DNA from: Candidatus Poribacteria bacterium | GTDB taxonomy: Bacteria; Poribacteria; WGA-4E; WGA-3G | Length of the DNA: 64,000 bases | Assembly (NCBI GenBank): GCA_965197475.1 | Contig: CBDANF010000003.1 | Coordinates: forward strand, 2,679,223 to 2,743,222 | Direction: 5' to 3' | Shown: positions 1-64,000 of the stretch, piece by piece | Layout of the letters: every line of letters starts with the position of its first letter | Position numbering within the stretch: the stretch's first letter is position 1 | Position numbers and translations under genes: made by a program | Notes under the pieces: generated by a model | What the model was told of the DNA's origin: nothing | What the model saw: only the letters and a program-made list of their open reading frames with translations | The model's database searches: none

Positions 1-1185
1 TCCAACAAGACCGGAAACGTCTTGGGTATCTGCACCGAATCGGGGGGTAAACCCACCGGGAAAAAGTTCTTGGAATGTGAAAAGTTCATCATCCTCAAGA
101 ACTTGTTGTAAAGCCTCTGGGTCTGGAACATTATCGGTTATCTGGACCACAGGAACTTCGCCTTCTCCGGACAAACGTCCAACGAGTAAGGTTTCCCCAC
201 CATCGTTACTAAAAACAGCTGGTCGGGTATTGGGATTTCGGAAATAGAACCCGCCTTCAACTTGCTTCTGCGCGTAGTTCGCATGACCGTAGAGTTGAAT
301 GTTATTGACAATATCAATCCCATAGTTTGCAAAGAGCTTGATGTCGTCTCTAATAATCGGGTGTCCCCAGGGTTGAGCGGGATTGGCAACATTGCTATTT
401 CCTGCGGCGGAAAGTGCGGCTGCATCATCCCGTTGTACTGAACGATCTGTCTCGTCCGCATTACCGTATTCCAAACTAAGGTTTGCCCAGATATCTTCTC
501 GTCCTAAACCGATATTACCAGCGACAGAATATGTCAGACCGTCACTAAATTGGTAAATACCGGGTTTAATTACCAAAGAACCGCCTTTGTAACCGTCTTT
601 TAATTGTAAGTTCATCACACCGGCAATAGCATCGGAACCGTATTGTGCCGATGCACCATCTCGTAGAACTTCCATCTGTTTAATCGCAATAGAAGGAATA
701 GGTGAGAGGTCCGCACCTTGCGAACCATCGGATAATCCGTTGCCGAGCCAAGTAATAACAGAAGCGCGGTGGCGCCGTTTGCCGTTGACGAGTAACAACG
801 TATGATCAGGTGCTAATCCTCGTAGGTTAGCAGGACGCACGACGGTTGCTGCATCAGCAATAGGCTGCGCATTCACATTGTAAGAGGGCACCAAATTTCT
901 TAATAGATCAGGCAAATCTGTCCCACCCTGTTTAACAAAGTCGTCGCTGAGCACGACATCAATAGGCACAGTGGATTCAAGAATGGAACGTGGCTTTGCA
1001 CGCGTGCCGACAATAACCAAACCTTCAAGTTCCACGACTTCTTGGTCAGATGATGCTTCGCTTGATTCAGTTTCAGTATCGCTTTCATGGTTATCTGCTA
1101 CAGCGACAGGTAAAAAAACCATAGAAACCGCTAATGCTATGTAAAACGAGAGCAGAAACGGCTTAATATCAGATGTACCTTTCAT
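1..1185 (-). CDS. TonB-dependent receptor, N-terminal part (3' end runs off the window start)
   Basis: The frame from ATG 1183-1185 stays open to base 1, so it is absent from the ORF track (no stop in window). My translation starts MKGTSDIKPFLLSFYIALAVSMVFLPVAVADNHES (signal peptide). It continues with ...YGHANYAQKQVEGGFYFRNPNTR...FTFQELFPGGFTPRFG, colinear and clearly paralogous to the 923-aa receptor next door. Confidence 0.8.
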   Translation of the reverse strand, partial: MKGTSDIKPFLLSFYIALAVSMVFLPVAVADNHESDTETESSEASSDQEVVELEGLVIVGTRAKPRSILESTVPIDVVLSDDFVKQGGTDLPDLLRNLVPSYNVNAQPIADAATVVRPANLRGLAPDHTLLLVNGKRRHRASVITWLGNGLSDGSQGADLSPIPSIAIKQMEVLRDGASAQYGSDAIAGVMNLQLKDGYKGGSLVIKPGIYQFSDGLTYSVAGNIGLGREDIWANLSLEYGNADETDRSVQRDDAAALSAAGNSNVANPAQPWGHPIIRDDIKLFANYGIDIVNNIQLYGHANYAQKQVEGGFYFRNPNTRPAVFSNDGGETLLVGRLSGEGEVPVVQITDNVPDPEALQQVLEDDELFTFQELFPGGFTPRFGADTQDVSGLVG

Positions 1186-1296
1186 AATTTACTCTCCCTT
1201 TTTATATGCAAAATACGAGGGTATTGGTTAAATAATGATGCGGTAATTAGTGGGTACCCTCTGAACCACTCTGCATCACATTTCAATTAGAGTAGA

Positions 1297-1315
1297 GTTA
1301 ATGATAACACTTATG
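1297..1315. promoter_or_regulatory. Possible Fur-type box upstream of the first TonB receptor
   Basis: GTTAATGATAACACTTATG matches the classical Fur consensus GATAATGATAATCATTATC at 14 of 19 positions (my count). It lies about 115 nt upstream of the receptor start codon. This is a weak, single-site call. Confidence 0.25.
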
Positions 1316-1410
1316 ACAAAAATTGTCAATCAAAATCAAACTAATAAACTGATTAAGTAGGCATGAATTGTAGATTTACAAACACGCCTACCGAGTTTTT
1401 GTTACATATT

Positions 1411-4182
1411 TTAGAAACTGTAACCGACTTTAGCATACCAGTACGCGCCATCAAACCCAAACGGACTGAATTGTCCGTATTTGTTACCAACAGAAGCAGC
1501 AGCATTCGGATTTTCATCGGGAAAGGTATTAAGGATATTTCTTCCACCGAGAGTGAGAGCCAATCCGGACTCCACGGTGTAAGTGGTTTCTAAGTCGAAA
1601 ATAACCCTTCCAGTGTATTCTCCAGTTCCTTCCACATCTGGATTCTGTAAGTAATCTTCAGAATCGAACCAACCGCTGAAATAACTGGCGCGCCCGAGCA
1701 CTCCCCACGCATCCGTTATGGATTGACCGACAGTCAGGCTTCCGCGGTGTTTAGGTAAATTCTCTTGCAGTTCCCGGATTCGATCAGCGTTCAGTGTGGT
1801 AGAATCGAAGAAAGCTTCAAGTTCAGGAGTTAATTCGACAGCAGGATCGAAATCAGAAGGTAATTCGTCGAGTTCTCCGTCGACTACGAGATGGGTAACC
1901 TTAGTTGACGTGAAGTTATACACGGCGATGAGGTTTCCGTTGGGCATTGGTGCTGTAATGACAAAGTCAATACCATTGGTTGTGGAATTGAAGTCATTGA
2001 TAAAGAACTGGAATGTTTCCAGATTCGCTGCACTGGTTACACCTGAGTCGATGAGCTGCTCCTTCTGCCCGTCAGTCAATGTATAGTGTTGTGACACCGA
2101 TAACCGGTTTTTCAACCGAATATCAAATAAGTCCATCGTGAAGTTTACGCCCAAAATATCAACGGTAAATCCACCTGTGAAGTTATTTGATGTTTCCGGG
2201 TCAAGCGAGTTATCTTCCTTGCCTGTCACAACACCGACAGCAGAGTTGGTGGAAGGAATTGTTCCTTTATTAACGAGATCACCCTTCTCAAAATCGTATT
2301 CAGTGGTAATATTGAACGTATTTTGCTGCCCGGGTGTTGGTGCGCGGAACCCAGTACTATAACTTCCCCGCAACCGCATCGTTTCCGTAACCTTGTAGTT
2401 TACAGCGGCTTTGTAGTTCAGGGTGCCACCGAAAATCTCAAATTGTTCACCGCGCACAGCCAGCGCGATCAGGAGCGGATCAATCGGTCTGATTTCAGTT
2501 TCCAGATACGCCGCAACGTTGTAACGGTGCCATTTGCCTGCCGCAACTGGGCTGAACCCCGAAAATCCGTTGGAGGCAGCAGTGAAGCCTTGCGCTGCGA
2601 GGGGCCCGATCTGATGCGACTCGCGTTCGCCCTCTATGATTTCAAATCCTTCGTCCCGATATTCCAAACCAGAAGCGAGGAATACCATGTCGTTCAACAG
2701 ATAGGTTACATCAAAGTTGAGGTTGTAATCTGTCTGGATATAATCGCCCGGATCAAAGTATGTCGGTGTATCTGGTCCGAGGGAAGCATTGACGGTATTG
2801 AAGATAAAGAAATCGGCATGGTGCCGTCCAAAAGAACCACTCACATCCCACGTTAGGGGGTTGCCTAACGCTTCTTCCAGAGCAGTGCCCTTAACGCCAA
2901 CGACGACGGAACTATCCCATGCGAACGCGCCAAATCTGGGGGTGAATCCGCCTGGAAACATCTCCTGGAATGTGAATAGATTCGGGTCATTCTTGACTGC
3001 TTGCAACCGTTCTGGATCAGGAACATCGTCGGTTATCGGGATATCGTCAGCATCGTGAGGTGACAGTTCGGGAAACGCCTCTCCGGCCTCCACTGCTGCC
3101 GCATTTTCGGCTTCCCAATCTGCCTTTCGGGCTTCCCAGGCTGCCATCTCGTCTGTCAAACCTCGCAAATCCCCGACGAGCAATATATCGCTATCGGCTT
3201 TGCTAAACACGCCATTGCGAGTGTTTGGATTTCGGAAATAGAATCCACCTTCAACCCGCTTGCGGGCGTAGTTGGCATGCCCATAAAAATCAATGGTATC
3301 TGTGAGAGTAGCACCGTAGTTGGCAAACAATTTGGTGTCACCCTCTATAATCGGCTGTCCCCAAATTTGCGCGGGGTCTTTCACTCTGAAATTGCCTGCG
3401 TTAATCAAGTTTATCGCATCAGTGCGTTGCACAGAACGGATGGTCGGATCTGCGCCACCGTATTCAAAACTGAGGCTACTCCACGCGTCTGGGGTACCTA
3501 AACCGATATTGCCAGCGAGCGCAAACTGCTGACCATCGCCGTACTGGTAGATACCGGGTTTAAATTCAAACGAACCGCCTTCGTAGTTGTCTTTCAATTG
3601 AAAATTCATCACCCCAGCAATGGCATCAGAACCGTATTGTGCGGATGCTCCATCTCGTAGCACCTCAACCTGTCTCAGCGCGATTGCCGGAATAGCCGAC
3701 AGATCAGGCCCCTGTGAACCATCAGATAAACCGTTCCCGAGCCAGTGAATCACTGAGGCACGGTGTCGACGCTTGTTATTGACCAGTACCAGCGTATGAT
3801 CTGGGGCAAGCCCCCGTAAATTCGCCGGACGCACCACCGTTGACGCATCACTAATCGGTTGTGTATTGATGTTGTAAGACGGCACCAAAGTTCTCAGCAA
3901 ATCCGGTAGATCTGCGCCGCCCTGCTTTTCAAAGGATTTGTTTGACACAACATCAATCGGGACCGCTGAATCCAAGATAGAACGCGGTCTTGCCCGCGTA
4001 CCGACGACCACTACGCTCTCAATTTCAACAACGTCTTCTTCAGAGGTCGCTTCCGTCGATTCAGACTCAGCCGCTTCTGTGCTTTCTTCCTGTGCTACTG
4101 AGATAGGTAAATATACCATACAAACGGCAAAAGCGATGAACATCGCAAGCAGAAAGGGTTTAAAATTAAATGTGACTTTCAT
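1411..4182 (-). CDS. TonB-dependent outer-membrane receptor
   Basis: The 923-aa ORF has a signal peptide (FLLAMFIAFAVCMVYLPISVAQE). Plug-domain motifs are present (VVVGTRARPRSILDSAVPIDVV, NLRGLAPDHTLVLVNNKRRH), followed by a long beta-barrel region and a terminal aromatic residue (...AKVGYSF). Confidence 0.9.
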   Translation of the reverse strand: MKVTFNFKPFLLAMFIAFAVCMVYLPISVAQEESTEAAESESTEATSEEDVVEIESVVVVGTRARPRSILDSAVPIDVVSNKSFEKQGGADLPDLLRTLVPSYNINTQPISDASTVVRPANLRGLAPDHTLVLVNNKRRHRASVIHWLGNGLSDGSQGPDLSAIPAIALRQVEVLRDGASAQYGSDAIAGVMNFQLKDNYEGGSFEFKPGIYQYGDGQQFALAGNIGLGTPDAWSSLSFEYGGADPTIRSVQRTDAINLINAGNFRVKDPAQIWGQPIIEGDTKLFANYGATLTDTIDFYGHANYARKRVEGGFYFRNPNTRNGVFSKADSDILLVGDLRGLTDEMAAWEARKADWEAENAAAVEAGEAFPELSPHDADDIPITDDVPDPERLQAVKNDPNLFTFQEMFPGGFTPRFGAFAWDSSVVVGVKGTALEEALGNPLTWDVSGSFGRHHADFFIFNTVNASLGPDTPTYFDPGDYIQTDYNLNFDVTYLLNDMVFLASGLEYRDEGFEIIEGERESHQIGPLAAQGFTAASNGFSGFSPVAAGKWHRYNVAAYLETEIRPIDPLLIALAVRGEQFEIFGGTLNYKAAVNYKVTETMRLRGSYSTGFRAPTPGQQNTFNITTEYDFEKGDLVNKGTIPSTNSAVGVVTGKEDNSLDPETSNNFTGGFTVDILGVNFTMDLFDIRLKNRLSVSQHYTLTDGQKEQLIDSGVTSAANLETFQFFINDFNSTTNGIDFVITAPMPNGNLIAVYNFTSTKVTHLVVDGELDELPSDFDPAVELTPELEAFFDSTTLNADRIRELQENLPKHRGSLTVGQSITDAWGVLGRASYFSGWFDSEDYLQNPDVEGTGEYTGRVIFDLETTYTVESGLALTLGGRNILNTFPDENPNAAASVGNKYGQFSPFGFDGAYWYAKVGYSF

Positions 4183-4479
4183 TAATCATACTCCTTAGAA
4201 TATTCTTTGTCTTAAATAACGTAACTGCACTTATAGTAAAACTTACAATTATTGAGATATATTGTAAACGAACTATGTAAGCACGCCTTGACATTTAATA
4301 GGTAAATGCCTACATATTCCATATTTTACTATAGAAACAAGAAACGATTCAAGTTTAGACTCTAAAATTGGCATCCGAACTTTTCGGAAACCGATTTGTT
4401 GAACATTCAACTGTGTGATTCACAAATTATAACATAAGTTTCACTTGAAGTCAAAAGAAAAATTTGATATATTTATGAT

Positions 4480-5247
4480 ATGCTAGTACTTTATTTGGCA
4501 ATTTCATCTGTAACCGTGCTGCTTGGTGCAGGATTAGCAATTGTTTTTCGTGATAAACAGACTGAATTCCGATTAATTTTCGGTTTTACAGCCGGTGCAG
4601 TGTTCGGCTTTGTCTTAATGCTAATGGTCCATCTTGTGTGGGAAGAAAGCGACCTAATGAAGGTTAATTACCTCATGATTTTGGTGATGTGGGTAGGCTT
4701 TCTGTTGATTTGGATGTTGGAGAATCTTACACATCGGATTCGTGAACGTTTTGGTAATCAGACAGAAGTACATAAGAAAAATGTATGGGGAGTCAATTTA
4801 ACACTTATCGGTTTATCAATTCATGCAATTGTGGATGGTTTCAATCTCAGTACTGCGGCGAAAGATCCTACAGATGGCATCGTACTTGCTCTTGGAGTAC
4901 TACTTCATCGTTTGCCGGTAGCGACAGTTATAACTACAGTCTTACGTCACAATTACGGGGTTATACGGACACTGTTGCATCTCATTCCGCTCATAATGGC
5001 TCCGTTTGTAGGGGCATTCATGGGGGAAAGTTTACAACAAGGTGTTTTTATGGAGTTGACAGAGTATCTAACAGCTTTTGCAGTAGGGACATTATTACAT
5101 GTTGTGATGGACGGTTTACGAGGGGGTTGTGTGCCATCAGAAGAAAAGATTAGTTCTTCAACCAAAATAGCATTTGTTATTGGGTTGATTTTAACTTTAT
5201 GTGCTATGTTTTTTATTCCTGGGTTAGAGCATGAGCATGTACATTAA
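4480..5247 (+). CDS. ZIP-family divalent metal transporter
   Basis: The 255-aa polytopic membrane protein carries His/Asp-containing TM motifs (LSIHAIVDGFNL, LLHRLPVATV, LLHVVMDGL) typical of ZIP/ZupT-like permeases. It is divergent from the TonB receptors. Confidence 0.7.
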   Translation: MLVLYLAISSVTVLLGAGLAIVFRDKQTEFRLIFGFTAGAVFGFVLMLMVHLVWEESDLMKVNYLMILVMWVGFLLIWMLENLTHRIRERFGNQTEVHKKNVWGVNLTLIGLSIHAIVDGFNLSTAAKDPTDGIVLALGVLLHRLPVATVITTVLRHNYGVIRTLLHLIPLIMAPFVGAFMGESLQQGVFMELTEYLTAFAVGTLLHVVMDGLRGGCVPSEEKISSSTKIAFVIGLILTLCAMFFIPGLEHEHVH

Positions 5248-7756
5248 AACTTCAGCAATACGACCTGAGATAAACGTATATCCTATTTTGCAGACGGTTT
5301 TCTGTTTTCTAATATTAGCACTGCAGGTGGATGCAGCAGAGATTCCGATTGTTGTATCGGGTGAACCCAAGGCAACCGTGCAAATTGGTGCTAATGTTTC
5401 AACGCAAGAGCAATTTGCTGCATCCGAAATCCAGAACTTTATTGAAACATTCACTGGTACTCAGCTTGAACTGCGTACCAATCAACAGTCTACAACAACG
5501 CAGACGGTTATAGTTTTAGGTACACCTATCACAAATCCAACGATTCGAACACTTCAGGAGAAGGTTGGTTTTGAATTGCCAGAAGAAATTGGCGAGGAAG
5601 GTTATCAGATTAAATCCGTTGACCTTGGGACAGAAATCGTTATCGTCGTGGCTGCCCACACATCACGCGGTGTAATTTACGGCGCGTATGCCTTTATTGA
5701 GGCATGCATCACCGCTTTGACAGGACTCAAACCTGTCCATCCAGAAATAGCAGTCGCACGTTTGCCTACACTGCGCGTGCCCTTTCTGGACGAAACATCC
5801 CGCCCATTTTACCCGATTCGAGCAGTGTTAGAAATAGATGATCCAGATTGGCTCGCAAGACAACGTGTGAATATGAGTGGTGGTGAAGGTGTTTGGACCG
5901 GAACCGGAATTGAAGACGGATTTGGCACCGCTTTCAAATATGTGGATACATCCGCTTTTTCTGCGTTACAAGATGAGCCGCGTGCACAACGATTAGAAAG
6001 GATTCAAACGCTCAAAGACCGTTTTACTGCTTTAAATAACCGTGGTATTGATGCCTATCTTTTTATGTATGTGACCGGTGAACCTACAGAGGCACTTATT
6101 AAAGCACGTCCAGATATATTGGGACCAGAGGTATTGTACGGGGCATCCAGGAATGAGGTTTCTTATCGACCGTTTTGCTGGTCAAAACCCGAATTCCACA
6201 CGCTCGCACGGCAATTGACACAGGAAATTGTGAAAACCTACCCTGCTCTCGCTGGATTTCACCTACGATCTTGGGGACACGAGACGCGGGCGTGCAATTG
6301 CCCTGAATGTGGTGACCGCTCCCCAGAAGGGCAAGCGAAACTATGGGAGGTATATTTCACGATTATCAAAGCAGCGCGGGAAGTACGTCCGGATTTTAAG
6401 TTTTATATTTCGGGATATGATAGGAGTTGGCTGCAAGACCCAGATGGCGACTATGCACGCCAATTACCAAAAGGTACTATTTTTTCACAGAAGTGGGGAG
6501 CAGACGGGGAACCGGTCATTGATCCAAATATCCCTATTTCACAAATGAATGCGCTCGGAGAGATGGGACACCGATTCATTGTGCTTTCACATGATGTTGA
6601 AGAGGTAATGCCATTCTGGATGCTTGAAAGCGATCTGTTTGTACAAGGTGTACGCCAACTTGCCAACTCACCTGAAGTTATTGGGTTAAGCGGATTCACT
6701 GTGCAAGGCGCAGCGCAAGGCTTAGGATATCTTGACCGACTCGTGAGTGCTCGTATTAATTGGGATATCCAACTTGATCATATCCAACTATTTCGAAATG
6801 AATTAGTGGCTCGCTATGGAAACACAAAAGCAGCAGAGTTGATTCTAAGTGCCCTACGTATCAATGAATGGACATTGGCGAGCTATTTTTCCGATTATGC
6901 AAGTTCCATCTCCATAGGTGGCAGCTACGGCAGTGGGTCAGCTGGTTTAGCAACACGGTTTTGGAACCTGATTGGTAGCAAAGCTGTGGAAAATACGCTG
7001 GCAATTCCAGAATTAAAAATCGCACAGACTGCTGTCCAACGATTCACAAATCTTCTGGCACCGCAGCTACGAGCAGCGAATGAGATGCAAGAAGCATACG
7101 AAATCGCGGAACCGGTAGACCTTGAAGCATCACAAGATTTGCGCGATGCAATGCACTTAATGAGGTTGTGGGTTTTGCTGTTTCAGAGTCGCGAAAAACT
7201 GGTGGAAGCTATTGCACTCGGCTATGAAGTTAACACTGGTAGTGCTATTAATGCTAAACTTGCTAGTGCAGCGGAGTTCTCAAGATCAATACAACCTTTG
7301 ATAAAGCAGTTTGAAGAATTTGGTCCTCTTTTTGGTTATTCGCATCAGACGAATGAGGTAGAATTGTTGAATACCTTAAAAGAAGAGGTTGCATGGCTAT
7401 CAAGTTTCGACTATCGGTTGCTCCAAAAACATGACGAAAGTTTTTCACCCGATGAAACCGCCTTTCGTATCTGTGAAGTCTACAACTATCCGAATCCACT
7501 TAAGCGCAAAACGACATTTACCTATCTGTTGACACTTGATGCAGATGAGGTGAAGATAAACATTTATACTGCATCAGGACGGCGTATCCGTGTATTGAAG
7601 GATGTTTCCGCGAAAGAGGGGTATAACGAGGTGACGTGGAACGCTCTTGACGCTGAAGGGACACCGCTTGCAAATGGGGTTTATTTTTACAAAATTCGTG
7701 CTGTCCTCGGAGATAAAAACGTTGAAAGCATCCACCGAATGGCTGTGATAAGGTAG
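5231..7756 (+). CDS. Secreted DUF4838/GH20b-like protein with C-terminal FlgD-Ig/T9SS-like sorting domain
   Basis: The 841-aa ORF has a signal-like N-terminus (VFCFLILALQVDAAE). Its lead module (IVVSGEP...FAASEIQNFIETFTG...GYQIKSV...RGVIYGAYAFIE) resembles DUF4838/GH20b-type domains, recognised from memory. The C-terminal ~80 aa (YNYPNP...ANGVYFYKIRA) matches the tail of the 962-aa WD40 protein. Confidence 0.55.
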   Translation: MSMYIKTSAIRPEINVYPILQTVFCFLILALQVDAAEIPIVVSGEPKATVQIGANVSTQEQFAASEIQNFIETFTGTQLELRTNQQSTTTQTVIVLGTPITNPTIRTLQEKVGFELPEEIGEEGYQIKSVDLGTEIVIVVAAHTSRGVIYGAYAFIEACITALTGLKPVHPEIAVARLPTLRVPFLDETSRPFYPIRAVLEIDDPDWLARQRVNMSGGEGVWTGTGIEDGFGTAFKYVDTSAFSALQDEPRAQRLERIQTLKDRFTALNNRGIDAYLFMYVTGEPTEALIKARPDILGPEVLYGASRNEVSYRPFCWSKPEFHTLARQLTQEIVKTYPALAGFHLRSWGHETRACNCPECGDRSPEGQAKLWEVYFTIIKAAREVRPDFKFYISGYDRSWLQDPDGDYARQLPKGTIFSQKWGADGEPVIDPNIPISQMNALGEMGHRFIVLSHDVEEVMPFWMLESDLFVQGVRQLANSPEVIGLSGFTVQGAAQGLGYLDRLVSARINWDIQLDHIQLFRNELVARYGNTKAAELILSALRINEWTLASYFSDYASSISIGGSYGSGSAGLATRFWNLIGSKAVENTLAIPELKIAQTAVQRFTNLLAPQLRAANEMQEAYEIAEPVDLEASQDLRDAMHLMRLWVLLFQSREKLVEAIALGYEVNTGSAINAKLASAAEFSRSIQPLIKQFEEFGPLFGYSHQTNEVELLNTLKEEVAWLSSFDYRLLQKHDESFSPDETAFRICEVYNYPNPLKRKTTFTYLLTLDADEVKINIYTASGRRIRVLKDVSAKEGYNEVTWNALDAEGTPLANGVYFYKIRAVLGDKNVESIHRMAVIR

Positions 7757-7766
7757 TGCCTTCATA

Positions 7767-7840
7767 AAATTCGTAGGTCGGGTAGCATAGAATTCGTAGG
7801 TCGGGTAGAGCGCAGCGAAACCCTTATGTGTCAATTTGGT
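7767..7840. repeat. REP family 2 (GTAGGTYGGGTAGAGCG..GCGAAACCC), partial plus full copy
   Basis: The sequence aaattcgtaggtcgggtag occurs twice, followed by agcgcagcgaaacccttatgtgtcaatttggt. Related copies lie at 8167-8206, 14291-14338, 20044-20096, 20229-20276, 51561-51600 and 55253-55291, in both orientations. Confidence 0.8.
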
Positions 7841-7959
7841 GTATAATACCAAATTAACGCGATTTGTAGCGCGAGGTCCCCGTGCCTTGCAATGCTAACT
7901 GCTACGTAGAAAACTAATAATCAAGTTAATTTGGTATAAGTTAGATTACGTAAGTTTTG

Positions 7960-8116
7960 TCTGAACCAGGATTTTCAGGATTTCCAGATTTTCAGGATTA
8001 GCAACTTCTCATCTATATGTTTTTCTCAAGATAGACAGCAATGTTCATCCGCCCCCAAAACATTTATAGCCTAAACAATCCTGGTAATCCGATAATCCTG
8101 AAAATCCTGGTTCAGA
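7960..8116. repeat. 157-bp element bounded by perfect 23-bp inverted repeats (MITE- or hairpin-like)
   Basis: tctgaaccaggattttcaggatt (7960-7982) is the exact reverse complement of aatcctgaaaatcctggttcaga (8094-8116). The interior holds further aatcctg/caggatt motifs. Confidence 0.7.
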
Positions 8117-8176
8117 AAACATTACGCCTAACTCACAAAAAACACATTCATTTCCTTAAATTGATACCTACGGGTT

Positions 8177-11100
8177 TCACTTACGCTTTACCCAACCTAC
8201 GAACTCACTTGCTTTCGTCTCTGGAAGCGCATAGACTCCCCGCCGCACCCGGACGATCTCGCCTTCATCTAAAAGTTGTTTGAGCTGATTTCCTATCGCC
8301 TGAGGACTACTATCAATCGCTGCGACGAGTGATGATGTTGTTTTCTCTCGACCAGAGGCAAGAAGAAAGAGGATCTGCTCTCGGAAAGTAACGCGAGGAA
8401 TGTTACCACCCCGCAGCTCCTGCAACACACGGTTCGCTTGCCTTGAGGAGCATCCTAACACACGTTCCACTTCTTCCCTGCTGGATTCAGCAGTTAGGTT
8501 AGCCCGTTCCGCTTCAAAACGTTCACGTGTGCGGACGGTTTCCTCAAGTTTATGTAACCCACCAGCGATCTCAAAGTCTTCCCAGTCAAAAAGAAGTGTT
8601 TCCGGTCTATCAGTGATGTCCGGCAGTTCAATGTTGTTGAGCAGCATTACCGTTTTACCTTTCCTACGGTTCAGTCCAAAGTATCCGACAATCTGTGTGA
8701 GTAACCCCGCGATATTTTGATCATATACCCTTTGTATGCGTTCATCTATAAAGTAATCAGTCCACATTTCTTGAGACAACATTTCTCTTTCATAATTAAG
8801 CGGTTTTTCGTCGTTTCCAAACAACATTTGCGCGTGGTGGCAGAGTGTGTCTTGCGGCCAAAATGGCGTGCCGACTATCCATAAGACCTGGACAGCTTCA
8901 ATATGTGTCTCTATCTTGTGCAACTTTTTATAATCCGCTACAAAACAGACGTTCTGCTTTGCTGTCAGGTCCGCTAACGTATCAATAATTGGTGTATCTG
9001 TGGCAATCGCGTGTTTTATGCTCGGGTCTCTATCAATTTCTGCGCGGATACCTAAAAAGTAACGTTCTCCTAATTTAGACAACTCGGTAACGTCCGAGTT
9101 GAAATCATAGTTTAGAATTTCATGTAGCGATTTGCTATTTGTGCGGATCTGAAAAACGTTGTTACCTGGCACCCATGCTGTCGGTTCAACACGAATAACA
9201 TCCATTTCTTCATCCGGGAACACTTTGCGAAGCTGCTGATCGGAGAGGTATGTTGATATTAATAAGAGACGTTTGACGTTTGGATGCAGCTTGGGTGGTA
9301 TCCAAAACTTCAGATATTTATCGTCCCACTGCATCGGAGCATCAGCATCCCGCAGATAATGCGCAAAGAAACGCTGCAACTGATGCCAATACGTCCAATT
9401 TGGATCACGACAGACGGTGGGAAAAGAATCTATTTTCTCTACGGTTTGGAGATCCAGGATTCCTAATGCGGCGGCTTCTGCCATCTGCATCGGGATACAG
9501 ATATCCTCGTTAGGAGGTAAAGGTCGCGATTCGGAGATCGCTCCTACAGTAGGAGGTAAAGGTCGCGATTTGGAGATCGCTCGGACAGCTTCCCGACTGT
9601 GGAGTGGTAAAATGGGCAGCTCCATTGCGCGCAGTCTATCTTCAGCATTCGCGTCCAAAGGGATGTGTGCCGTTGCGCCGCCGTGAAAGTCAATTGCGTA
9701 ACGTGCTAATTCTGTTCCTGTTTTGGTGTCAACAATCCCGCGCGCCACAACTTTGCCCTGTACATTAATGTAACACATCTGTTGAATTATCTCAGCTGCG
9801 TGTTGTTGGAACGCTTCGACTACAGCGCGAACTGGTCCGACCGGATTACTATATGGGTTGCTTTGTGTTTCAATCGCATTCATTAAAGCTACGGCAAAGT
9901 TGCCCAAAACATTTCCCCGCCAGTTGACGACCCATTCCTCCACGACTTTTCTTGATAATCTATATTCGGGAAACAGGTAACTTATTGTTGTTATACGTTC
10001 ATCAATGATACAGATATGTTCCGGTTCATCAGTGGAACCCAATATCTGTTGTAACAGGTATGTGTATTGTGGATCCAGAAACAGTTTCCAGATTGACAAT
10101 ATTTGTGCGTTTGTGCGTTGCAATGCAAGCGGTTGTGATAGATACCCGCGTTCTTGGCATGCTGTCCAAACGGGACACTGTGGACAGATACTTTCACTTG
10201 CATTGCCACCCTTTTCCTCAAACGCACTGAACCGCTCAGGATCCTCACACACATTGCCGTGTTGGAAGGGATTTGTCATGCGGACATCTACCGGTATATC
10301 TTTCACCTGCTCCCACTGGTGAAAGATATACCGCCTGCGGAAAAAAGAGGACAGTTTTTTTGATCGGTATCGTTGTTCTGTTGCTTCTGAGATATATGAG
10401 TCGGGTATATTTAGGCTGGTTGCATGGTTGTTCAAAAGATAGTCTTCTGTTTCGGTATTCGTTAATATATTTGCTTCGGTAGCCGTGAGTGCGAGAACAC
10501 GTGTCCCGCGCTTCAAGATACGTTGTAGCTGCGCTGAATGCTGTTGTAGTGTTTTATGGACCTTTGGTGGTGTCTGCTGCTTTTGAAGTTTCGGCGGCAA
10601 ACGTTTTATTGCCAATGGACTTAAGTGTCCCTCCCGAATGACGAGTATTTTTTCGTTGATAGGTGTTGGCATCGAAATGCCGGTGTCATCCCATATAGCT
10701 GTTATTGGCACAGCATATATTGGAAACTCGGTATTTGGTGTAGCCGCGCGCACCCATACAATGTCCTGGTCCTCCCATAGCGACACGTACACATCGTTGT
10801 GCGTCCAGTAGTGAAAACCGTTTGCTTCTCGTTCATAAGAAAAACCACGTTTCAAAAACGCTTCTTTCGCAAGATCAAGATTTTCTGAACCAAGGGATGG
10901 TAGGGCAGCGGTATCAGTTTTTAGTGCGTCTTTTAGGAATTTTTCTTGAGGTGATTCAGGTGCGTGAAGTGCAGCACGGAGGCTATTAATAGGTGCAAAA
11001 ATCACCTCTTTGGCGATGATAGGTGGCACTAACAGATTACCAAGCAGAATCTCATACCGCATATCCCAGCGGCTGTAACCCTCGTTCCCACGTAATTCCA

Positions 11101-11689
11101 AGTAAATGTCCCGGTGGTTCGGGTTTTCTGGCGTTGGCTTGTGCTTATAGATGAAAAATTTTGCTTCATCGGTGTTCGGATGCAGGTAATCTTGGATTCG
11201 GCAAGTGAACCGAAGTCCGCCGGATTTTGTTATCGTCAACAATGGGGCGGCAGTCGTGTTAATGAGTGCTTCAATACAAGTAGAAACAGCTTCTGGTTCG
11301 GCACAAATCGCGTCATATTTAAATTCAAAGTCGTGCCATCGCGCACTATCACGTTGGGAGGGGATGCCGGTATATATCTGAATTCCCCATGAGGCATACC
11401 ACTGTTTCATTCGCCAATCTTCAGCACTTTGCCGCTTCAAGAACCTATCACCACCAAAATCTCGTGGACCTTGATCGTTTTCAGGCGCATGGCCTATCGG
11501 CATAAAGGAGATATCTGCATTCTCAAGTTCATCAAGTGTCAACGGATTGCTGCGTACACAATGCACCTTAATGCAATACCGAAAACGTTTGTATAATGCT
11601 GTTGTTACCACTGTTCTGCGTTGCCGAAGTGATTCTCTTTCTGCATGCCGTTGGTGACAACGTTCAAAAATATCTTCTAAAACTTTCAT
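8177..11689 (-). CDS. Large orphan protein: AEP/PrimPol-like N-terminal domain, Cys-cluster, C-terminal winged-helix DNA-binding domain
   Basis: This is an uninterrupted 1170-aa ORF. The N-terminal ~240 aa follow the primase-polymerase motif order (WGIQIYTG ... WHDFEF ... TITKSGGLRFTCR ... IYLELRGNEGYSRWD). A Cys cluster sits mid-protein (CEDP...CPQCPVWTAC). The C-terminus LVAAIDSSPQAIGNQLKQLLDEGEIVRVRRGVYALP looks like MarR-type wHTH. The last residues (EFVGWVKRK) run into a REP family 2 copy. Function is not established. Confidence 0.5.
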   Translation of the reverse strand: MKVLEDIFERCHQRHAERESLRQRRTVVTTALYKRFRYCIKVHCVRSNPLTLDELENADISFMPIGHAPENDQGPRDFGGDRFLKRQSAEDWRMKQWYASWGIQIYTGIPSQRDSARWHDFEFKYDAICAEPEAVSTCIEALINTTAAPLLTITKSGGLRFTCRIQDYLHPNTDEAKFFIYKHKPTPENPNHRDIYLELRGNEGYSRWDMRYEILLGNLLVPPIIAKEVIFAPINSLRAALHAPESPQEKFLKDALKTDTAALPSLGSENLDLAKEAFLKRGFSYEREANGFHYWTHNDVYVSLWEDQDIVWVRAATPNTEFPIYAVPITAIWDDTGISMPTPINEKILVIREGHLSPLAIKRLPPKLQKQQTPPKVHKTLQQHSAQLQRILKRGTRVLALTATEANILTNTETEDYLLNNHATSLNIPDSYISEATEQRYRSKKLSSFFRRRYIFHQWEQVKDIPVDVRMTNPFQHGNVCEDPERFSAFEEKGGNASESICPQCPVWTACQERGYLSQPLALQRTNAQILSIWKLFLDPQYTYLLQQILGSTDEPEHICIIDERITTISYLFPEYRLSRKVVEEWVVNWRGNVLGNFAVALMNAIETQSNPYSNPVGPVRAVVEAFQQHAAEIIQQMCYINVQGKVVARGIVDTKTGTELARYAIDFHGGATAHIPLDANAEDRLRAMELPILPLHSREAVRAISKSRPLPPTVGAISESRPLPPNEDICIPMQMAEAAALGILDLQTVEKIDSFPTVCRDPNWTYWHQLQRFFAHYLRDADAPMQWDDKYLKFWIPPKLHPNVKRLLLISTYLSDQQLRKVFPDEEMDVIRVEPTAWVPGNNVFQIRTNSKSLHEILNYDFNSDVTELSKLGERYFLGIRAEIDRDPSIKHAIATDTPIIDTLADLTAKQNVCFVADYKKLHKIETHIEAVQVLWIVGTPFWPQDTLCHHAQMLFGNDEKPLNYEREMLSQEMWTDYFIDERIQRVYDQNIAGLLTQIVGYFGLNRRKGKTVMLLNNIELPDITDRPETLLFDWEDFEIAGGLHKLEETVRTRERFEAERANLTAESSREEVERVLGCSSRQANRVLQELRGGNIPRVTFREQILFLLASGREKTTSSLVAAIDSSPQAIGNQLKQLLDEGEIVRVRRGVYALPETKASEFVGWVKRK
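9511..9588. repeat. In-frame 39-bp tandem duplication (x2) inside the 1170-aa gene
   Basis: taggaggtaaaggtcgcgattcggagatcgctcctacag is followed by a near-identical copy. This encodes the protein repeat ISKSRPLPPTVG / ISESRPLPPNED. The unit ends in the ...ctcctacag motif seen in intergenic REP elements. Confidence 0.8.
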
Positions 11690-11766
11690 GATGTCCGCCT
11701 TTTCCTACTGTAGGGTGGGTAAAGTGTAACGTAGATATTTTTGTGGGAGGCGTTTTGAACGCCGAT

Positions 11767-13163
11767 ACTTTCTTGTATAGGACGGACGCATTTTCTCTTA
11801 AAGTCCCCCTGCATAAGGGGGACTTAGGGGGTTAAAAACACGGAAATAACGATTTTGAACTGCGGGATGGACGCATAAGTGGTAGAATCCTTGATGGCAT
11901 CTGCCAGTTTAACCCCCTAACCCCCTTATCAAGGGGGAATGCGTCCGTCCTTTTAACCCCCCTAACCCCCCTTATCAAGGGGGAATGCGTCCGTCCTGTT
12001 GTACTACCTTACTTTCTTGTATAGGACGGACGCATTTTCTCTTAAAATCCCCCTGATAAGGGGGACTTAGGGGGTTAAAAACACGGAAATAACGATTTTG
12101 AACTGCGGGATGGACGCATAAGTGGTAGAATCCTTGATGGCATCTGCCAGTTTAACCCCCCTAACCCCCCTTATCAAGGGGGAATGCGTCCGTCCTTTTA
12201 ACCCCCCTAACCCCCCTTATCAAGGGGGAATGCGTCCGTCCTTTTAACCCCCCTAACCCCCCTTATCAAGGGGGAATGCGTCCGTCCTGTTGTACTACCT
12301 TACTTTCTTGTATAGGACGGACGCATTTTCTCTTAAAATCCCCCTGATAAGGGGGACTTAGGGGGTTAAAAACACGGAAATAACGATTTTGAACTGCGAG
12401 ATGGACGCATAAGTGGTAGAATCCTTGATGGCATCTGCCAGTCTAACCCCCCTAACCCCCCTTATCAAGGGGGAATGCGTCCGTCCTTTTAACCCCCCTA
12501 ACCCCCCTTATCAAGGGGGAATGCGTCCGTCCTTTTAACCCCCCTAACCCCCTATCAAGGGGGAATGCGTCCGTCCTTTTAACCCCCCTTATCAAGGGGG
12601 AATGCGTCCGTCCTGTTGTACTACCTTACTTTCTTGTACAGGACGGACGCATTTTCTCTTAAAATCCCCCTGATAAGGGGGACTTAGGGGGTTAAAAACA
12701 CGGCAATAACGACTTTGAACTGCGAGATGGACGCATAAGTGGTAGAATCCTTGATGGCATCTGCCAGTCTAACCCCCCTAACCCCCCTTATCAAGGGGGA
12801 ATGCGTCCGTCCTTTTAACCCCCCTAACCCCCCTTATCAAGGGGGAATGCGTCCGTCCTGTTGTACTACCTTACTTTCTTGTATAGGACGGACGCATTTT
12901 CTCTTAAAATCCCCCTGATAAGGGGGACTTAGGGGGTTAAAAACACGGAAATAACGATTTTGAACTGCGAGATGGACGCATAAGTGGTAGAATCCTTGAT
13001 GGCATCTGCCAGTCTAACCCCCCTAACCCCCCTTATCAAGGGGGAATGCGTCCGTCCTTTTAACCCCCCTAACCCCCCTTATCAAGGGGGAATGCGTCCG
13101 TCCTTTTAACCCCCCTAACCCCCCTTATCAAGGGGGAATGCGTCCGTCCTGTTGTACTACCTT
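11767..13163. repeat. Nested tandem repeat array: 5 macro-units (244-326 bp), each with 2-4 copies of a ~46-bp hairpin sub-repeat (14 in total)
   Basis: Macro-units start at 11767, 12011, 12302, 12628 and 12873. Each has a left arm ggacggacgcatt..ccccctgataaggggg..agggggttaaaa and a ~73-bp near-invariant core. It then carries n copies of ttaacccccctaaccccccttatcaagggggaatgcgtccgtcct (n = 2,3,4,2,3) and a linker gttgtactaccttactttcttgtata. There are no unique spacers. Confidence 0.95.
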
Positions 13164-13582
13164 TAAATTGACACCTATAGGCAAAGCGTAAGCGAAACCC
13201 GTGAAATGCACGTGTGGCATTCCGCCCGTATGGTATTCTGCATGATTCATCCAAATCAACGCTGAATGCGCGTTCGGTTTCCGGACCGAACCGCATTCGG
13301 TGCTAACAGGGATATTTAACCAACTTCTTACATGTTCTTGTGCGTTGATGTGGACAAAAGCTACACGCAAAATCATGCAGAATACCAAACGCGCATTCTG
13401 TCACGCGGTTGTCGGCAGAGAAACCCAAGGACTCCCCTACAATGTTAAACAAGGCGAAATGCCAAATTAACACCGATTCCCCTATAATGTGATAAATTGC
13501 TGAGTTTCCGGTTGTTCCAACTAACTTATAGACTGTTGATCGGTAAGCTTAGGCAAGTATACCTACCGTCGTCTTATATCTT

Positions 13583-13704
13583 CAGGACTTACGCATTCCC
13601 CCCTTGATAAGGGGGTTAGGGGGTTAAATAGGCAGAATTTGGTGCTTTTAACCCCCTAAATCCCCCTTATCAGTGGGACTTTTAAACACATTGCGTAAGT
13701 CCTG
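13583..13704. repeat. MITE-like palindromic element, family 1 (TIR CAGGACTTACGCA)
   Basis: It starts caggacttacgcatt and ends ttgcgtaagtcctg. The interior ccccttgataaggggg-ttaggggg-ttaaa is mirrored on the right arm. Sibling copies lie at 22625-22745 and 26085-26206. Confidence 0.8.
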
Positions 13705-13974
13705 ATCTTATAGTAAAATCTGTAATTATCTGGACACTGCTGTAGCGTCCACTTTCAGTTTGCGCAAGGACGACACAAACTAAAAGTTTGTGCTACAAAA
13801 TATGCGGTAGGAACTGTTTCCCAACTGGACCGATAACAATGTCCAAGTAATTCTAAAATCTACTATAATATATTAACACAAAACCTAATTTTTATCAAGG
13901 TTTTTACATTTATGGTGAATTAACGTGAGCTCGGTGTCCGAGATGTGAATTTTTTAATTCTTGAATTCTACTTT

Positions 13975-14063
13975 CACAGCCACGGTAGGTGCGGTTTTCA
14001 CAGCCACGGTAGGTGCGGTTTTCACAGCCACGGTAGGTGCGGTTTCCTAACCGCACCATAGGC
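13975..14063. repeat. 24-bp tandem repeat x3 ending in a REP family 4 palindrome (ggtgcggtttcctaaccgcacc)
   Basis: cacagccacggtaggtgcggtttt occurs three times, followed by ctaaccgcaccataggc. Related palindromes ggttcggtttcctaaccgaacc (about 39405-39430) and ggagcggttaggaaaccgctcc (about 39511-39532) occur elsewhere. Confidence 0.85.
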
Positions 14064-14290
14064 ATTAATTTAAAAAATGTCTGTGTTTTTATAAACATTG
14101 CTCAATGCGTATGATGATTGAAACTGTCCCATATTTAGCCCCGCCAAATGCGCTTGGCAGAATACGCGTATGGTATTCTGCATGATTTGGCGGGGTTCAA
14201 GAGACTGTTTGGGACTGTTTTCTGGACACATTCCGCACCGCTGGTGATGCTATCGTCACAAATCAGTATCTTTTTTGCATATAGCACACT

Positions 14291-14338
14291 AAATTGACAG
14301 TTATGGGTTTCGCTACGCTCTACCCAACTTACGAACTC
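14291..14338. repeat. REP family 2 copy
   Basis: aaattgacagttatgggtttcgctacgctctacccaacttacgaactc, near-identical in layout to 20229-20276. Confidence 0.75.
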
Positions 14339-14703
14339 AAAAATGTCAAATTCTCACATAAAATGTAGAATTTTCACATCAAATGCAGAATATTCGCAAA
14401 AAATGTGTGTTTTTTGTAATTTTTACTTGACTTCTAACGTATAATAGTATACAATATGTCATGTAATTCATTTTAAGACATACATATTGTATAATAATGA
14501 AAAACTTAATTTGTTTAATATTAAGTTTAATGTTATAATTAATCTGTGTTCTATATGAGACTTCAAGTGACGGAGTAGCGAACCAGAACCTTGAACGCAC
14601 ATAAAATTAGGTATTGGTAAGTCCATACAACATAGAAAAACTGATAAGTTCCGTTATGGAGTCCCATTTATGTTATTTAATGTAAAGACAAATAAAAAAT
14701 AAT

Positions 14704-14732
14704 TTGACTTTACATTAGTTTTAACTTATAAT
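14704..14732 (+). promoter_or_regulatory. Near-consensus sigma70-type promoter (TTGACT-17-TATAAT) about 300 nt upstream of the 1332-aa gene
   Basis: TTGACT lies at 14704-14709 and TATAAT at 14727-14732, with a 17-nt spacer and an A-rich upstream tract. A second candidate (TTGACT 14427-14432, 17 nt, TACAAT 14450-14455) lies further upstream in the same AT-rich region. Confidence 0.4.
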
Positions 14733-15034
14733 TAATATATTAGAAAGATGCAGGTGTTGTTATCATCTGCATTGGACAATGTAGGTTAGAGCAAAGCAAA
14801 GTCCATTCGTAAAGGTAAATGCTTCGCTCAAGATGCAAAGAAACAATTGGTAACCGCACAATTTATACGTAGACAGACTGGGTGTGGTATTGATTGAGAT
14901 AGGTAAACAGGTAATCCCTGTTTTTTACACAATATTAATACACAATATTAATATTTGAGATTGGAAGATTAGATTAAGAGGATTTAATTCCCTGAATCTT
15001 AACTTAATTTTAGTTATTTATAGGAGATTTTATA

Positions 15035-18000
15035 ATGAACCTGTCAAATCGATTGACATTTTCTTTAGTTTTTTCTGTTTTGCTCGTTGCAGGGTTTGCC
15101 CTTGTGCCGACCGTAATGGCGGCAGAAGGCGGTCCAACAGCGACAATTACGATTGACGACTCAATGACCACGGGTATTGACGGTGATGGCAATGGTGATT
15201 TTACTGATACGGGCGATGTCGCCCCAGTAGATACTGTGGATGGCGCGAATGTGTTGCTCACAAATTCAGCGCGCGAGACGCTCGTTACAAGTGGCACCGG
15301 TTATTTTCGTGTGAAAGTCGTGTTTAGTGAGGCAGTTTTTGCTAATCCTAATGAGACTGATGTAGACAATCCAGATACACCAATTGCGAATGGTGATCTT
15401 GGTGCTACCTTAACTGGCGCGGATGCTGTTTGGAATATTGTAGCTGGAGCAGTTCGTGGTGGAGCAGAGGTCACTGGTATAACAGTCGATAGTATTGAGC
15501 GTGTTGACACAGACGATGACCCAAATGTGGAAGTGCTTTCCAAGACCGATTTTCTGGTAACACTATTAGTCGATTCTGATGACGTGCCGTTAATAATAAC
15601 CCTCACACTTAACGAGAATCAAGTCTTCGGTGTAGGCACACCATTTCGGTCTCCTCCGCCCACAGCTGCGGTTCCTGGTATAAGCAACCAAGAAGCAAGT
15701 GCAACTTTCACTGTCATTCCAAAAGAGTTGTTAAACCCGGATGTTGCGGTTTCTGCAAGTGAGATCGGACTTGGCGAGACGGTTACTTTGACATTGACGT
15801 TTGATGAAGCTCCTACCGGTGGTGATGTCCCTTCTCGCACTAACATTACGGTTACGAACGGAAGTATTCTTCCAGACGATCTTACCACAGTTGGTGATGA
15901 TGGGTTATATTCAAACGCCGATGCAACTACCGATCCTAATACGATATGGACAATAGTAGTTATCCCGCGAGGTGGTATTGGCACTTTCTACAAAATGAAA
16001 GTAGAAGCAGTAGCCGGTGCGCCTTTCGTCCTCTCGGAAGAAATTACTGTTGATAGCACGCCACTATCGCAACAGATTGATATTGAAACAGATTCTACTT
16101 CTGACTCTCGAAAAGGTGGTGCGGAGTTTACGGTAAAAATTGTATATAACGTAGCACCATCAGATCCCCTTACTGCAGCGGGTGTTACAGTTGAAGGCGG
16201 CGATAAAGGAGAGTTTTCGGGATCAGGCACAACCTACTTCTTGGTAGTGGAGCCCGACACTCCAGATGCGGGTGAAACTGATGAACTGACGGTATCTGTC
16301 GGTCAGTATAGTCGGTCTTTCGATATCCTCGGCATAGAGGTGGAAAAGGAGGTGGAAGAGGAGGAGGATGCTATTTCTCGGATCACAAGCGAGGAATTCG
16401 CTATTCCCAAAAATAGTTTTGTTGTTGTCGTTAGAGACATTGGAACACCAGGAGATACCACAGCAGATCCGCCAATACCTGCATCACTGATACCGGAAGG
16501 TCAAGTATTCCGTGCTGGTGTTACGAAAAAAGAATGGGCAACTATGCCAAACCTACAGGAGTTATTTGATAGAACTGCTCCCGGTGGTGGTGGCGCACTT
16601 GTTGTGGAAGATGCTGCTGATCCTGCAAATATCTCTGTCGGTAGAGTCGGTATCAGTGAAATTATGTGGGGTATAGATGAAGGTAAACTCGGTTTAGCAA
16701 GTCAAAGTGCCTCACAGTGGATTGAACTTCACAACATCTCCGATAAAGATGTGATGGTCAAACTACATTCACTCACAGGTCGCGATATTACCGATGACAC
16801 CAAACTCACAGGTAGCCTTACAGCTCGCACAATTGATGTAGTGACGAACTTCTTTAACAATCGTCCAGGTGGCGTAGCGTGGGATGTGCCAGGTTCAAAC
16901 GGTAATACCGTATCAGGCGCAAATTTCGTCTCAATGGCACGCAAGCTACCAGATAAGAAGGGTGCTTATGCCGATGCCAGTGGTGCAAGGTATAGCAACC
17001 GAGATGGTAGAGCGTCAGGGAGTTGGACGACATCTTCAAACGTTTATGTACGGAAGGCAGTGTCTGTTGGTGATGTGCAGGTGGTTTATGAATATAAAGG
17101 CACACCCGGACAGGTGAATTCGTTTGAACCTGAGAAACAGCCGCACACTAGAGATAGCCGAACAAATGTTCCAAGTGATGCGATTGTCATCAACGAGGTC
17201 GCGAACCGTTCTGATACGGATAAAAAGTACGAGTGGATTGAGCTTCGCAATGCCTCTGGCAGTGAAAAAAACCTGCGGAAATACAGAATCTCTAAGGTAA
17301 TTGATGATGATACTGACCAACTCCTTATTGAATTCCCGAACGATGATAAAGCCAAGATTCCTGCAGGTGGTGTGCTACTCTTAGTTGCATCCGATCCAGC
17401 AACTGATCCGAATCATCCGCTTGTCCCTGGACGCAACGTCTCTAAAAGTCAAGCAGAACATTTACAATGGGAATGGAACAGTCCAATTCGGTATAAGGTC
17501 ATTGAGTTTAAGAATAATGGTCTACCAGACAGTGGTAAGTTCGTGCTGATTGTGCGCAGACCAGACAGTGCTAGTGATGCCGCTGAACTTGGTAAAGATG
17601 ACCTTGACAAAATTGTGGATATTGCTGGATGGCACGATAATTTGGATAGATCTGACTATTCTAATGCAGTTTCATCCACTGATCTATGGCCACTGAGAGC
17701 GTTTAAGGCACCAGAGTTCACTGATAACAAGCTTGAAGTAAACAAGGTTCACTATCGCCAGCATAAGACAACGAAAGATGGTCGTAGTGGTGTTGGTTCT
17801 ACGGCTAATTCAACCTCCGACAGTACGGCAGCATTCCGAGATGCTGGGTTCACAGGTGTCGGCTATAAACGTCGCATCACAGGCGGAGCCGTTTATGGGG
17901 GAACACCCGGTTATGATAACGGTGCACTGAAACCAAAAGATGGCGTTATCACAGGTCCTGTCTATATCAGTGAAATTATGTATGCTGATGGACCAAACGG

Positions 18001-19033
18001 CTCACTCCCACAGTGGATTGAACTCCGTAACCCGTCTAAGACTGTTGGTGCAGACTTACACAACTGGCGGCTTACCATCATCAATCACGATTCGACTGAT
18101 GCTGATGGCACGCAATGGGGCGGTAAAGCCGATGCAAGTATCCTGCTCAACAGGTTGAAAATTAAACCGAATTCGTCTGTGCTGATTGCCTCATCCAGAG
18201 CACCTCGGTTTGACGTTCGCCTTCCCAATACTGATATCTTTACCCTGTTCCCGGCACATAGAAACACTTTCGGTATGTCAGGTCCTGGTAGTGATGTTAT
18301 CAATATCTATGGCTTCAAAATCACGCTGCATGCCAGAGGTAACGAATCATCGAGTAGCCGGCAGTTAGTTGACGAAGTCAGTAACCTCGCTGATCGGAGA
18401 GATGCAAAGCGAGGAGAGAGAACGGATACGGAACGTTATGATGCTCCTCGTTGGGCATGGCCGGATGCACATACCGCAGATGGTGATCGTATCTCAGTCG
18501 CTCGTGCTAATACGAATACTGCTACTGAAGCATACAATCGTGGTATCGCTGATGGAAAAACAGCCGCAGGTTGGGTGCTCTCCAGTGATGATGGCAGAAT
18601 CCACAGAATCGACGTAACCTATTATGGGAACGAAGACGATATTAGCACACCGGGTCAAACCGTTCGTTCACCACTACCAGTTTCATTGTCCTCTTTCCGT
18701 CCATCAGTGCAAGACGGCAAAGTCGTTGTCCGATGGACAACCGAATCGGAACTTGACAACGCTGGATTTAATATCCTCCGTAGCGATAGCCGGAACGGTG
18801 AGTTCAAAAAGGTCAACGCTAAGATGATCCAAGGTCATGGTACCACAGGTGAACGTAATACCTATAAATGGGTTGATGCTACAGCGAAACCCGGTTTTGT
18901 ATATTATTATCAAATTGAAGACGTATCCTTCGCCGGTGAGCGTCAAACGCTCATGACCACTAAGTTGAAAGGCTTGATCTCGGCAAAGAACAAGCTGACC
19001 ACATTGTGGGGCGGATTGAAAGAGGTACAATAG
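15035..19033 (+). CDS. Large secreted protein with three lamin-tail-domain (LTD)-like modules
   Basis: The 1332-aa ORF has a good RBS (taggagatttt ataATG) and a signal peptide (FSVLLVAGFALVPTVMAAEG). Three LTD-type signatures are visible: ISEIMWG...QWIELHNIS, VINEVANRS..YEWIELRNASG and YISEIMYADGPNGSLPQWIELRNPS. A C-terminal beta-rich tail follows. Confidence 0.75.
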   Translation: MNLSNRLTFSLVFSVLLVAGFALVPTVMAAEGGPTATITIDDSMTTGIDGDGNGDFTDTGDVAPVDTVDGANVLLTNSARETLVTSGTGYFRVKVVFSEAVFANPNETDVDNPDTPIANGDLGATLTGADAVWNIVAGAVRGGAEVTGITVDSIERVDTDDDPNVEVLSKTDFLVTLLVDSDDVPLIITLTLNENQVFGVGTPFRSPPPTAAVPGISNQEASATFTVIPKELLNPDVAVSASEIGLGETVTLTLTFDEAPTGGDVPSRTNITVTNGSILPDDLTTVGDDGLYSNADATTDPNTIWTIVVIPRGGIGTFYKMKVEAVAGAPFVLSEEITVDSTPLSQQIDIETDSTSDSRKGGAEFTVKIVYNVAPSDPLTAAGVTVEGGDKGEFSGSGTTYFLVVEPDTPDAGETDELTVSVGQYSRSFDILGIEVEKEVEEEEDAISRITSEEFAIPKNSFVVVVRDIGTPGDTTADPPIPASLIPEGQVFRAGVTKKEWATMPNLQELFDRTAPGGGGALVVEDAADPANISVGRVGISEIMWGIDEGKLGLASQSASQWIELHNISDKDVMVKLHSLTGRDITDDTKLTGSLTARTIDVVTNFFNNRPGGVAWDVPGSNGNTVSGANFVSMARKLPDKKGAYADASGARYSNRDGRASGSWTTSSNVYVRKAVSVGDVQVVYEYKGTPGQVNSFEPEKQPHTRDSRTNVPSDAIVINEVANRSDTDKKYEWIELRNASGSEKNLRKYRISKVIDDDTDQLLIEFPNDDKAKIPAGGVLLLVASDPATDPNHPLVPGRNVSKSQAEHLQWEWNSPIRYKVIEFKNNGLPDSGKFVLIVRRPDSASDAAELGKDDLDKIVDIAGWHDNLDRSDYSNAVSSTDLWPLRAFKAPEFTDNKLEVNKVHYRQHKTTKDGRSGVGSTANSTSDSTAAFRDAGFTGVGYKRRITGGAVYGGTPGYDNGALKPKDGVITGPVYISEIMYADGPNGSLPQWIELRNPSKTVGADLHNWRLTIINHDSTDADGTQWGGKADASILLNRLKIKPNSSVLIASSRAPRFDVRLPNTDIFTLFPAHRNTFGMSGPGSDVINIYGFKITLHARGNESSSSRQLVDEVSNLADRRDAKRGERTDTERYDAPRWAWPDAHTADGDRISVARANTNTATEAYNRGIADGKTAAGWVLSSDDGRIHRIDVTYYGNEDDISTPGQTVRSPLPVSLSSFRPSVQDGKVVVRWTTESELDNAGFNILRSDSRNGEFKKVNAKMIQGHGTTGERNTYKWVDATAKPGFVYYYQIEDVSFAGERQTLMTTKLKGLISAKNKLTTLWGGLKEVQ

Positions 19034-19068
19034 GGTTAAATTCAGGGATATTTAACCAGTTCTCCTCA

Positions 19069-19094
19069 AATAAGGATACTGCAGTATCCTTATT
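19069..19094. terminator. Perfect 26-bp palindrome just after the 1332-aa gene (hairpin, no U-tract)
   Basis: aataaggatactg/cagtatccttatt lies 36 nt after the stop codon. A second hairpin (taggaaactgc...gcagtttccta) follows at about 19126-19166. The lack of a T-run makes intrinsic termination uncertain. Confidence 0.35.
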
Positions 19095-19381
19095 GAAGGA
19101 AATCTTTCTAAAACAACTATTCCCATTTAGGAAACTGCAGTATTTTCCGGTGCAGCAGTTTCCTACGGGGATAGCTTAATTAACCTAACCTAATCCAACT
19201 AACCTATCTAATAGGAGACTTGCGCCCGCAAGTTTCCTATTTTAACTTTTAACGCAGCTGGTTCACAAGTCCCCTTGATAAGGGGGATTTAGGGGTTAAA
19301 ATACCGAATGGTTTCCGATCTTGATTTATCTCGCGAAATCGGGTATAATAGAGACAGTGTTATCTGAATAGGACTTACGCG

Positions 19382-19611
19382 CAAGTCCTCTTGATAAGGG
19401 GGATTTAGGGGGTTAAAATACCGAATTCAAGTCCTCTTGATAAGGGGGATTTAGGGGGTTAAAATACCGAATTCAAGTCCTCTTGATAAGGGGGATTTAG
19501 GGGGTTAAAATACCGAATTCAAGTCCTCTTGATAAGGGGGATTTAGGGGGTTAAAATACCGAATTCAAGTCCTCTTGATAAGGGGGATTTAGGGGGTTAA
19601 AATACCGAATT
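19382..19611. repeat. 46-bp tandem repeat x5 (family 1 core, opposite orientation to the 11.8-13.2 kb array)
   Basis: caagtcctcttgataagggggatttagggggttaaaataccgaatt is repeated head-to-tail five times without spacers. A degenerate solo copy lies at about 19268-19312. Confidence 0.95.
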
Positions 19612-19745
19612 GAGGTAAACTTTGAAAACAAGATCACCCGCAAACGGGATTAGAAACGTTCAAAACCACCGTCAAGGAAGTTGTGCCCTTCTTCCAACTG
19701 GCACTCATCTATATTGTAGGGATATTTGAGTTAGGAGGAGAAATT

Positions 19746-19982
19746 ATGCTCCGTTATACAAGCAAGATACAACAAGCCCTTGCACAAGGCAAAGTTGAAG
19801 GCAAAGTTGAAGGCAAAGTTGAAGGCAAAGCTGAAGGCATTAACCAGGGGCGCGCTGAGATTTACCGCGCATGGTATGCTGATTGGGAAAAACGCAAGCA
19901 GGAGGCAGCTGAAAAGGGTATCCCCTTTAACGAACCGCCCCCATATAACCCCGATAATACCAACACTACCGAGAAAGAATAG
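19746..19982 (+). CDS. Small hypothetical protein with (KVEG)n repeat
   Basis: The ATG at 19746 is preceded by a strong RBS (taggaggagaaatt). The 78-aa product is MLRYTSKIQQALAQGKVEGKVEGKVEGKAEG..., with the internal repeat encoded by a 12-bp tandem repeat. I prefer this start to the ORF-track start at 19683. Confidence 0.4.
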   Translation: MLRYTSKIQQALAQGKVEGKVEGKVEGKAEGINQGRAEIYRAWYADWEKRKQEAAEKGIPFNEPPPYNPDNTNTTEKE

Positions 19983-20043
19983 CAAAACATGGTAATCAAT
20001 TGTCTGAATCTCGGAATTTAGGAGGCACAGTAATGTAGGTCGG

Positions 20044-20276
20044 GTAGCGCGTGCGAAACCCTTATGCGTCAATTTAGTGGGCAAATCCCGGCACACATTG
20101 TCCGGCGGGGTCTCCGTGCCCCGCCATATCCCATGTATCTGAACAACGGGCGGGCACGGAGACCCGCCCCTACAAGAAGGTTATTAGTTTCGGTTTGCTA
20201 AAATGTGTCCAACTTGAAATAAATCCTTAAATTGACGCATAAGGGTTTCACGTTGTTCTACCCAACCTACGAACTC
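20044..20276. repeat. Composite: two inverted REP family 2 copies flanking a GC-rich ~20-bp-stem hairpin
   Basis: Family 2 copies at 20044-20096 and 20229-20276 are in opposite orientation. Between them, ggcggggtctccgtgccccgcc pairs with ggcgggcacggagacccgcccc. The element sits between convergent genes. Confidence 0.7.
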
Positions 20277-20295
20277 CGAAAATTGCTTACCGAAC

Positions 20296-21408
20296 TCACG
20301 TTATGTTTGCCTTTAAACCGCTACCGGTAAGAATTGATACCGTTGCATCCCCTTCTTGGATAATACCTGCCGCCTTAAACTTCTCATATCCTTTGATAAC
20401 AACTGCAGAGGTCGGTTCAACGTAGAGACCTTTCTCCGCAAGCGTTTTCATTCCCGTCCTGATGTCCGTATCATCAACAGTAGTAAACGCACCTTTTGTC
20501 CAACGGATAGCCTCCAAAATCATCTCACCTCGGACAGGTAGTTCAGCAGTAATTCCTTCGGCAAGGGTTTGTCCTGTTTGTCGCATCCTTGAGATGGTAG
20601 GTGTTTTGTCACGGTAGGCATTGTAAATCGGGCAACAGGTTGCAGGTTGAACGCCCAATAAACGGGGAATGCTATCAATCGTCCCCGCTTCGTACAGTTC
20701 CCGAAAACCGATAAACAATCCCAAATAGATGCTTCCGAATCCGACAGGACATATCACTTGTGCTGGAACGTTTCCTCCCAACTGCTCAATAATTTCATAA
20801 GCAATCGTTTTTGTGCCTTCTAAGAAAAAAGGGTGCCAATTGTGGGAAGCGTAGCAGGTGTTTTCTGCAGCCTGTTTAACTGCTTCTGTTGTGGCAATGC
20901 GATTTCCCGGCACCAGTTTTAGCTCAGCACCGTAAGCGGAAATCTGTCTTAATTTACCTTTTGATGTGGATTCAGGGCAGTAGATGGTGCAGCGAATTCC
21001 CGCTCTTGCACTGTAGGCAGCGATTGCTGCACCCGCATTCCCTGATGAATCCTCTACTACCTCTTTGGCTCCAAGTGCCTTGAGATGTGTGAGTAACACA
21101 GAAGCACCACGGTCTTTATATGAACCCGTTGGACAGAGGTAGTCCAGTTTCACGTAGTGTTCTGGGTTGTCCGTTAAGTCCAACGGAATGAGTGGTGTCA
21201 TGCCTTCCCCAAGGGTGACAATCTCTGTGCCCGCGCGAATAAGCAATGCCTCGTGGTAACGCCAAAGTGAGATTATGGAAGTATCCCATTCATAACGGCA
21301 CGAGGCATTTTTTTCAAGAGTTAACGGAGAACCACAATCACACCGATACCGCAATTCTGATATCGCGTAGATGCTATTACATTCATTACATTGATATTGC
21401 ATGGTCAA
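20296..21408 (-). CDS. thrC: Threonine synthase-like PLP-dependent enzyme with N-terminal zinc ribbon
   Basis: The 370-aa ORF has a CxxC...CxC ribbon (YQCNECNS...RCDCGS) and the PLP-lysine motif CPTGSYKDRGASV. It also carries SSGNAGAA and the overall PALP-fold layout. Confidence 0.7.
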   Translation of the reverse strand: MTMQYQCNECNSIYAISELRYRCDCGSPLTLEKNASCRYEWDTSIISLWRYHEALLIRAGTEIVTLGEGMTPLIPLDLTDNPEHYVKLDYLCPTGSYKDRGASVLLTHLKALGAKEVVEDSSGNAGAAIAAYSARAGIRCTIYCPESTSKGKLRQISAYGAELKLVPGNRIATTEAVKQAAENTCYASHNWHPFFLEGTKTIAYEIIEQLGGNVPAQVICPVGFGSIYLGLFIGFRELYEAGTIDSIPRLLGVQPATCCPIYNAYRDKTPTISRMRQTGQTLAEGITAELPVRGEMILEAIRWTKGAFTTVDDTDIRTGMKTLAEKGLYVEPTSAVVIKGYEKFKAAGIIQEGDATVSILTGSGLKANIT

Positions 21409-21572
21409 ATTGAATCAGAAGCATTATTATTGTCCATTGAATATGACGTACCATTTTTTCTCCTTATAATTTACTATAGTTTGAATGGAAATCGGGGTTG
21501 AAAACCCCTCCTACAAAATACAAATTAACACCGAATGCCAAATCAAGAGAAATGGCGTAATAAAACTAAAAC

Positions 21573-22577
21573 CTATTCATCCCAAGGCAGTGGAACACCA
21601 AGACGTTCACTTGCTGCGCGTGCGGATGACTGTTCCATTTCACCGTAACGGATGCCTTCACGACGATGCAGTGCTGTTCGTTCCACTTCAATTGCACCGG
21701 GTAGCAGTGCTTGATCAGTACCCGGCAACGGTTCGTAGGTTTCGCGGACATCATGCACCAACCGATCGACTTCAGCATGGAAAAGATCGGGTGGTACAAT
21801 GGATTCAATATGTATAGCGAGCACCATGCCACCATGACGTGCACCACTCCACTTTGCTGTATCCTCTGGAGGCGGTTCAGTGAATCCAGTCAACGCGCCT
21901 CCAAGCAGACACGCCACAGTCGTATAGCCGATGCTCTTAAAGAAAGCTGCGGGAATCACCGATAGCAATTCATCAAATTCGGGACCGCGTTGGTAGTCTG
22001 CCATAATAGACGTTGCTGCATCAAGCACGACTGGTGGTTCATCACCTGAGGGGATTGCAAAACAGATAGGCGGGTTTCCGTAGTAACCAAGTTGCGGTTT
22101 CGAATCACGGTTTGCAGCATTACCATGGTTCTGATACCCCTGTACCGAAAAACCGATGCAACCCGATTCATTACATAGTCGCGCATAGTGACCCGCCGAA
22201 CCGTAATGTCCGATATAACGTGCAAGTCCCATGCCGATGCCGACCGCTTTCGCTTTCGCGATCGCGTGTTCGGTAGCACGTACCATCGGAAGATAGCCAA
22301 GCGTACCGTTTCCATCAAGCACAACGGCTGTCGGTGTTTCGTGGATAATGCGAATATCAGGGCGCGTGTTATAACTGCCATTTTCAAAGCCGCTGCAGTA
22401 CCCGCTAAGCGTTCGTGTGCCGTGGCTACGGACCCCGCGCAGATCAGAATTCACGAGTAGGCGGCTGATGAGCGCGGCGTGTTCGTGTGTAATGCCCGCT
22501 TTTTTGAAGCAGGCAGTGCTGAAGTTGAGAAGTCGTTCTTCATCTACACGGATGAACTCTTCTGGCGGTCTATTCAT
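21573..22577 (-). CDS. Ldh_2 family (malate/L-lactate/ureidoglycolate-type) oxidoreductase
   Basis: The 334-aa ORF has the N-terminal pattern FSTACFKKAGITHEHAALISRLLVNSDLRGVRSHGT, typical of Ldh_2 proteins. Confidence 0.7.
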   Translation of the reverse strand: MNRPPEEFIRVDEERLLNFSTACFKKAGITHEHAALISRLLVNSDLRGVRSHGTRTLSGYCSGFENGSYNTRPDIRIIHETPTAVVLDGNGTLGYLPMVRATEHAIAKAKAVGIGMGLARYIGHYGSAGHYARLCNESGCIGFSVQGYQNHGNAANRDSKPQLGYYGNPPICFAIPSGDEPPVVLDAATSIMADYQRGPEFDELLSVIPAAFFKSIGYTTVACLLGGALTGFTEPPPEDTAKWSGARHGGMVLAIHIESIVPPDLFHAEVDRLVHDVRETYEPLPGTDQALLPGAIEVERTALHRREGIRYGEMEQSSARAASERLGVPLPWDE

Positions 22578-22624
22578 ATTTTTCTCCTATTTCGTGTTGA
22601 TACTATAGTAAAGTATAATACCAA

Positions 22625-22745
22625 CAGGATTTACGCAATGTATTCAAAAGTCCCACTGATAAGGGGGATTTAGGGGGTTAAATCACTGAAATAACGACTT
22701 TTTAACCCCCCTACCCCCTTATCAAGGGGGAATGCGTAAGTCCTG
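22625..22745. repeat. MITE-like element, family 1
   Basis: The sequence reads caggatttacgcaa ... actgataagggggatttagggggttaaa ... ttaacccccctacccccttatcaagggggaatgcgtaagtcctg. Confidence 0.8.
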
Positions 22746-22929
22746 ACCAAATTAGCTTGATTCGACGTTTTCGGATAAAGTTGGCAGTGCAAGGCACGGG
22801 GACCTCACACTACAAATCAAGTTAATTGGGTATTAGGGACATGGCGAGACACAGAGACCTCGTCCTACAATTGATTTATGAGATAAGTTGTACTATAAAT
22901 GTAGTTTGCTTTGAATTAAGGGTTTAGGA

Positions 22930-24639
22930 CTATTCTTTCTGTGAGACTGTTTTTCTTTCCTGAATTAAAACAGTGCCATTGTGACTCATGTGTGCGGTTG
23001 TAGTACCATCCGGGGAATGCAATAACCTCTTGGAACCACCTGGAATATCGGTGGGTGTTGCCGTGAGTTCCTTACCTGTTTGAACATCCCACACTCGTGT
23101 TTTCTTTTGCCAATCCCCAGTAGCAATTATTTTTTTACCATCCTCCGAAAATACCACAGTACGAACAGCACCTGGTCCTTTATATATGACTCTTTTACGT
23201 TTTCCTGTTCTGGCATTCCACAAACACACCGTCCCTTTTTCATGAGTATAACAATCTAATCCTGTAACGATTGTTATACCATCAGGGGAATACGCCATGG
23301 AAGAAAAATCATACTCTCTATCCTGAATTACGTTAAAAATCTCATCAATCAAACCAAAATGCTTGAGTGTTGCTTTATGTTTACCTGTTTGTGTATCTAA
23401 CAAGAAAACCTTATCATAAGGCCTTGCCACAGCGATTGTTTTGCCATCAGGGGAATATGTTACTCTGGAAATTCTACCGTACCCAGTAAAAGTGTTTTTT
23501 ATTTTTCCTGTTTGCGTGTCCCACAATTGCACCTTACCATCTTCACTACCGGTGACAATTGTTTTGCTGTCAGGAGAATATGCTGCGGTATTGATATGCA
23601 TATATCCTGTGAGTATGGCTTTAGATTTACCGGTGGCAGCATCCCATAACCGCAACGTTTTGTCTGCGCTTGCGGTAGCGATAGTGCTTCCATCGGGAGA
23701 ATACGCGACAGATTTGACTCTCTCTGTGTGTCCAGTGAGGGTGGATTTAAGTTTCATTGTCCGTGTGTCCCACAATTGCACGTCACCGTTTCCTGTTCCG
23801 CAGACGATGGTGTTTCCATCTGGAGAATATGTCAGAGAGATTATTACTTTTTGTTTTGATATGAGCGTAGTTTTGTGAGTTCCAGTGATAGCATCCCACA
23901 ATCGAATCGTCCCATCGTAACTGCTTGTAGCAATAGTCTTGCTATCTGGAGAATATGCCGCGGAGAAAACGTGTTTTGTATGTCCAGTAAGTGTGATTTT
24001 GTGTTCACCGGTTTTCCCATCCCACAAGTGTACCACGTTATCGTCCCCAGCAGCAGCGTAAGTTGTCCCATCCGAAGAAAACACAACAAAAGTGTCCCGT
24101 TTCGTATGCATTCTACTTGTGGAAATATTTTCACCCGTCTGAGCGTTCCATAAGCGGACCGTGTTATCATAATGCCATCCACCAGTGGCAATAGTCTTTC
24201 CATCGGGAGAATACGCGATTGAATTAACACGCATTGTATGTCCTATGAGTATTGCTTTGTCTTCTCCAGTAGCGACATCCCACACCTCCACTGCCCATAT
24301 ACCACGTCCAGTCGTCCGTTTAGGTTTACCCCAACTTGTACTAGCAATTGTTTTACCATCAGGGGAAAATGCAAAAATGTAAGGACGTGTAATGTGTGAA
24401 CGCTTTAACAGTTCCAATGCTTTTCCTGTCTGCGGGGCATGGAGCCAAATTCCGATAGAAGTTGAAACCGCAAGTTTGCTACCATCTGGAGAAAAGTGGA
24501 TTTCACCAAGGGTGCCTTTGCCAATACGTGCTATTGCCCCTTCGGGTAAGCCAATTTGCGGGTTATCTTGTGCAACTGAGGGAAAACAACAGATTGAAAT
24601 TGTGAGTAGTGTGTATATCAAAACAAAGGAAGTTTTCAT
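22930..24639 (-). CDS. Secreted WD40-repeat protein
   Basis: The 569-aa ORF has a signal peptide (LIYTLLTISICCFPSVAQD). About a dozen repeats of the type AYSPDGKTIATxSxDxTxRLWD follow. Confidence 0.9.
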   Translation of the reverse strand: MKTSFVLIYTLLTISICCFPSVAQDNPQIGLPEGAIARIGKGTLGEIHFSPDGSKLAVSTSIGIWLHAPQTGKALELLKRSHITRPYIFAFSPDGKTIASTSWGKPKRTTGRGIWAVEVWDVATGEDKAILIGHTMRVNSIAYSPDGKTIATGGWHYDNTVRLWNAQTGENISTSRMHTKRDTFVVFSSDGTTYAAAGDDNVVHLWDGKTGEHKITLTGHTKHVFSAAYSPDSKTIATSSYDGTIRLWDAITGTHKTTLISKQKVIISLTYSPDGNTIVCGTGNGDVQLWDTRTMKLKSTLTGHTERVKSVAYSPDGSTIATASADKTLRLWDAATGKSKAILTGYMHINTAAYSPDSKTIVTGSEDGKVQLWDTQTGKIKNTFTGYGRISRVTYSPDGKTIAVARPYDKVFLLDTQTGKHKATLKHFGLIDEIFNVIQDREYDFSSMAYSPDGITIVTGLDCYTHEKGTVCLWNARTGKRKRVIYKGPGAVRTVVFSEDGKKIIATGDWQKKTRVWDVQTGKELTATPTDIPGGSKRLLHSPDGTTTAHMSHNGTVLIQERKTVSQKE

Positions 24640-24875
24640 GATGTTTATCTCCTTTTCGTAATCGTAAATAATTCATTTCCAAAAGCCCGTCGATTTGTTT
24701 TCTAACACTGTTTTGTTGAAAACTGTTTCGGTTTTCTTCCAGAAATATTAAATTTACTAAATACTCATGAAAACTTCCAAACCAGATAAATTTGATTATT
24801 TACATGCCTCACAACGAAGCGGTGAAATCGGGCAAATTGCTATAAGTTACGGCATACGGAGTAACCTACTACTTT

Positions 24876-26030
24876 CTAAGGATCAATTTGCTGGTAAAAT
24901 AGCTTTTCACCGTTTTTGATTGTGAATATAACAGCACCCTTGGTTGGATGACGGTTTTCGTTATAAAGTGCGATACTCGTTGCACCAACATAATTTTCAG
25001 TAGCTGCAAGTTGCTCACGTATTGCATCTGGATCCAAGCTGCCTGCCCGTTCTATTGCTTCAAAAAGCAATTTCACTGCATCGTAACTTACAGCAACGCC
25101 TCCAGTAGGTGTAGATTCATAGATGGATTCGTAAGTGTCAACAAAAGCGCGTGCTGTCGGTTCATCTGTATCAGGCGAAAAGTGACCACTGAAGTAACTG
25201 CCTTCTACTTTAGCATTTTCATCGTCAAACACAAGTTCACTGTCCCATGAATCTGCGCCAAGAAAAATAGTCGGTTCACCATCGGCGTTTTGCAGCGGAA
25301 TAGCCCGTGCCTGTTGTGTTATATTCACAATATCTTGAGCAAAACCGGATGCAAAAAGGACATCAGGTTTCATTTCAGCTATTTGCGTTAACTGTTCCAT
25401 GAAATCTGTTGTGTCTCCCTCATAAAATGCATGTTCTACCACATCTCCACCGAGTTCGTTGAAATTGGTTGCAAAAAATTCAGATATTCCTTCTGTGTAG
25501 AGGTCGCCGCTTCGTGTCAAAATTGCAGCGGTTGAGATACCGAGTTCCATTTTCGCAAATTGTGCCATGACAGCTCCTTGGAAACTATCCGTAAAAGATG
25601 CCATGAAAACAAAATCACCAGCTTGTGTAACATTTGGGTTCGTTGCAGTTGTCGTCACCATCGGTATCCTATGTTTTTGTGCTACAGGACCTACTACCGC
25701 AGCGTGAGAAGAACGATTCGGTCCAATCAGCGCGACGATTTCGTCTTCAACAATCAGTGACTCAGCAAGTTGTACAGAGACATCCAGTACCGCCTCTTTG
25801 TTAATATGACCAATCAACTCAACAGGCATGCCGAATAATCCGCCGCGCTGGTTTATTTCTGTCACAGCCAGCTCTGCCCCGTTAGGATAGGTAACACGTT
25901 GTCCGGCAACAATAAAACCGATCTTCACAGTTGGCTCTGGCGTGGGAGCAAGTACCTTTTTGACGTTATCACATCCTATAAATGTTACGGCTAACAGACT
26001 TAAACAAAATGTTGCTAAAAATTTGTGCAT
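24876..26030 (-). CDS. ABC-transporter substrate-binding lipoprotein (LivJ/Peripla_BP_6-like)
   Basis: The 384-aa ORF has a lipobox (VTFIGCDN). Type-I periplasmic binding fold motifs are present (KIGFIVAGQ..., IVALIGPNRS, GADSWDS). Confidence 0.75.
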   Translation of the reverse strand: MHKFLATFCLSLLAVTFIGCDNVKKVLAPTPEPTVKIGFIVAGQRVTYPNGAELAVTEINQRGGLFGMPVELIGHINKEAVLDVSVQLAESLIVEDEIVALIGPNRSSHAAVVGPVAQKHRIPMVTTTATNPNVTQAGDFVFMASFTDSFQGAVMAQFAKMELGISTAAILTRSGDLYTEGISEFFATNFNELGGDVVEHAFYEGDTTDFMEQLTQIAEMKPDVLFASGFAQDIVNITQQARAIPLQNADGEPTIFLGADSWDSELVFDDENAKVEGSYFSGHFSPDTDEPTARAFVDTYESIYESTPTGGVAVSYDAVKLLFEAIERAGSLDPDAIREQLAATENYVGATSIALYNENRHPTKGAVIFTIKNGEKLFYQQIDP

Positions 26031-26084
26031 ATTATAGTTCCTTTGTTACGGCATACGTAATATGCCTACTCCTCTTTTATGTAA

Positions 26085-26206
26085 CAGGATTTACGCAACA
26101 GGTTCAAAAGTCCCTTGATAAGGGGGATTTAGTGGGTTAAAAACACCGAAATAACGACTTTTTAAATCCAATACTTCCTTTTTCTCCCCAATTTGCGTAA
26201 GTCCTG
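26085..26206. repeat. MITE-like element, family 1 (right arm degenerate)
   Basis: The sequence reads caggatttacgcaa ... cccttgataagggggatttagtgggttaaaa ... ccccaatttgcgtaagtcctg. Confidence 0.75.
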
Positions 26207-26406
26207 TGTAAAAAATACCTTTTCTTTGTTTCAGATTTTTGTTAAAATGAAAAAACTTATGCTGACAGCATCGCTTGCCTCGTTATCCTTAAAATCAGCA
26301 ACGAGGATCGAGCTTGCCTCAAGCATGATGAACTTTATATCTATTATTATTTAATTTACAAAAATAAGCAAGTTATTTCTATATCCGTTGTATAGGTCTA
26401 TAAATT

Positions 26407-27150
26407 ATGGAAACCTTAATCACAGTGATTGGGCGTGGGCACTCTGGCACACGAGCCATTTCACATACGTTGTACGCCAGTGGTGTTTATATGGGTAGTC
26501 AACTGAATCCATCTGGAGATAAGATTCCACCACATGCAATGTACGATGCATGCCGTGTGATGGCAAAATACGTCAAATGGAAGGGCGGGTTATCGTGGAA
26601 TTTCGAGCCGCTGTTTAAGATGCCGATTGACTCCGAGTTTGAGCAGCTTATCAATACCTATTTGGATGATGTGCTGCGGGACAAATCTGCGTACAAGGGT
26701 TGGAAAATACCTGAGACTACACTCATATACCCATGGATAGCGCGCATGTTTCCAGAGATACGTTTTATTCATTGGATTCGTGACCCAAGAGATTGTATTC
26801 TGGGTAGCCACAAAACAGATAATTTACGTGACTTTGGCATCGAATATCCACAAACGGATGATGTTTACGAGAGGCGTGCCATTTCTTGGCACTACCAATA
26901 TCAGTTGATGAAAGCCACACCGAAATCGAAACATGTTATCCAGGTGCGTTTTGAGGACTTCGTGCTTAAACAAGAGGAGACACTCAAACGACTTGAAGCA
27001 TATTTGGGCATTCCGTTAGGACGAATTGTGGTGCGTCCGGAGGCGGTTGCACGTTGGAAACGGGTTGATGAACCTCGTGAACTTCCATTTGAATTTTTGC
27101 GTGAGGCTATTGTTGAAAACGGTTATGTGTTAAAAGTATCTTCTTCATAA
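26407..27150 (+). CDS. Sulfotransferase-family protein
   Basis: The 247-aa ORF has an N-terminal PAPS 5'-phosphosulfate-binding-like loop (VIGRGHSGTRAIS). A 3'-phosphate motif region follows (FIHWIRDPRDCILGSH). Confidence 0.55.
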   Translation: METLITVIGRGHSGTRAISHTLYASGVYMGSQLNPSGDKIPPHAMYDACRVMAKYVKWKGGLSWNFEPLFKMPIDSEFEQLINTYLDDVLRDKSAYKGWKIPETTLIYPWIARMFPEIRFIHWIRDPRDCILGSHKTDNLRDFGIEYPQTDDVYERRAISWHYQYQLMKATPKSKHVIQVRFEDFVLKQEETLKRLEAYLGIPLGRIVVRPEAVARWKRVDEPRELPFEFLREAIVENGYVLKVSSS

Positions 27151-27174
27151 AATTCTGTTAAAAGAGGAACTATT

Positions 27175-28200
27175 ATGCCAAAAAATGGAATATACCAAGT
27201 TGGATTGGTTGGAACTGGTGGAATTGCCAATGCACACGGCGGCGCGTGCCAACAGGCACCGAGTGCTGAATTGGCTGCGATCTGTGATGTGTCGGAAGGC
27301 GCATTAGCAGGTTTCGGTGAGCGGTTCGGTGTGGATCCCGAAAATCGTTATCTCTCTTTAGAAGAGATGTTAGAATCTGAAGATTTGGATATTGCGGTCA
27401 TCTGCACGTGGGGTGCTTATCACGCCGAAGTAGGTATAAAAATATCCGAATCCCGTCAAGTTAAAGCGATCTTGTGTGAGAAGCCTTTCACGTCAACAGC
27501 TGCAGAAGCGGAGGCATTCGTTGGTGCAGCACAAGAGAACGGTGTTCTTGTCGCAGAAGCGTTTAAGTTTCGCCACCATCCGATGCATATCAAGGCAAAA
27601 GAACTAATTGATTCGGGGGCAATCGGTGAGTTTATGACGCTCCGCAGCACTTTCTGCACAGGCGGCGGCGGCGGTGGTCCTGAAACGCGCAAACCCGAAG
27701 CGAATTGGCGGTTTAACAAAGCAAAGGGTGGTGGTAGTATTTACGATTTGGCGTGTTACAATATCCACCATGCGCGGTTTATGTTTGGTGCTGAACCGAT
27801 TCGGGTTTCAGGAGCATCTCAAGCAGGATTGGAAGTAGACGATGCTTCCTACCTACTCTTAGTATTCCCGGATGAAAAAACTGCCCAGATTTCTACCGGT
27901 TTCAATTGTGCTGGTGGTCAGTATGCCGAAATGACAGGGTTAGGTGGCATGCTTCGAATTGATGCCGCATGGAATAATGGAGGTTCTCCTGTTAATATTG
28001 TTCTACAGAACAGGGATGGTCGTCAAGTGATTGATATTGATCCTTGTAATCAGTTTGCATTGCAGCTTGAGCACATGTGCGAATGTTTGAAAACAGGACA
28101 ACCGCACCGTATCTCACCTGAAAGCTGCGTGAATCAGATGCGCGTCATTGATGCTGCTTTTGAGGCAATGGCAATAGGGCGGACAGTTGAGTTGGGATAG
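27175..28200 (+). CDS. Gfo/Idh/MocA-family NAD(P)-dependent oxidoreductase
   Basis: The 341-aa ORF has an N-terminal Rossmann motif (VGLVGTGGIANAH), the EKP motif (ILCEKPF) and the family-typical C-terminal alpha/beta domain. Confidence 0.85.
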   Translation: MPKNGIYQVGLVGTGGIANAHGGACQQAPSAELAAICDVSEGALAGFGERFGVDPENRYLSLEEMLESEDLDIAVICTWGAYHAEVGIKISESRQVKAILCEKPFTSTAAEAEAFVGAAQENGVLVAEAFKFRHHPMHIKAKELIDSGAIGEFMTLRSTFCTGGGGGGPETRKPEANWRFNKAKGGGSIYDLACYNIHHARFMFGAEPIRVSGASQAGLEVDDASYLLLVFPDEKTAQISTGFNCAGGQYAEMTGLGGMLRIDAAWNNGGSPVNIVLQNRDGRQVIDIDPCNQFALQLEHMCECLKTGQPHRISPESCVNQMRVIDAAFEAMAIGRTVELG

Positions 28201-28272
28201 TATAATGGTCTATAGGGCGGGTCTTTGTGCCCGTCCTTTCTTTATGCGTAGAGGAACATAGTAAGGATATTC

Positions 28273-28971
28273 ATGACGAATTTCGCAGAAACAAAAGCCC
28301 TCACCTTTGATCTGTTCGGTACAATTTTAGATTTAGGAGGCAGCCTTACACCGTTCATTCGTAAATCGTTAGATGCCCGAGATGTTGACAACCTGTCCGC
28401 AGATGAATTTTGGGAACAGTGGCGTTACAGACAACGGATTGAGCAGTACCAAGATACGATGATGATGCTTGGGCATAGTGGGTATCTGGAAACAGTCCGT
28501 CGGGCACTCCACTACACGCTAAGGCGGAACGGCATTGATGCGTCGCCTGATACGGTAAAAGAGTTTATGCATGGATGGCAACACCTCTCGCCCTTTCCAG
28601 AAGTTTTGTCTGCACTTGCGCGGCTCCAATTTCGGTATCAATTGGTGGTGTTGTCCAATGGGGATCCAGAATTTTTAGAATATCTCGTCACGGAACGGGT
28701 TGAATGGGATTTTGACGATGTAATTTCGGTTACATCTGTAGGTGCGTTTAAACCGCATCCTGCAGTTTATCGTGGTGCCGCAGGCAACCTGGGTCTTGAA
28801 GTCAATGCGTGTTTGATGGTATCTGCCAATTCATTTGACATCATGGGCGCGCGGGCGTGTGGGTATCAAGGTGCGTTTGTTAACCGCTACGATTTACCTT
28901 ACGAGGATACACCATATCAACCCGATGTGGCAGTAAACGATTTTATGGAATTGGCAGACGCATTGCTGTGA
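28273..28971 (+). CDS. Type II haloacid dehalogenase (HAD superfamily)
   Basis: The 232-aa ORF carries the HAD motifs: I LTFDLFGTILD, II VLSNG, III FKPHPAVY and IV VSANSFDIMGA. Confidence 0.75.
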   Translation: MTNFAETKALTFDLFGTILDLGGSLTPFIRKSLDARDVDNLSADEFWEQWRYRQRIEQYQDTMMMLGHSGYLETVRRALHYTLRRNGIDASPDTVKEFMHGWQHLSPFPEVLSALARLQFRYQLVVLSNGDPEFLEYLVTERVEWDFDDVISVTSVGAFKPHPAVYRGAAGNLGLEVNACLMVSANSFDIMGARACGYQGAFVNRYDLPYEDTPYQPDVAVNDFMELADALL

Positions 28972-29099
28972 TTAATTAGACCGGGTTATGCAGGTTTACC
29001 TTTATTACTTATAGTTTGTATCAAATGCCCCCATGAGTTATACTATTAGTATTCGTTAAACTAACGGGTAGATGTATTTGCATCGCCGACACTTTCTTC

Positions 29100-29916
29100 A
29101 TGGAGGTCAATATGGACCGTAAGAAGGATACCGCCTACGGTATCAATCGACTGGAATCCAAGAATGCCAGAGCCGCTATTATTCAGAAGATTTCAGCAGA
29201 CTTTAATCTAATGCCTCTCGTTGCTGAAGCCTACTATAAACAGATTTCCACCTACTTTGAACAGCACGCCGATGTGCAACTTACCTCAGGGCAAATCTGC
29301 TATGAGGCAGTCGCCGCTGAGGAACCCGCAGGCAAACACATCGCTTTAGCGAAAAAAGTTTCCTGTCGACTCAAGCTCAACGATGTTGAAGCCGACCTTG
29401 AAGTTTTAGCGACTTATGGGCTCGCAGGTCTCAGACGGAGGACCTCGGATCCTCCGATTGACCCAAGAAGCTTATGACCAAGAAGCCTTGCTGAGTTATG
29501 AGGATTTGGCGGTGTTATTAACCACCAGTCCTGCCACCGTCAAACGCGACATCCGAGCGTTGAAGCAGTCCGGCTATTTCGTGATGACGCGCGGGGCGAA
29601 ACACGACATGGGCCCGGGACTGTCTCATAAGACGCAGATTCTCGAGCTGTACTTCAAAGCATACACCTTCACCGAGATTGAGCAAAAGACGAACCACTCC
29701 GAACGGGCTGTCTACCGCTACTTGAGGGACTTCACACAAGTCGCTACGCTCCATCATCAAGGCTTTCCTAACGCACAGATACGCCTGATCACCCATCTAT
29801 CTGACCGGTTGATCCGCGAGTATCTCTCACTCTATGAGGAATACCAACACACAGATCGCATGACCCAACTCCTTAGCCCAGAACCTGAGGACACAAAAAA
29901 GGGGGACCGCTCATGA
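29100..29916 (+). pseudogene. HTH protein (DUF1670-like, recognised from memory) split by a +1 frameshift near 29442
   Basis: ORFs 29100..29477 and 29416..29916 join as ...YGLAGLRRR / RILRLTQEAYDQEALLSYEDLAVLL. This parallels ...LRINRLVRWCHQTYDQGALLTQLDLAVLL in the intact downstream paralogue. The cause could be a pseudogene, an assembly error or a programmed shift at CGG-AGG-A. Confidence 0.55.
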
Positions 29917-30797
29917 GCAAACCTCTAACCCGCACGCAAATCAACGAGAAGAAATTCAGACGCATCAACGATAAGTCCCTACGACAGTTGCTCATCCACC
30001 GCTTTCTCAATGACTACGGTTATGACAAAGGCGAAGTCACTGCCACCGCCATTGTTGATGATATTCTCAAAACCGTTGAGGACTATTTCGTGATTACCCT
30101 TCCTTTGGAGAAACTCGCCACTGGTGACGCACTCCCAGAGGAGCGGCTGCTGAGCTATGGACACCTCGTTTGGATGGCTGTCCCCATTGAGGAACATCCA
30201 GAGAGAGGAAAGTCCATCGTCAAAACCCGCATGAAACCTGTCATCCTGACTTACCTCGCCGCAGAGGATATTGAATCGTTTCGCAATGGCTTTACCTCTC
30301 GGCAACTGCGGATCAATCGCTTGGTCCGCTGGTGTCATCAAACTTATGACCAAGGTGCCTTATTGACCCAACTCGACTTGGCAGTCTTGCTCAACGTCTG
30401 TGATGCTGTCGTCAGTGATTATGTCAATGAATGGCAAAAAACCACTGGAGAACTCTTGCCCACCCGTGGCAATATCCATGACTTATCGGGGGCTATTACC
30501 CACAAGAAAGAGATCATAACCCTCTATCTTCAAGGACATCTCACCCCCAGGATTGCCGCAAAGACCAAACACTCTAAGGAGGCAGTTGACCGATACATCC
30601 GCGATTATGAGAGCGTCAAAGTCGTTCACACCGCAACCGCAGATATTGACAAAATCTCACAGATTACACGACTTTCTAAACGTGTCATCTCTCAATATCT
30701 CGACCTCATACCGCAGCACCAACTCCAAGCCATAGATGCAGACCTTGCCAATTCAGACTCAAACGATGAAGCCACTCACCAAGGAGAAGCCCAATGA
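29913..30797 (+). CDS. HTH protein, DUF1670-like paralogue
   Basis: The 294-aa ORF overlaps the upstream stop (ATGA). Its C-terminal half (DLAVLLNV..VSDYVNEW...TRGNIHDLSGAITHKKEIITLYLQGH..IAAKTKHSKEAVDRYIRDYESV) is colinear with the upstream gene. Confidence 0.7.
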   Translation: MSKPLTRTQINEKKFRRINDKSLRQLLIHRFLNDYGYDKGEVTATAIVDDILKTVEDYFVITLPLEKLATGDALPEERLLSYGHLVWMAVPIEEHPERGKSIVKTRMKPVILTYLAAEDIESFRNGFTSRQLRINRLVRWCHQTYDQGALLTQLDLAVLLNVCDAVVSDYVNEWQKTTGELLPTRGNIHDLSGAITHKKEIITLYLQGHLTPRIAAKTKHSKEAVDRYIRDYESVKVVHTATADIDKISQITRLSKRVISQYLDLIPQHQLQAIDADLANSDSNDEATHQGEAQ

Positions 30798-30864
30798 GAC
30801 CCTAATCCTATGTTCCCGACGAACTTTACTTCGCAAAACCGGGGCAGGTGCCTTGAAAGGACGC

Positions 30865-30894
30865 TTGACAGTCCGCTATCGGTTTTGCTATACT
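30865..30894 (+). promoter_or_regulatory. Orphan strong promoter (TTGACA-18-TGcTATACT) with no downstream ORF
   Basis: TTGACA lies at 30865-30870 and an extended -10 TGC-TATACT at 30886-30894. The next about 130 nt contain an imperfect long hairpin (ggatcgc..gcgcatc...gatgctc..gcgatcc). They then meet the 3' end of the convergent WD40 gene. Confidence 0.4.
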
Positions 30895-31028
30895 TTAGAC
30901 ATGTGGATCGCTCAGCGCATCGTTTCTCAAAGAGGATGCTCGCGATCCCAACGCAACCAACTCATCAACGATCGCTGGGAAGTTTCCAATAAACATCAGC
31001 CTTCCAGCTATCCTATGGTCATTTGATA

Positions 31029-33917
31029 CTATTTCAGAATGAGCATTTTTCGTGTTGCTGTGAATTGTCCTGCAGTTAGGGTGTAGAAATAGACACCGCT
31101 TGCGACAGGTTCACCAAGTTCATTTTTTCCATCCCAATGTGCTGCATGGCTGCGATACTCATAGAGTCCGGCAGACTGATGCCCTAAAACTAAAGTACGG
31201 ATCAACTTTCCATCGCCTGAATGGATATGAAGTGTTACATCCGCTGCTTCCGCCAATTGATACGGTATCCAGGTTTCAGGATTGAATGGATTTGGATAGT
31301 TCGGGAGAAGTGCTGTTTTTTGTGGAGCCAGTGCTGCAAGGAGTTGTTCCAATACCAAGATACCGCGTTGAAAAGTGGGATCAGTTAGTGCTAATTGTCG
31401 GGCATCCTGTAACCACTGCTGTACCTGTGTCTTTGTAAGGGTTTTCTTAAGGTCCCGACCCCAGCTTGCGGGCGCAGCACTTGAGGAATTTGCCATAGCC
31501 GCTGCAACCAAGGTAAGATCTACGATATTAACTATCTCATCACTGTTTACATCCGCCAGATTTCCCCCCTCCTGCCCAAAATTTGAGGCAACTATTGTCA
31601 AATCTTGTATGTCAACGACTCCATCGCCATTCAGGTCGCCTTGTTGAAGTAGAGGTGTCGTTATCTGTCCAACCCCAACGCGAGCGTAAAAAACGCCACC
31701 TGAGCCATCAGTCAGTCGCACGTTAGATAAGGTTAGCTTAGATGCCTTGGGGGCGACAATTTCAAAGGTAAGTGTGGCAAGGGTGCCAGCTCCGAAAGTT
31801 TCTCCGGCAAGAGACGTTGCCGCAAGCGTTACTGTATTTTCCTTAACAATTGCTGGCACAGAAAACGCCCCCATCGGCAGAAAACCACCATCAGTACTTC
31901 CGACATATCGGAGCGCGGATGTGTCATACCTAACGGTTGCCTGATACCCAGCCACACTTCCTGCATTTTCAATATTAAGGGAAAACGTAAGCTGCCCATC
32001 TATGGCAGGAGAAACCACTGAGGATGGAGAAAAACTAACAGCGGCATAAGTGTTAGTTGAGGGGGTAAAATCCCATAGGAGTGATGTGCCATCTGAGCTG
32101 CTACTTGCAAGCGTGCTCCCATCTGGACTGAGAGCAACGCTCAGAATACCACTTGTATGCCCAGTAAGTGTCTGAAGGTGTTGACCTGACACAGTATCCC
32201 ATACACGAACGGTGCGATCATTACTACCACTAACAAGTGTCCCTCCATCCCTACTATAAGCAACGCTCCAGACCCAATTCGTATGTTCAGTAAGTGTCTG
32301 GAGTTCAACCCCAAAGACAGTATCCCAAATTCGGACAGTGTTATCATCACTGCCGCTCGCAAGCATGTAGCCATTTGGACTAAACGCAACGCTTCTCACA
32401 TAATCCGTATGTCCAATAAGTGTTTGCTTAGGTTCACCGGACGCGACATCCCATAGTTGTATAGTGTCATCTGCACTACCACTCGCAATTGTAGAACCAT
32501 CTGCACTGAAAGCAACACTCAGAACAGAATTTGTGTGCCCAGTGAATGTTTTCAGCTCTTCTCCGGAAGCAGTATCCCATAGTTTGATAGTGCCGTCTTG
32601 ACTCCCACTCGCAATTGTAAACCCATCAGGACTAAAGGCGACACTCCAGACCCAATCCGTGTGTCCTATAAGTGTCCGAAGGTATTCACCTGTAGATGCA
32701 TTCCATAACCGGATAGTCCCATCGTCACTACCACTCGCAAGCGTATTTCCATCAGAACTGAAGGCAATACTCCAGACCCAATCATCATGTCCTATTAACA
32801 TCTGCTGGTGTTGCCCCGTGGTGGCATCCCACAGATTAATTGTGTTGTCTGAACCACCGGTTGCTACCACGTTTCCATTAGTACTGAACGCAACGCTCAA
32901 AAAATAATTTGTATACCCAGTTAGCACCTGCCGCTGTCCACCGAAGACAGCATCCCACAAGCGGACAGTGCCATCTGCACTACCACTCGCAATTGTGCCT
33001 CCACTGGTGCTAAACGCGACACTTAGAACAACATTTGTATGACCAGGAAGTTCCTGTTGCGGTTGTCCAGTAACAGTATCCCACAAGCGGACAGTGCCAT
33101 CTGCACTACCACTCGCAATTGTGCCTCCATTTGGACTAAACGCGACACTATAGACAGGACCTTCATGGCCCGGCAGTGTCTGCTTGAGCACACCGAAGGC
33201 TGTATACCAAAGCCGTATAGTGCCATCACGGCTAGCACTTGCGAGTGTTCCTTCATTCGGACTGAATGCAACACTAAAGACAGAATCTTCATGTTCAGTA
33301 AGGATATATTGTTGTTCACCAGTTGCAACATCCCATAATTGGACAGATGTGTCTAAACTGCCGCTTGCAAGTGTTGCTCCGGACGGACTGAATGCAACAC
33401 TCGTAACAGCATCAAAATGCCCGGGAAGCGTCCGCAGGTGTTCACGAGTTGTATAATTCCAAAGTCGTATGGTGCCATCAGCACTCCCACTGGCAAGTGT
33501 TTGGCTATCTGGACTAAATGCAAGACTCGAAACCACATCTGTGTGGCCCGGAAGTGTCTCTTGAGGTTCGCCAGTTGTAGTATTCCAAAGTTGGATAGTG
33601 CCATCAGCACTCCCACTGGCAAGTGTTTGACTATCTGAACTAAATGCAGCACAGTAAACGGTCTGTGCCTCTCCAGTGAACAATGCCATCTCCTCATAAG
33701 TTTGTGCATTATAAAGCCAAATACCGATAGAACTAACAACAGCCAGACGTGCGCCATCTGGTGAATATGTTAGCTCGCTTAGCCTACCTTTACCGAGACG
33801 CGCTTTCGCGTTTTCCGGTAAACTCAATTGCATAGTGTCTTGAGCAAAGGTTTTGGGTAGAAAAAGCGATGAAACAGAAAGTAGGGTTAAAAAAATAAAT
33901 AACAACGTTTTTTTCAT
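31029..33917 (-). CDS. Secreted WD40-repeat protein with cohesin-like, dockerin-like and FlgD-Ig/T9SS-like C-terminal domains
   Basis: The 962-aa ORF has a signal peptide and about 14 WD40 repeats (AFSPDGxTLASGSxDGTIRLWD). A cohesin-like module follows (LTFSLNIENAGSVAGYQATVRYDTSAL). Two dockerin-type Ca-loop repeats are present (DLNGDGVVDIQD, DVNSDEIVNIVD). The tail is NYPNPFNPET...SGVYFYTLTAG. Confidence 0.9.
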   Translation of the reverse strand: MKKTLLFIFLTLLSVSSLFLPKTFAQDTMQLSLPENAKARLGKGRLSELTYSPDGARLAVVSSIGIWLYNAQTYEEMALFTGEAQTVYCAAFSSDSQTLASGSADGTIQLWNTTTGEPQETLPGHTDVVSSLAFSPDSQTLASGSADGTIRLWNYTTREHLRTLPGHFDAVTSVAFSPSGATLASGSLDTSVQLWDVATGEQQYILTEHEDSVFSVAFSPNEGTLASASRDGTIRLWYTAFGVLKQTLPGHEGPVYSVAFSPNGGTIASGSADGTVRLWDTVTGQPQQELPGHTNVVLSVAFSTSGGTIASGSADGTVRLWDAVFGGQRQVLTGYTNYFLSVAFSTNGNVVATGGSDNTINLWDATTGQHQQMLIGHDDWVWSIAFSSDGNTLASGSDDGTIRLWNASTGEYLRTLIGHTDWVWSVAFSPDGFTIASGSQDGTIKLWDTASGEELKTFTGHTNSVLSVAFSADGSTIASGSADDTIQLWDVASGEPKQTLIGHTDYVRSVAFSPNGYMLASGSDDNTVRIWDTVFGVELQTLTEHTNWVWSVAYSRDGGTLVSGSNDRTVRVWDTVSGQHLQTLTGHTSGILSVALSPDGSTLASSSSDGTSLLWDFTPSTNTYAAVSFSPSSVVSPAIDGQLTFSLNIENAGSVAGYQATVRYDTSALRYVGSTDGGFLPMGAFSVPAIVKENTVTLAATSLAGETFGAGTLATLTFEIVAPKASKLTLSNVRLTDGSGGVFYARVGVGQITTPLLQQGDLNGDGVVDIQDLTIVASNFGQEGGNLADVNSDEIVNIVDLTLVAAAMANSSSAAPASWGRDLKKTLTKTQVQQWLQDARQLALTDPTFQRGILVLEQLLAALAPQKTALLPNYPNPFNPETWIPYQLAEAADVTLHIHSGDGKLIRTLVLGHQSAGLYEYRSHAAHWDGKNELGEPVASGVYFYTLTAGQFTATRKMLILK

Positions 33918-34143
33918 TATGAGGATTCTCCTTTACGGCAGCTGGCTTCCGAATGTTTTAGCGTGCGAATCAATTACGCAATGTTGAATGTTGTTCGTTT
34001 AAAAGTGTATCATAAATAGAAGTATATCACAAAAGGATGTGAATGTCAATTTTTAGTGGGAAGCGATGTAGGTTAGAATATTGGCAGGCAGCACATACTC
34101 AGTGCTTCAACTGTTGACTCTGGTTTATGTCAGGGGTAGGAAC

Positions 34144-34980
34144 TTAAGACCAGACAAATATTTCGTTATCGTCTGGGGAATACCCGATGAATACTGCCAA
34201 GACTATTCTGGCACGCGCCCCTTGAACGGGTGGCACTTCGTGGATACAACGTGTGTTGAAAAAGTAGAGGTCCCCTTGTCCTAAATTGACTTGACAGTTA
34301 TCTATTCCGTTCGCAGCAGCATACGTATCAAACGTTTCTGCAGCGATATGTGGTTGAATGTTTTCTGACCAGAGGCATCGGTGTAGAATAGCTTGTGTTC
34401 CTCTACCGGTTGCATCCGCATTTTGGACGCATAACACACCTGCAAACTGATGTTCAAAGCGGTAAACAGCATAATCGGCGCGTTGCTCTCGGTATTTGAC
34501 ACTATCAATGTGCGGTTTATAACTATGTGTTTCGTAATGAACGCGGAAGATAGCCGGACCGTAAAGTGATCCGTCCGGTTCACGTGCAACCTTAACCTCT
34601 TTTCCGGGGGAAAGCGCAGCGAGGGATTCGTAAATCAAGTTAACAGGATTATCAAATCCATCAAATAGAAATTGGAAAAGATGGTGTGTTGCTTCTGCAT
34701 GCGCTAAAAAACCGGTTTTATCGATGCCACGATTGCCGAGACTCGTACCGATATCAATACGGGTGCGCTTATCGGCAGAGTTGATGTCTGCCTCGTCGCG
34801 CATCAATCCCATATTTGTGAATCTATTGATGAGTCCTTGGCACTGTTCAGGTGAGTACGCTTTCCGGAGAATAATGGCTGGTATTTCCGCCTGTGAAAGC
34901 GAATAAATAGGGTCTTTATACTTTTCACAAACCGTTTTGAGGTCAGGCTCCGCAGGAAACCAATTTGTTTCATTTTGCAT
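34144..34980 (-). CDS. Putative Fe(II)/2-oxoglutarate-dependent oxygenase
   Basis: The 278-aa ORF has a candidate HxD...H facial triad (YKPHIDS ... RCIHEV) and a basic residue region (GARARIVLAVF). The substrate is unknown. Confidence 0.45.
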   Translation of the reverse strand: MQNETNWFPAEPDLKTVCEKYKDPIYSLSQAEIPAIILRKAYSPEQCQGLINRFTNMGLMRDEADINSADKRTRIDIGTSLGNRGIDKTGFLAHAEATHHLFQFLFDGFDNPVNLIYESLAALSPGKEVKVAREPDGSLYGPAIFRVHYETHSYKPHIDSVKYREQRADYAVYRFEHQFAGVLCVQNADATGRGTQAILHRCLWSENIQPHIAAETFDTYAAANGIDNCQVNLGQGDLYFFNTRCIHEVPPVQGARARIVLAVFIGYSPDDNEIFVWS

Positions 34981-35060
34981 AAGATACTCACTTCTGTAAA
35001 TCCGCTTAATCTTGTGTCGTGTGTAGCGATCAGCAATTCAGATAGGCATTATGCTGAAAT

Positions 35061-35918
35061 TTAGAATTTCGGATTGAAGAGATAATCATCTAATTTCTCG
35101 GCTACGAATTCAGCATTATGGTCAAGTTCACTGTTTTCAAAAGCGGCTTCACATCCAGTTTGATATTTCAAACGTCTGCCTAAACGGAACCAGCGGACAC
35201 GATGAATCATTGCTATCATGTGGCGTGGTTCGTCAGATTGGTTTGGTACACCACGGTGCCAAAGCCGCATATCGCGAATCAACGCGCTCCCTTTTTTCGC
35301 AATTGCACGGATTGGTGGCGCGATTTCGCGACGTTCTGCCTCATGTTCTTCATCAATGTGTCGACCACTAACATCCAGATGTGATCCGGGCCACAGTTCT
35401 ACACTGCCGTTCGCTTCCGTTGTGTCTTGAGGTGAAATATTGACAACCACCTCAGCTGCAGGGTGTGCCACTTCCATATTTTGCCACAGATGATCACCAT
35501 CTCTATGAAGCGGTTGTGTGGAACTACCGGGGCAGTTGGTGTTACCGTTATAAAAATTATTGTAAACGCCTGGACCGAGCAGTTCCTTCGTCACCTGAAT
35601 AACGTAAGGGTTCGCAACGATGTCACTAAAGATATATGGAGCAAACGGAGGCGGTCCCTGCTGGAGATGCCCTTTGAGCATCCCTGCACCACCCCATTTT
35701 TTCGCTTTAATCAGGATTTGCGAATCGGCATCCATCCGTTCTCGTAATATATCCAGATGCTCATCGTTAATAATGTTCTCTATGACAACATACCCATCAA
35801 CGCTAATCGCTTCAACTGCTTGTTTGATATGCGTTTCTGTGAGTTTGCCAGCAGATAATTCATTCGGTTGAGCTGTTATTACCATTGAAAAATTCCTCAT
35901 AGAGTGCTTGAACTGCAA
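35061..35918 (-). CDS. Phytanoyl-CoA dioxygenase (PhyH) family protein
   Basis: The 285-aa ORF carries GYVVIENIINDEHLDILRERM, PLHRDGDH (HxD) and RLWHRGVPNQS, typical of PhyH/EctD-like enzymes. The start is uncertain: in-frame ATGs at 35918, 35900 and 35885 all overlap the aspartate kinase 3' end. Confidence 0.7.
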   Translation of the reverse strand: MQFKHSMRNFSMVITAQPNELSAGKLTETHIKQAVEAISVDGYVVIENIINDEHLDILRERMDADSQILIKAKKWGGAGMLKGHLQQGPPPFAPYIFSDIVANPYVIQVTKELLGPGVYNNFYNGNTNCPGSSTQPLHRDGDHLWQNMEVAHPAAEVVVNISPQDTTEANGSVELWPGSHLDVSGRHIDEEHEAERREIAPPIRAIAKKGSALIRDMRLWHRGVPNQSDEPRHMIAMIHRVRWFRLGRRLKYQTGCEAAFENSELDHNAEFVAEKLDDYLFNPKF

Positions 35919-37233
35919 TGTCCATATCTGTTGATTTTACGCCAAACATCATGCTAACCTCATTTGAACCTTGGTTGATAATTTCTATATTTACTTTCGC
36001 ACTTGCTAATGCACTTGTTGCTCGTGAGGCTATACCGACAGTGTGCCGCATACCTTCACCGACAACCATGATGAGAGATAAGCCTCGCTCTACAGAAACA
36101 TCTTCAGGCGCGAGCGTTTGCCGAATCTTTTCCACTACCCTTTTCTCTTTTTCAGCAGGTAGATTTTCTTCTCGGAGGATGACAGACATATTGTCAATAC
36201 CGGAGGGAATATGTTCAAAAGAGATATTTTCACCTTCTAATATCTGAAGTAGCCGTCTACCGAACCCTATCTGTCGGTTCATCAGATACTTGCTAAGGTA
36301 GACACAACAGACATTGCTCATCGCGGCAATACCCACAACAGGGATTTTCCTTGAGTTGCAGTGCGGAACAATCAATGTGCCAGCAGCTTTTGGATTGTGC
36401 GTATTTCGGATGTGGACAGGCACCATTGCGCGATACACAGGTTCAAGTGCCTCATCGTGAAATACTGAAAAACCGGCGTAAGAAAGTTCGCGCATCTCAC
36501 GGTAGGTTAGTTCCGCAATCGGGGCAGGATTCGGCACAATAGAAGGATTTGCAGCGAACACTGAGTCAACATCTGTGAAGTTCTCATAGACTTCTGCCCG
36601 AACAGCACTGGCGAGAATAGCACCAGTAATATCTGATCCCCCACGAGAAAAGGTTACAATATTGCCTTCTTTTGAATATCCGAAAAAGCCTGGGAAGATC
36701 GTGATACCGGAACGTTCGCTTAGACTTCGCAGGCGGTTATATGCCTCAGGAAGAACTTGCGCACTGCCCGGTTCGTCGGACAGTAGTAAGCCAGCGTCCT
36801 TCGGATTCACGTAGTGTGCTTCTACGCCGCGTGCTTGCAACACCTGCGCAATTAGACGGGCACAATTATCCTCTCCGCCTGCCTTCATTGTATCCATATA
36901 GAGATCAGCATCGGTTGTGCTGTTTTCTAAACGTTGAGTCAAGTCCTTTGCGATAGGTTCAATAACCTCGGCGGGGAGTTCCAATTCAGAAGCGATATTC
37001 CTGTAACGTTCAATTGCCTCAGCACATTCCGATGCACCGATTTTTCCCATTAGTCTTTCCGATGCGGCTGCAATCAGCAGGTCGGTTACTTTTATGTCTT
37101 GGCTGTGACGTTTTCCGGGTGCTGATACGACAATTAACCGCCGTGTGGAGTCGGTTGTGATAATGTCACAAACTCGGTGAACCTGCTCGCCTGTTGCGAG
37201 GGAACTCCCACCAAACTTTGATACTTTTAACAA
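35860..37233 (-). CDS. lysC: Aspartate kinase
   Basis: The 457-aa ORF has the N-terminal KFGGSSLA motif, an amino-acid kinase fold (VVSAPGK...) and C-terminal ACT-like repeats (SLIMVVGEGM, INQGSNEVSMMF). Confidence 0.9.
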   Translation of the reverse strand: MLKVSKFGGSSLATGEQVHRVCDIITTDSTRRLIVVSAPGKRHSQDIKVTDLLIAAASERLMGKIGASECAEAIERYRNIASELELPAEVIEPIAKDLTQRLENSTTDADLYMDTMKAGGEDNCARLIAQVLQARGVEAHYVNPKDAGLLLSDEPGSAQVLPEAYNRLRSLSERSGITIFPGFFGYSKEGNIVTFSRGGSDITGAILASAVRAEVYENFTDVDSVFAANPSIVPNPAPIAELTYREMRELSYAGFSVFHDEALEPVYRAMVPVHIRNTHNPKAAGTLIVPHCNSRKIPVVGIAAMSNVCCVYLSKYLMNRQIGFGRRLLQILEGENISFEHIPSGIDNMSVILREENLPAEKEKRVVEKIRQTLAPEDVSVERGLSLIMVVGEGMRHTVGIASRATSALASAKVNIEIINQGSNEVSMMFGVKSTDMDIAVQALYEEFFNGNNSSTE

Positions 37234-37305
37234 TCCATAGCCTCCAATTCAATGTCGTATGTTGGTAACAATTATACCACAGTTCTAATTATTAAAGAAA
37301 GGGAT

Positions 37306-37629
37306 TCATAAATCACGTGTGCTGCTTGTCACCGAACCGCCATCATACGTTTGAGGGCCCGTATGCGTATTTCCACAAGTTACAATGACCGGCACCGGAT
37401 ATTGATGCGTATATGATGGTCCATAAGATGGCACATTCGGATGTTTACATCGCCAAAATGTATACGTGCATCTATCACCATTTGAGTTAGTGGTAGTGCA
37501 CTGTTCTTGAACATGCTGCAAAGTGCTACGATTACACGCATACTCGACATGCCCGCAGTTCCACGCAACAGAGATATGGGCATCTGCCTGACACGCGTAG
37601 AACGCATGTAATGTGCAATAGCCAGACAT
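37306..37629 (-). CDS. Small Cys/His-rich hypothetical protein
   Basis: The 107-aa ORF contains 10 Cys (YACQADAH..WNCGHVEYACN..CTTT..RCTYTFWRCKHP..VTCGNTH) and has no signal peptide. Its start codon is 10 bp from the IS982 terminal repeat, so the 5' end or promoter may be disrupted. Confidence 0.35.
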   Translation of the reverse strand: MSGYCTLHAFYACQADAHISVAWNCGHVEYACNRSTLQHVQEQCTTTNSNGDRCTYTFWRCKHPNVPSYGPSYTHQYPVPVIVTCGNTHTGPQTYDGGSVTSSTRDL

Positions 37630-37638
37630 ACTATTAAT

Positions 37639-38653
37639 AACGTGAGTTTGATAAATATTTTTAGAAGTTACATATCATTGGCAACTGACAGTCTTTTTCC
37701 TGAAGTTCTTTATGTTTGAGTAAAGGTTTCTTCTTCAGACAGGTATAAGCGATCAAGGCAGCAACTGTGTTCACTTGAAAGTTAACAGGACTTCTATGTC
37801 GTGTGTGTTGTCCCTCTGTCTGACTTTTGAGTTCTTTATTTACGGACTCAACGAGCATCCGTTTCTTCAAGAGTGCTGTATCAGCATCAGACAAAGGTTC
37901 AGGTTTCATATTCGGACGCACTTTGTAAATGAGGGACACGCCTTCTTCTTGGAGTCTCTCCCGCAGATTTTTGGCGATATATCCTTTATCGGCAAATAGT
38001 TTGCCAAAGAGCCCACGACACAACTGTGGCACGGGTTGCCTGTCATCTACGTTTCCCCGTGCCACCATAGCGGACAACAGTTCACCTTGGTCGTTGATGA
38101 CGACATGTAGTTTGAACCCATAGAACCATCCCATAGAAGTTTTAGCACGACCCGCACACTCAGCGAAGACGCGATGCGTTGAAATCCGACGATTGTGGCA
38201 GACCGGAAGGGGTGTTGAGTCTATGAAGGAAATCCCACGACATTCACCGAAACGGGTGTTCAGAAAAATAGACAACGGAACCAATACCTCTTGTGAGAGC
38301 TGCACAAAACGACTATAGCTGACAAGTTTTGGAAACGCCCAACGCAACTGGCAGCAAACATAATCCTGATAATAGGCTTTAAAGTTTTTATACCGCTTCT
38401 GATGAAAATGCACAAGTATCGTCATGACTTCGCTCGGATGAAGACACCGAAGTCTGCCACGGGTATTGCTTGTTCCGGGGATTTCCGGTAACTGGTGTTG
38501 TGCTTGATAGTGTTCGGACGCAAGAAAAAAGTTGTCAATTTCACAGAAAAGTGTTATGATATCCATCAGAGAACTCCTTTGTCCGTATTTGATATACTTC
38601 ATAATAACAAAGAGGTTCTCTATTTACCAGTTTTTAATTATCAAACTCACGTT
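37639..38653 (-). mobile_element. IS982-family insertion sequence (~1.0 kb)
   Basis: The 16-bp terminal inverted repeats aacgtgagtttgataa (37639-37654) and ttatcaaactcacgtt (38638-38653) enclose a single DDE transposase gene. No flanking direct repeat is visible. Confidence 0.85.
37661..38602 (-). CDS. IS982-family DDE transposase
   Basis: The 313-aa ORF carries MDIITLFCEIDNFF, FIDSTPLPVCHNRR, GFKLHVVINDQGELLS and LFADKGYI, hallmarks of IS982 transposases. An alternative start is the MDIITLF Met at 38564-38566. Confidence 0.9.
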   Translation of the reverse strand: MKYIKYGQRSSLMDIITLFCEIDNFFLASEHYQAQHQLPEIPGTSNTRGRLRCLHPSEVMTILVHFHQKRYKNFKAYYQDYVCCQLRWAFPKLVSYSRFVQLSQEVLVPLSIFLNTRFGECRGISFIDSTPLPVCHNRRISTHRVFAECAGRAKTSMGWFYGFKLHVVINDQGELLSAMVARGNVDDRQPVPQLCRGLFGKLFADKGYIAKNLRERLQEEGVSLIYKVRPNMKPEPLSDADTALLKKRMLVESVNKELKSQTEGQHTRHRSPVNFQVNTVAALIAYTCLKKKPLLKHKELQEKDCQLPMICNF

Positions 38654-38682
38654 TTTCTACTCAATTTGCGTAAGTCCTGTAA

Positions 38683-39372
38683 TCAACTTATAAACGATTT
38701 TACTTTACCCACAATTTCAGAAAAGTAGCAGAGCCGCTCATAATACCCCATAACCCGCTTTACATACTCACGAGTCTCTTTATATCCTCTAAAATACCCG
38801 TGCGGTGGCACACCCGACTCCCAAATTTCGGCATGTAAAGCTTTATCCTTTTCAGTAAGTAGACAGAGATTCGCGCTGATGGATTCCCACTGATAGGGTT
38901 CACCTTTGCGGTGTCCCGCAATTTTCTGTGCATCACTGATATGCCCACGTCCACCGTTGTAACTGGCTAAGGCAATACGGACACGATTCGGATGTGAACT
39001 TTCTTGATAGAGATCGTATAAACCGCGAAGGTAACGGGTCGCGCCAGCAATGCTTTCATTAGCCTGAAATGGATCGGTAACACCAAGTTCTTTCGCTGTC
39101 TCAGGCATCAGCTGCATCAATCCCTTTGCTCCTGCAGCACTCTCAGCATGTTTGTTAAATCCCGATTCTTGAACAATCAGGGCAGTAATTAGCCGCCAAT
39201 CCAACTGATGTGTCGCAGCATGTTTTTGAATAACAGGACGGTACTTCAAAATATCAGGCGTAACAATCAGAAGACGCACACCGTTCCAGTCACGGACAAA
39301 TGTGGCAAATCCCACAACCAGTACCGTACAGATGATAATTCTCACAAAAATGCGTCTTGTTATCTTTACCAT
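38683..39372 (-). CDS. Lytic transglycosylase (SLT domain)
   Basis: The 229-aa ORF has an N-terminal TM anchor and the catalytic SLT motif ALIVQESGFNKHAESAAGAKGLMQLMPETA. Confidence 0.85.
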   Translation of the reverse strand: MVKITRRIFVRIIICTVLVVGFATFVRDWNGVRLLIVTPDILKYRPVIQKHAATHQLDWRLITALIVQESGFNKHAESAAGAKGLMQLMPETAKELGVTDPFQANESIAGATRYLRGLYDLYQESSHPNRVRIALASYNGGRGHISDAQKIAGHRKGEPYQWESISANLCLLTEKDKALHAEIWESGVPPHGYFRGYKETREYVKRVMGYYERLCYFSEIVGKVKSFIS

Positions 39373-39591
39373 GTGAGTCCAACCCCACTCTTCTCAAGGT
39401 GCGGCAGGTTCGGTTTCCTAACCGAACCGGGTTATCCAAGTCCATCGCCACGGTTTCTTATTTTGTAACACTGTTCGGAATACACAAGATGAAGGTTTTC
39501 ACTGACTATCTGGAGCGGTTAGGAAACCGCTCCTACCGGCGAGGACATCAAAAGTGTTGAGTTTTCTAAATTAACACCTTATACCTCACTT

Positions 39592-41235
39592 TTAATTTCC
39601 CCAAACATAAGCAAACAGAAAAACAAAACGGTGCTGCTGCTCAGTTTCACCTTCTGCATGATCCAGGTTTTGAATATAACGCCACGCATAGTTGATGGAA
39701 CCTTTCCAAGCAGTTATTGGGCGATATTTCCAACCAACCCGAATTTCAGAAAGCCTTTCAACTACGCCTGAAGGAAACTGAATATTTTGATAGTCCTCAC
39801 CGTAAAAACGATCAGTAATATCCGCCTCCCCGTTTCGTTGATGACTAAAACGAGTCTCAATCACTGCTGAAGGTGTAGCCTGATAAGACACGCGGAACGT
39901 AAATATATCCGCATCCGTGCCAATCGGATGTCCTATCATCGCCCCAAAGTGAGTAAACTGATTATCGGACTCAAGATGCGTATACGCCCATCGATTGACT
40001 CGCACATATTCTGTGTGTATTCCCAGTTGACGTTCTGTCCGGTGTGGATACCACTCCAGACCTATAAGCCATGTGACTGCATGTGGATCAGAGGTCTCTG
40101 GATTATACTGAAAATCATCTGCCACCCACTCTACATAGAGGCGAAGCCCATCAATCGGACGCACTGCCCCATCAAAACTGAACATGATGTTGTCGTCATT
40201 TTTCGCATTGTATTGAACCGCATAATACGGAATAACAGGATTGAGATAGTTCCACGCCACCGATTGCACGTCGCCACCGTAAAGCACCCACTCAGCAGCA
40301 CCGATTTCAAGCCAATCGCTGAATTGATAGTCAAGCCGATGTGCGCTGAGATAACGTTTTGCGAGATAGCGAGTTTCGCCATCGTCATACCACGTCGAAT
40401 TGAGCTGTGCAGAAAATGCTGTGGCTTTGAGTGCCCCTATTTTGCATGGAAAAGTGCCAGTGAGTCGGATAAGTTCAAAGGGCGGTGAGTTGTCCGAAAT
40501 CCCAACAGATTTGTCAGGACTACCACCCCAGAACACAAAATCTCTGCCTATCAAAAGGTCCAATTCAGCGTCTCCAAAAGGCATCAAGTGGTATTGGAGA
40601 TAACTTCTTTTGAAATCAACAACATAGTCACCACGCCATCTTTCAAAACGTTGATCAGCAGATTTCAGAAGCGGCGGCGGATCCGGCAGAAAAAAACTCT
40701 CAATAAAATCGGGACCTTGTTCAAAATTAGAGAATTCTAACTCTGTATATATCGTGAGCCGATTCTTGTTATTTCCGATACCGTAATGAAATCCGCTTTG
40801 AAGTGCAGGCGCGATTTCTTTATTCGTCCCACGAAGTTCTGGCTGTATACGTATATCAGTCTTTTGTTTGGAAACAAGGTGCGAATCCTGTGGGTGTATT
40901 CGTGCTAATTCAGATCGAAATTCACGCTTGAGTTGCTCTAATAATTTTCTGTCTATAGGTGATACAGTGACCGTACCTGTGCTAATCCTTGCTTCAGCGC
41001 GTTGGATAATTTTTGCCACATCATCACGCGAAAGTGGCAAAGAATACCGATGAAAACCACCTGTGATACCTGCTATCTCCAGTTTAGCAAGTGCATCAAT
41101 CACCCAACCGTCAAAGTTAAGCGGTATACTCGGCGCAGCTTGAACTGAAAACAAAATGAGTAGCATCAATAAGAAAATAGCGTAGAGAAGCAACGCGTAA
41201 TTCTTACACACTACGGTAAAATCTTGCGAGTTCAT
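39592..41235 (-). CDS. Outer-membrane beta-barrel protein, capsule-assembly Wzi-like
   Basis: The 547-aa ORF has a signal or TM region. The N-terminal helical motif ([30 protein letters not shown]) resembles Wzi-family proteins, recognised from memory. The remainder is rich in alternating aromatic residues. Confidence 0.5.
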
Positions 41236-43349
41236 TCAGTTTCCAACTCCTCTAACATCTTATCAATTTTACGAAACTGCCAACCCCATCGTGTATTATA
41301 TAAGAATTGTCGTAGGTCAAATCGGTTGTCATCAGGCGAATAGGGTTCGGCGTGGTATGCAGGGGTTAATGTCGTCATCTTATGCCGATTAATAGCGTAG
41401 TAGCGGAAAAACCTTTTGACCTTCTCTGCTACTTCACCGGCAGGTAGATGATTCCATTCCTGAACAAGTTTTTCAAACATACTGACAGGACCACACCGAT
41501 GCACTTTTCGGAGCTGTCCGAAACGACTCAACTCGGTGTATGTCATTCCCATATCTTCTTCATCGGTTTGAGTGTAGGTCTCAGTGATAGGTTCTAATTC
41601 AGCAGTTGGCGGTGCCTCAAGGATAGTGCCGAGGCTTGGATAACCGAGATGCTCCGCTGCCCAGCGCAGAAAACTACGTAGATCCGTTTTGCTGATACTT
41701 CCAATCGGATTGATGTCGGCACTACTACAATCATATTTCGTCAGATAACCACGCAACGCCTCGTCAACATTACCTGTGCCTAAGACAAGAAGCGTGCCGC
41801 GCCTATTACGAACCCACGGCAACGTCTGTGCAAAAAGATAACTGATGACCATCCGCAGACGCGCCTGTATGTTTTGAAGTGCCTGATTCTCTATCGTGCT
41901 TCCGCCTTCGGTCTTGAACTGAGGCGTTTTGCCGGTTATACCAAAAAACAGTTTTCGCAAAGCACCCACAAGGGACTCCATGTTGATATCAAGATGATAG
42001 CTTCCAATTTCACTCGCCAACTGTTTTGCGCGATGCCGTGTTTCACGAGAACTGTTTGCTGTCCCTATGTAGCAAGTATAGAGCAGCTGATTTGCAATAT
42101 ATTGCGCTGCGGGCTGCGGATCACTAAAATCGGTTTTGATTTTTTCTACACATTCGGCACCAAGCAACGTTTCTGCATCACGGATAACGTGCGGCATATC
42201 AGCAAGAATCGCTTTTGCAACGAGTTGACACATAGAACCGACAAGCGTCGCAACAGCACCGCTATCCGAACCGCCCGAAAGCGGAACGAAAAAGCCTGCT
42301 GCTTCGGAACGCCTCAGATAATCCCAAAGCCAACATGCCGGACCAAGCGCAATCTCTTCTTCAGGCGTGTGAATGTTGAGGTCAACCTTCGGAACGGTGA
42401 CAGAACGTTTTTCAACATCTGTCACCTTAAAATCAGCATAAATTTGCGGAATAGAAACCCCATGACTTGCCTGCACTGCTCCACTCATTCTTGAACCGCG
42501 ATAGGATCGCACATCCCGTAAATCAACAGTCGCTGTGACAACTTCAACATCATTGATAGAAAATTGTGAGCCTTGTGTGAGGATGTGTCCGTTTTGCGCT
42601 ATCGTTGCGCAACCATCGAAATAGAGCCTGCCACCATCACAGCCCTGCTGATTCGCATAAAGGTAAACCCCGCCACATTTTTCTGTCGCATTTCGAATCA
42701 GCGATAGACGCGTATCAAGTTTGCGAAGTTCGTGATGTGAACCCGATCCATTGGCAATTATCTCAACGCCGTTATATGCAAGATCAATATGCGGGGAGTG
42801 CGGTGCAAACAACTCTTCACAGGTTTCCGATGCCAAAACTGTATCGTGTGTCACAATGACGGCGCACCCTATCGGCACAGTACGATTCGGTGTGATTTCG
42901 AGGATCTCAGGCGGCACCTGAAAAGGTTCCGTTGTCCATCCTTTTTGCCATGCGGTAAACCAACGTGGCTCCCGATAGTTCCCTTCAGCAGCAAGCACCA
43001 ATTTTGGACGAATTAGAAGAATCTTCCCATCACAGACAAACACGCGGCAGTTGTAACGCACACTTTTGTGCATGACCGGCATCCCAATATCGCACAAGAT
43101 ACCGTTGGTATGCCCACCGATTATGATCCGTGCCAGGGATTCCCAACTATGACGTAACGTATCTTCTTCAAGGAAATGATCTTCACATGAATAACCCGTT
43201 ATCTCAAGTTCAGGACCGAGCCGATAGCGCGCTCCTGTCGCTTTAGCACGTTCAATCGATTCAATGATGCGATCACAATTTCCCTCAAAGTCAAGTGCCC
43301 ACTGATTCAGGTTGCACGTTGCAAGTGTTGTTTTCATATTTTTACACAA
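41232..43349 (-). CDS. nadE: Glutamine-dependent NAD+ synthetase, long (eukaryote-like) form
   Basis: The 705-aa ORF has an N-terminal nitrilase/CN-hydrolase domain ([16 protein letters not shown]...PELEITGY). The C-terminal PP-loop synthetase has SGGSDS. The start is either 43349 or the MKTT Met at 43335-43337. Confidence 0.9.
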
Positions 43350-43459
43350 TTAGTAGTTTTGCGATTAAACCTTAACAAAAATCCCTTGCTTTTTCTTTTT
43401 TAGCATTTTTATTTGACATTTTGACAATTTTTGTGGTATCATATTTATGTTCAGAGTAA

Positions 43460-43567
43460 AAACCGCTGAACACCTTATGGAGGAGGCGGGAATCGAACCC
43501 GCGAAAAATGAGTGCTAACCCCATATCCAGAACCATCTCTCCCCCATATTTAGGTGTTCAGCGGTTT
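43460..43567 (-). ncRNA. tRNA-like RNA (68-nt core 43478-43545) enclosed by a 15-bp leader/trailer stem
   Basis: The minus-strand core is GGGGGAGAGAUGGUUCUGGAUAUGGGGUUAGCACUCAUUUUUCGCGGGUUCGAUUCCCGCCUCCUCCA.
- T-arm: perfect (GCGGG-UUCGAUU-CCCGC).
- Acceptor stem: 7 bp, with G3:U70.
- Anticodon-like arm: 5-7-5 (loop GUUAGCA), followed by a 5-nt variable loop.
- D-arm: about 4-5 nt too short for a canonical tRNA.
- Flanking stem: AAACCGCUGAACACC (leader) pairs with GGUGUUCAGCGGUUU (trailer), followed by U residues. Confidence 0.45.
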
Positions 43568-43571
43568 CATT

Positions 43572-43600
43572 ATTATAATACATTTTCTGCCTGTTTGCAA
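43572..43600 (-). promoter_or_regulatory. Promoter for the tRNA-like RNA (TTGCAA-17-TATAAT on the minus strand)
   Basis: The reverse complement of 43595-43600 is TTGCAA and that of 43572-43577 is TATAAT, with a 17-nt spacer. The predicted start falls at the first bases of the leader stem. Confidence 0.45.
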
Positions 43601-43831
43601 ATTAACACCCCAAATTTATCTTTAAAAAAAGTGCTATAAATCCTTATGTAGACTACATTTTGGCTTGATTTAATTCTAATTGAGTCAAAAAACAGCCTAA
43701 TTAGACAACAAAATTACCATAAACCCAGTATTCATGCGCTGCGGAATATAGGTTTTATAGTTATCAGTCATCAGCATTCAGCAAAGAGGGCTTCTCTTAA
43801 CTAACTGCTGATTGCTGACCGCCGATGACTA

Positions 43832-45145
43832 TCATGTCTTTTGCGGCTTTTTACGAGCGGCAGGAAACAAGATATTATTTAATATCAACCGATAACCCGG
43901 TGAATGCTTGTGTAGGTCTAAATTCGTAGGAATCTTCCCCTCACCAACGAGGTGACGGTAATCCTCAGGGTCATGTCCACCGAGGAACGTAAAAGTCCCC
44001 TTCCCTAAAGTGCCGTGAATATACTTGGCATAATTCGTCCCTTCAATTTTTGCTAAAATCGTAACAGATGGGTGAATCCTGTCCAAATTAAAAGATGTTG
44101 TCTGTCCAAGATAACCGCGAACCTCCGAAACATGGTTTTGTGTGAGCATTGTCGGAATAGGATCATGTTTAGCAGAAAATTCAAACAGTTGAAAATCCTC
44201 AACACCGGTCTGTGGGCTCCGATCAGGATTCGGATTGTCAACGTCTGAGAACTCATAACGATTCGGGTTCGGGTAAAGCGTGAAATTCTTGAAAGCGAAC
44301 GTTCGTTCAAAATCCAATAAATTTTGGAAATCGGGTGCCATCGGGGTAGCGTCTAAAACAGGGTCAACAATATCAATTGTCCCACCTTTTGCAGCCAAAG
44401 CAATGTCCAAAGTTTCGGGTGCTGAACACATAGCAAATATAAATCCACCCTTTGCCACATAATCGGCGATATCCAATGCGGTTTGACCTTTGTGGCGAGA
44501 GACACTCTTAAATCCTGCTTCTTTTGCTGCACCTTCAAATAACGCCATCCGTTGCTGATACCACACTTGATGTGAAAAAGAGCCATGAAATTTCCCGTGT
44601 TGCCCCGAGAAATCTTCATGATGTAAGTGAAGCCAATCGTAGCCTTCTGTATGCAATGCCCCGCGCTGCACCTCTTTGTCCCAGATTTGGTCATAAGGAA
44701 TTTCCGCATAATCCAGCGCAAGTTTCACTGCATCGTCCCACGGATCACGATATACGGATGCTCCAGGTGGCGCATACACAGCAATTCTTGGGGCTTTTTC
44801 TAATAATATCTCATCCATATTGCTCGTTTCAATGATAGTCTCTTTGATTGTTTGATATTCTACATTGCTCATCGGTTCAAAAGAGACACCCATCTGTGTT
44901 GCCCGTGCTCGCACATCCGCCGCATCGGGAATCACAAATGCACCGCCCCGATAATTCAGCCACCAATAACATTGATATTCACGCGGCACCTCTAATGCCC
45001 AATATGTCAATCCATAAGCTTTCAGATGGTTCGTCTGTTTCTGCTCCATCGGTACAAGCAAATATTGTGCTGAGGCGGTAGACATAATCATTGTAAGGCA
45101 AACTATTATCAGGAAAGAAAGCGCGAACTTGTTTAGTTTATACAT
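43832..45145 (-). CDS. Conserved secreted protein (family often labelled 'asparagine synthetase B' in FCB-group genomes; true function unclear)
   Basis: The 437-aa ORF has a signal peptide. From memory it matches that family through several motifs: PMEQKQTNHLKAYGLTYWAL, WLNYRGGAFVI, WLHLHHEDFSGQHGKF, FAMCSAPETLDIALA, GGHDPEDY and GYRLILNNILFPAA. Confidence 0.5.
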   Translation of the reverse strand: MYKLNKFALSFLIIVCLTMIMSTASAQYLLVPMEQKQTNHLKAYGLTYWALEVPREYQCYWWLNYRGGAFVIPDAADVRARATQMGVSFEPMSNVEYQTIKETIIETSNMDEILLEKAPRIAVYAPPGASVYRDPWDDAVKLALDYAEIPYDQIWDKEVQRGALHTEGYDWLHLHHEDFSGQHGKFHGSFSHQVWYQQRMALFEGAAKEAGFKSVSRHKGQTALDIADYVAKGGFIFAMCSAPETLDIALAAKGGTIDIVDPVLDATPMAPDFQNLLDFERTFAFKNFTLYPNPNRYEFSDVDNPNPDRSPQTGVEDFQLFEFSAKHDPIPTMLTQNHVSEVRGYLGQTTSFNLDRIHPSVTILAKIEGTNYAKYIHGTLGKGTFTFLGGHDPEDYRHLVGEGKIPTNLDLHKHSPGYRLILNNILFPAARKKPQKT

Positions 45146-45311
45146 AGATACACCTCATACCATATCTGTAGCAAAATCAAAAAATTTACCTATCATTTTC
45201 CTCGTAATTTGTGATTTTAAATTTTAATTATTTTAGCATGAGTTCTAAATAAGCATTCAAGCGTAAGGTAGAATACCAAATCAACACACGTTGTAAGCAT
45301 GTTTAGTCTAT

Positions 45312-45462
45312 CGCTCCAGCGGAGCGAAATGTTTATAGAAAAGAGTTAGTTCTTTCTTCCGCTCCAGCGGAGCGGTATGTGGTGTCATTACACATAGCAC
45401 TCCGCTGGAGTGCTATAACTTGGAATCACGTTTTCTATAGACATAGCACTCCGCTGGAGTGC
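45312..45462. repeat. REP family 3 cluster: four GC hairpins (cgctccagcggagcg and its complement)
   Basis: Hairpins lie at 45312-45326, 45359-45375, 45396-45414 and 45446-45462. Two are in each orientation, spaced by ...aaatgtttatagaaaag... Confidence 0.85.
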
Positions 45463-45878
45463 GGAAAAAGATTTGTTACCAATATGAATCGTGTCGGGTA
45501 CCTCTAAATCCTTAAAGTTGAACCCACGTTATCTTGGATTTCGGGTGCTGTATGAAATTAGGCTATGTCTGCGTTTTTTATCTGTATATTCGCCTGTAAA
45601 CTTTATAGCTGCGCCACCGACAAATTCTTTTGATGCCTTATGAATAATATCGCGTGACGGGCTATGAACTTGAACGATACCAGATATAAGCTGAGTTGTA
45701 TTCTCACAAATTTCAGGTTTAACGATAAATAACCATTGGTTTGGATATTTCTCAACATTTCTTTGACCGTTAGCCGCTTATTATCCACTGCAAAACTCAT
45801 AGTTATCTCCTATTATAACCCAAGTTGCTACCTTTTGAAAATCAATCAATTCCCTTATCGTTAGGGTGTTTAATCTTT

Positions 45879-45942
45879 CGCTCCAGCGGAGCGAAATGTT
45901 TATAGAAAAAGTGAGTCCTTATCCTCCGCTCCAGCGGAGCGG
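45879..45942. repeat. REP family 3 cluster (two hairpins)
   Basis: cgctccagcggagcgaaatgtttatagaaaaag...ccgctccagcggagcggtatgt is the same ~65-bp module as 45312-45380. Confidence 0.85.
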
Positions 45943-46088
45943 TATGTCCAGTAACTGTGAGTAGCACTTATCTGAAAATTCTGTGTAGATGACATTTTCA
46001 TGTTATAGGTGGCAACTTGGGTTATTATACAATAAAAATACGCAATTAGTAGTTTTGGACATGATAAAATTTGATAATTTTAGTGTAT

Positions 46089-47114
46089 TTATGACAGTAA
46101 TTCATTTATTGTTATTAATTGGGGATTAAATTTTTCGAAACCCAATGGTGTAAGTTTTAATTTATTCATATATTCATAGTTTATATTTTTGCATATTTCT
46201 ATTAAGTCTTTATCGTCTGAAGCAAAAATATCACAGAATGGCAAGTGTAATATGTATCTTATATCTCTTGTAAAATTTGTGCCTTTAGTTTGTATGATAA
46301 ATTTGCATTTTTCTATATTGAAATACAGAAAATATATATAGTAGCAGAAAAAAGTATAAGGGTATCTTTGGCTTATTTTTATGTTGTTGTTAATTGTTTC
46401 TTTTATCTCTTGTGTTTCTTTTTCTGTTAGTTTTGCGATTGGTGCTATTGCATTAATGCTGTTTGTTGTATTTCTGTTAAAAATAGTTTCTATGTCTATT
46501 ATTAATGCATGAAACATTTTTTGCATTATTTCTTTTTTAAATTTCTTATCATTGTTTTTGATATTGTCCCTAATAAATTTTATCAAATCATTATTTATAT
46601 TTTCATCGCCGTATTTTAATAAGTATTTTTGTAGTTTTTCAATATACCTTTTTTGATTTATGCGTGGGTCTCCTAATTGGCCTATTATTTCAGCAAATTC
46701 AATTATATAATTAGAGGCTTGATTGTTTTCGAAAAACTTTTTTAAAATTTCAAATATCTTTTCTTCTTCTTCAAATTGTTGTTTGGCATACTGGTTCAGG
46801 TTTTTGATTTCACGTTTTAAATCTTCTGTTTCACCTATTTGGGCATAAGTCATTTTCGTTATCGGTATATTTTCTATAATTTCTTTTTTTATTATTTCTG
46901 GTGTTGTATCATAACATACATGGTATTCTAATCTTATTTTTGATTGAATAAATTCATCTATTTTTTCTTTGCCATATTTTATTGATCCTATTAATAATTC
47001 AAAACTCAGTATAGGACTATACCTAATATCATATAACGAATGTAAAAAACTAATTTCTTCTTGTTTTAGTGTTTGTAGCGACGATTTGTCTAATAGTAGT
47101 ATTTGTTTTCTCAT
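46089..47114 (-). CDS. AT-rich hypothetical protein, possible split PIN-like nuclease with a long helical insert
   Basis: I place the start at ATG 47112-47114 (MRKQILLLDKSS...), 4 nt after the MTase stop, rather than the overlapping track start at 47252. The N-terminus ILLLDKSSL...SFELL and C-terminus LHLPFCDIFASDDKDL resemble the first and last acidic PIN motifs, a low-confidence reading. A 60-nt spot count gave about 18% GC. Confidence 0.5.
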   Translation of the reverse strand: MRKQILLLDKSSLQTLKQEEISFLHSLYDIRYSPILSFELLIGSIKYGKEKIDEFIQSKIRLEYHVCYDTTPEIIKKEIIENIPITKMTYAQIGETEDLKREIKNLNQYAKQQFEEEEKIFEILKKFFENNQASNYIIEFAEIIGQLGDPRINQKRYIEKLQKYLLKYGDENINNDLIKFIRDNIKNNDKKFKKEIMQKMFHALIIDIETIFNRNTTNSINAIAPIAKLTEKETQEIKETINNNIKISQRYPYTFFCYYIYFLYFNIEKCKFIIQTKGTNFTRDIRYILHLPFCDIFASDDKDLIEICKNINYEYMNKLKLTPLGFEKFNPQLITINELLS

Positions 47115-47118
47115 GTGA

Positions 47119-48483
47119 TTACAACACTCCTTGCTCTTTAAGTTTAGCAATAAGTTCTGCCTGCGTTCCAGTGCCTTTAGTAGAATTACAAGCCCCACAG
47201 AGAAGTTGCAAGTTATCCTTGTGGTCTGTGCCACCGTGTTTTTGTGGGACAATATGATCTACAGTCAAATTACGGAATGGAAAATGAGTTCGGCAGCCAT
47301 TGCAGACACCTTCCTGTTTACCATAAAGTGTGTGTTTGTGGGTTTGGTAATTAGGCAATTTCTCACTGCGCTTGGGTATATCGGTTCGGTGTGTTACATC
47401 ATAAAACATTCCAAGTTCTTTCTTAAGACGCATTTTGACAAGTTCTACGGCTTTTTCTGATATATCAATACCGATCCACTGACGGTTTAGACGCTCTGCT
47501 GCCACGCAGGTTGTTGCACAACCGCAGAAGGGGTCTAATACCATATCACCTTCTTTTGATGATGCCTTGATTATCCGTTCTAATAATGCTAATGGTTTTT
47601 GTGTGGGGTAGCCTGTTTTTTCGTTTCCTAATACTGGCTGTATATCTGTCCATAAATTATTTGCTGGCATTCCTTCCTTTAAACGGTGTTTACGATATAC
47701 TTTTCCGTTGGCAAAATCAAGTTCACCTTCTTCATCTAATTTTTGTAGTGTTGATTTTTTTACAGTCCATCCGCTTGGGTTTGGCGGATAAAATCCTTTA
47801 TATTCATAGCAAAGATTTGGACGCTCTCCTAATCCAGGAGGTCTGAATGGATTTCGTCTTTCATATTTTCCTTTTTCATCTTTAAATTTGAATTTTTTTA
47901 GATATTCTTCACTGAATGGAATAAGGTCTGAATTTATATCAAATTTACTATTATGATATGCGTAATATAGAATTTGGTCTGTTGACGTGCCGTATGATTT
48001 TTCTTTATACTGTGTTGTTTTACCTGCTCCCTGTATGCGTTGCCAAACAATTTCATTTCTAAAGTTTTCTTTACCAAAAACACTATCCATAAGAATTTTT
48101 AGATAGTGACTTGCTGTTGGATCACAATGAAGGTATATACTTCCTGTATCTTTCAAAACACGTTTCATCTCAAGCAGGCGGATTGACATCATTATTAGAT
48201 ATGATTTCATTCCCTTTCCGTGTGTTATTTCTGATGTCTGTATTGCCTGATATAAAGCGGGTTCACGGTCTGCGATTTCGCCGTGCCAAGCATTGTCAAC
48301 GTCTGATAGTGTCCACGTATCCTTAAACGCTGCACCAGCAGCTTCACTGCCAATTGGAGCTGCGTAATTTCGGTTGGAATTGAAAGGTGGATCAAGGTAT
48401 ATTAGATCTGCGGACTGGGTGTCCAAACCACGCAATATATGTAAATTATCATTACTAAAGATTGTACGATTATTAACATTCAT
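47119..48483 (-). CDS. DNA methyltransferase (beta-class N6A/N4C, PF01555-like) fused to a C-terminal HNH nuclease motif
   Basis: The 454-aa ORF has motif IV LIYLDPPFNSNRNY near the N-terminus and motif I VLDPFCGCATTCVAAE later. The C-terminus CNGCRTHF..LTVDHIVPQKHGGTDHKDNLQLLCGACNSTKG is a complete CxxC..H..N..H..CxxC HNH finger. Confidence 0.85.
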   Translation of the reverse strand: MNVNNRTIFSNDNLHILRGLDTQSADLIYLDPPFNSNRNYAAPIGSEAAGAAFKDTWTLSDVDNAWHGEIADREPALYQAIQTSEITHGKGMKSYLIMMSIRLLEMKRVLKDTGSIYLHCDPTASHYLKILMDSVFGKENFRNEIVWQRIQGAGKTTQYKEKSYGTSTDQILYYAYHNSKFDINSDLIPFSEEYLKKFKFKDEKGKYERRNPFRPPGLGERPNLCYEYKGFYPPNPSGWTVKKSTLQKLDEEGELDFANGKVYRKHRLKEGMPANNLWTDIQPVLGNEKTGYPTQKPLALLERIIKASSKEGDMVLDPFCGCATTCVAAERLNRQWIGIDISEKAVELVKMRLKKELGMFYDVTHRTDIPKRSEKLPNYQTHKHTLYGKQEGVCNGCRTHFPFRNLTVDHIVPQKHGGTDHKDNLQLLCGACNSTKGTGTQAELIAKLKEQGVL

Positions 48484-48540
48484 TTATTATTTCCTGATAA
48501 GAAATTTCCAAAACATAACGGACATAACAATAGCCACACC

Positions 48541-51444
48541 TCACTCAACCGAAACCGCAATTGGCTGATACCCAAAAACAGCTTTTCCATTGCTCATTAA
48601 CGGCGATTCACTGCCAGGGTCAGTAATATCAACCGTCCAGAGTTGTCCGTTATTTTCATAGAGTATCCAGCGTCCGTTCGGTGGCACCCAGACGGGACGA
48701 CTACCGCCCATCTCAGTTATTTTTTCCTCTGTGGGTTGACCGGTATCGGAAAAAGTAACTATCCAAATTTGACGGGAGTTTTCACCTGTCCCGCGTGAAA
48801 AAGCGAGGATATTTTGGTCAGCAGGATGCCAAGCGGGTTCCGCATCATCTGCCGGGGAGATAACGATCGACTCAACACTGTTTGTTACATGGTCAAAGGC
48901 ATAGATGTTACGGTTTTCCCCAACTTGCGGATTTTCAATTGTTCCCACAGTCGCATAAGCAAGCAGCTGTCCATCTCTGCGCCATGCCGGATTAGTCATT
49001 TCACGGGCTGTTGAAGGAATTCGGAAAATCTCTTCGCTCCGTAGATGTTGGATAAGGATCCGTTTACGGCCGCTTGGCTCCGTATGTGAATATGCAAGAT
49101 ATTCACCATCGGCGGAGATCGTGACATCTTCCGCAAGATGCCGATTATCAAGAAAGACCATGCTTTTTCCCGTAGCAATATCTTTGAGAATGACATTGTC
49201 ATCAAAATCATGGTAAACAAGTGTCCCATTTTCCGATGCAGAGGGGCGAAAACCCGCACCGAGCGGTGCAACCCGTGTGTCAACTACTACGGAAGACTCA
49301 TCGCCTGCTTCAGCATCAACTGCGCGGTCAGCTGCCGTAGCCGGAGCTATCCGCCATAAAACGCCATCATGGCTATAATAGATAAACACAGACTCTGCAG
49401 CAAGCGAAAACCCATCTACACTCAAACCTTGGAGTAGTCCCTCGTTAGTCTCAGTCTTATTGTCCTTTCCATCCTCTTCAGGCGTTTCTGTAGCTTTAAG
49501 AATATTCGCTGTGTTCGGTTCAAATTTGTCGCTGTTTTTCAGTTTCCAACCAGCACCATCCGCCTCAAAGTGAAACGCTAAGCCTCTTGTCCAATACATC
49601 CACTCTTCAATCATTTTTCCATTCCGTGTGTATTTGAAAATATCCTCAGGTTCCCCATACATCCGTGCGATATTCCACCGTCCACCATCTGAGAGTTCAG
49701 CCATTGTGCCTTTCTCATCAACATAAGACGCTAAAATGTCAATATCCACATGTGGTGTTGTTTTGCCGGAAAACACGGTGATAGCAGCTGGAGTGCCGCG
49801 CACTGGTTGATGTGTGCCGTAAATCCCGATTCCGTCCGATGTTCCTGAGCGTGCATCACCGTTTTGGTCAACGATTGCCATGACATAGTATTTGCCGGGT
49901 TTCACGTCAACAAGGTATGTGCCATCTTCGTCAAGAAAAAGCGGCATCCACATCGGTGAACTGAAGTCCGGTGTCGTAGACAGACTCAAAATACCATCCG
50001 GGACAGGTGCCTCATTCTCCGATGTAACGTTTTTATTTGCTGCTTTAGTAGTACGCGAGGACAAAAATGACGTGATTTTGCCAGTGATACTCCCCATCTG
50101 TTCCTCTGAAGGTATTCCGGCGGTTGGATTCGATCCGAGATCAACGGTAGAACGCGTGTTTTCTAAATTGGATAATGCAACAAGCTGCCCATCCGCATCA
50201 TAATGTGCGCTCATCCGAATGTAAACGGCACGCGTTTTCCCCTCATCAACGGTTAACAAAGCAGGTGGTATTGTCGCAATTGCGTCTGTTCCAAAACCGC
50301 CAAGACTATCACCTACGCTGTACTTGCCGTCTCCATCCACGTCATGATTCGCGATAAAATAGTACTCACCTGGCGGTAATTGGAGACAATACTGCCCTTC
50401 TGCATCTGTTTTGGTTATCACAATAGGATTCACCAACGCAGAAGTAGGGTATACTTCAACCCGAACCGCTGTACCCGTTTGTGGAATTGGCATTATACGA
50501 CCAGAAACAATCGCAGTGCTTTCCTGAATTTTCGTTTGATGTTTCGCAGTATAGGTGGCAGAAACCAGGATCTCTAAATCCTCAGTAAATGCGTTAGGTT
50601 TAATCAACACAGGTTCTGGAAAGGCACCACGTTTATGAATATCTGTAACGCCATAAAAGCCGAACGTGTCCCCTACGTCAAGTTTGTTACTGGAATTCTT
50701 ATCAACAATCGCCATCAGATAGTATTTACCCGGTTTCAATCGAAGTTCCCACGCACCGGTTTTGGTATCAACAACAGCAATCCCAGCCCGATATTTCCAT
50801 GACGTGTCTGTATACGCAAGGATAAGCCGTTGGACTTCAGTACCTACCGCTTTTTCAGTATATTTCAGTATGCCTTGACAACCTGATGTCGCTTGGGTTA
50901 ACTCGCTCTTGAATCGTCGGTACTCACTTGGTCGGTATGTGGAAGCAGCAACCAGTTTGAGTTCATCCCCTGTCCGTTGCAGACGAGCCGTAATCGGAAT
51001 CTTTATCCCCTTCAATTGTGTGTTTGAACCGATATCGACCGCCTGATGTTTTTGCGCTTTATTTTGCCAATCTTTTACTCCCAAGACACCGTAAGCATCT
51101 CCCTCGTCAAATTTGCCGGAACCATCAACATCAATATAAGCAACTAAATAATACCTACCCGGTTCCACACGGAGTGTGAATGTCCCTGTTTTCAAACGGG
51201 ATACACCACTAGTATAAAGGTCTTTGAGTTTTTCATCGCGATATACCGACACATTTGTTTGTGAAAGGTCCTGTCCCTCCCAAATAATCTCTCCGGACAG
51301 TGTCGCTGTCATACGTTTGATTGAAGATTCGGGGTTAGCAGAACCAGGTGGAAACGCCTGATTTGACGATTGTTGTGCATAGAGTAACAGATTCCCGATT
51401 AATCCGATGCCAATAATAAGTGTAAAAAATGCCAATCGTTTCAT
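48541..51444 (-). CDS. Secreted protein: four DUF2141-like beta-sandwich repeats plus C-terminal TolB/PD40-type beta-propeller
   Basis: The 967-aa ORF has a signal peptide. A fourfold repeat is visible: G(R/K/E)YY(L/F/V)xAxxDxxGxGKxDxGDxxGxxG. The C-terminus carries PD40-like repeats (ISADGEYLAYSH, PAWRRDGQLLAYAT, EPAWHPADQNILAFS, RPVWVPPNGRWILY). Confidence 0.75.
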   Translation of the reverse strand: MKRLAFFTLIIGIGLIGNLLLYAQQSSNQAFPPGSANPESSIKRMTATLSGEIIWEGQDLSQTNVSVYRDEKLKDLYTSGVSRLKTGTFTLRVEPGRYYLVAYIDVDGSGKFDEGDAYGVLGVKDWQNKAQKHQAVDIGSNTQLKGIKIPITARLQRTGDELKLVAASTYRPSEYRRFKSELTQATSGCQGILKYTEKAVGTEVQRLILAYTDTSWKYRAGIAVVDTKTGAWELRLKPGKYYLMAIVDKNSSNKLDVGDTFGFYGVTDIHKRGAFPEPVLIKPNAFTEDLEILVSATYTAKHQTKIQESTAIVSGRIMPIPQTGTAVRVEVYPTSALVNPIVITKTDAEGQYCLQLPPGEYYFIANHDVDGDGKYSVGDSLGGFGTDAIATIPPALLTVDEGKTRAVYIRMSAHYDADGQLVALSNLENTRSTVDLGSNPTAGIPSEEQMGSITGKITSFLSSRTTKAANKNVTSENEAPVPDGILSLSTTPDFSSPMWMPLFLDEDGTYLVDVKPGKYYVMAIVDQNGDARSGTSDGIGIYGTHQPVRGTPAAITVFSGKTTPHVDIDILASYVDEKGTMAELSDGGRWNIARMYGEPEDIFKYTRNGKMIEEWMYWTRGLAFHFEADGAGWKLKNSDKFEPNTANILKATETPEEDGKDNKTETNEGLLQGLSVDGFSLAAESVFIYYSHDGVLWRIAPATAADRAVDAEAGDESSVVVDTRVAPLGAGFRPSASENGTLVYHDFDDNVILKDIATGKSMVFLDNRHLAEDVTISADGEYLAYSHTEPSGRKRILIQHLRSEEIFRIPSTAREMTNPAWRRDGQLLAYATVGTIENPQVGENRNIYAFDHVTNSVESIVISPADDAEPAWHPADQNILAFSRGTGENSRQIWIVTFSDTGQPTEEKITEMGGSRPVWVPPNGRWILYENNGQLWTVDITDPGSESPLMSNGKAVFGYQPIAVSVE

Positions 51445-51560
51445 AATTACTCTGTCTCCATTTTGATCCGATTACTTGTAATATATTGTAGTCCCTCTTA
51501 TTTCCTGTTTTCATTTTATCATATCTTTGAACAATTATCAAGGAAATCATGGGCTGCGCA

Positions 51561-51600
51561 GAGCCATTCAGTTCGTAGGTTGGGTAGAGCGCAAGCGAAA
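51561..51600. repeat. REP family 2 copy
   Basis: gttcgtaggttgggtagagcgcaagcgaaacccaacaatt. Confidence 0.75.
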
Positions 51601-51777
51601 CCCAACAATTAACCAGTTTGTAGGAGGTCTGTATAGTTCTTGGCATTAACCACACCCTCATTTGTAGTGGCTTGTAAGCACGCCAATCAAGATGTATCGT
51701 TAATTGTAAAATCTACTCTAAATGAGTCTGATACTTGTAATAATCCAAGTGATACAAATCTATGAATATGGTATCAT

Positions 51778-52116
51778 GTGAAATACATTGATGTCCTGTT
51801 TTTAGACGAACCTTTTACCAATCTCGATGTTACGACCGTGACATTTCTGAAATCATTACTCCAACGTTTAGCCGATTTGGGCAAAACAATACTCTACTGC
51901 ACACACATACTTGAAGTGGCAGAAACGCTCTGCCCGCGAATTATGATTATCAATAACGGAAAACTCATCGCAGACGCACCGGTGGCGGCGTTACAGCAGC
52001 AGACAAATCAGACAGCACTCAACGAAATTTTTGTCCAGTTGACTGAAACAATAGGACTTGATGAGAAAACTGATGAAGCAGTTCGGATTGTGATGGAGGA
52101 CACACCGAATGCTTGA
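51778..52116 (+). pseudogene. 5'-truncated ABC-transporter ATPase remnant
   Basis: The 112-aa ORF begins just before the Walker B motif (VLFLDEPFTNLDV) and includes the H-loop (LYCTHILE). Walker A and the LSGGQ signature are missing. An in-frame TGA lies 15 nt upstream, and the upstream DNA is repeat-filled. Confidence 0.65.
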
Positions 52117-53722
52117 GAAAATTGCTGGAATATTTGACGTATCCTCAACCCAGTACAAATATCTCCTACAGACAGAAAAAACCGTCACGAAACGATCACT
52201 TGAAGGACAACCCCTTGCTTCAAACATATTGAACTACGTGTTCAGTTTTTTGATTAGTGCAACGTTTTTCTTTATTCCGTTACTGATAAACATTTCTGTC
52301 TATAACTACGCACTGATAGGAATAACTGTATCGATGGTGATGATAGGGATATGGACGCTACCCTACTTTGATATTCTCATCTACCCCATAAACTATCCCG
52401 TTGTGGCGCATACACCGATATCATCGCGCACCTATTTTCTTGTGAAGTTGACACAGATACTCAGTTATACTGTCAAGTTGTTGGTTTGTCTAAATCTCAT
52501 ACCTGCTATCGGCGGCATTTGGATTCGTAGTGGAGAATCTTCTCAGCTCCAAATCCTTTTTCCGTTAGTCTATCTCCCTATCGCTATTATTTCCGGCATA
52601 TTCACTATTGGTATTATGACAACATTTGCAGGGTTTTTGACAAAGCTATACGCCTATAAAAAACTACGAAATCTCGCCAAATTTTCTCAAGGATTATTTC
52701 CTGTACTGTTTCCATCAGTGTGGATGATCATTTATTTCCTCCCTAAAGACATCCCCAAGGATACTACTATAGAAATGTTTTCCTCCGCTGCAAAATGGTT
52801 CTATGCCCTTCCGAACGGTTGGTTTGCTGCCACAGTCTCGGTCGGACTTGGACAAATAGAAATCCGTTTTCTGATTTTAACTGTACTCGCCGTTATTTCA
52901 ACTGCTTTCTTAGTCCTTGTGCCACTTCAAAGCATCGCTAAAACATATTCAAAATACCTTTCCTACCTATTAGAAACGGATATCAAGCAAAAATTCAAGT
53001 TAAAAGTCAAAATCCCTCGGTTTGCAAAAATTATCCGAAACCGCATTATCCTTGCGGGTCTTTGTATGAGTTCAGTATATTTCTGCCGAGATAAAAGGAT
53101 GCTGCAAGGGGTATTAGGTATGCTTGGAAGTTCCATCGGCTTTTTTGTTCTCTTTACACAGGCAGATAAATTTTATTTGGGATGGATTGTGAAGTCATAC
53201 ATTCCCGGACTAAACCCCGCGTTTTTTACGGTGTCCTGTTTTTTCGGTGTAGGCTTCGTAAGCATTTTTCTCTCTACTGTCAGGTATACGGAACATTGGA
53301 AGGCATCGTGGATGTTTAGGGTTATACCGCTTACGGCACCTCTTGACTTATGGCGCGGCGCACAGATAACCACTATGCTCTATGCTGTTATGCCGTATAC
53401 GCTTTTGCTGTACGCTATTGCTATCGTCTTTTGGCGGGAAGCAGGGATTTTATATGTTTTGCCGAATCTGGTCTTTATCTTGTATAATATCCTGCTTCAC
53501 CCAAAACCTGAATCGGGTTTTCCATTCTCTGAAGAAATCAACCCAAAGAAAGGCGGAATGGGGTGTGCACATTTTATCTATGTTAATCTTGCAATGATGC
53601 TCTTCATCGGTATCCACTTTATGGCTTACCTGATTCATGTGTGGGTATATATCGGGGTGTATTGCGTTATTGTGGTGGGTGGGCTTTTCGGGTTTGTTTA
53701 TCTTTTCACGAAAAGAGAGTGA
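52109..53722 (+). CDS. Polytopic membrane protein (putative permease partner of the ABC remnant)
   Basis: The 537-aa ORF overlaps the ATPase remnant stop by 8 nt and has at least 10 hydrophobic segments. I recognised no diagnostic motif. Confidence 0.55.
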   Translation: MLEKIAGIFDVSSTQYKYLLQTEKTVTKRSLEGQPLASNILNYVFSFLISATFFFIPLLINISVYNYALIGITVSMVMIGIWTLPYFDILIYPINYPVVAHTPISSRTYFLVKLTQILSYTVKLLVCLNLIPAIGGIWIRSGESSQLQILFPLVYLPIAIISGIFTIGIMTTFAGFLTKLYAYKKLRNLAKFSQGLFPVLFPSVWMIIYFLPKDIPKDTTIEMFSSAAKWFYALPNGWFAATVSVGLGQIEIRFLILTVLAVISTAFLVLVPLQSIAKTYSKYLSYLLETDIKQKFKLKVKIPRFAKIIRNRIILAGLCMSSVYFCRDKRMLQGVLGMLGSSIGFFVLFTQADKFYLGWIVKSYIPGLNPAFFTVSCFFGVGFVSIFLSTVRYTEHWKASWMFRVIPLTAPLDLWRGAQITTMLYAVMPYTLLLYAIAIVFWREAGILYVLPNLVFILYNILLHPKPESGFPFSEEINPKKGGMGCAHFIYVNLAMMLFIGIHFMAYLIHVWVYIGVYCVIVVGGLFGFVYLFTKRE

Positions 53723-53854
53723 AAAGGCACACTTAAAAGTAGCAGGCACGCTGTGTGTGCCGTAACTATAGGCAAAGAGACGCAATGAATTGCGCACTAC
53801 AAATGCCGATTTTGCACTCCTGAGACGCGGTGGATAGCACACGGAATGTGACTA

Positions 53855-55222
53855 CTACTTCGCCAAATCTTTTGCTTTTTTGAACTTCTGTTTAGCGAAT
53901 TGTCCCCATTCTTTGATCTTCTCGTTCCGATACACTTGGTCTTTCCAGTCTGATGCAGCAATTTTCATTGCCTCCTCTTCAGAAATCGGCATCTCCACCA
54001 GTGCTGCTATCGCCGCTTCGCGTTTTTCTGCGTCTTTACAATTGCTAATCGCTTTCCATGCATCAACAAGGTCCTCATGCGGATCAATGATGAGAACACC
54101 AAAAAGATCATTAACAATATCCCATCGCGTACTGCCTTTTTCAGCATCATAAGGAAACGGAGTTAATTGTAACGCGAACGGGTTCGTAACAACGCACCGA
54201 TCCCCTAATTTATCATAGAGTGCTGGGAGTACACTGGCACGATTCAGTCCACCTTTCCATTTAGGGCCCTCAGGATCACTGTCGCGTAGCATCCACAGTT
54301 TTTGTGCCTTTTCAGACAAAACGAACGCAACAAACTTTTTCGCCACATCCATGTTCGGCGCGCCTTTAAAGATTGCGATGGAGTCCGGATTGACAACAGT
54401 ACCATCGGTCGGCAAAACATATTTGATTTTATCAGCACCCACTGCCGCTATCTGACTGTAAGCATAAAAATCAATGGCTAACCCATAAATCACTTCCCCG
54501 TTAGCAACGTCCCTTGGAATAACATTGGAGCCAGCGGAGAACTTTTTCACATTTCCGCCCAATTTCGTCAGGAGCGCAAATCCCTTATCCCATCCGTGCG
54601 TTTGAAGGATAATCTCATACATCATATGCGCGCTACCGCTTTCATTCGGATCCGCTGCACCAATTCTATTGATCAAAGCGATGTCACCCAAATCCTCCCA
54701 TTTTGTGGTTTTAGGGAGTTTGCGCAGCTCACGCACCTGATCATTATACATAATACCGAAACTTGACAACGCCGCACCATACCACCGATGCTTGACATCA
54801 TAAACAGGAATACCATGATACATTTGTGGAATCTGTTTCAGTTGGGCATCGGGGAGTTTGTATGAAGTTAACAACCCCATCTCAGCAAGACGCAGATAAC
54901 TGTCCGTTCCACCGCCAAAGAAAATATCAATACCGATACCATCTGGCACCCGCTCAAACTCTGATACAATATTCCGATAGTTGGTAGAGGTGCCGCCGGC
55001 ATCTCGCCAATCAGTTTCAACTGTTCTGCCAGTCTCTACTTCATACCATTTTTCAAAGTTATCGCCGAATTCCTTCTCAATACTTTCGGGATGGGGAGAT
55101 ATAATTATGAGTTTATCCTGTGCAGATACGGCAACCGACAATGCCATTAGGCAGAGCAGTAACCCAAATGTTGCGATATGGGGAACCTTCAAAATTCGCC
55201 CTAACGGATTTAAAATGGACAT
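53855..55222 (-). CDS. ABC-transporter periplasmic substrate-binding protein (iron/polyamine-type)
   Basis: I place the start at ATG 55220-55222 (MSILNPLGRILKVPHIATFGLLLCLMALSVAVSAQ), which has a GGAGA RBS 8 nt upstream. The longer track ORF (to 55381) would translate a REP family 2 copy. The body resembles type-II SBP folds. Confidence 0.7.
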   Translation of the reverse strand: MSILNPLGRILKVPHIATFGLLLCLMALSVAVSAQDKLIIISPHPESIEKEFGDNFEKWYEVETGRTVETDWRDAGGTSTNYRNIVSEFERVPDGIGIDIFFGGGTDSYLRLAEMGLLTSYKLPDAQLKQIPQMYHGIPVYDVKHRWYGAALSSFGIMYNDQVRELRKLPKTTKWEDLGDIALINRIGAADPNESGSAHMMYEIILQTHGWDKGFALLTKLGGNVKKFSAGSNVIPRDVANGEVIYGLAIDFYAYSQIAAVGADKIKYVLPTDGTVVNPDSIAIFKGAPNMDVAKKFVAFVLSEKAQKLWMLRDSDPEGPKWKGGLNRASVLPALYDKLGDRCVVTNPFALQLTPFPYDAEKGSTRWDIVNDLFGVLIIDPHEDLVDAWKAISNCKDAEKREAAIAALVEMPISEEEAMKIAASDWKDQVYRNEKIKEWGQFAKQKFKKAKDLAK

Positions 55223-55252
55223 GGTTGTGATTTCTCCTCTGAATATTGAAAT

Positions 55253-55291
55253 TTTTGTAGGTTGGGTAGAGCGTGCGAAACCCAACAAATT
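55253..55291. repeat. REP family 2 copy
   Basis: ttttgtaggttgggtagagcgtgcgaaacccaacaaatt. Confidence 0.75.
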
Positions 55292-55656
55292 CTGATTTAC
55301 GAGATGCTCTCTACAATCAGTAATAATAGCAACTGAAAACCGAAACCGATAAAATGTCTTAGATTCTAAACAGCGAAACAATATCCCGTATTTTCCACAT
55401 TAAAATCAAGATGCCACCAAGCAGTATTAGATACCACACAATCATCGGTATTATCCGCTTTTTCTTAAAGAACGAACGGGATGGTCTCTTCTGTTCCATT
55501 ATATCGCTCCTTACGCTTATCTTGTTAGAAAGGATTGCACCTCAGACACTGTTGCGATTATGATAGCATATATCACGGAAAAATGTCAAATCCTATTCTG
55601 TGAATTTTCGTAACTTGCATTGCTATATTCTTCGTTATTATGGTATAATAACACCT

Positions 55657-56595
55657 ATGGAAAATCTTCTACTTGCTGAACATTCAGCTTCTCCATATCT
55701 GATTAATCCATCATTTTCAGGGCACCAAACCTTTCCGTTTCGGTATACGTGGCTAAAGAAGGGCGTTGATGCGGCGACAGAAGATCCAACGATCTTTTCA
55801 TCAGAATACGCTACTGTGACTTTAGGTGTCGGAAAAAACATGGTGGATTCTATTCGGCACTGGTGCAGCGTTGCAGGACTCATCAAAGCAGATTATCATC
55901 AACGCGGTCGATTCGTTCCCACTATCCTTGGCAAATCCATTTTTGATGACAAAAAAGGATTTGACCCGTACCTTGATGATCCTGCCACTTTGTGGTTGAT
56001 TCACTGGCAGATCACAACGAATATCAATCAGGCAACCGCGTGGTATTGGGCATTTAATATTCTAAAGAAAAATCAATTCATTCGTTCAACATTCATGAAA
56101 GAGTTGTACGAATGGGTACGACAACAGAAAGAATCCACGCCGCTTGCTTCTGACAACACACTTCAACGGGATGTTAATTGCTTTATCCGAACCTACTGCC
56201 AGTCACGTCACAGTGCTGCTGTAGTGGAAGAGACGTTTGACTGTCCACTCGTTGAACTCAACTTAATAGCTGAATTGCCAGATGGTGAAGGGTATGGATT
56301 CCAGCGCGGCGAAAAAGAGACGTTACCAATTGAGGTTGTTACCGCAACACTCATAGCCTTTTGGGATGTTCGTTTTTCCGAAAGGGACGCACTGTCTTTC
56401 ACAGACCTGATGTACGCCCCCTTAAGTCCAGGACGAATTTTCAGATTAGACGAAGACACGATGACGATATATCTTGAAAAACTTGAACAACTCACCGATG
56501 GCGCACTGCTATACGACGAAACCGCTGACCTGAAGCAGGTCTATCGATATAGAGATTTTAATCCGATGCAGGCTTTAAAGAGGTATTATGGGTAA
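55657..56595 (+). CDS. sspB: DUF4007-type protein, SspB-like (phosphorothioation-associated nickase family)
   Basis: The N-terminus PSFSGHQTFPFRYTWLKKGVD matches the hallmark DUF4007 opening motif (F-x-GH-x-TF-x-x-RY-x-WL-KK), recognised from memory. I prefer ATG 55657 to GTG 55600. An extended -10 (TGGTATAAT, 55641-55649) lies 7 nt upstream of this ATG, so the mRNA may be leaderless. Confidence 0.65.
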   Translation: MENLLLAEHSASPYLINPSFSGHQTFPFRYTWLKKGVDAATEDPTIFSSEYATVTLGVGKNMVDSIRHWCSVAGLIKADYHQRGRFVPTILGKSIFDDKKGFDPYLDDPATLWLIHWQITTNINQATAWYWAFNILKKNQFIRSTFMKELYEWVRQQKESTPLASDNTLQRDVNCFIRTYCQSRHSAAVVEETFDCPLVELNLIAELPDGEGYGFQRGEKETLPIEVVTATLIAFWDVRFSERDALSFTDLMYAPLSPGRIFRLDEDTMTIYLEKLEQLTDGALLYDETADLKQVYRYRDFNPMQALKRYYG

Positions 56596-59500
56596 CGTTC
56601 CGCTGTCAGATCTTTTTCATATAAAAGGTCGTTTTCGCCGCTCGGTGCACATTGAACGTGACTTCTATACAGAAAATGCCCTTGATGGATACGTTTTAAC
56701 TGTCACCGCGCGGGAAATGTTATCACGTCTCATTGCAACGTTTGAAAATGAGGCAACATCTAAAGCGTGGTCACTTACCGGTCCCTACGGGTCGGGCAAA
56801 TCAGCATTTGCACTCTTCGCCGCGAAACTGCTTGGCAATTCTGATGCCCGGACAACACAACAAGCTTTTGAAATACTAAAACGTGGAGATGCCTCGTTAT
56901 ATGAACGATTCATCAGCACAAACGGTGATGAAAAGCGGACACCCTCTGGATTCTGTCCAGTACTTATCTCAGGAGAACGTGCACCACTTTCACTCGCTCT
57001 TTTGCGCGGTTTAGATCGCGGAATCACCACATCCAACGGAACACAAATTTCTATTTCACTACGTCAAGAACTTGATAATCTGTTGGAAACAGTAGAAAAT
57101 GACTCCCTACCATCTGCTTCTGAAGTTACGCGCTTATTTGAATTAGCAACGCACGAGATTTGTGATGCGGGAGGCTCCGGTATGTTGCTCGTAGTTGACG
57201 AACTCGGAAAATTTCTTGAATACGCCACGCAACACCCGACACAAGGCGATATGTTTATCCTGCAGAGTCTCGCGGAATTGGCAGACCGAAGCAAGCGAAC
57301 CCCGCTGTTTCTAATGACCATCCTCCATCAAGCTTTTGACGTTTACGCACAGCGTACCGCGCAATCGCAACGCGAAGAATGGGCGAAGGTTCAAGGACGA
57401 TTTGAAGATGTTGTCTTTGCCGAACCTACAGAACAGGTACTCCGTTTAGTCGGTACGGCACTTGAGAAGTCCTCAGAAATTATTTGCAAAGATAACCTTA
57501 ACACCGCAGCCGAATTAGGACTTAAACCGCGCCAACTTGACGAGAGCGAATTCTCCCAACTGTTGGAGAGTTGTCTTCCGCTTCACCCAACCGTAGCACT
57601 TCTTATCGGACCACTTTTTCGACGATTCGCACAGAATGAACGTTCCCTCTTCGCTTTTCTCAGCTCAAGTGAACCGTACGGGTTACAAGATTTCCTTTCA
57701 AACCAACACTACGACGGGTACCGACTGCAGACGTTTTCGCTCGCGGACCTATACGACTACCTTAACGCTACGCAGGGCAATAAACTCTATGCTTCAAGAA
57801 ACAGCAAAAAGTGGGTAGAAATTGAATCCGCAATAGCGCACTTGTCAGACCCATCCGACATGACAGTTAAACTGATTAAGACTATTGGTTTACTCAGCAT
57901 CGTTAGTGAACCAATTCCTAACTTGAAAGCCTCAGAACAGCTGCTCCGTTACGCATTAGACGATGGCACAGAAGAATTTGCAACCGAATTTGCTGAAACA
58001 CTTGCAACACTGAAAAAACGATCAATCATTATCCACCGTCGGTACAACAACACTTACGGACTCTGGGAAGGGAGTGACATTGATATTGAGTCAAAACTCC
58101 GTGAGGCAGAAACACACGTTGACACGAAAATCGCCCTCGCTACGGACCTATCGCGCTACATGCCCACGCGCCCGCTCGTTGCAAGACGGCACCTGTTTCA
58201 AACAGGGACCCTGCGCTACTTCACTATTCGCTACACCGATTTTGAAAACTTTGATACAGACCTCAAAGAACCGATCGGTGATGCAGACGGACTCGTTCTC
58301 TATGCTTTGCCTGCAAATGAATATGAGGTTAAGCAGCTCGTTGAAAAGGCAGGCAACATTGACACCGCAGATCACAAAGAGGTGCTAATTGCAATCCCGC
58401 ATTCCATCGGTTTTCTGGATGATGCTGTCACGCAACTTGCATGTTTACACTGGATTACGGACAACATACCTGAACTTGAAAGCGATGCAGTCGCAAGGCG
58501 CGAACTCTCAATGCAGCAGGTTGAAGTTGAACGCGATATGTCCCGTCAGTTAACAACAATTTTTAGCGGAGATAAGGAAGACATCCGTATGTGGTATAGC
58601 AACGGTCAAACGGTAGATATTAACTCGCAACGTGTCCGAAACGCGCACTTGTCAAAAATCTGTGATGCGGTTTTTCACAAAACACCCCTCATTCGGAATG
58701 AACTTATCAATCGTCGTAAAATCTCTGGTGCTGCAACATCCGCACGCAAGAAATTAATTCAAGCCATGCTTGAAAACGGTGACAAAGAAAATCTCGGCAT
58801 CACTGGCTATCCAGCTGAAATGAGTATCTACCGATCCCTCTTATGGAATACGGGGATACACCGTCGGGTCTCTGGTGTTTGGGGGTTCCACCCACCAAAA
58901 GCAGATGATAAAAACAAAATAACGCACGTGTGGAATGCAATCGAAATATTTCTTGAGAAGTGTGAAAATAAACGTCAATCTGTCATAAAACTTTATGAGC
59001 GTCTGATGGTGCCGCCTTACGGTGTGCGAAATGGTCCGCTCCCCATTCTGTTGTGTGTTGCGATTTTCCATTACAGAACAGAAATCGCACTTTATGAAAA
59101 CGGTTCCTTTGTTGCGGATCTATCTGTCCCAGTCTTTGAACGGTTGCTTAAAGTACCAGAGCAATTTGAACTGAAGCGATTTCGGTTAGCGGGTATCCGC
59201 GCAGAGCTCTTTGCACAATTTTTGAAGATGCTCAACCAACCTACAGAAACCGAAAACCCGGATCTATTGACGGTGGTCACACCGTTGATGCGCTTTATTG
59301 GACGGCTCCCGAAGTACACTTTGGCAACCCAAACGTTGAGTGATGCGGCAAAAAGAACGCGTGATACCGTCAGAAATGCACGTGAACCTGACGAACTTCT
59401 CTTTAAGCAGTTACCGGAGTCGCTCGGATTTTCCGCTTTTACTGCAAAAGCAGCAGATTCAAAGACAGTTTCAGATTTTTTCAATACGTTACAAGGTGCC

Positions 59501-60070
59501 TTGTCCGAATTAGGAAGTGCTTACGACCAACTGCTAAACTCCCTTGAACAGATGCTCGCGGCAGCGTTCACATCCGAATCAAGCGCAGAAGAACTCCGCA
59601 CAGAATTAGCCACAAGAGCCGACCCCTTGTTAGAAGTAGCAATTGAGACGCAGCTCAAAGGATTTTTAATCCAAGTTTGCAGCGGCGGGCATGATCTCAC
59701 AAGTTGGATTGAGGCGATCGCAACCTTTCTCGCCAAAAAACCACCCGCATCTTGGATAGACACAGATAAGGCACAATTTGAGATTAATCTCTCTCAACTC
59801 GCAAGGAAATTCCGACATTTTGAAACGGTGTCCTATGAAAAACTACAACACACTGAATCGTCAGGCGAGACAATTCGGATAGGCATCACGACACCGAATG
59901 AACACGAACAGGAACGGGTTGTTAACTTAACTGACGAGGAACATGCCGATAAAATAGAACAAGCGATTACAAAAGTTTTTGATGATCTTGATGCAGACGG
60001 AAACCCCGAATTTCGTCTCGCTGTTTTAGCGCGAATCTCAAAAAAAATGATGCAAGAATTTGATAAATAA
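56588..60070 (+). CDS. sspC: Large P-loop NTPase, SspC-like
   Basis: The 1160-aa ORF starts inside the sspB-like stop region (8-nt overlap). Walker A is LTGPYGSGKSAF and Walker B is MLLVVDELGKFLEY. Its size and its position between a DUF4007 gene and a PAPS-reductase gene fit SspC. The assignment is by context plus motifs, not alignment. Confidence 0.55.
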   Translation: MGNVPLSDLFHIKGRFRRSVHIERDFYTENALDGYVLTVTAREMLSRLIATFENEATSKAWSLTGPYGSGKSAFALFAAKLLGNSDARTTQQAFEILKRGDASLYERFISTNGDEKRTPSGFCPVLISGERAPLSLALLRGLDRGITTSNGTQISISLRQELDNLLETVENDSLPSASEVTRLFELATHEICDAGGSGMLLVVDELGKFLEYATQHPTQGDMFILQSLAELADRSKRTPLFLMTILHQAFDVYAQRTAQSQREEWAKVQGRFEDVVFAEPTEQVLRLVGTALEKSSEIICKDNLNTAAELGLKPRQLDESEFSQLLESCLPLHPTVALLIGPLFRRFAQNERSLFAFLSSSEPYGLQDFLSNQHYDGYRLQTFSLADLYDYLNATQGNKLYASRNSKKWVEIESAIAHLSDPSDMTVKLIKTIGLLSIVSEPIPNLKASEQLLRYALDDGTEEFATEFAETLATLKKRSIIIHRRYNNTYGLWEGSDIDIESKLREAETHVDTKIALATDLSRYMPTRPLVARRHLFQTGTLRYFTIRYTDFENFDTDLKEPIGDADGLVLYALPANEYEVKQLVEKAGNIDTADHKEVLIAIPHSIGFLDDAVTQLACLHWITDNIPELESDAVARRELSMQQVEVERDMSRQLTTIFSGDKEDIRMWYSNGQTVDINSQRVRNAHLSKICDAVFHKTPLIRNELINRRKISGAATSARKKLIQAMLENGDKENLGITGYPAEMSIYRSLLWNTGIHRRVSGVWGFHPPKADDKNKITHVWNAIEIFLEKCENKRQSVIKLYERLMVPPYGVRNGPLPILLCVAIFHYRTEIALYENGSFVADLSVPVFERLLKVPEQFELKRFRLAGIRAELFAQFLKMLNQPTETENPDLLTVVTPLMRFIGRLPKYTLATQTLSDAAKRTRDTVRNAREPDELLFKQLPESLGFSAFTAKAADSKTVSDFFNTLQGALSELGSAYDQLLNSLEQMLAAAFTSESSAEELRTELATRADPLLEVAIETQLKGFLIQVCSGGHDLTSWIEAIATFLAKKPPASWIDTDKAQFEINLSQLARKFRHFETVSYEKLQHTESSGETIRIGITTPNEHEQERVVNLTDEEHADKIEQAITKVFDDLDADGNPEFRLAVLARISKKMMQEFDK

Positions 60071-60139
60071 CACTTGACTTATTTTAATTAACATGCTACA
60101 ATTAGAAAAAATATAACAGACCTAATTGGGAGGGACAGC

Positions 60140-60958
60140 ATGGCACAAAAAATACGTCATCTTCTCGGACTTTCGGGTGGAAAAGACAGCTCAGCACTTG
60201 CCGTTTACATGCGCGACAGAGTGCCAGAGATGGAATACTTTTTCACTGATACCGGTAAAGAATTGCCAGAGACTTACGATTTTTTGGACCGCCTTGAAGC
60301 GTTCCTCGGCAAACCGATCGCACGTCTCAACGTAGAACGCGATTTCGATCACTGGCTAACACTACACGGAGGCTTGCTACCATCTTCTCAAGTGCGTTGG
60401 TGTACCATCAAACTCAAAATAAGACCTTTTGAGGAATACGTCGGCGAAGATAAAGCGTTCCACTATATCGGTATCCGTGCTGACGAAGATCGTGCCGGCT
60501 ACAAACCGCTGAAAACGACCGCCCTCCAAAACATCATCCCTAAATACCCATTCAAAGAGGATGGCATCACCAAAGAGGACGTTTTCAGAATCCTTGAGGA
60601 AAGCGGACTCGGTTTGCCCGACTATTACAAGTGGCGAACACGTTCCGGGTGCTACTTCTGCTTCTTCCAACGTAAATCCGAATGGGTGGGTCTCTTAGAG
60701 CAACATCCCGACCTATTTGAACTTGCCAAAAGATACGAGAAATTCAGTCCAGAGACAGGCGAACGGTTCACGTGGAGTCAGGGTGAAAGCCTGGAGGAAT
60801 TAGCAGAACCAGAACGGATAGCAGAAATCAAGGCACGTACCGAACAGGCGAAAGTATCCAAAAAAACAGCAAAACCGAACCGTCGTCTGATAGAGATTTT
60901 GACCGATGTTCACGATGACGAAGATGATGAGGAGCCTTGTCTGGTGTGCCATAAGTGA
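60140..60958 (+). CDS. sspD: PAPS-reductase/PP-loop ATP pyrophosphatase, SspD/DndC-like
   Basis: The 272-aa ORF has a GGGAGG RBS and the PP-loop LSGGKDSSALAVYM. Conserved Cys residues (RWCT, SGCYFCFFQ, CLVCHK) are compatible with an Fe-S site. Confidence 0.7.
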   Translation: MAQKIRHLLGLSGGKDSSALAVYMRDRVPEMEYFFTDTGKELPETYDFLDRLEAFLGKPIARLNVERDFDHWLTLHGGLLPSSQVRWCTIKLKIRPFEEYVGEDKAFHYIGIRADEDRAGYKPLKTTALQNIIPKYPFKEDGITKEDVFRILEESGLGLPDYYKWRTRSGCYFCFFQRKSEWVGLLEQHPDLFELAKRYEKFSPETGERFTWSQGESLEELAEPERIAEIKARTEQAKVSKKTAKPNRRLIEILTDVHDDEDDEEPCLVCHK

Positions 60959-60975
60959 TATTGTGGAGATTACCA

Positions 60976-61869
60976 ATGCCTATGGATAGAGAGTTAATCA
61001 TTGAGAAATTTGATAACATTAGAATATGGAGACGAGGTGATGAAAGAGCACCTCACAAACCATTACTAATCCTATATGCGATAGGAAAATTGCTGCGCGA
61101 TGGGACTCGTCTTGTTCCATACGCTGAAATAGATGAAGGTCTTGGTAGATTATTACAAGAATTTGGACCTAGCCAAACAACACGAGGAACTGCGTATCCA
61201 TTTTGGAGGTTGCAAGGAGATGGTGTTTGGGAGGTGACCAACACCGAAAATATTACACCAAACACTGCGGGTGATGCCAGCAAAACAGATCTCCTTGAAA
61301 GTAACGTTTCTGGCGGCTTCCATGAAGAGATCATAGCGCAACTTCAAAATGATTCTACATTGTCTATTGAAATAGTTCAGATGATGTTGGACAAACACTT
61401 TCCAGATTCAATTCACAGTGAAATTTTACAAGCAGTTGACATTGAATTCCCTCCCCAAGTTTTTGAAACAAGAGAACGTTTTTCTAACTTCCGAAATAGT
61501 GTTTTAAAAGCCTATGAGTACAAATGTGCTGTCTGCGGCTTTGATGTGAAATTGGGTGCTATCTCAATCGCACTAGAGGCTTCTCATATCAAATGGAAAT
61601 CTCATAGTGGACCTAATAAAGAAGTGAATGGATTATGCCTCTGTGTTATGCATCATAAACTGTTTGACCTTGGGGCGTTCACGTTGTCCAAAGAACTACA
61701 CATCCTTGTTTCGGATGATGCACACGGAACAAAGGGACTCAAGGAGTCGCTTACGGATTTCCACAAAAAGAAAATCAATTTTCCGCAAAGGCAAATCTAT
61801 CTCCCCGACTTAGAATTTATCGGTTGGCATGTCAGAGAGGTGTTTAAGGGAGATTATAGGGAATTGTGA
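60976..61869 (+). CDS. HNH nuclease with N-terminal sulfur-binding-domain (SBD)-like module (ScoMcrA/SprMcrA-type PT-DNA reader)
   Basis: The ORF frame overlaps the sspD-like stop (track start GTG 60955; first ATG at 60976). The C-terminus is an HNH_2-type motif: CAVCGFDV...LEASHIKW...NGLCLCVMHHKLFDLGAF. The N-terminus has RAPHKPLLILYAIGKL followed 47 residues later by AYPFWRL. This fits the H-R ... Y-P sulfur-pocket residues I recall for the ScoMcrA SBD. The assignment is from memory and needs a profile or structure check. Confidence 0.55.
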   Translation: MPMDRELIIEKFDNIRIWRRGDERAPHKPLLILYAIGKLLRDGTRLVPYAEIDEGLGRLLQEFGPSQTTRGTAYPFWRLQGDGVWEVTNTENITPNTAGDASKTDLLESNVSGGFHEEIIAQLQNDSTLSIEIVQMMLDKHFPDSIHSEILQAVDIEFPPQVFETRERFSNFRNSVLKAYEYKCAVCGFDVKLGAISIALEASHIKWKSHSGPNKEVNGLCLCVMHHKLFDLGAFTLSKELHILVSDDAHGTKGLKESLTDFHKKKINFPQRQIYLPDLEFIGWHVREVFKGDYREL

Positions 61870-61895
61870 TCATATAATCAAATAGGTAATAAGAC

Positions 61896-63758
61896 ATGAA
61901 ACTTACAAAAGTACGTATAACGAATTTTCAGAGCATTCAGAATTCAACCGAGTTTGATATTGACGATGTCACTTGTTTAGTAGGAAAAAATGAGGCTGGC
62001 AAGACTGCGTTATTAAAAGCACTGTACCGCTTGAATCCAATCAACGAATCGGACGGCAATTTTAATGTCACGGATGATTATCCGCGCCAAACTATGAATG
62101 CCTACGAAGATTCTATTTTAGATGGTGAAGACCACGCAGAGGTTGTTCATGCTACCTACATGCTTGAACCCGAGGACATAAGCATTGCCAGAGAATTTCT
62201 TGGGTCTGAATACCCTGAAGACGAAATCCCAACCATCACCCTTCGTAAAGGATATTCAAACAAACTTTTCTACGGTGGATTGGGTATTGGCAGTAGCGAA
62301 TATACATACAATGACTTGAGCGAAGATGCTGACGAAAATACTTACTATGGCTTGTCTCCGAACGCTCCAGCCGTTTTGAATCAACTTGTTGATCGTATTC
62401 CCAAATTCCTTTATTTCGATGAGTACTATCAGATGAAAGGACAGGATAACATTGAAACACTCAGACAGCGTGTTGCAAGTGATTCACTTGAAGAACCAGA
62501 CCATCCATTACTTGGGTTAATTCAACTTGCGGGTCTCGATCTTGACCAGATTATTAATACACGTCAAACGGAATCCTTAATTGCGAAGTTAGAAGGAGCA
62601 GGAAACTTTCTTACTCAAAAAGTACTTCCTTATTGGTCCCAAAACCAACACCTTCGGATGAAATTTGAAATCCGTCCTGGACAACCTGAAGATCCGCAAG
62701 GTATGACTAGTGGAACAAACATCTGGGGGCGCGTAGAAGACACCAAACACTATGTTACCACTGCACTTAGAACTCGATCTCGCGGTTTTGTCTGGTTCTT
62801 TTCTTTTCTCGCTTGGTACCACAAAATTCGCAAGGAAAACGAAAATCTCATATTACTCTTGGACGAACCAGGACTCTTCCTTCATGCAAAAGCCCAAGGC
62901 GATCTACTCCACTACTTTGAAAAAGAACTGATCCCACATCACCAACTTATCTACACAACTCACTCACCGTTTATGGTTGATCCGGGACATTTCGATCGTG
63001 TAAGAATTGTCCAAGATTTGAGCATTGAAGCGAATTCTGATAATTTATCTGAAGAGGAACAAGGGACAAAAGTTATTACTGAAGTGCTTGATGCAATACC
63101 TGACAGTCTTTTTCCACTTCAGAGTGCCCTCGGTTACGAGATTACTCAGACACTTTTTATCGGCCCCAACAATCTCATCGTTGAGGGAGTATCTGACTTA
63201 CTGTACATTGAAACCATCTCTACACTTCTTCAGACACGAGGTAAAGATGGTTTGAGTTCCGATTGGACTATTATGCCTGTTGGCGGTTCTGACAAGGTTT
63301 TTACATTCGTTTCACTGATTGGTGCTCAGAAGGATTTGAATATTGCCGTTCTTATTGACTTTCAGAAGAAAGATCAGCAAAGAATTGAAAACCTATACAA
63401 GACGAAATTACTTAAACAGAAAAAAGTTCTCACTTACGCAGCCTTTGTGCAGGGTAATGAAGCAGATATTGAGGATATGTTTGATCCTAACTTTTATTTA
63501 AAGTTAGTAAATAGCGTATTTGAGACATCTTTAACTACAAATGATTTGCCAAAAGGCACGCGTATCATCCGTCGTCTTGAAAACTACTTTGAGAATAATC
63601 CTATTTCTAACGACGTAAAGTTTAACCATTACAGACCTGCTTTCTATTTGAGCAAGAACCTCCAATCACTTGAGAACGATTTAACTGATCCACAGCTTGA
63701 TCGTTTCCAAAAAGCCTTTGATGTTCTGAATAAATTGCTTGTTACTCAGTCTACATAA
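61896..63758 (+). CDS. OLD-family ATP-dependent nuclease (ABC-type ATPase + TOPRIM)
   Basis: The 620-aa ORF opens with MKLTKVRITNFQSIQ...LVGKNEAGKTALLKAL (Walker A). Walker B and D-loop are LILLLDEPGLFLHAKAQ, and the H-loop is IYTTHSPF. The C-terminal TOPRIM-like motifs are NLIVEGVSDLLYIE, PVGGSDKV and AVLIDFQKKD. Confidence 0.75.
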   Translation: MKLTKVRITNFQSIQNSTEFDIDDVTCLVGKNEAGKTALLKALYRLNPINESDGNFNVTDDYPRQTMNAYEDSILDGEDHAEVVHATYMLEPEDISIAREFLGSEYPEDEIPTITLRKGYSNKLFYGGLGIGSSEYTYNDLSEDADENTYYGLSPNAPAVLNQLVDRIPKFLYFDEYYQMKGQDNIETLRQRVASDSLEEPDHPLLGLIQLAGLDLDQIINTRQTESLIAKLEGAGNFLTQKVLPYWSQNQHLRMKFEIRPGQPEDPQGMTSGTNIWGRVEDTKHYVTTALRTRSRGFVWFFSFLAWYHKIRKENENLILLLDEPGLFLHAKAQGDLLHYFEKELIPHHQLIYTTHSPFMVDPGHFDRVRIVQDLSIEANSDNLSEEEQGTKVITEVLDAIPDSLFPLQSALGYEITQTLFIGPNNLIVEGVSDLLYIETISTLLQTRGKDGLSSDWTIMPVGGSDKVFTFVSLIGAQKDLNIAVLIDFQKKDQQRIENLYKTKLLKQKKVLTYAAFVQGNEADIEDMFDPNFYLKLVNSVFETSLTTNDLPKGTRIIRRLENYFENNPISNDVKFNHYRPAFYLSKNLQSLENDLTDPQLDRFQKAFDVLNKLLVTQST

Positions 63759-63813
63759 GAACTGTAGCAACTCCAGTACAGCAAAACTACTACCTCCCCA
63801 CAAAAAACTTCCC

Positions 63814-63843
63814 TTGACAAACCACCACCCCGTCAAGTATAAT
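63814..63843 (+). promoter_or_regulatory. Consensus sigma70 promoter (TTGACA-18-TATAAT)
   Basis: TTGACA lies at 63814-63819 and TATAAT at 63838-63843, about 45 nt upstream of the ATG at 63887. Confidence 0.5.
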
Positions 63844-63886
63844 CAATAAAAGAACCTTTAGAAATAGCAAAGGTATAATACTTAGC

Positions 63887-64000
63887 ATGGCACAATATGA
63901 TGAGATCGTGAAGCACCTGATGGATCGGTTCGCCGATGAGTTCGCCATGCTATCCTTTGGCACGCCCGATGTCCAAGTTTTAGAGACACTTGACACCGAA
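63887..64000 (+). CDS. 5' fragment of an ORF running off the window (possibly Rpn/YhgA-like PD-(D/E)XK putative transposase family)
   Basis: My translation MAQYDEIVKHLMDRFADEFAMLSFGTPDVQVLETLDTE has no stop before the window end. The family guess rests only on the N-terminal pattern ending in ...LDTE and is weak. Confidence 0.3.
   Translation, partial: MAQYDEIVKHLMDRFADEFAMLSFGTPDVQVLETLDTE

Follow-up and report, generated by a model that had tools for sequence, protein, structure and literature searches.

A sulfur-binding-domain HNH nuclease gene is recurrently paired with ssp phosphorothioation genes in Poribacteria and other phyla

[quoted passage not shown] The pairing of ssp genes with SBD-HNH recurs across many genomes and has not been described previously for Ssp; the literature that we searched contained no account of sspBCD together with SBD-HNH. 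Our preferred reading, to which we assign a probability of roughly 0.45, is that SBD-HNH would act as an autonomous PT-dependent (type IV) nuclease that is blind to the marks of its own host.

Genes of the Poribacteria locus

The window, i.e., the whole 64,000-nt stretch of DNA analysed, carries five co-oriented ORFs on the + strand (sspB, sspC, sspD, SBD-HNH and an OLD-like gene; Table 1), as reported in the first-pass annotation of this DNA. The 8-nt overlap of sspB with sspC and the 26-nt gap between SBD-HNH and the OLD-like gene were also found as described there. The reported overlap of the sspD stop codon with the next frame, on the other hand, hinges on a GTG start at 60955, which was rejected on the strength of the alignment of homologues, a public 297-aa gene call and a GGAG ribosome-binding site 8 nt 5' of the ATG at 60976; the better supported ATG leaves a 17-nt gap after the sspD stop.

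Table 1. Features of the ssp/SBD-HNH locus (positions within the window)
Feature	Position	Strand	Description
Promoter-like site	55620..55649	+	5' of sspB; TTGCTA-18-TATAAT, with TG; consensus scan only
sspB	55657..56595	+	DUF4007, 312 aa; ATG start
sspC	56588..60070	+	P-loop ATPase, BrxC/PglY-like, 1160 aa
Promoter-like site	60074..60102	+	sspC-sspD spacer; TTGACT-17-TACAAT, with TG; consensus scan
sspD	60140..60958	+	PP-loop PAPS-reductase-like, 272 aa
SBD-HNH nuclease	60976..61869	+	297 aa
OLD/GajA-like gene	61896..63758	+	ABC-ATPase + TOPRIM-like, 620 aa

Profile searches with Pfam and PADLOC place the first three genes in the SspB, SspC and SspD families, as had been proposed. The sspB product matches Pfam DUF4007 over all 288 of 288 profile positions (1.3e-86) and PADLOC SspB (2.9e-97), and alignments with its homologues begin at residue 1 of the form that starts at ATG 55657; a GTG at 55600 likewise remains open as a start. 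The sspC product matches PADLOC SspC nearly from end to end (E = 0, 1128 bits, residues 13-1080), and its translation contains a Walker A motif (GPYGSGKS) and a Walker B motif (VVDELGK). For sspD, the PADLOC SspD match is full length (1.7e-117) and is accompanied by a Pfam PAPS_reduct match (4.1e-11), an SGGKDS PP-loop and C-terminal Cys pairs. Judged by these sequences, the window carries an intact SspBCD writer, which would be expected to install single-strand PT, of which CpsCA is an example.

The sspC-sspD spacer contains a promoter-like site followed by GGGAGG at 60128-60133, between that site and sspD. Promoter-like sites are no more numerous in this region than in shuffled sequence (consensus scan), and the one 5' of sspB is weak evidence because shuffles give as many such sites. 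The spacer varies among other genomes, and at one locus (L083) it has taken up a toxin-antitoxin insertion; this variability would be consistent with sspD and SBD-HNH forming their own transcription unit.

None of the known restriction partners (SspE, SspFGH, DndFGH or Pbe) was detected by Pfam and PADLOC profiles among the window's ORFs of at least 150 aa, which upholds the earlier statement that they are absent. Named Ssp defence systems call for SspE (DUF262 GTPase + DUF1524 nuclease) or SspF/G/H beside sspBCD, and neither was found. The absence of sspA from the window was confirmed as well: no Aminotran_5 match was retrieved among ORFs of at least 150 aa, and a six-frame scan of the window for the class-V aminotransferase PLP motif (PLP lysine) yielded none. 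This does not exclude membership of Ssp, because sspA is treated in the literature as replaceable by IscS (PMC8092258, PMC12914056).

The fourth gene had been called an HNH nuclease with an SBD-like N-terminus, and the searches agree. The protein comprises a sulfur-binding winged-helix domain (residues ~1-158) and an HNH/Zn-finger domain (~170-297). Its residues 16-298 cover profile positions 4-284 of 284 in NCBIfam NF045808 ("phosphorothioated DNA-binding restriction endonuclease"), with an E-value of 1.7e-103 and a score of 345.6 bits (cutoff, 180 bits). It also matches Pfam HNH_2 (1.6e-10) and, in the PDB, the SBDs of ScoMcrA (4e-11) and SprMcrA (1.6e-7). The N-terminal domain as predicted by AF2 superimposes on 5zmo with a TM of 0.81 and an rmsd of 2.4 A; in the full-length model only the SBD half is confident, and the HNH half has a pLDDT below 50. 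Among 24 SBD-HNH homologues, sulfur-pocket residues H27, K28 and P75 are invariant, as are the Zn/catalytic residues C184, C187, H204, N218, C223, H226 and H227, and the residue preceding P75 is Y in most rows and F or D in others. The H-K and Y-P-F-W motifs align onto the ScoMcrA pocket (H116, R117/K, Y164, P165). ScoMcrA A168 is replaced by R in the window's protein, a change that has been reported as tolerated (PMC6224610). The base-contact loop differs: the window's clade conserves S-G-D where ScoMcrA has R188-G189-R190, and so departs from ScoMcrA's R190/R191. No Pfam match to an SRA domain was found in the 297-aa protein, and a check for phage or prophage carriage found no relatives in IMG/VR. 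On this evidence gene 4 is an SBD-HNH of the EcoWI/SprMcrA/ScoMcrA family, and PT-dependent cutting would be its expected activity.

Linkage of SBD-HNH and OLD-like genes to ssp

We examined the 80 closest SBD-HNH homologues in species-representative genomes. In 46 of them (57%) ssp genes lie within 10 kb, and in 38 the adjacency is immediate, on the same strand, with gaps of 12-67 nt and in two gene orders: SBD-HNH directly after sspD (26/80) or directly before sspB (12/80). Gemmatimonadota, Desulfobacterales and Vecturithrix also show the link, and their ssp genes share only 28-55% identity with those of the window. At L002, for instance, identity is 30% for SspC, 54% for SspD and 65% for HNH, and L038, L042 and L046 are also linked loci from other phyla. 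The proposal that gene 4 has a conserved linkage with sspBCD homologues is therefore supported, at 46 of 80 loci and in several phyla. Because sspBCD occurs in only ~3% of genomes (PMC12914056), this frequency is far above chance, even with the Poribacteria collapsed to a few events. The remaining 34 homologues have no ssp gene in the flanking DNA examined, and the 18 of these with full 10-kb flanks have no recurrent neighbours.

The linkage is set in variable surroundings. One Poribacteria hot spot holds, in different genomes, [B C D HNH], [D HNH], [HNH] or [HNH B C D PbeA PbeC]. The slot 3' of HNH is occupied by OLD, a Dpd-like cluster or other genes, and the flanking housekeeping genes SBP, PfkB and TPR (or clusters c7, c6 and c8) bracket these differing contents. 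In three Ssp-centred loci, sspD was followed by other genes, plus one SBD-only truncated gene.

The fifth gene had been taken for an OLD-family ATPase-TOPRIM nuclease, an assignment supported by matches to Pfam AAA_15 (2e-22) and AAA_21 (1.1e-13), PADLOC AriA (6e-23), Old (1.8e-22 over residues 312-488) and GajA, with the caveat that Pfam OLD-like_TOPRIM scores 17.6 bits, below its cutoff of 23.2. The best match by both sequence and fold is Thermus OLD (PDB 6p74). When the fold is aligned over its full length to 6p74 and GajA, E is ~1e-11 to 1e-12 but TM is only 0.30-0.36, and the N-terminal ATPase matches the fold of SMC/Rad50 heads and of OLD/GajA. VEGxSD, D488 and an acidic EADIEDMF are invariant, and the second TOPRIM motif has D-[YF]-Q in place of the canonical DxD. 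No helicase is found at the locus. The gene is not a Gabija component because no GajB/UvrD helicase stands alongside it, nor a PARIS component because AriB is likewise missing there. The next gene 3' (63887 onwards) belongs to an unannotated family of 293-aa proteins that neither Pfam nor PADLOC profiles match.

The first-pass annotation had further joined genes 4 and 5 in a two-nuclease effector module. The counts speak against this for gene 5: OLD was near SBD-HNH in 3 of the 80 HNH-centred loci, neither ssp nor HNH was near OLD in any of 80 OLD-centred metagenomic loci, and the slot after HNH is the variable one described above. Proximity of OLD to ssp or HNH was confined to a few Poribacteria. 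Two close Poribacteria homologues of OLD lie elsewhere in other defence contexts, and at L165 SBP, HNH and OLD stand in a row with no ssp gene. These linkage counts rule out OLD as a component of the ssp/HNH system; it is a neighbouring defence gene that stands alone and has no conserved place in the unit.

Autonomous nuclease or partner of the writer

By homology, SspB would be a DNA-binding nickase, SspC an ATPase and SspD a PP-loop sulfur-transfer enzyme, and with no cysteine desulfurase nearby a housekeeping IscS-type enzyme would supply the sulfur. Under our preferred reading, SBD-HNH, probably co-transcribed with sspD, would read the Rp phosphorothioate with its winged-helix pocket and cut nearby with its HNH domain. 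Its targets would be DNA with foreign PT patterns, e.g., double-stranded Dnd-type marks. Since an autonomous PT-dependent nuclease beside an Ssp writer must be blind or inert to host marks, it would have to ignore the sparse single-strand marks made by Ssp. The OLD-type ATPase-TOPRIM nuclease would be a separate stand-alone gene in a variable cargo slot, and the pairing with ssp would reflect the co-selection of a compatible writer and reader at a hot spot for defence genes rather than a restriction arm that depends on the writer. Every SBD nuclease tested so far is PT-dependent (PMC6224610, PMC7461809, PMC7470945, PMC10602919). Nevertheless, several points count against autonomy. The adjacency is non-random, takes two orders and spans several phyla, and an independent type IV enzyme has no obvious need of it. 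In addition, SBD-HNH occupies the slot that SspE has in canonical systems. The purifying selection on sspD in loci without sspB/C, the base-contact loop that differs from that of ScoMcrA and the other genes found after sspD in the three Ssp-centred loci weigh on the same side.

The adjacency and the shared slot favor a second reading, which we regard as possible but clearly less probable: that SBD-HNH is the restriction arm of the window's Ssp, a minimal SspE analogue that reads host PT marks. In this version host PT would license HNH, or restrain it on self DNA, and the unmodified invader would be nicked or cut. The operonic slot after sspD in 26 species-level genomes, the sspB adjacency in 12 and the spread over several phyla all fit. 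SspE, an HNH-type nuclease that senses PT, shares both slot and logic (PMC9646914); no known restriction partner, whether SspE or SspFGH, accompanies ~84% of sspBCD clusters, and further partners are expected (PMC8092258); and in Dnd loci a downstream wHTH(SBD)-SRA-HNH has been proposed as a restriction component (PMC10853773).

Writer integrity bears on this reading. Across 49 ssp-linked loci the HNH ORF was intact in 49, sspD in 44, SspC in 29 and SspB in 26, with the proviso that errors in the MAG sequences may account for some of the split ORFs. We defined class-A loci as those in which sspD is directly followed by HNH, as in the window, and class-B loci as those in which HNH directly precedes sspB. 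In class-A, sspB and sspC are both intact in only ~6 of 25 loci and missing or broken in ~19. In contrast, both are intact in all 12 class-B loci, 10 of which have PbeA/PbeC (class-A versus class-B writer integrity, Fisher p = 1e-5). The writer thus decays beside HNH and not beside Pbe, so HNH does not enforce writer retention; an SspE-like effector would not force it either, because such an effector is harmless without PT. HNH itself is under purifying selection (omega 0.06-0.28, loci without sspB/C included).

What weakens the SspE-analogue reading is, first, that HNH persists intact and under purifying selection both without sspB/C and with no ssp gene within 10 kb; an effector dependent on PT would serve no purpose at either kind of locus. 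Class-B loci, moreover, already have a module that restricts unmodified DNA, PbeA/PbeC, beside sspBCD, and in all characterised members of the SBD family PT activates cutting of the PT-bearing DNA itself (PMC7461809). Lastly, the alleles are uncoupled: identities of SspC and SspD correlate at 0.84 versus 0.22 for HNH and SspD, and pairs with SspD at least 90% identical have HNH proteins 49-95% identical. HNH alleles thus evolve independently of sspC and sspD rather than with them. The suggestion that SBD-HNH replaces the restriction partner of Ssp consequently holds in part: the known partners are indeed absent, but the replacement itself is doubtful.

A reading that we consider improbable is that no functional relation exists, with a highly conserved sspD anchoring recombination at the border of variable defence-island cargo in which SBD-HNH, OLD, Dpd-like, TIR, MzaB-like and DndB-like genes are interchangeable. 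The highly variable contents 3' of sspD and 3' of HNH, the shuffled HNH alleles and the constant housekeeping flanks would suit it; HNH is also found 5' of sspB, however, and the pairing extends to other phyla whose ssp genes have diverged strongly (L002, L038, L042, L046).

The sspD gene remains under strong purifying selection in groups without sspB/C (omega 0.03-0.10, dS 0.5-1.1), just as in complete loci, so "writer decay" may be the wrong description. Such sspD-HNH pairs, with no sspB/C within ~10 kb, occur in at least 8 species. The missing genes could lie elsewhere in those genomes; among the best 120 SspC matches (down to 68% identity), none is on a chromosome with sspD-HNH lacking sspB/C. 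If sspD and SBD-HNH were a self-sufficient PT write/read module, in which SspD installs PT, possibly at HNH nicks, this selection would be explained, and we hold that to be slightly less probable still than the absence of any relation. The fuller form, least likely of all, makes the pair the conserved unit and sspB/C accessory specificity factors, with SspD either writing PT together with a housekeeping desulfurase or acting on a nick made by HNH. It can draw on the single enzyme TdpC, as tdpC alone is reported to suffice for PT synthesis (PMC12914056), on the greater integrity of sspD over sspB/C and on the promoter-like site and RBS that sspD has of its own in the window, but it is set back by the possible location of sspB/C elsewhere, by HNH alleles swapped independently of sspD (unexpected under tight co-adaptation), by the frequent occurrence of HNH without any sspD and by the lack of a biochemical precedent for SspD acting alone.

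Comparison with known systems

PT-dependent SBD nucleases were regarded as avoiding PT writers (PMC7461809), and a clade with ssp beside more than half of the closest relatives raises the question of how a cell withstands having a PT writer in one operon with a nuclease that PT activates. Possible explanations are blindness to strand or sequence, licensing by PT in the manner of SspE, or a chemistry that involves sspD only. The outcome would either add to the known forms of PT-based immunity or set rules for the specificity of sulfur-binding domains, which already serve as tools for PT mapping and editing. The pairing also suggests that Poribacteria, as sponge symbionts, are a rich source of Ssp variants, Ssp-Pbe hybrids included.

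The window shares SspB, SspC and SspD in identical order with SspABCD-SspE (Xiong 2020; PMC9646914) and SspBCD-SspFGH (PMC8092258), and sspA is dispensable or IscS-replaced, as in V. anguillarum. With SspABCD-SspE it further shares a nuclease directly 3' of the writer that is predicted to read PT and has an active site of the HNH type. It differs in having neither the DUF262 GTPase/DUF1524 SspE nor SspFGH, and its reader is a ScoMcrA-type sulfur-binding winged helix with no NTPase switch, unlike SspE. The OLD-like gene resembles class 1 OLD (P2 Old, Thermus scotoductus OLD 6p74), GajA and AriA in having an ABC ATPase at the N-terminus and a putative TOPRIM-like region at the C-terminus, and class 1 OLD in standing alone; it departs from class 1 OLD in the D-[YF]-Q that replaces DxD and in its sub-cutoff Pfam TOPRIM match.

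Closest to gene 4 are the SBD-HNH type IV PT-dependent enzymes SprMcrA, EcoWI, Ksp11411I and Bsp305I (PMC7461809, PMC6224610, PMC7470945), which have the same two domains and a similar size (~295 aa), whereas ScoMcrA has an added SRA domain that the window's protein lacks. Adjacency to dnd was reported to be below 3.6% for the type IV enzymes, and coexistence was treated as an anomaly; in contrast, 57% of the closest homologues in the window's clade lie beside ssp. Dnd neighbourhoods with wHTH(SBD)+SAD/SRA+HNH directly downstream have already been published, and the wHTH(SBD)-SRA-HNH after Dnd modification genes was proposed as a true restriction component across 698 taxa (PMC10853773). Ssp neighbourhoods are not covered in that work. 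The arrangement is alike in that a PT writer is followed by an SBD-HNH nuclease, there as the alternative restriction where DndFGH is absent; it differs in that the window's writer is Ssp and not DndCDE, and its nuclease carries no SRA.

Gene content and boundaries of the locus

Profile searches placed genes 1-3 of the locus in the SspB, SspC and SspD families and identified gene 4 as a nuclease that joins a sulfur-binding domain to an HNH domain (SBD-HNH), as the first-pass annotation had proposed. Gene 4 scored 345.6 bits against the NCBIfam model NF045808, "phosphorothioated DNA-binding restriction endonuclease", for which the cutoff is 180. The ORF coordinates likewise agree with that annotation on five co-oriented genes across 55657-63758, on the sspB/sspC overlap, and on a 26-nt gap ahead of gene 5. 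The sspD stop, however, does not overlap the next frame as had been claimed; that claim rests on a GTG at 60955, which was ruled out as the start of gene 4 by the homologue alignment, by a public 297-aa gene call, and by a GGAG located 8 nt 5' of the ATG, itself 17 nt past the sspD stop.

Features of the window, with the evidence for each
Feature	Coordinates	Strand	Evidence
N6/N4 DNA methylase with C-terminal HNH fusion	47119-48483	-	Pfam N6_N4_Mtase 1.6e-45, HNH 2.7e-13
sspB (gene 1)	55657-56595	+	Pfam DUF4007 1.3e-86; PADLOC SspB 2.9e-97
sspC (gene 2), 1160 aa	56588-60070	+	PADLOC SspC E=0; 8-nt overlap with sspB
sspD (gene 3)	60140-60958	+	Pfam PAPS_reduct; PADLOC SspD 1.7e-117
SBD-HNH (gene 4), 297 aa	start ATG 60976	+	Pfam HNH_2; NCBIfam NF045808
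OLD-like gene 5, ABC-ATPase with TOPRIM-like C-terminus	61896-63758	+	Pfam AAA_15, AAA_21; PADLOC AriA, Old, GajA
Perfect sigma-70 consensus TTGACA-18-TATAAT (12/12)	63814-63843	+	consensus scan
Gene of a 293-aa family (cluster c10), cut by window end	63887-64000	+	

Also in line with the earlier reading, profile and motif searches of the window ORFs detected no SspE, SspFGH, DndFGH, Pbe or cysteine desulfurase. The SspBCD writer of phosphorothioate (PT) marks is complete at this locus and plausibly functional. Both a promoter-like TTGACT-17-TACAAT and a ribosome-binding site, GGGAGG, lie in the sspC-sspD spacer. Of the compared homologous loci from other genomes (L-numbers), L083 is the one most closely syntenic with the window; it has the same five-gene order plus a toxin-antitoxin pair, BrnT and a small partner gene (7709-8192), between sspC and sspD, and the spacer is thus a tolerated insertion point. 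sspD-HNH may form a transcription unit of its own.

Elsewhere in the window, the methylase-HNH ORF lies inside a 2-kb low-GC patch (46000-48000; GC 0.31 against ~0.45 elsewhere), which suggests that an element some 7 kb 5' of the ssp genes was acquired separately. The truncated gene at the window end lies behind the sigma-70 site; its family has no Pfam or PADLOC match and recurs, at times twice, 3' of HNH or OLD in eight related loci. Minus-strand ORFs at 34144-35918, 37661-38602, 22930-24639 and 31029-33917 encode a WelO5-like carrier-independent halogenase adjoining a PhyH dioxygenase, a DDE transposase, and a pair of large WD40-repeat proteins, of which one matches PADLOC HEAT-ARM_XIII. 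These are typical sponge-symbiont features, unrelated to the ssp/HNH finding.

The SBD-HNH protein and its linkage to ssp genes

In sequence, the N-terminal half of gene 4 matches the ScoMcrA and SprMcrA sulfur-binding domains, and its AF2 model superposes on 5zmo with a TM score of 0.81 (rmsd 2.4 Å), the next best hits of the fold search being SprMcrA and Hga. H27-K28 corresponds to H116 and R117 of the ScoMcrA sulfur pocket, with K at the second position in most homologues, and ScoMcrA Y164-P165 corresponds to the Y-P within "YPFWRL" of gene 4. All 24 aligned homologues share H27, K28 and P75, whereas Y, F or D is found at the Y position; the HNH and zinc residues C184, C187, H204, N218, C223, H226 and H227 are likewise invariant in the homologue alignment. 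At the position of ScoMcrA A168 gene 4 has R, a change reportedly tolerated (PMC6224610). The base-reading loop differs, R188-G189-R190, R191 of ScoMcrA standing against a conserved S-G-D. Gene 4 is a bona fide SBD-HNH. All characterised SBD-nucleases are PT-dependent type IV enzymes that cut PT-bearing DNA (PMC6224610, PMC7461809, PMC7470945, PMC10602919), and Lutz et al. (PMC7461809), who expected the genes for such enzymes to keep away from PT writers, reported dnd genes nearby in <3.6% of cases.

A search for the SBD-HNH family gave 3662 matches, from which the 80 closest homologues in species-representative genomes were taken with 10-kb flanks, mostly from sponge-symbiont MAGs (Poribacteria, Latescibacterota, Caldilineaceae, Gemmatimonadota) but also from Desulfobacterales; ssp genes were detected by tblastn with the window proteins. 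Such genes lie within 10 kb of HNH in 46/80 loci, the majority of these belonging to one phylum. In class A (26 loci), as in the window, sspD is directly 5' of HNH on the same strand, with gaps of mostly 12-67 nt; in class B (12 loci), HNH is directly 5' of sspB-sspC-sspD; in eight loci ssp is near but non-adjacent, and the remaining 34 have no ssp gene within the DNA retrieved. Since sspBCD occurs in only ~3% of genomes (PMC12914056), this linkage is well above chance. The link extends to strongly divergent ssp genes in L038, L042, L043, L046, L047 and L050, and to a Gemmatimonadota locus (L002) with 30%, 54% and 65% identity to the window SspC, SspD and HNH. The linkage of HNH with ssp, and with sspD most of all, is non-random. 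The pairing of sspBCD with SBD-HNH is real and conserved; our literature search found no paper describing it, and as far as could be found it is undescribed for Ssp.

An Ssp-centred sample of just three loci, picked by SspC similarity alone, had after sspD a DndB-like 721-aa protein, MzaB-like HATPase genes with a DndB-like gene, and TIR genes behind a truncated SBD-only gene, respectively. The last (L169 12948-13445; 165 aa, without HNH) directly follows sspD and precedes two TIR-domain genes. SBD-HNH is also found as two adjacent ORFs (L001 10001-11800; L024) or in two copies (L026, L061).

The OLD gene and other neighbouring systems

Gene 5 is best matched, by sequence and by fold, by Thermus OLD (6p74), followed by GajA; its Pfam OLD-like_TOPRIM match falls below the model cutoff, and no GajB or AriB partner was found beside it. 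The first-pass annotation had joined it with gene 4 in a "two-nuclease effector module" expected to co-occur with sspBCD homologues. HNH does so, but OLD does not: an OLD homologue lies within 10 kb of HNH in just 3/80 HNH loci, and neither ssp nor SBD-HNH was found near OLD in 80 OLD-centred metagenomic loci (36-65% identity). The slot 3' of HNH is also variable, holding OLD, a DpdC/TGT-type cluster or unnamed genes. On these grounds we reject OLD, which would probably work on its own, as a component of the system, and the two-nuclease module is not supported. Close Poribacteria homologues of OLD occur in mixed settings: besides L083 with its five-gene order, L084 carries an IS element and a TIR gene between sspD-HNH and OLD; in L165, where ssp genes are lacking altogether, HNH-OLD occupies the same SBP/PfkB/TPR hot spot; and in L166 and L167 OLD lies among unrelated defence genes.

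Several other arrangements were seen in passing. In class-B Poribacteria, PbeA (PLD and SF2 helicase; PADLOC 2.9e-201) and PbeC (DndD-like ATPase; 8e-57) come immediately after sspB-sspC-sspD, with SBD-HNH 5' of sspB (L031, L032, L034, L049, L051, L057, L058, L063, L069, L076, at about 16.6-20.9 kb in the loci with full flanks; L005 986-5481). These loci are Ssp-Pbe hybrids, although Pbe has been described as a Dnd partner. Directly behind HNH in L081 (= L012; 11019-16328), and also in L014, L037 and partly L052, L053 and L006, a co-oriented cluster encodes a DpdC-like protein (DUF328/DUF6884), four proteins lacking annotation, an ATPase with a weak BrxC/BrxD match and a DpdA-like TGT enzyme, and resembles a 7-deazaguanine-type system of DNA modification adjoining PT genes. 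In several Poribacteria, sspD is immediately followed by a recurrent two-gene cassette whose products are a 568-598-aa HATPase_c_3 protein (PADLOC MzaB 1.3e-19) and a ~162-aa protein (L010, L011 and L023, three genomes in which it parts sspD from HNH; L005; L170 12422-14619).

Integrity of the writer and readings of function

When ORFs were clustered across 49 ssp-linked loci (the window, L083 and L084 included), HNH was intact in 49, SspD in 44, SspC in 29 and SspB in 26, some split ORFs possibly being MAG sequencing errors. Class-A loci keep both sspB and sspC in only ~6/25 cases and neither in eight, although these genes may sit elsewhere in such genomes, whereas the writer is complete in 12/12 class-B loci (Fisher p = 1e-5), ten of which have PbeA and PbeC directly behind sspD. 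Intact sspD directly or closely 5' of HNH, with sspB and sspC absent within ~10 kb, was seen in L012/L081, L017, L021, L033, L071, L084, L010 and L023 (sspD lying around 9.1-10.0 kb or 5-7.6 kb).

Purifying selection on sspD is equally strong with and without sspB/C nearby (omega 0.03-0.10 at dS 0.5-1.1 without them, 0.045-0.077 in complete loci); omega for HNH is 0.06-0.28. SspC and SspD identities correlate closely (Spearman 0.84), those of HNH and SspD only at 0.22, and where SspD is at least 90% identical, HNH identity ranges over 49-95%. In the HNH tree, linked and solo copies interleave, as do classes A and B, and no recurrent neighbour of solo HNH loci was found. One Poribacteria hot spot holds sspB-sspC-sspD-HNH, sspD-HNH, HNH alone or the class-B cassette. 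HNH is the most persistent element: its frame and selective constraint are kept where sspB/C, or all ssp genes, are missing from the vicinity, and its alleles are exchanged independently.

DndFGH, SspFGH and Pbe are toxic without PT. The writer is intact in every locus that has Pbe, known for attacking unmodified DNA, whereas it is usually incomplete where only HNH follows sspD; HNH thus does not behave like these three. We tentatively favour (probability about 0.45) a reading in which SBD-HNH would act as an autonomous, predicted PT-dependent type IV nuclease and would be compatible with the single-strand Ssp marks that the host itself makes. That HNH is instead a predicted PT-licensed effector like SspE, whose slot it occupies and which is likewise harmless without PT, seems to us somewhat unlikely. 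The null hypothesis, pure hot-spot co-residence of HNH and ssp, is improbable. Least probable of all is a putative minimal write/read pair of sspD and SBD-HNH, to which the strong constraint on sspD even without sspB/C and the reported sufficiency of tdpC by itself for PT synthesis (PMC12914056) would lend themselves.

A Dnd counterpart of the arrangement has been published: in 698 taxa the genes for dnd modification are directly followed by a wHTH(SBD)-SRA-HNH gene, for which a role as alternative restriction component was proposed (PMC10853773). In that system the writer is dnd and the nuclease carries an SRA domain, whereas here the writer is sspBCD and the nuclease is an SBD-HNH.

Follow-up and report, generated by a model that had tools for sequence, protein, structure and literature searches.

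A predicted phosphorothioate-reading SBD-HNH nuclease gene conserved beside sspD in sponge-associated bacteria

The gene that directly follows sspD in the analysed window (a stretch of 64,000 nucleotides from a Candidatus Poribacteria bacterium) is predicted to encode a phosphorothioate (PT)-reading nuclease of the SprMcrA/EcoWI kind, in which a sulfur-binding domain (SBD) precedes an HNH nuclease domain. The comparison of homologue loci indicates that, in sponge-associated bacteria, the sspD-HNH pair is held by selection even after sspB, and then sspC, have decayed. McrA-like readers in PT-writer loci have already been published; the Ssp-linked form is new. Why PT-reading ‘type IV’ nucleases occur inside PT-writer loci is an unsettled question that bears on this locus, and some 84% of sspBCD clusters lack any recognised restriction partner (PMC8092258).

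The SBD-HNH gene and its product

Taken at its greatest length, the open reading frame on the + strand starts at GTG 60955 and ends with the stop codon at 61869 (304 aa). The preliminary description had reported this frame, which is indeed open throughout, and had considered it translationally coupled to sspD because it overlaps the sspD stop codon. That GTG, within GTGA, is only the mechanical start of the longest frame. The comparison of homologue N-termini showed that 33 homologues begin either at M-D/N-R-E, the equivalent of ATG 60982, or two codons ahead of it, at the equivalent of ATG 60976; a GGAG box at 60964-60967 lies ahead of both, and 22 related loci have 9-64 nt, mostly 15-19 nt, from the end of sspD to the HNH ATG. 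Coupling by overlap was ruled out by the homologue N-termini, the Shine-Dalgarno box and the spacers in relatives, which place the start of the gene at ATG 60976 or 60982, 17-23 nt past sspD. The two genes, closely spaced and co-oriented, are probably carried on one transcript. The coordinates of all features are given in Table 1, with residues H27/K28/P29 numbered from ATG 60976 (H25/K26/P27 from ATG 60982).

The protein matches the NCBIfam model NF045808, "phosphorothioated DNA-binding restriction endonuclease", with 345.6 bits (family cut-off 180; E 1.7e-103), and the alignment is full-length, residues 16-298 falling on profile positions 4-284 of 284. A phmmer search of the PDB with the HNH protein matched the ScoMcrA SBD at E 2e-10, and the sequence and profile matches in the PDB comprised the SBDs of ScoMcrA, SprMcrA and Hga and the HNH domain of TagI. 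The full-length NF045808 score and the PDB E-value together mean that the similarity reflects homology and not chance. Structure prediction and superposition, the check proposed earlier for the SBD fold, agreed: the AF2 model has a pLDDT of 80-94 across residues 1-158, and Foldseek fitted it to the SBDs of ScoMcrA and SprMcrA (5ZMO_A, E 2.6e-9, TM 0.82, rmsd 2.3 Å; 7CCJ, TM 0.81; also 8H0L). Every one of the best 15 matches was an SBD entry of ScoMcrA, SprMcrA or Hga (TM ≤0.82), so that an SRA/EVE or generic wHTH domain, named in the preliminary description as what would speak against an SBD, was rejected.

The RAPHKP motif noted previously is present, and the Tyr of AYPFW lies exactly 47 residues past the His, the spacing between H116 and Y164 of ScoMcrA being 48. 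In the alignment of SBD homologues, 79 of 82 loci retain the H-K-P residues of the expected pocket and all 82 retain the His; Lys in place of R117 is the common variant (PMC6224610). The Pro equivalent to P75 is likewise kept in 82 of 82 loci, and the lid residue is variable (Y/F/D/H/Q/L). Within the base-reading loop, G99 and D100 are conserved, and the position of the guanine-reading His is occupied by Ala here and by Ser, Ala or Gly in the clade as a whole. The loop and the lid residue both vary among HNH alleles.

The HNH half was assigned from sequence, the AF2 pLDDT being about 35 there and the three-dimensional model unreliable. The finger is intact, as had been claimed, with the H, N and H codons at 61585-87, 61627-29 and 61651-56 and three conserved Cys in addition; C184, C187, H204, N218, C223, H226 and H227 are invariant in the homologue alignment. 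Across the 82 loci, the catalytic residues are kept in all 81 intact HNH copies and the pocket residues in nearly all, which excludes an inactivated reader in the ssp-linked copies. Profile searches, the alignment with solved structures and the comparison of folds all bear out the SBD-HNH assignment.

Table 1. Features of the ssp locus and the adjoining SBD-HNH gene (window coordinates).
Feature	Position	Strand	Remarks
sspB (DUF4007; subunit for DNA recognition and nicking in the Ssp writer)	55600..56595	+	Intact; real start probably ATG ~55657
sspC (BrxC/PglY-like P-loop ATPase)	56588..60070	+	Intact, Walker A GSGKS; PADLOC SspC 1128 bits, full length
Promoter-like site TTGACT-17-TACAAT with TG	60074..60102	+	Within the 69-nt sspC-sspD gap; weak evidence
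sspD (PAPS-reductase-like PP-loop sulfur transferase)	60140..60958	+	PADLOC SspD 390 bits; Pfam PAPS_reduct
sspD/HNH-gene spacer	60959..60975	+	17 nt, contains GGAG box; similar spacers in relatives
SBD-HNH gene (predicted)	60976..61869	+	297 aa (ATG 60976) or 295 aa (ATG 60982); NF045808 match, homologue N-termini
Sulfur-binding domain, winged-helix type (predicted)	60976..61449	+	Residues 1 to ~158; AF2 and Foldseek
Pocket codons H27-K28-P29	61054..61062	+	H27 = ScoMcrA H116, K28 = R117; P29 follows R117; alignment
Pocket codons Y74-P75	61195..61200	+	= ScoMcrA Y164 (lid) and P165 (pocket floor); alignment
Base-reading loop codons A98-G99-D100	61267..61275	+	= SprMcrA H102-G103-D104; alignment against the description in PMC7470945
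HNH_2 core CxxC...H204...N218...C223..H226-H227	61525..61686	+	Pfam PF13391 E 1.6e-10; TagI HNH domain in PDB E 1e-5
OLD-family ATPase-TOPRIM nuclease gene	61896..63758	+	26 nt downstream of HNH gene; Pfam AAA_15, AAA_21, weak OLD-like TOPRIM; PADLOC Old, AriA

Linkage to sspD and decay of the writer genes

The sspB, sspC and sspD genes of the window are adjacent, on the same strand, and all full length and intact. SspB matches Pfam DUF4007 with 290.5 bits (profile positions 1-288 of 288) and the PADLOC SspB model with 323 bits; sspB and sspC overlap by 8 nt. The motifs SGGKDS, RWCT and CYFC and the C-terminal CxxC of SspD are conserved across all relatives. Cysteine desulfurase is commonly supplied in trans by IscS (PMC8092258), and the three genes directly upstream of sspB are ABC-transporter genes. 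The promoter-like site between sspC and sspD might drive an sspD-HNH unit from within the cluster; in the promoter and terminator scan of the region, site counts were not above those of shuffled controls. The sspC-sspD spacer of relatives measures 260-870 nt, and that of locus L001 contains a gene for a BrnT-like toxin with a small adjoining ORF, presumably the antitoxin. The OLD gene occurs among the relatives only in L006 and L052 and, found in just three loci, was rejected as a fixed component; it is probably a variable neighbour and a separate defence gene. None of the genes after sspD matched the SspE (DUF262+DUF1524) or SspFGH models in the window, which ends 242 nt past the OLD gene.

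The comparative set consisted of 82 homologue loci, in which linkage was scored within 10 kb. An sspD gene was found within this distance in 40 of them, mostly from Poribacteria, so the association of reader and writer postulated earlier proved real, conserved and not due to chance. Three arrangements were recognised: sspD directly upstream of the HNH gene (22 loci, spacer 9-64 nt), HNH-sspB-sspC-sspD followed by a PbeA-like gene (8 loci), and sspD, an HATPase gene and a small ORF followed by the HNH gene (5 loci). The HNH gene is associated with a divergent Ssp system in L004, a Gemmatimonadetes genome (SspC 30% identical), and with dndABCDE in L072, a Victivallales genome. In about 38 of the 82 loci, the 10 kb examined contain no ssp gene; the proteobacterial homologues stand alone, and stand-alone homologues occur in many phyla, also on plasmids of E. 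coli, Klebsiella and Methylibium. As regards the conserved partner of the HNH gene, the loci point to sspD, often with sspC, rather than to the whole writer.

In an SspD-centred scan, the HNH gene was present in 3 of 80 loci and only in the sponge-type SspD clade; since the other 77 metagenome loci were without it, it is not a general Ssp feature. Elsewhere, the sspD of Ssp loci is followed by a different candidate partner (DUF4007-like, helicase or HATPase).

None of the 21 informative relatives with the window's gene order has sspB, sspC and sspD all intact. The sspB gene carries at least six independent lesions, namely a 1-nt insertion (L003), two TGG>TGA changes (L010), different frameshifts (L001, L008 and L056) and a deletion (L040), and it is absent from L004, L009, L052 and L073. 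First hits fell about ten times on sspB, about five times on sspC, which is a 3.5-fold larger target, and never on sspD. All eight HNH-sspBCD-PbeA-like loci are intact.

The remaining genes carry the signature of purifying selection. The dN/dS of sspD is 0.02-0.06, and 0.02-0.03 when L002, L018 and L022, syntenic loci that have neither sspB nor sspC, are compared; that of the HNH gene is about 0.1, loci in which sspB and sspC are gone included. In loci with a dead sspB, SspC is intact (dN/dS about 0.11), and the order sspC-sspD-HNH without any SspB-like ORF recurs in L009, L052 and L073 (Poribacteria) and, with the divergent SspC, in L004 (Gemmatimonadetes). Islets of sspD-HNH between housekeeping genes persist over a dS of about 1. 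Complete chromosomes on which the linked set consists of sspD-HNH alone include OY282386.1, OY762722.1, OY282374.1 and a 6.05-Mb ENA contig (ERZ25069711 ctg17357). A weak search for sspC elsewhere in the genomes with such ‘orphan’ pairs found no match among about 220 close SspC homologues. The HNH proteins differ by up to 39-49% beside near-identical SspD (Mantel r 0.29), which means that the slot was refilled rather than lost; different HNH alleles have come in time and again beside a conserved sspD.

Comparison with known PT-reading enzymes and systems

The closest likeness is to the SBD-HNH enzymes of the SprMcrA/EcoWI type. Like them, the protein has two domains and about 300 aa, and it agrees with them in SBD fold and HNH_2 core, in its HK...YP pocket and in the G-D of its base-reading loop. 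Its full-length identity to proteins of E. coli, Klebsiella and Methylibium annotated with the NF045808 name is 39-42%. Those enzymes are encoded singly in PT-free hosts, whereas the gene of this one lies 17-23 nt past sspD in a PT-writer cluster, and the 5'-guanine-reading H102 of SprMcrA is replaced by Ala. ScoMcrA (head-SBD-SRA-HNH, PDB 5ZMM/5ZMO) resembles it in the SBD fold and in the pocket, its H116, R117, Y164 and P165 aligning to H, K, Y and P. However, the window protein is without the head and SRA domains, and T-A-G-D-A replaces the guanine-reading loop SRGRR.

The preliminary description had presented the co-occurrence of a PT reader and a PT writer as a self-targeting ‘paradox’, for which precedents exist in Dnd loci and in BREX type 4. 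Lutz et al. (2020) listed SBD-HNH genes beside dnd clusters as unresolved outliers, and wHTH(SBD)+SAD+HNH proteins in the Dnd loci of 698 taxa have been proposed as cognate restriction components by the Aravind laboratory (NAR 2024, PMC10853773). There, as in the window, a gene for a PT-reading HNH nuclease lies directly downstream of PT-modification genes, but the writer is DndC/D/E instead of Ssp, the proteins have an extra SAD/SRA domain, and recurrent loss of the DNA-recognition subunit is not described.

In BREX type 4 of Bacteroides salyersiae, the operon is brxP-mcrA-brxC-brxZ-brxL, and mcrA (HMPREF1532_02792) was treated as the restriction part, dispensable for PT synthesis (Nat Commun 2026, PMC12914056). 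The McrA-like gene directly follows the PAPS-reductase gene in a writer proven to make PT, as the HNH gene follows sspD. BrxP is equivalent to an SspD-SspB fusion, whereas sspB and sspD are separate genes in the window, where SspD matches BrxP only weakly (43.7 bits) and PADLOC found no BrxZ or BrxL. SspE (DUF262 GTPase and DUF1524 HNH-like nickase) shares with the window protein the slot after sspD and the fusion of a PT-sensing module to an HNH-type nuclease. The sensors are nevertheless unrelated: the Pfam, PADLOC and NCBIfam models gave no match to a DUF262 or ParB-like GTPase sensor domain in the HNH protein, and the likeness, with no sign of homology in the sequences, is a functional analogy only.

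Possible roles of the nuclease

The loci fall into a natural series, namely B-C-D-HNH, C-D-HNH, D-HNH and HNH-B-C-D-Pbe. Its constant members are the reader and the sulfur transferase, while the DNA-recognition subunit is expendable. With this series it can be tested directly whether the SBD-HNH protein is the missing Ssp effector, replaces SspB, or is a type IV enzyme that is compatible with the writer but independent of it.

The explanation that we tentatively prefer, while giving it somewhat less than an even chance, is that the HNH protein is the cognate nuclease partner of an SspD-centred PT module and not an accidental antagonist. In favour of it are the identity of the protein, the conserved linkage to PT-writer genes, the purifying selection on sspD, sspC and the HNH gene, the refilling of the slot with new HNH alleles, and the published precedents in Dnd loci and BREX type 4. 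The N-terminal winged-helix SBD would dock on the Rp phosphorothioate through the H27/K28/P29 and Y74/P75 pocket, and the C-terminal HNH finger (H204, N218, H226/H227) would cut the DNA nearby. [quoted passage not shown] The enzyme would then read the PT made by its own partner, and self DNA may be spared if PT marks that are sparse and confined to one strand do not permit cutting of both; alternatively, PT binding might park or gate the nuclease, as PT gates SspE. Both the ‘non-overlapping contexts’ and the ‘self-recognition’ options raised previously are viable. Several observations speak against a cognate partner. Every family member characterised so far cleaves PT-DNA and works on its own in a host free of PT (PMC6224610, PMC7461809), and the homologues with no ssp gene nearby, among them the proteobacterial ones, mean that the enzyme needs no linked writer. 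The HNH gene stays intact despite the loss of sspB and sspC, which is unexpected for a strictly PT-dependent effector unless PT is written without SspB, and the eight HNH-sspBCD loci also contain the PbeA-like restriction partner.

Rather unlikely, in our estimate, is an independent type IV enzyme that attacks foreign PT in contexts unlike the host's single-strand Ssp mark, the compatible pair being co-inherited in a defence island. The stand-alone homologues of many phyla and of plasmids are consistent with it, as are the intact HNH genes beside broken writers, and the allele exchange is what would be expected of an arms-race gene. The SBDs of SprMcrA and ScoMcrA do not bind CpsCA (PMC7470945), and the base-reading loop is without the guanine-reading His, with loop and lid differing between alleles. 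Such an enzyme would, however, leave unexplained the 9-64 nt spacing to sspD in 22 species, the purifying selection on sspD and sspC after sspB loss, and the presence of McrA-like genes inside three PT-writer families.

It is clearly unlikely that sspD and the SBD-HNH gene, with or without sspC, form an autonomous PT module, in which the SBD-HNH protein would replace SspB as the subunit that recognises and nicks DNA, a single protein then helping to write the sulfur mark and also reading it, or SspD would mark DNA that the linked reader cuts, PT being a ‘cut here’ mark. If true, this would account jointly for the repeated loss of sspB, the retention of sspD and the long-lived sspD-HNH islets. 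The proposal that the SBD-HNH protein is part of the writer, having taken over recognition and nicking from SspB in remodelled SspC-SspD-HNH or SspD-HNH machines, is improbable. It draws on the recurrence of sspC-sspD-HNH without an SspB-like ORF, on the selection on SspC in these loci, on the persistence of the islets amid housekeeping genes and on the finding that SprMcrA, once deprived of its SBD, nicks DNA non-specifically (PMC7461809). On the other hand, PT synthesis in BREX type 4 needs no mcrA, though BrxP there retains a DUF4007 domain (PMC12914056), no SBD-HNH enzyme is known to aid PT writing, and sspB and sspC could sit elsewhere in those genomes.

A genetic conflict, in which the reader recognises the mark of the linked writer, an active writer is counter-selected and the window represents a rare, unstable or recently assembled state, also has a low probability. 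The lack of an intact sspB, sspC and sspD set among the 21 relatives, the repeated lesions and losses of sspB, and the intactness of the eight loci in which the HNH gene lies upstream of sspBCD and a PbeA-like partner would fit such a conflict. Yet any loss of function would stop PT writing, and the first hits never fell on sspD; sspC and sspD remain under purifying selection, the eight intact loci indicate that stable coexistence is possible, and the window's own genes are all intact. The addiction module suggested in the preliminary description has little support, as stand-alone homologues are common.

The series of loci moreover points to sponge symbionts as an ample supply of SBD alleles that differ in their reading loops and could be of use in PT-mapping enzymes.

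Identity of the HNH protein and its position behind sspD

Five co-oriented, closely spaced genes lie within positions 55600-63758 of the window, and the nearest relatives belong to sponge symbionts of the Candidatus Poribacteria. The writer genes sspB, sspC and sspD are intact, with the Walker A motif GSGKS in SspC and the motifs SGGKDS, RWCT, CYFC and a C-terminal CxxC in SspD.

Features of the window, with positions numbered within the whole stretch
Feature	Position	Strand	Description
Low-GC patch	46089-48483	-	GC 0.31 vs ~0.45
387-aa ORF	46089-47252	-	AT-rich; no function assigned; beside methyltransferase-HNH gene
DNA methyltransferase gene	47119-48483	-	fused C-terminal HNH motif; in low-GC patch
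sspB	55600-56595	+	DUF4007 match over whole profile; PADLOC SspB 323 bits
sspC	56588-60070	+	PADLOC SspC 1128 bits; 8-nt overlap with sspB
Terminator-like hairpin and promoter-like site	59995-60102	+	hairpin within sspC 3' end; promoter-like site in sspC-sspD gap
sspD	60140-60958	+	PADLOC SspD 390 bits; 69-nt gap after sspC
Flagged HNH ORF	60955-61869	+	mechanical ORF from GTG
OLD-family ATPase-TOPRIM gene	61896-63758	+	starts 26 nt after HNH stop

[quoted passage not shown] The RAPHKP and AYPFW motifs, read in the preliminary description as a phosphorothioate (PT) pocket, are both present, with the Tyr of AYPFW 47 residues past the His, and the alignment equates H27, K28, Y74 and P75 (297-aa numbering from ATG 60976) with ScoMcrA H116, R117, Y164 and P165. 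Lys is the commonest natural variant at the R117 position and is functional (PMC6224610). The AlphaFold model of residues 1-158 (pLDDT 80-94) best matched 5ZMO_A (TM 0.82, rmsd 2.3 Å) and 7CCJ (TM 0.81); the SBD was thus matched by both sequence and fold, and an SRA/EVE or unrelated wHTH domain in its place was ruled out. The HNH half, whose AlphaFold model was poor, was assigned from sequence, based on a Pfam HNH_2 match and invariant C, C, H, N, C, H and H residues; its finger is intact, as described (H204, N218, H226/H227). By sequence and predicted fold, the protein is a member of the SprMcrA/EcoWI family. Proteobacterial homologues (~40% identity) are annotated under an identical product name and stand alone in defence islands. 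The base-reading loop of SprMcrA is H102-G103-D104, in which H102 touches the guanine on the 5' side of the PT link (PMC7470945). The equivalent is A-G-D in the window protein and S/A/G-G-D across its clade and, as H102 is replaced, the clade probably reads a PT context different from that of SprMcrA.

The overlap of the HNH frame with the sspD stop codon, from which translational coupling had been proposed, proved to be an artefact of choosing the first GTG (60955, GTGA). The N-termini of 33 homologues (M-D/N-R-E) correspond to ATG 60982, or to ATG 60976 two codons earlier, a GGAG box lies at 60964-60967, and in 22 related loci the sspD stop and the HNH ATG are separated by 9-64 nt, most often by 15-19 nt. 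The two genes are therefore tightly linked without overlap, and are probably co-transcribed. Judging from the gap, the hairpin and the promoter-like site, sspD-HNH may form a transcription unit of its own. The sspC-sspD gap is 260-870 nt in relatives; in the relative L001 (8659-9142 of that locus) it holds a BrnT-like toxin gene and a small adjoining ORF, presumably the antitoxin.

Linkage to PT writers and the natural deletion series

The sample comprised 80 homologue loci (handles L001, L002 and so on) from species-representative genomes and two from metagenome assemblies, covering ±10 kb where the contig allowed, and was searched with the window Ssp proteins and with profile HMMs. The sspD gene occurs within 10 kb of the HNH gene in 40 of the 82 loci: directly upstream in 22, upstream with intervening genes in 10. 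The order HNH-sspB-sspC-sspD was found in eight (L020, L049, L051, L054, L058, L063, L068 and L074). In this last group the next gene is PbeA-like (664 bits) where checked by HMM (L063, 707 aa), genes of similar size follow sspD in L049 and L051, and L020 has an NsnA/REase-like gene instead. The reader coexists in these loci with a writer that is complete and, in at least some of them, also with a candidate partner for PT-dependent restriction. Elsewhere, the HNH gene adjoins dndABCDE (L072) or accompanies a divergent Ssp system with an SspC 30% identical (L004, Gemmatimonadetes). No ssp gene lies near the HNH gene in about 38 of the 82 loci (Caldilineaceae, Desulfobacterales, Bacillota and others), some of which adjoin BrxD-like and SNF2 genes.

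A reverse scan from SspD found the HNH gene downstream in three of 80 metagenome loci, the closest ones (85-89% identical). It was absent from the other 77, which are ordinary sspB-sspC-sspD clusters followed by DUF4007-like genes, helicases or HATPases. Pairing with the HNH gene thus marks a variant of Ssp that is specific to one lineage and recurs within it, and is not a general Ssp feature.

Within the window gene order, sspB, sspC and sspD are all intact in none of the 21 informative relatives. The sspB gene carries a 1-nt insertion at codon 165 in L003, differing frameshifts in L001, L008 and L056, and TGG>TGA changes at the conserved Trp codons 136 and 172 in L010, taken as nonsense under genetic code 11; it is a deletion remnant in L040 and was not found in L004, L009, L052 and L073. 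In other relatives sspC is broken or absent. sspD-HNH occurs without sspB or sspC in L002, L013, L018, L022, L026, L032 and L070 (full 10-kb upstream flank), in L019 (944 nt of flank) and in the metagenome contigs L083 and L084 (full upstream flank). A third sponge-type contig, L085, likewise lacks both genes upstream and ends inside the HNH gene. By contrast, the ssp genes are intact in all eight HNH-sspBCD loci. No relative has a broken sspD, whose catalytic motifs are retained in full.

The linkage of reader and writer noted in the preliminary description is thus real and recurrent in the lineage, but such co-location is not new in principle. Aravind's group (2024) described wHTH(SBD)+SAD+HNH proteins encoded in the Dnd loci of 698 taxa and suggested a role for them as restriction components (PMC10853773), and in Bacteroides salyersiae an mcrA gene that is dispensable for PT synthesis lies between brxP and brxC of the BREX type 4 operon (PMC12914056). 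Among predicted PT-dependent enzymes, Lutz et al. (2020) placed <3.6% near dnd genes and left these cases unresolved, and 83.9% of sspBCD clusters were reported without a known partner (PMC8092258). In the literature we found no report of an Ssp-linked SBD-HNH, an sspD-HNH core or recurrent sspB loss. What is new here is the Ssp-linked form of an SBD-HNH reader in a PT-writer locus, and the main interest lies in the sspD-HNH core and its natural deletion series.

Selection, allele exchange and possible function

The dN/dS of sspD is 0.02-0.06, including the syntenic species L002, L018 and L022, whose sspD-HNH islet lies between housekeeping genes at a mutual dS of ~1. Beside a dead sspB, sspC remains a clean 1160-codon ORF with dN/dS ~0.11 (0.21 for the close pair L040/L052). 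For the HNH gene the value is ~0.1; catalytic residues are kept in 81 of 82 copies and pocket residues nearly always, the sole variable position being the lid (Y164 equivalent: Y/F/D/H/Q/L). The selected unit is most likely sspD plus SBD-HNH, often with sspC, and not the whole writer. SspD and HNH distances correlate weakly (Mantel r 0.29): HNH proteins can differ by up to 39% where their SspD partners are 1-5% apart, and by up to 49% where these are <12% apart, so sspD has stayed conserved while the reader allele next to it was swapped repeatedly. L003 (10001-12005) and L025 (8733-10909) each have two distinct SBD-HNH genes in tandem after sspD, with 50-53% identity to the window protein, which fits with a turnover of alleles at this slot.

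The domain identities and evolutionary patterns are results of the comparisons; what follows on PT binding, cleavage and self-tolerance is inference. The reading that we tentatively favour is that the HNH protein would be the cognate nuclease of a PT module centred on SspD, in which self PT would be non-licensing, or would gate the nuclease as PT gates SspE. It would account for the conservation of the operon position, for selection on both genes, and for associations that arose independently with Ssp, divergent Ssp, Dnd and, as known from the literature, BREX type 4, and is strained by HNH survival where sspB and sspC are gone. We consider it rather unlikely that the protein is an independent type IV enzyme reading a non-overlapping PT context; this agrees with the turnover of alleles, with the existence of homologues that stand alone and with the inability of known SBDs to bind CpsCA, but leaves the retention of sspD and sspC unexplained. 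Genetic conflict between reader and writer would account for the repeated sspB loss, yet it is improbable given that lesions are biased to sspB and not the larger sspC, that sspC and sspD are retained and that eight HNH-sspBCD loci are intact. Equally doubtful is that SBD-HNH has taken over DNA recognition and nicking from SspB, a reading that explains the C-D-HNH and D-HNH architectures but is without biochemical precedent.

Neighbouring genes

The slot downstream of the HNH gene is variable, with OLD (window, L006, L052), TIR + PDC-S60, pAgo or DndB-like genes. The OLD homologues are 73-76% identical (disrupted in L006), and most relatives have other defence genes there; this is a typical defence-island slot. 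Upstream, five of the ten loci with intervening genes (L007, L011, L012, L024 and L062) share a conserved pair between sspD and the HNH gene: a ~600-aa HATPase_c_3 protein, a weak MzaB-like match, and a 162-aa protein without a family match. The MAGs L004 and L005 (Latescibacterota) have near-alike HNH genes and downstream genes equal in size and orientation (10001-13900), a likeness across phyla that points to horizontal transfer, possibly in a shared host habitat. In L005, a HATPase_c + HATPase_c_3 protein occupies the place where sspD would sit, and the canonical locus L097 has a protein of this architecture after sspD. Within the window, the low-GC patch may have been acquired horizontally as an R-M-like island in its own right.
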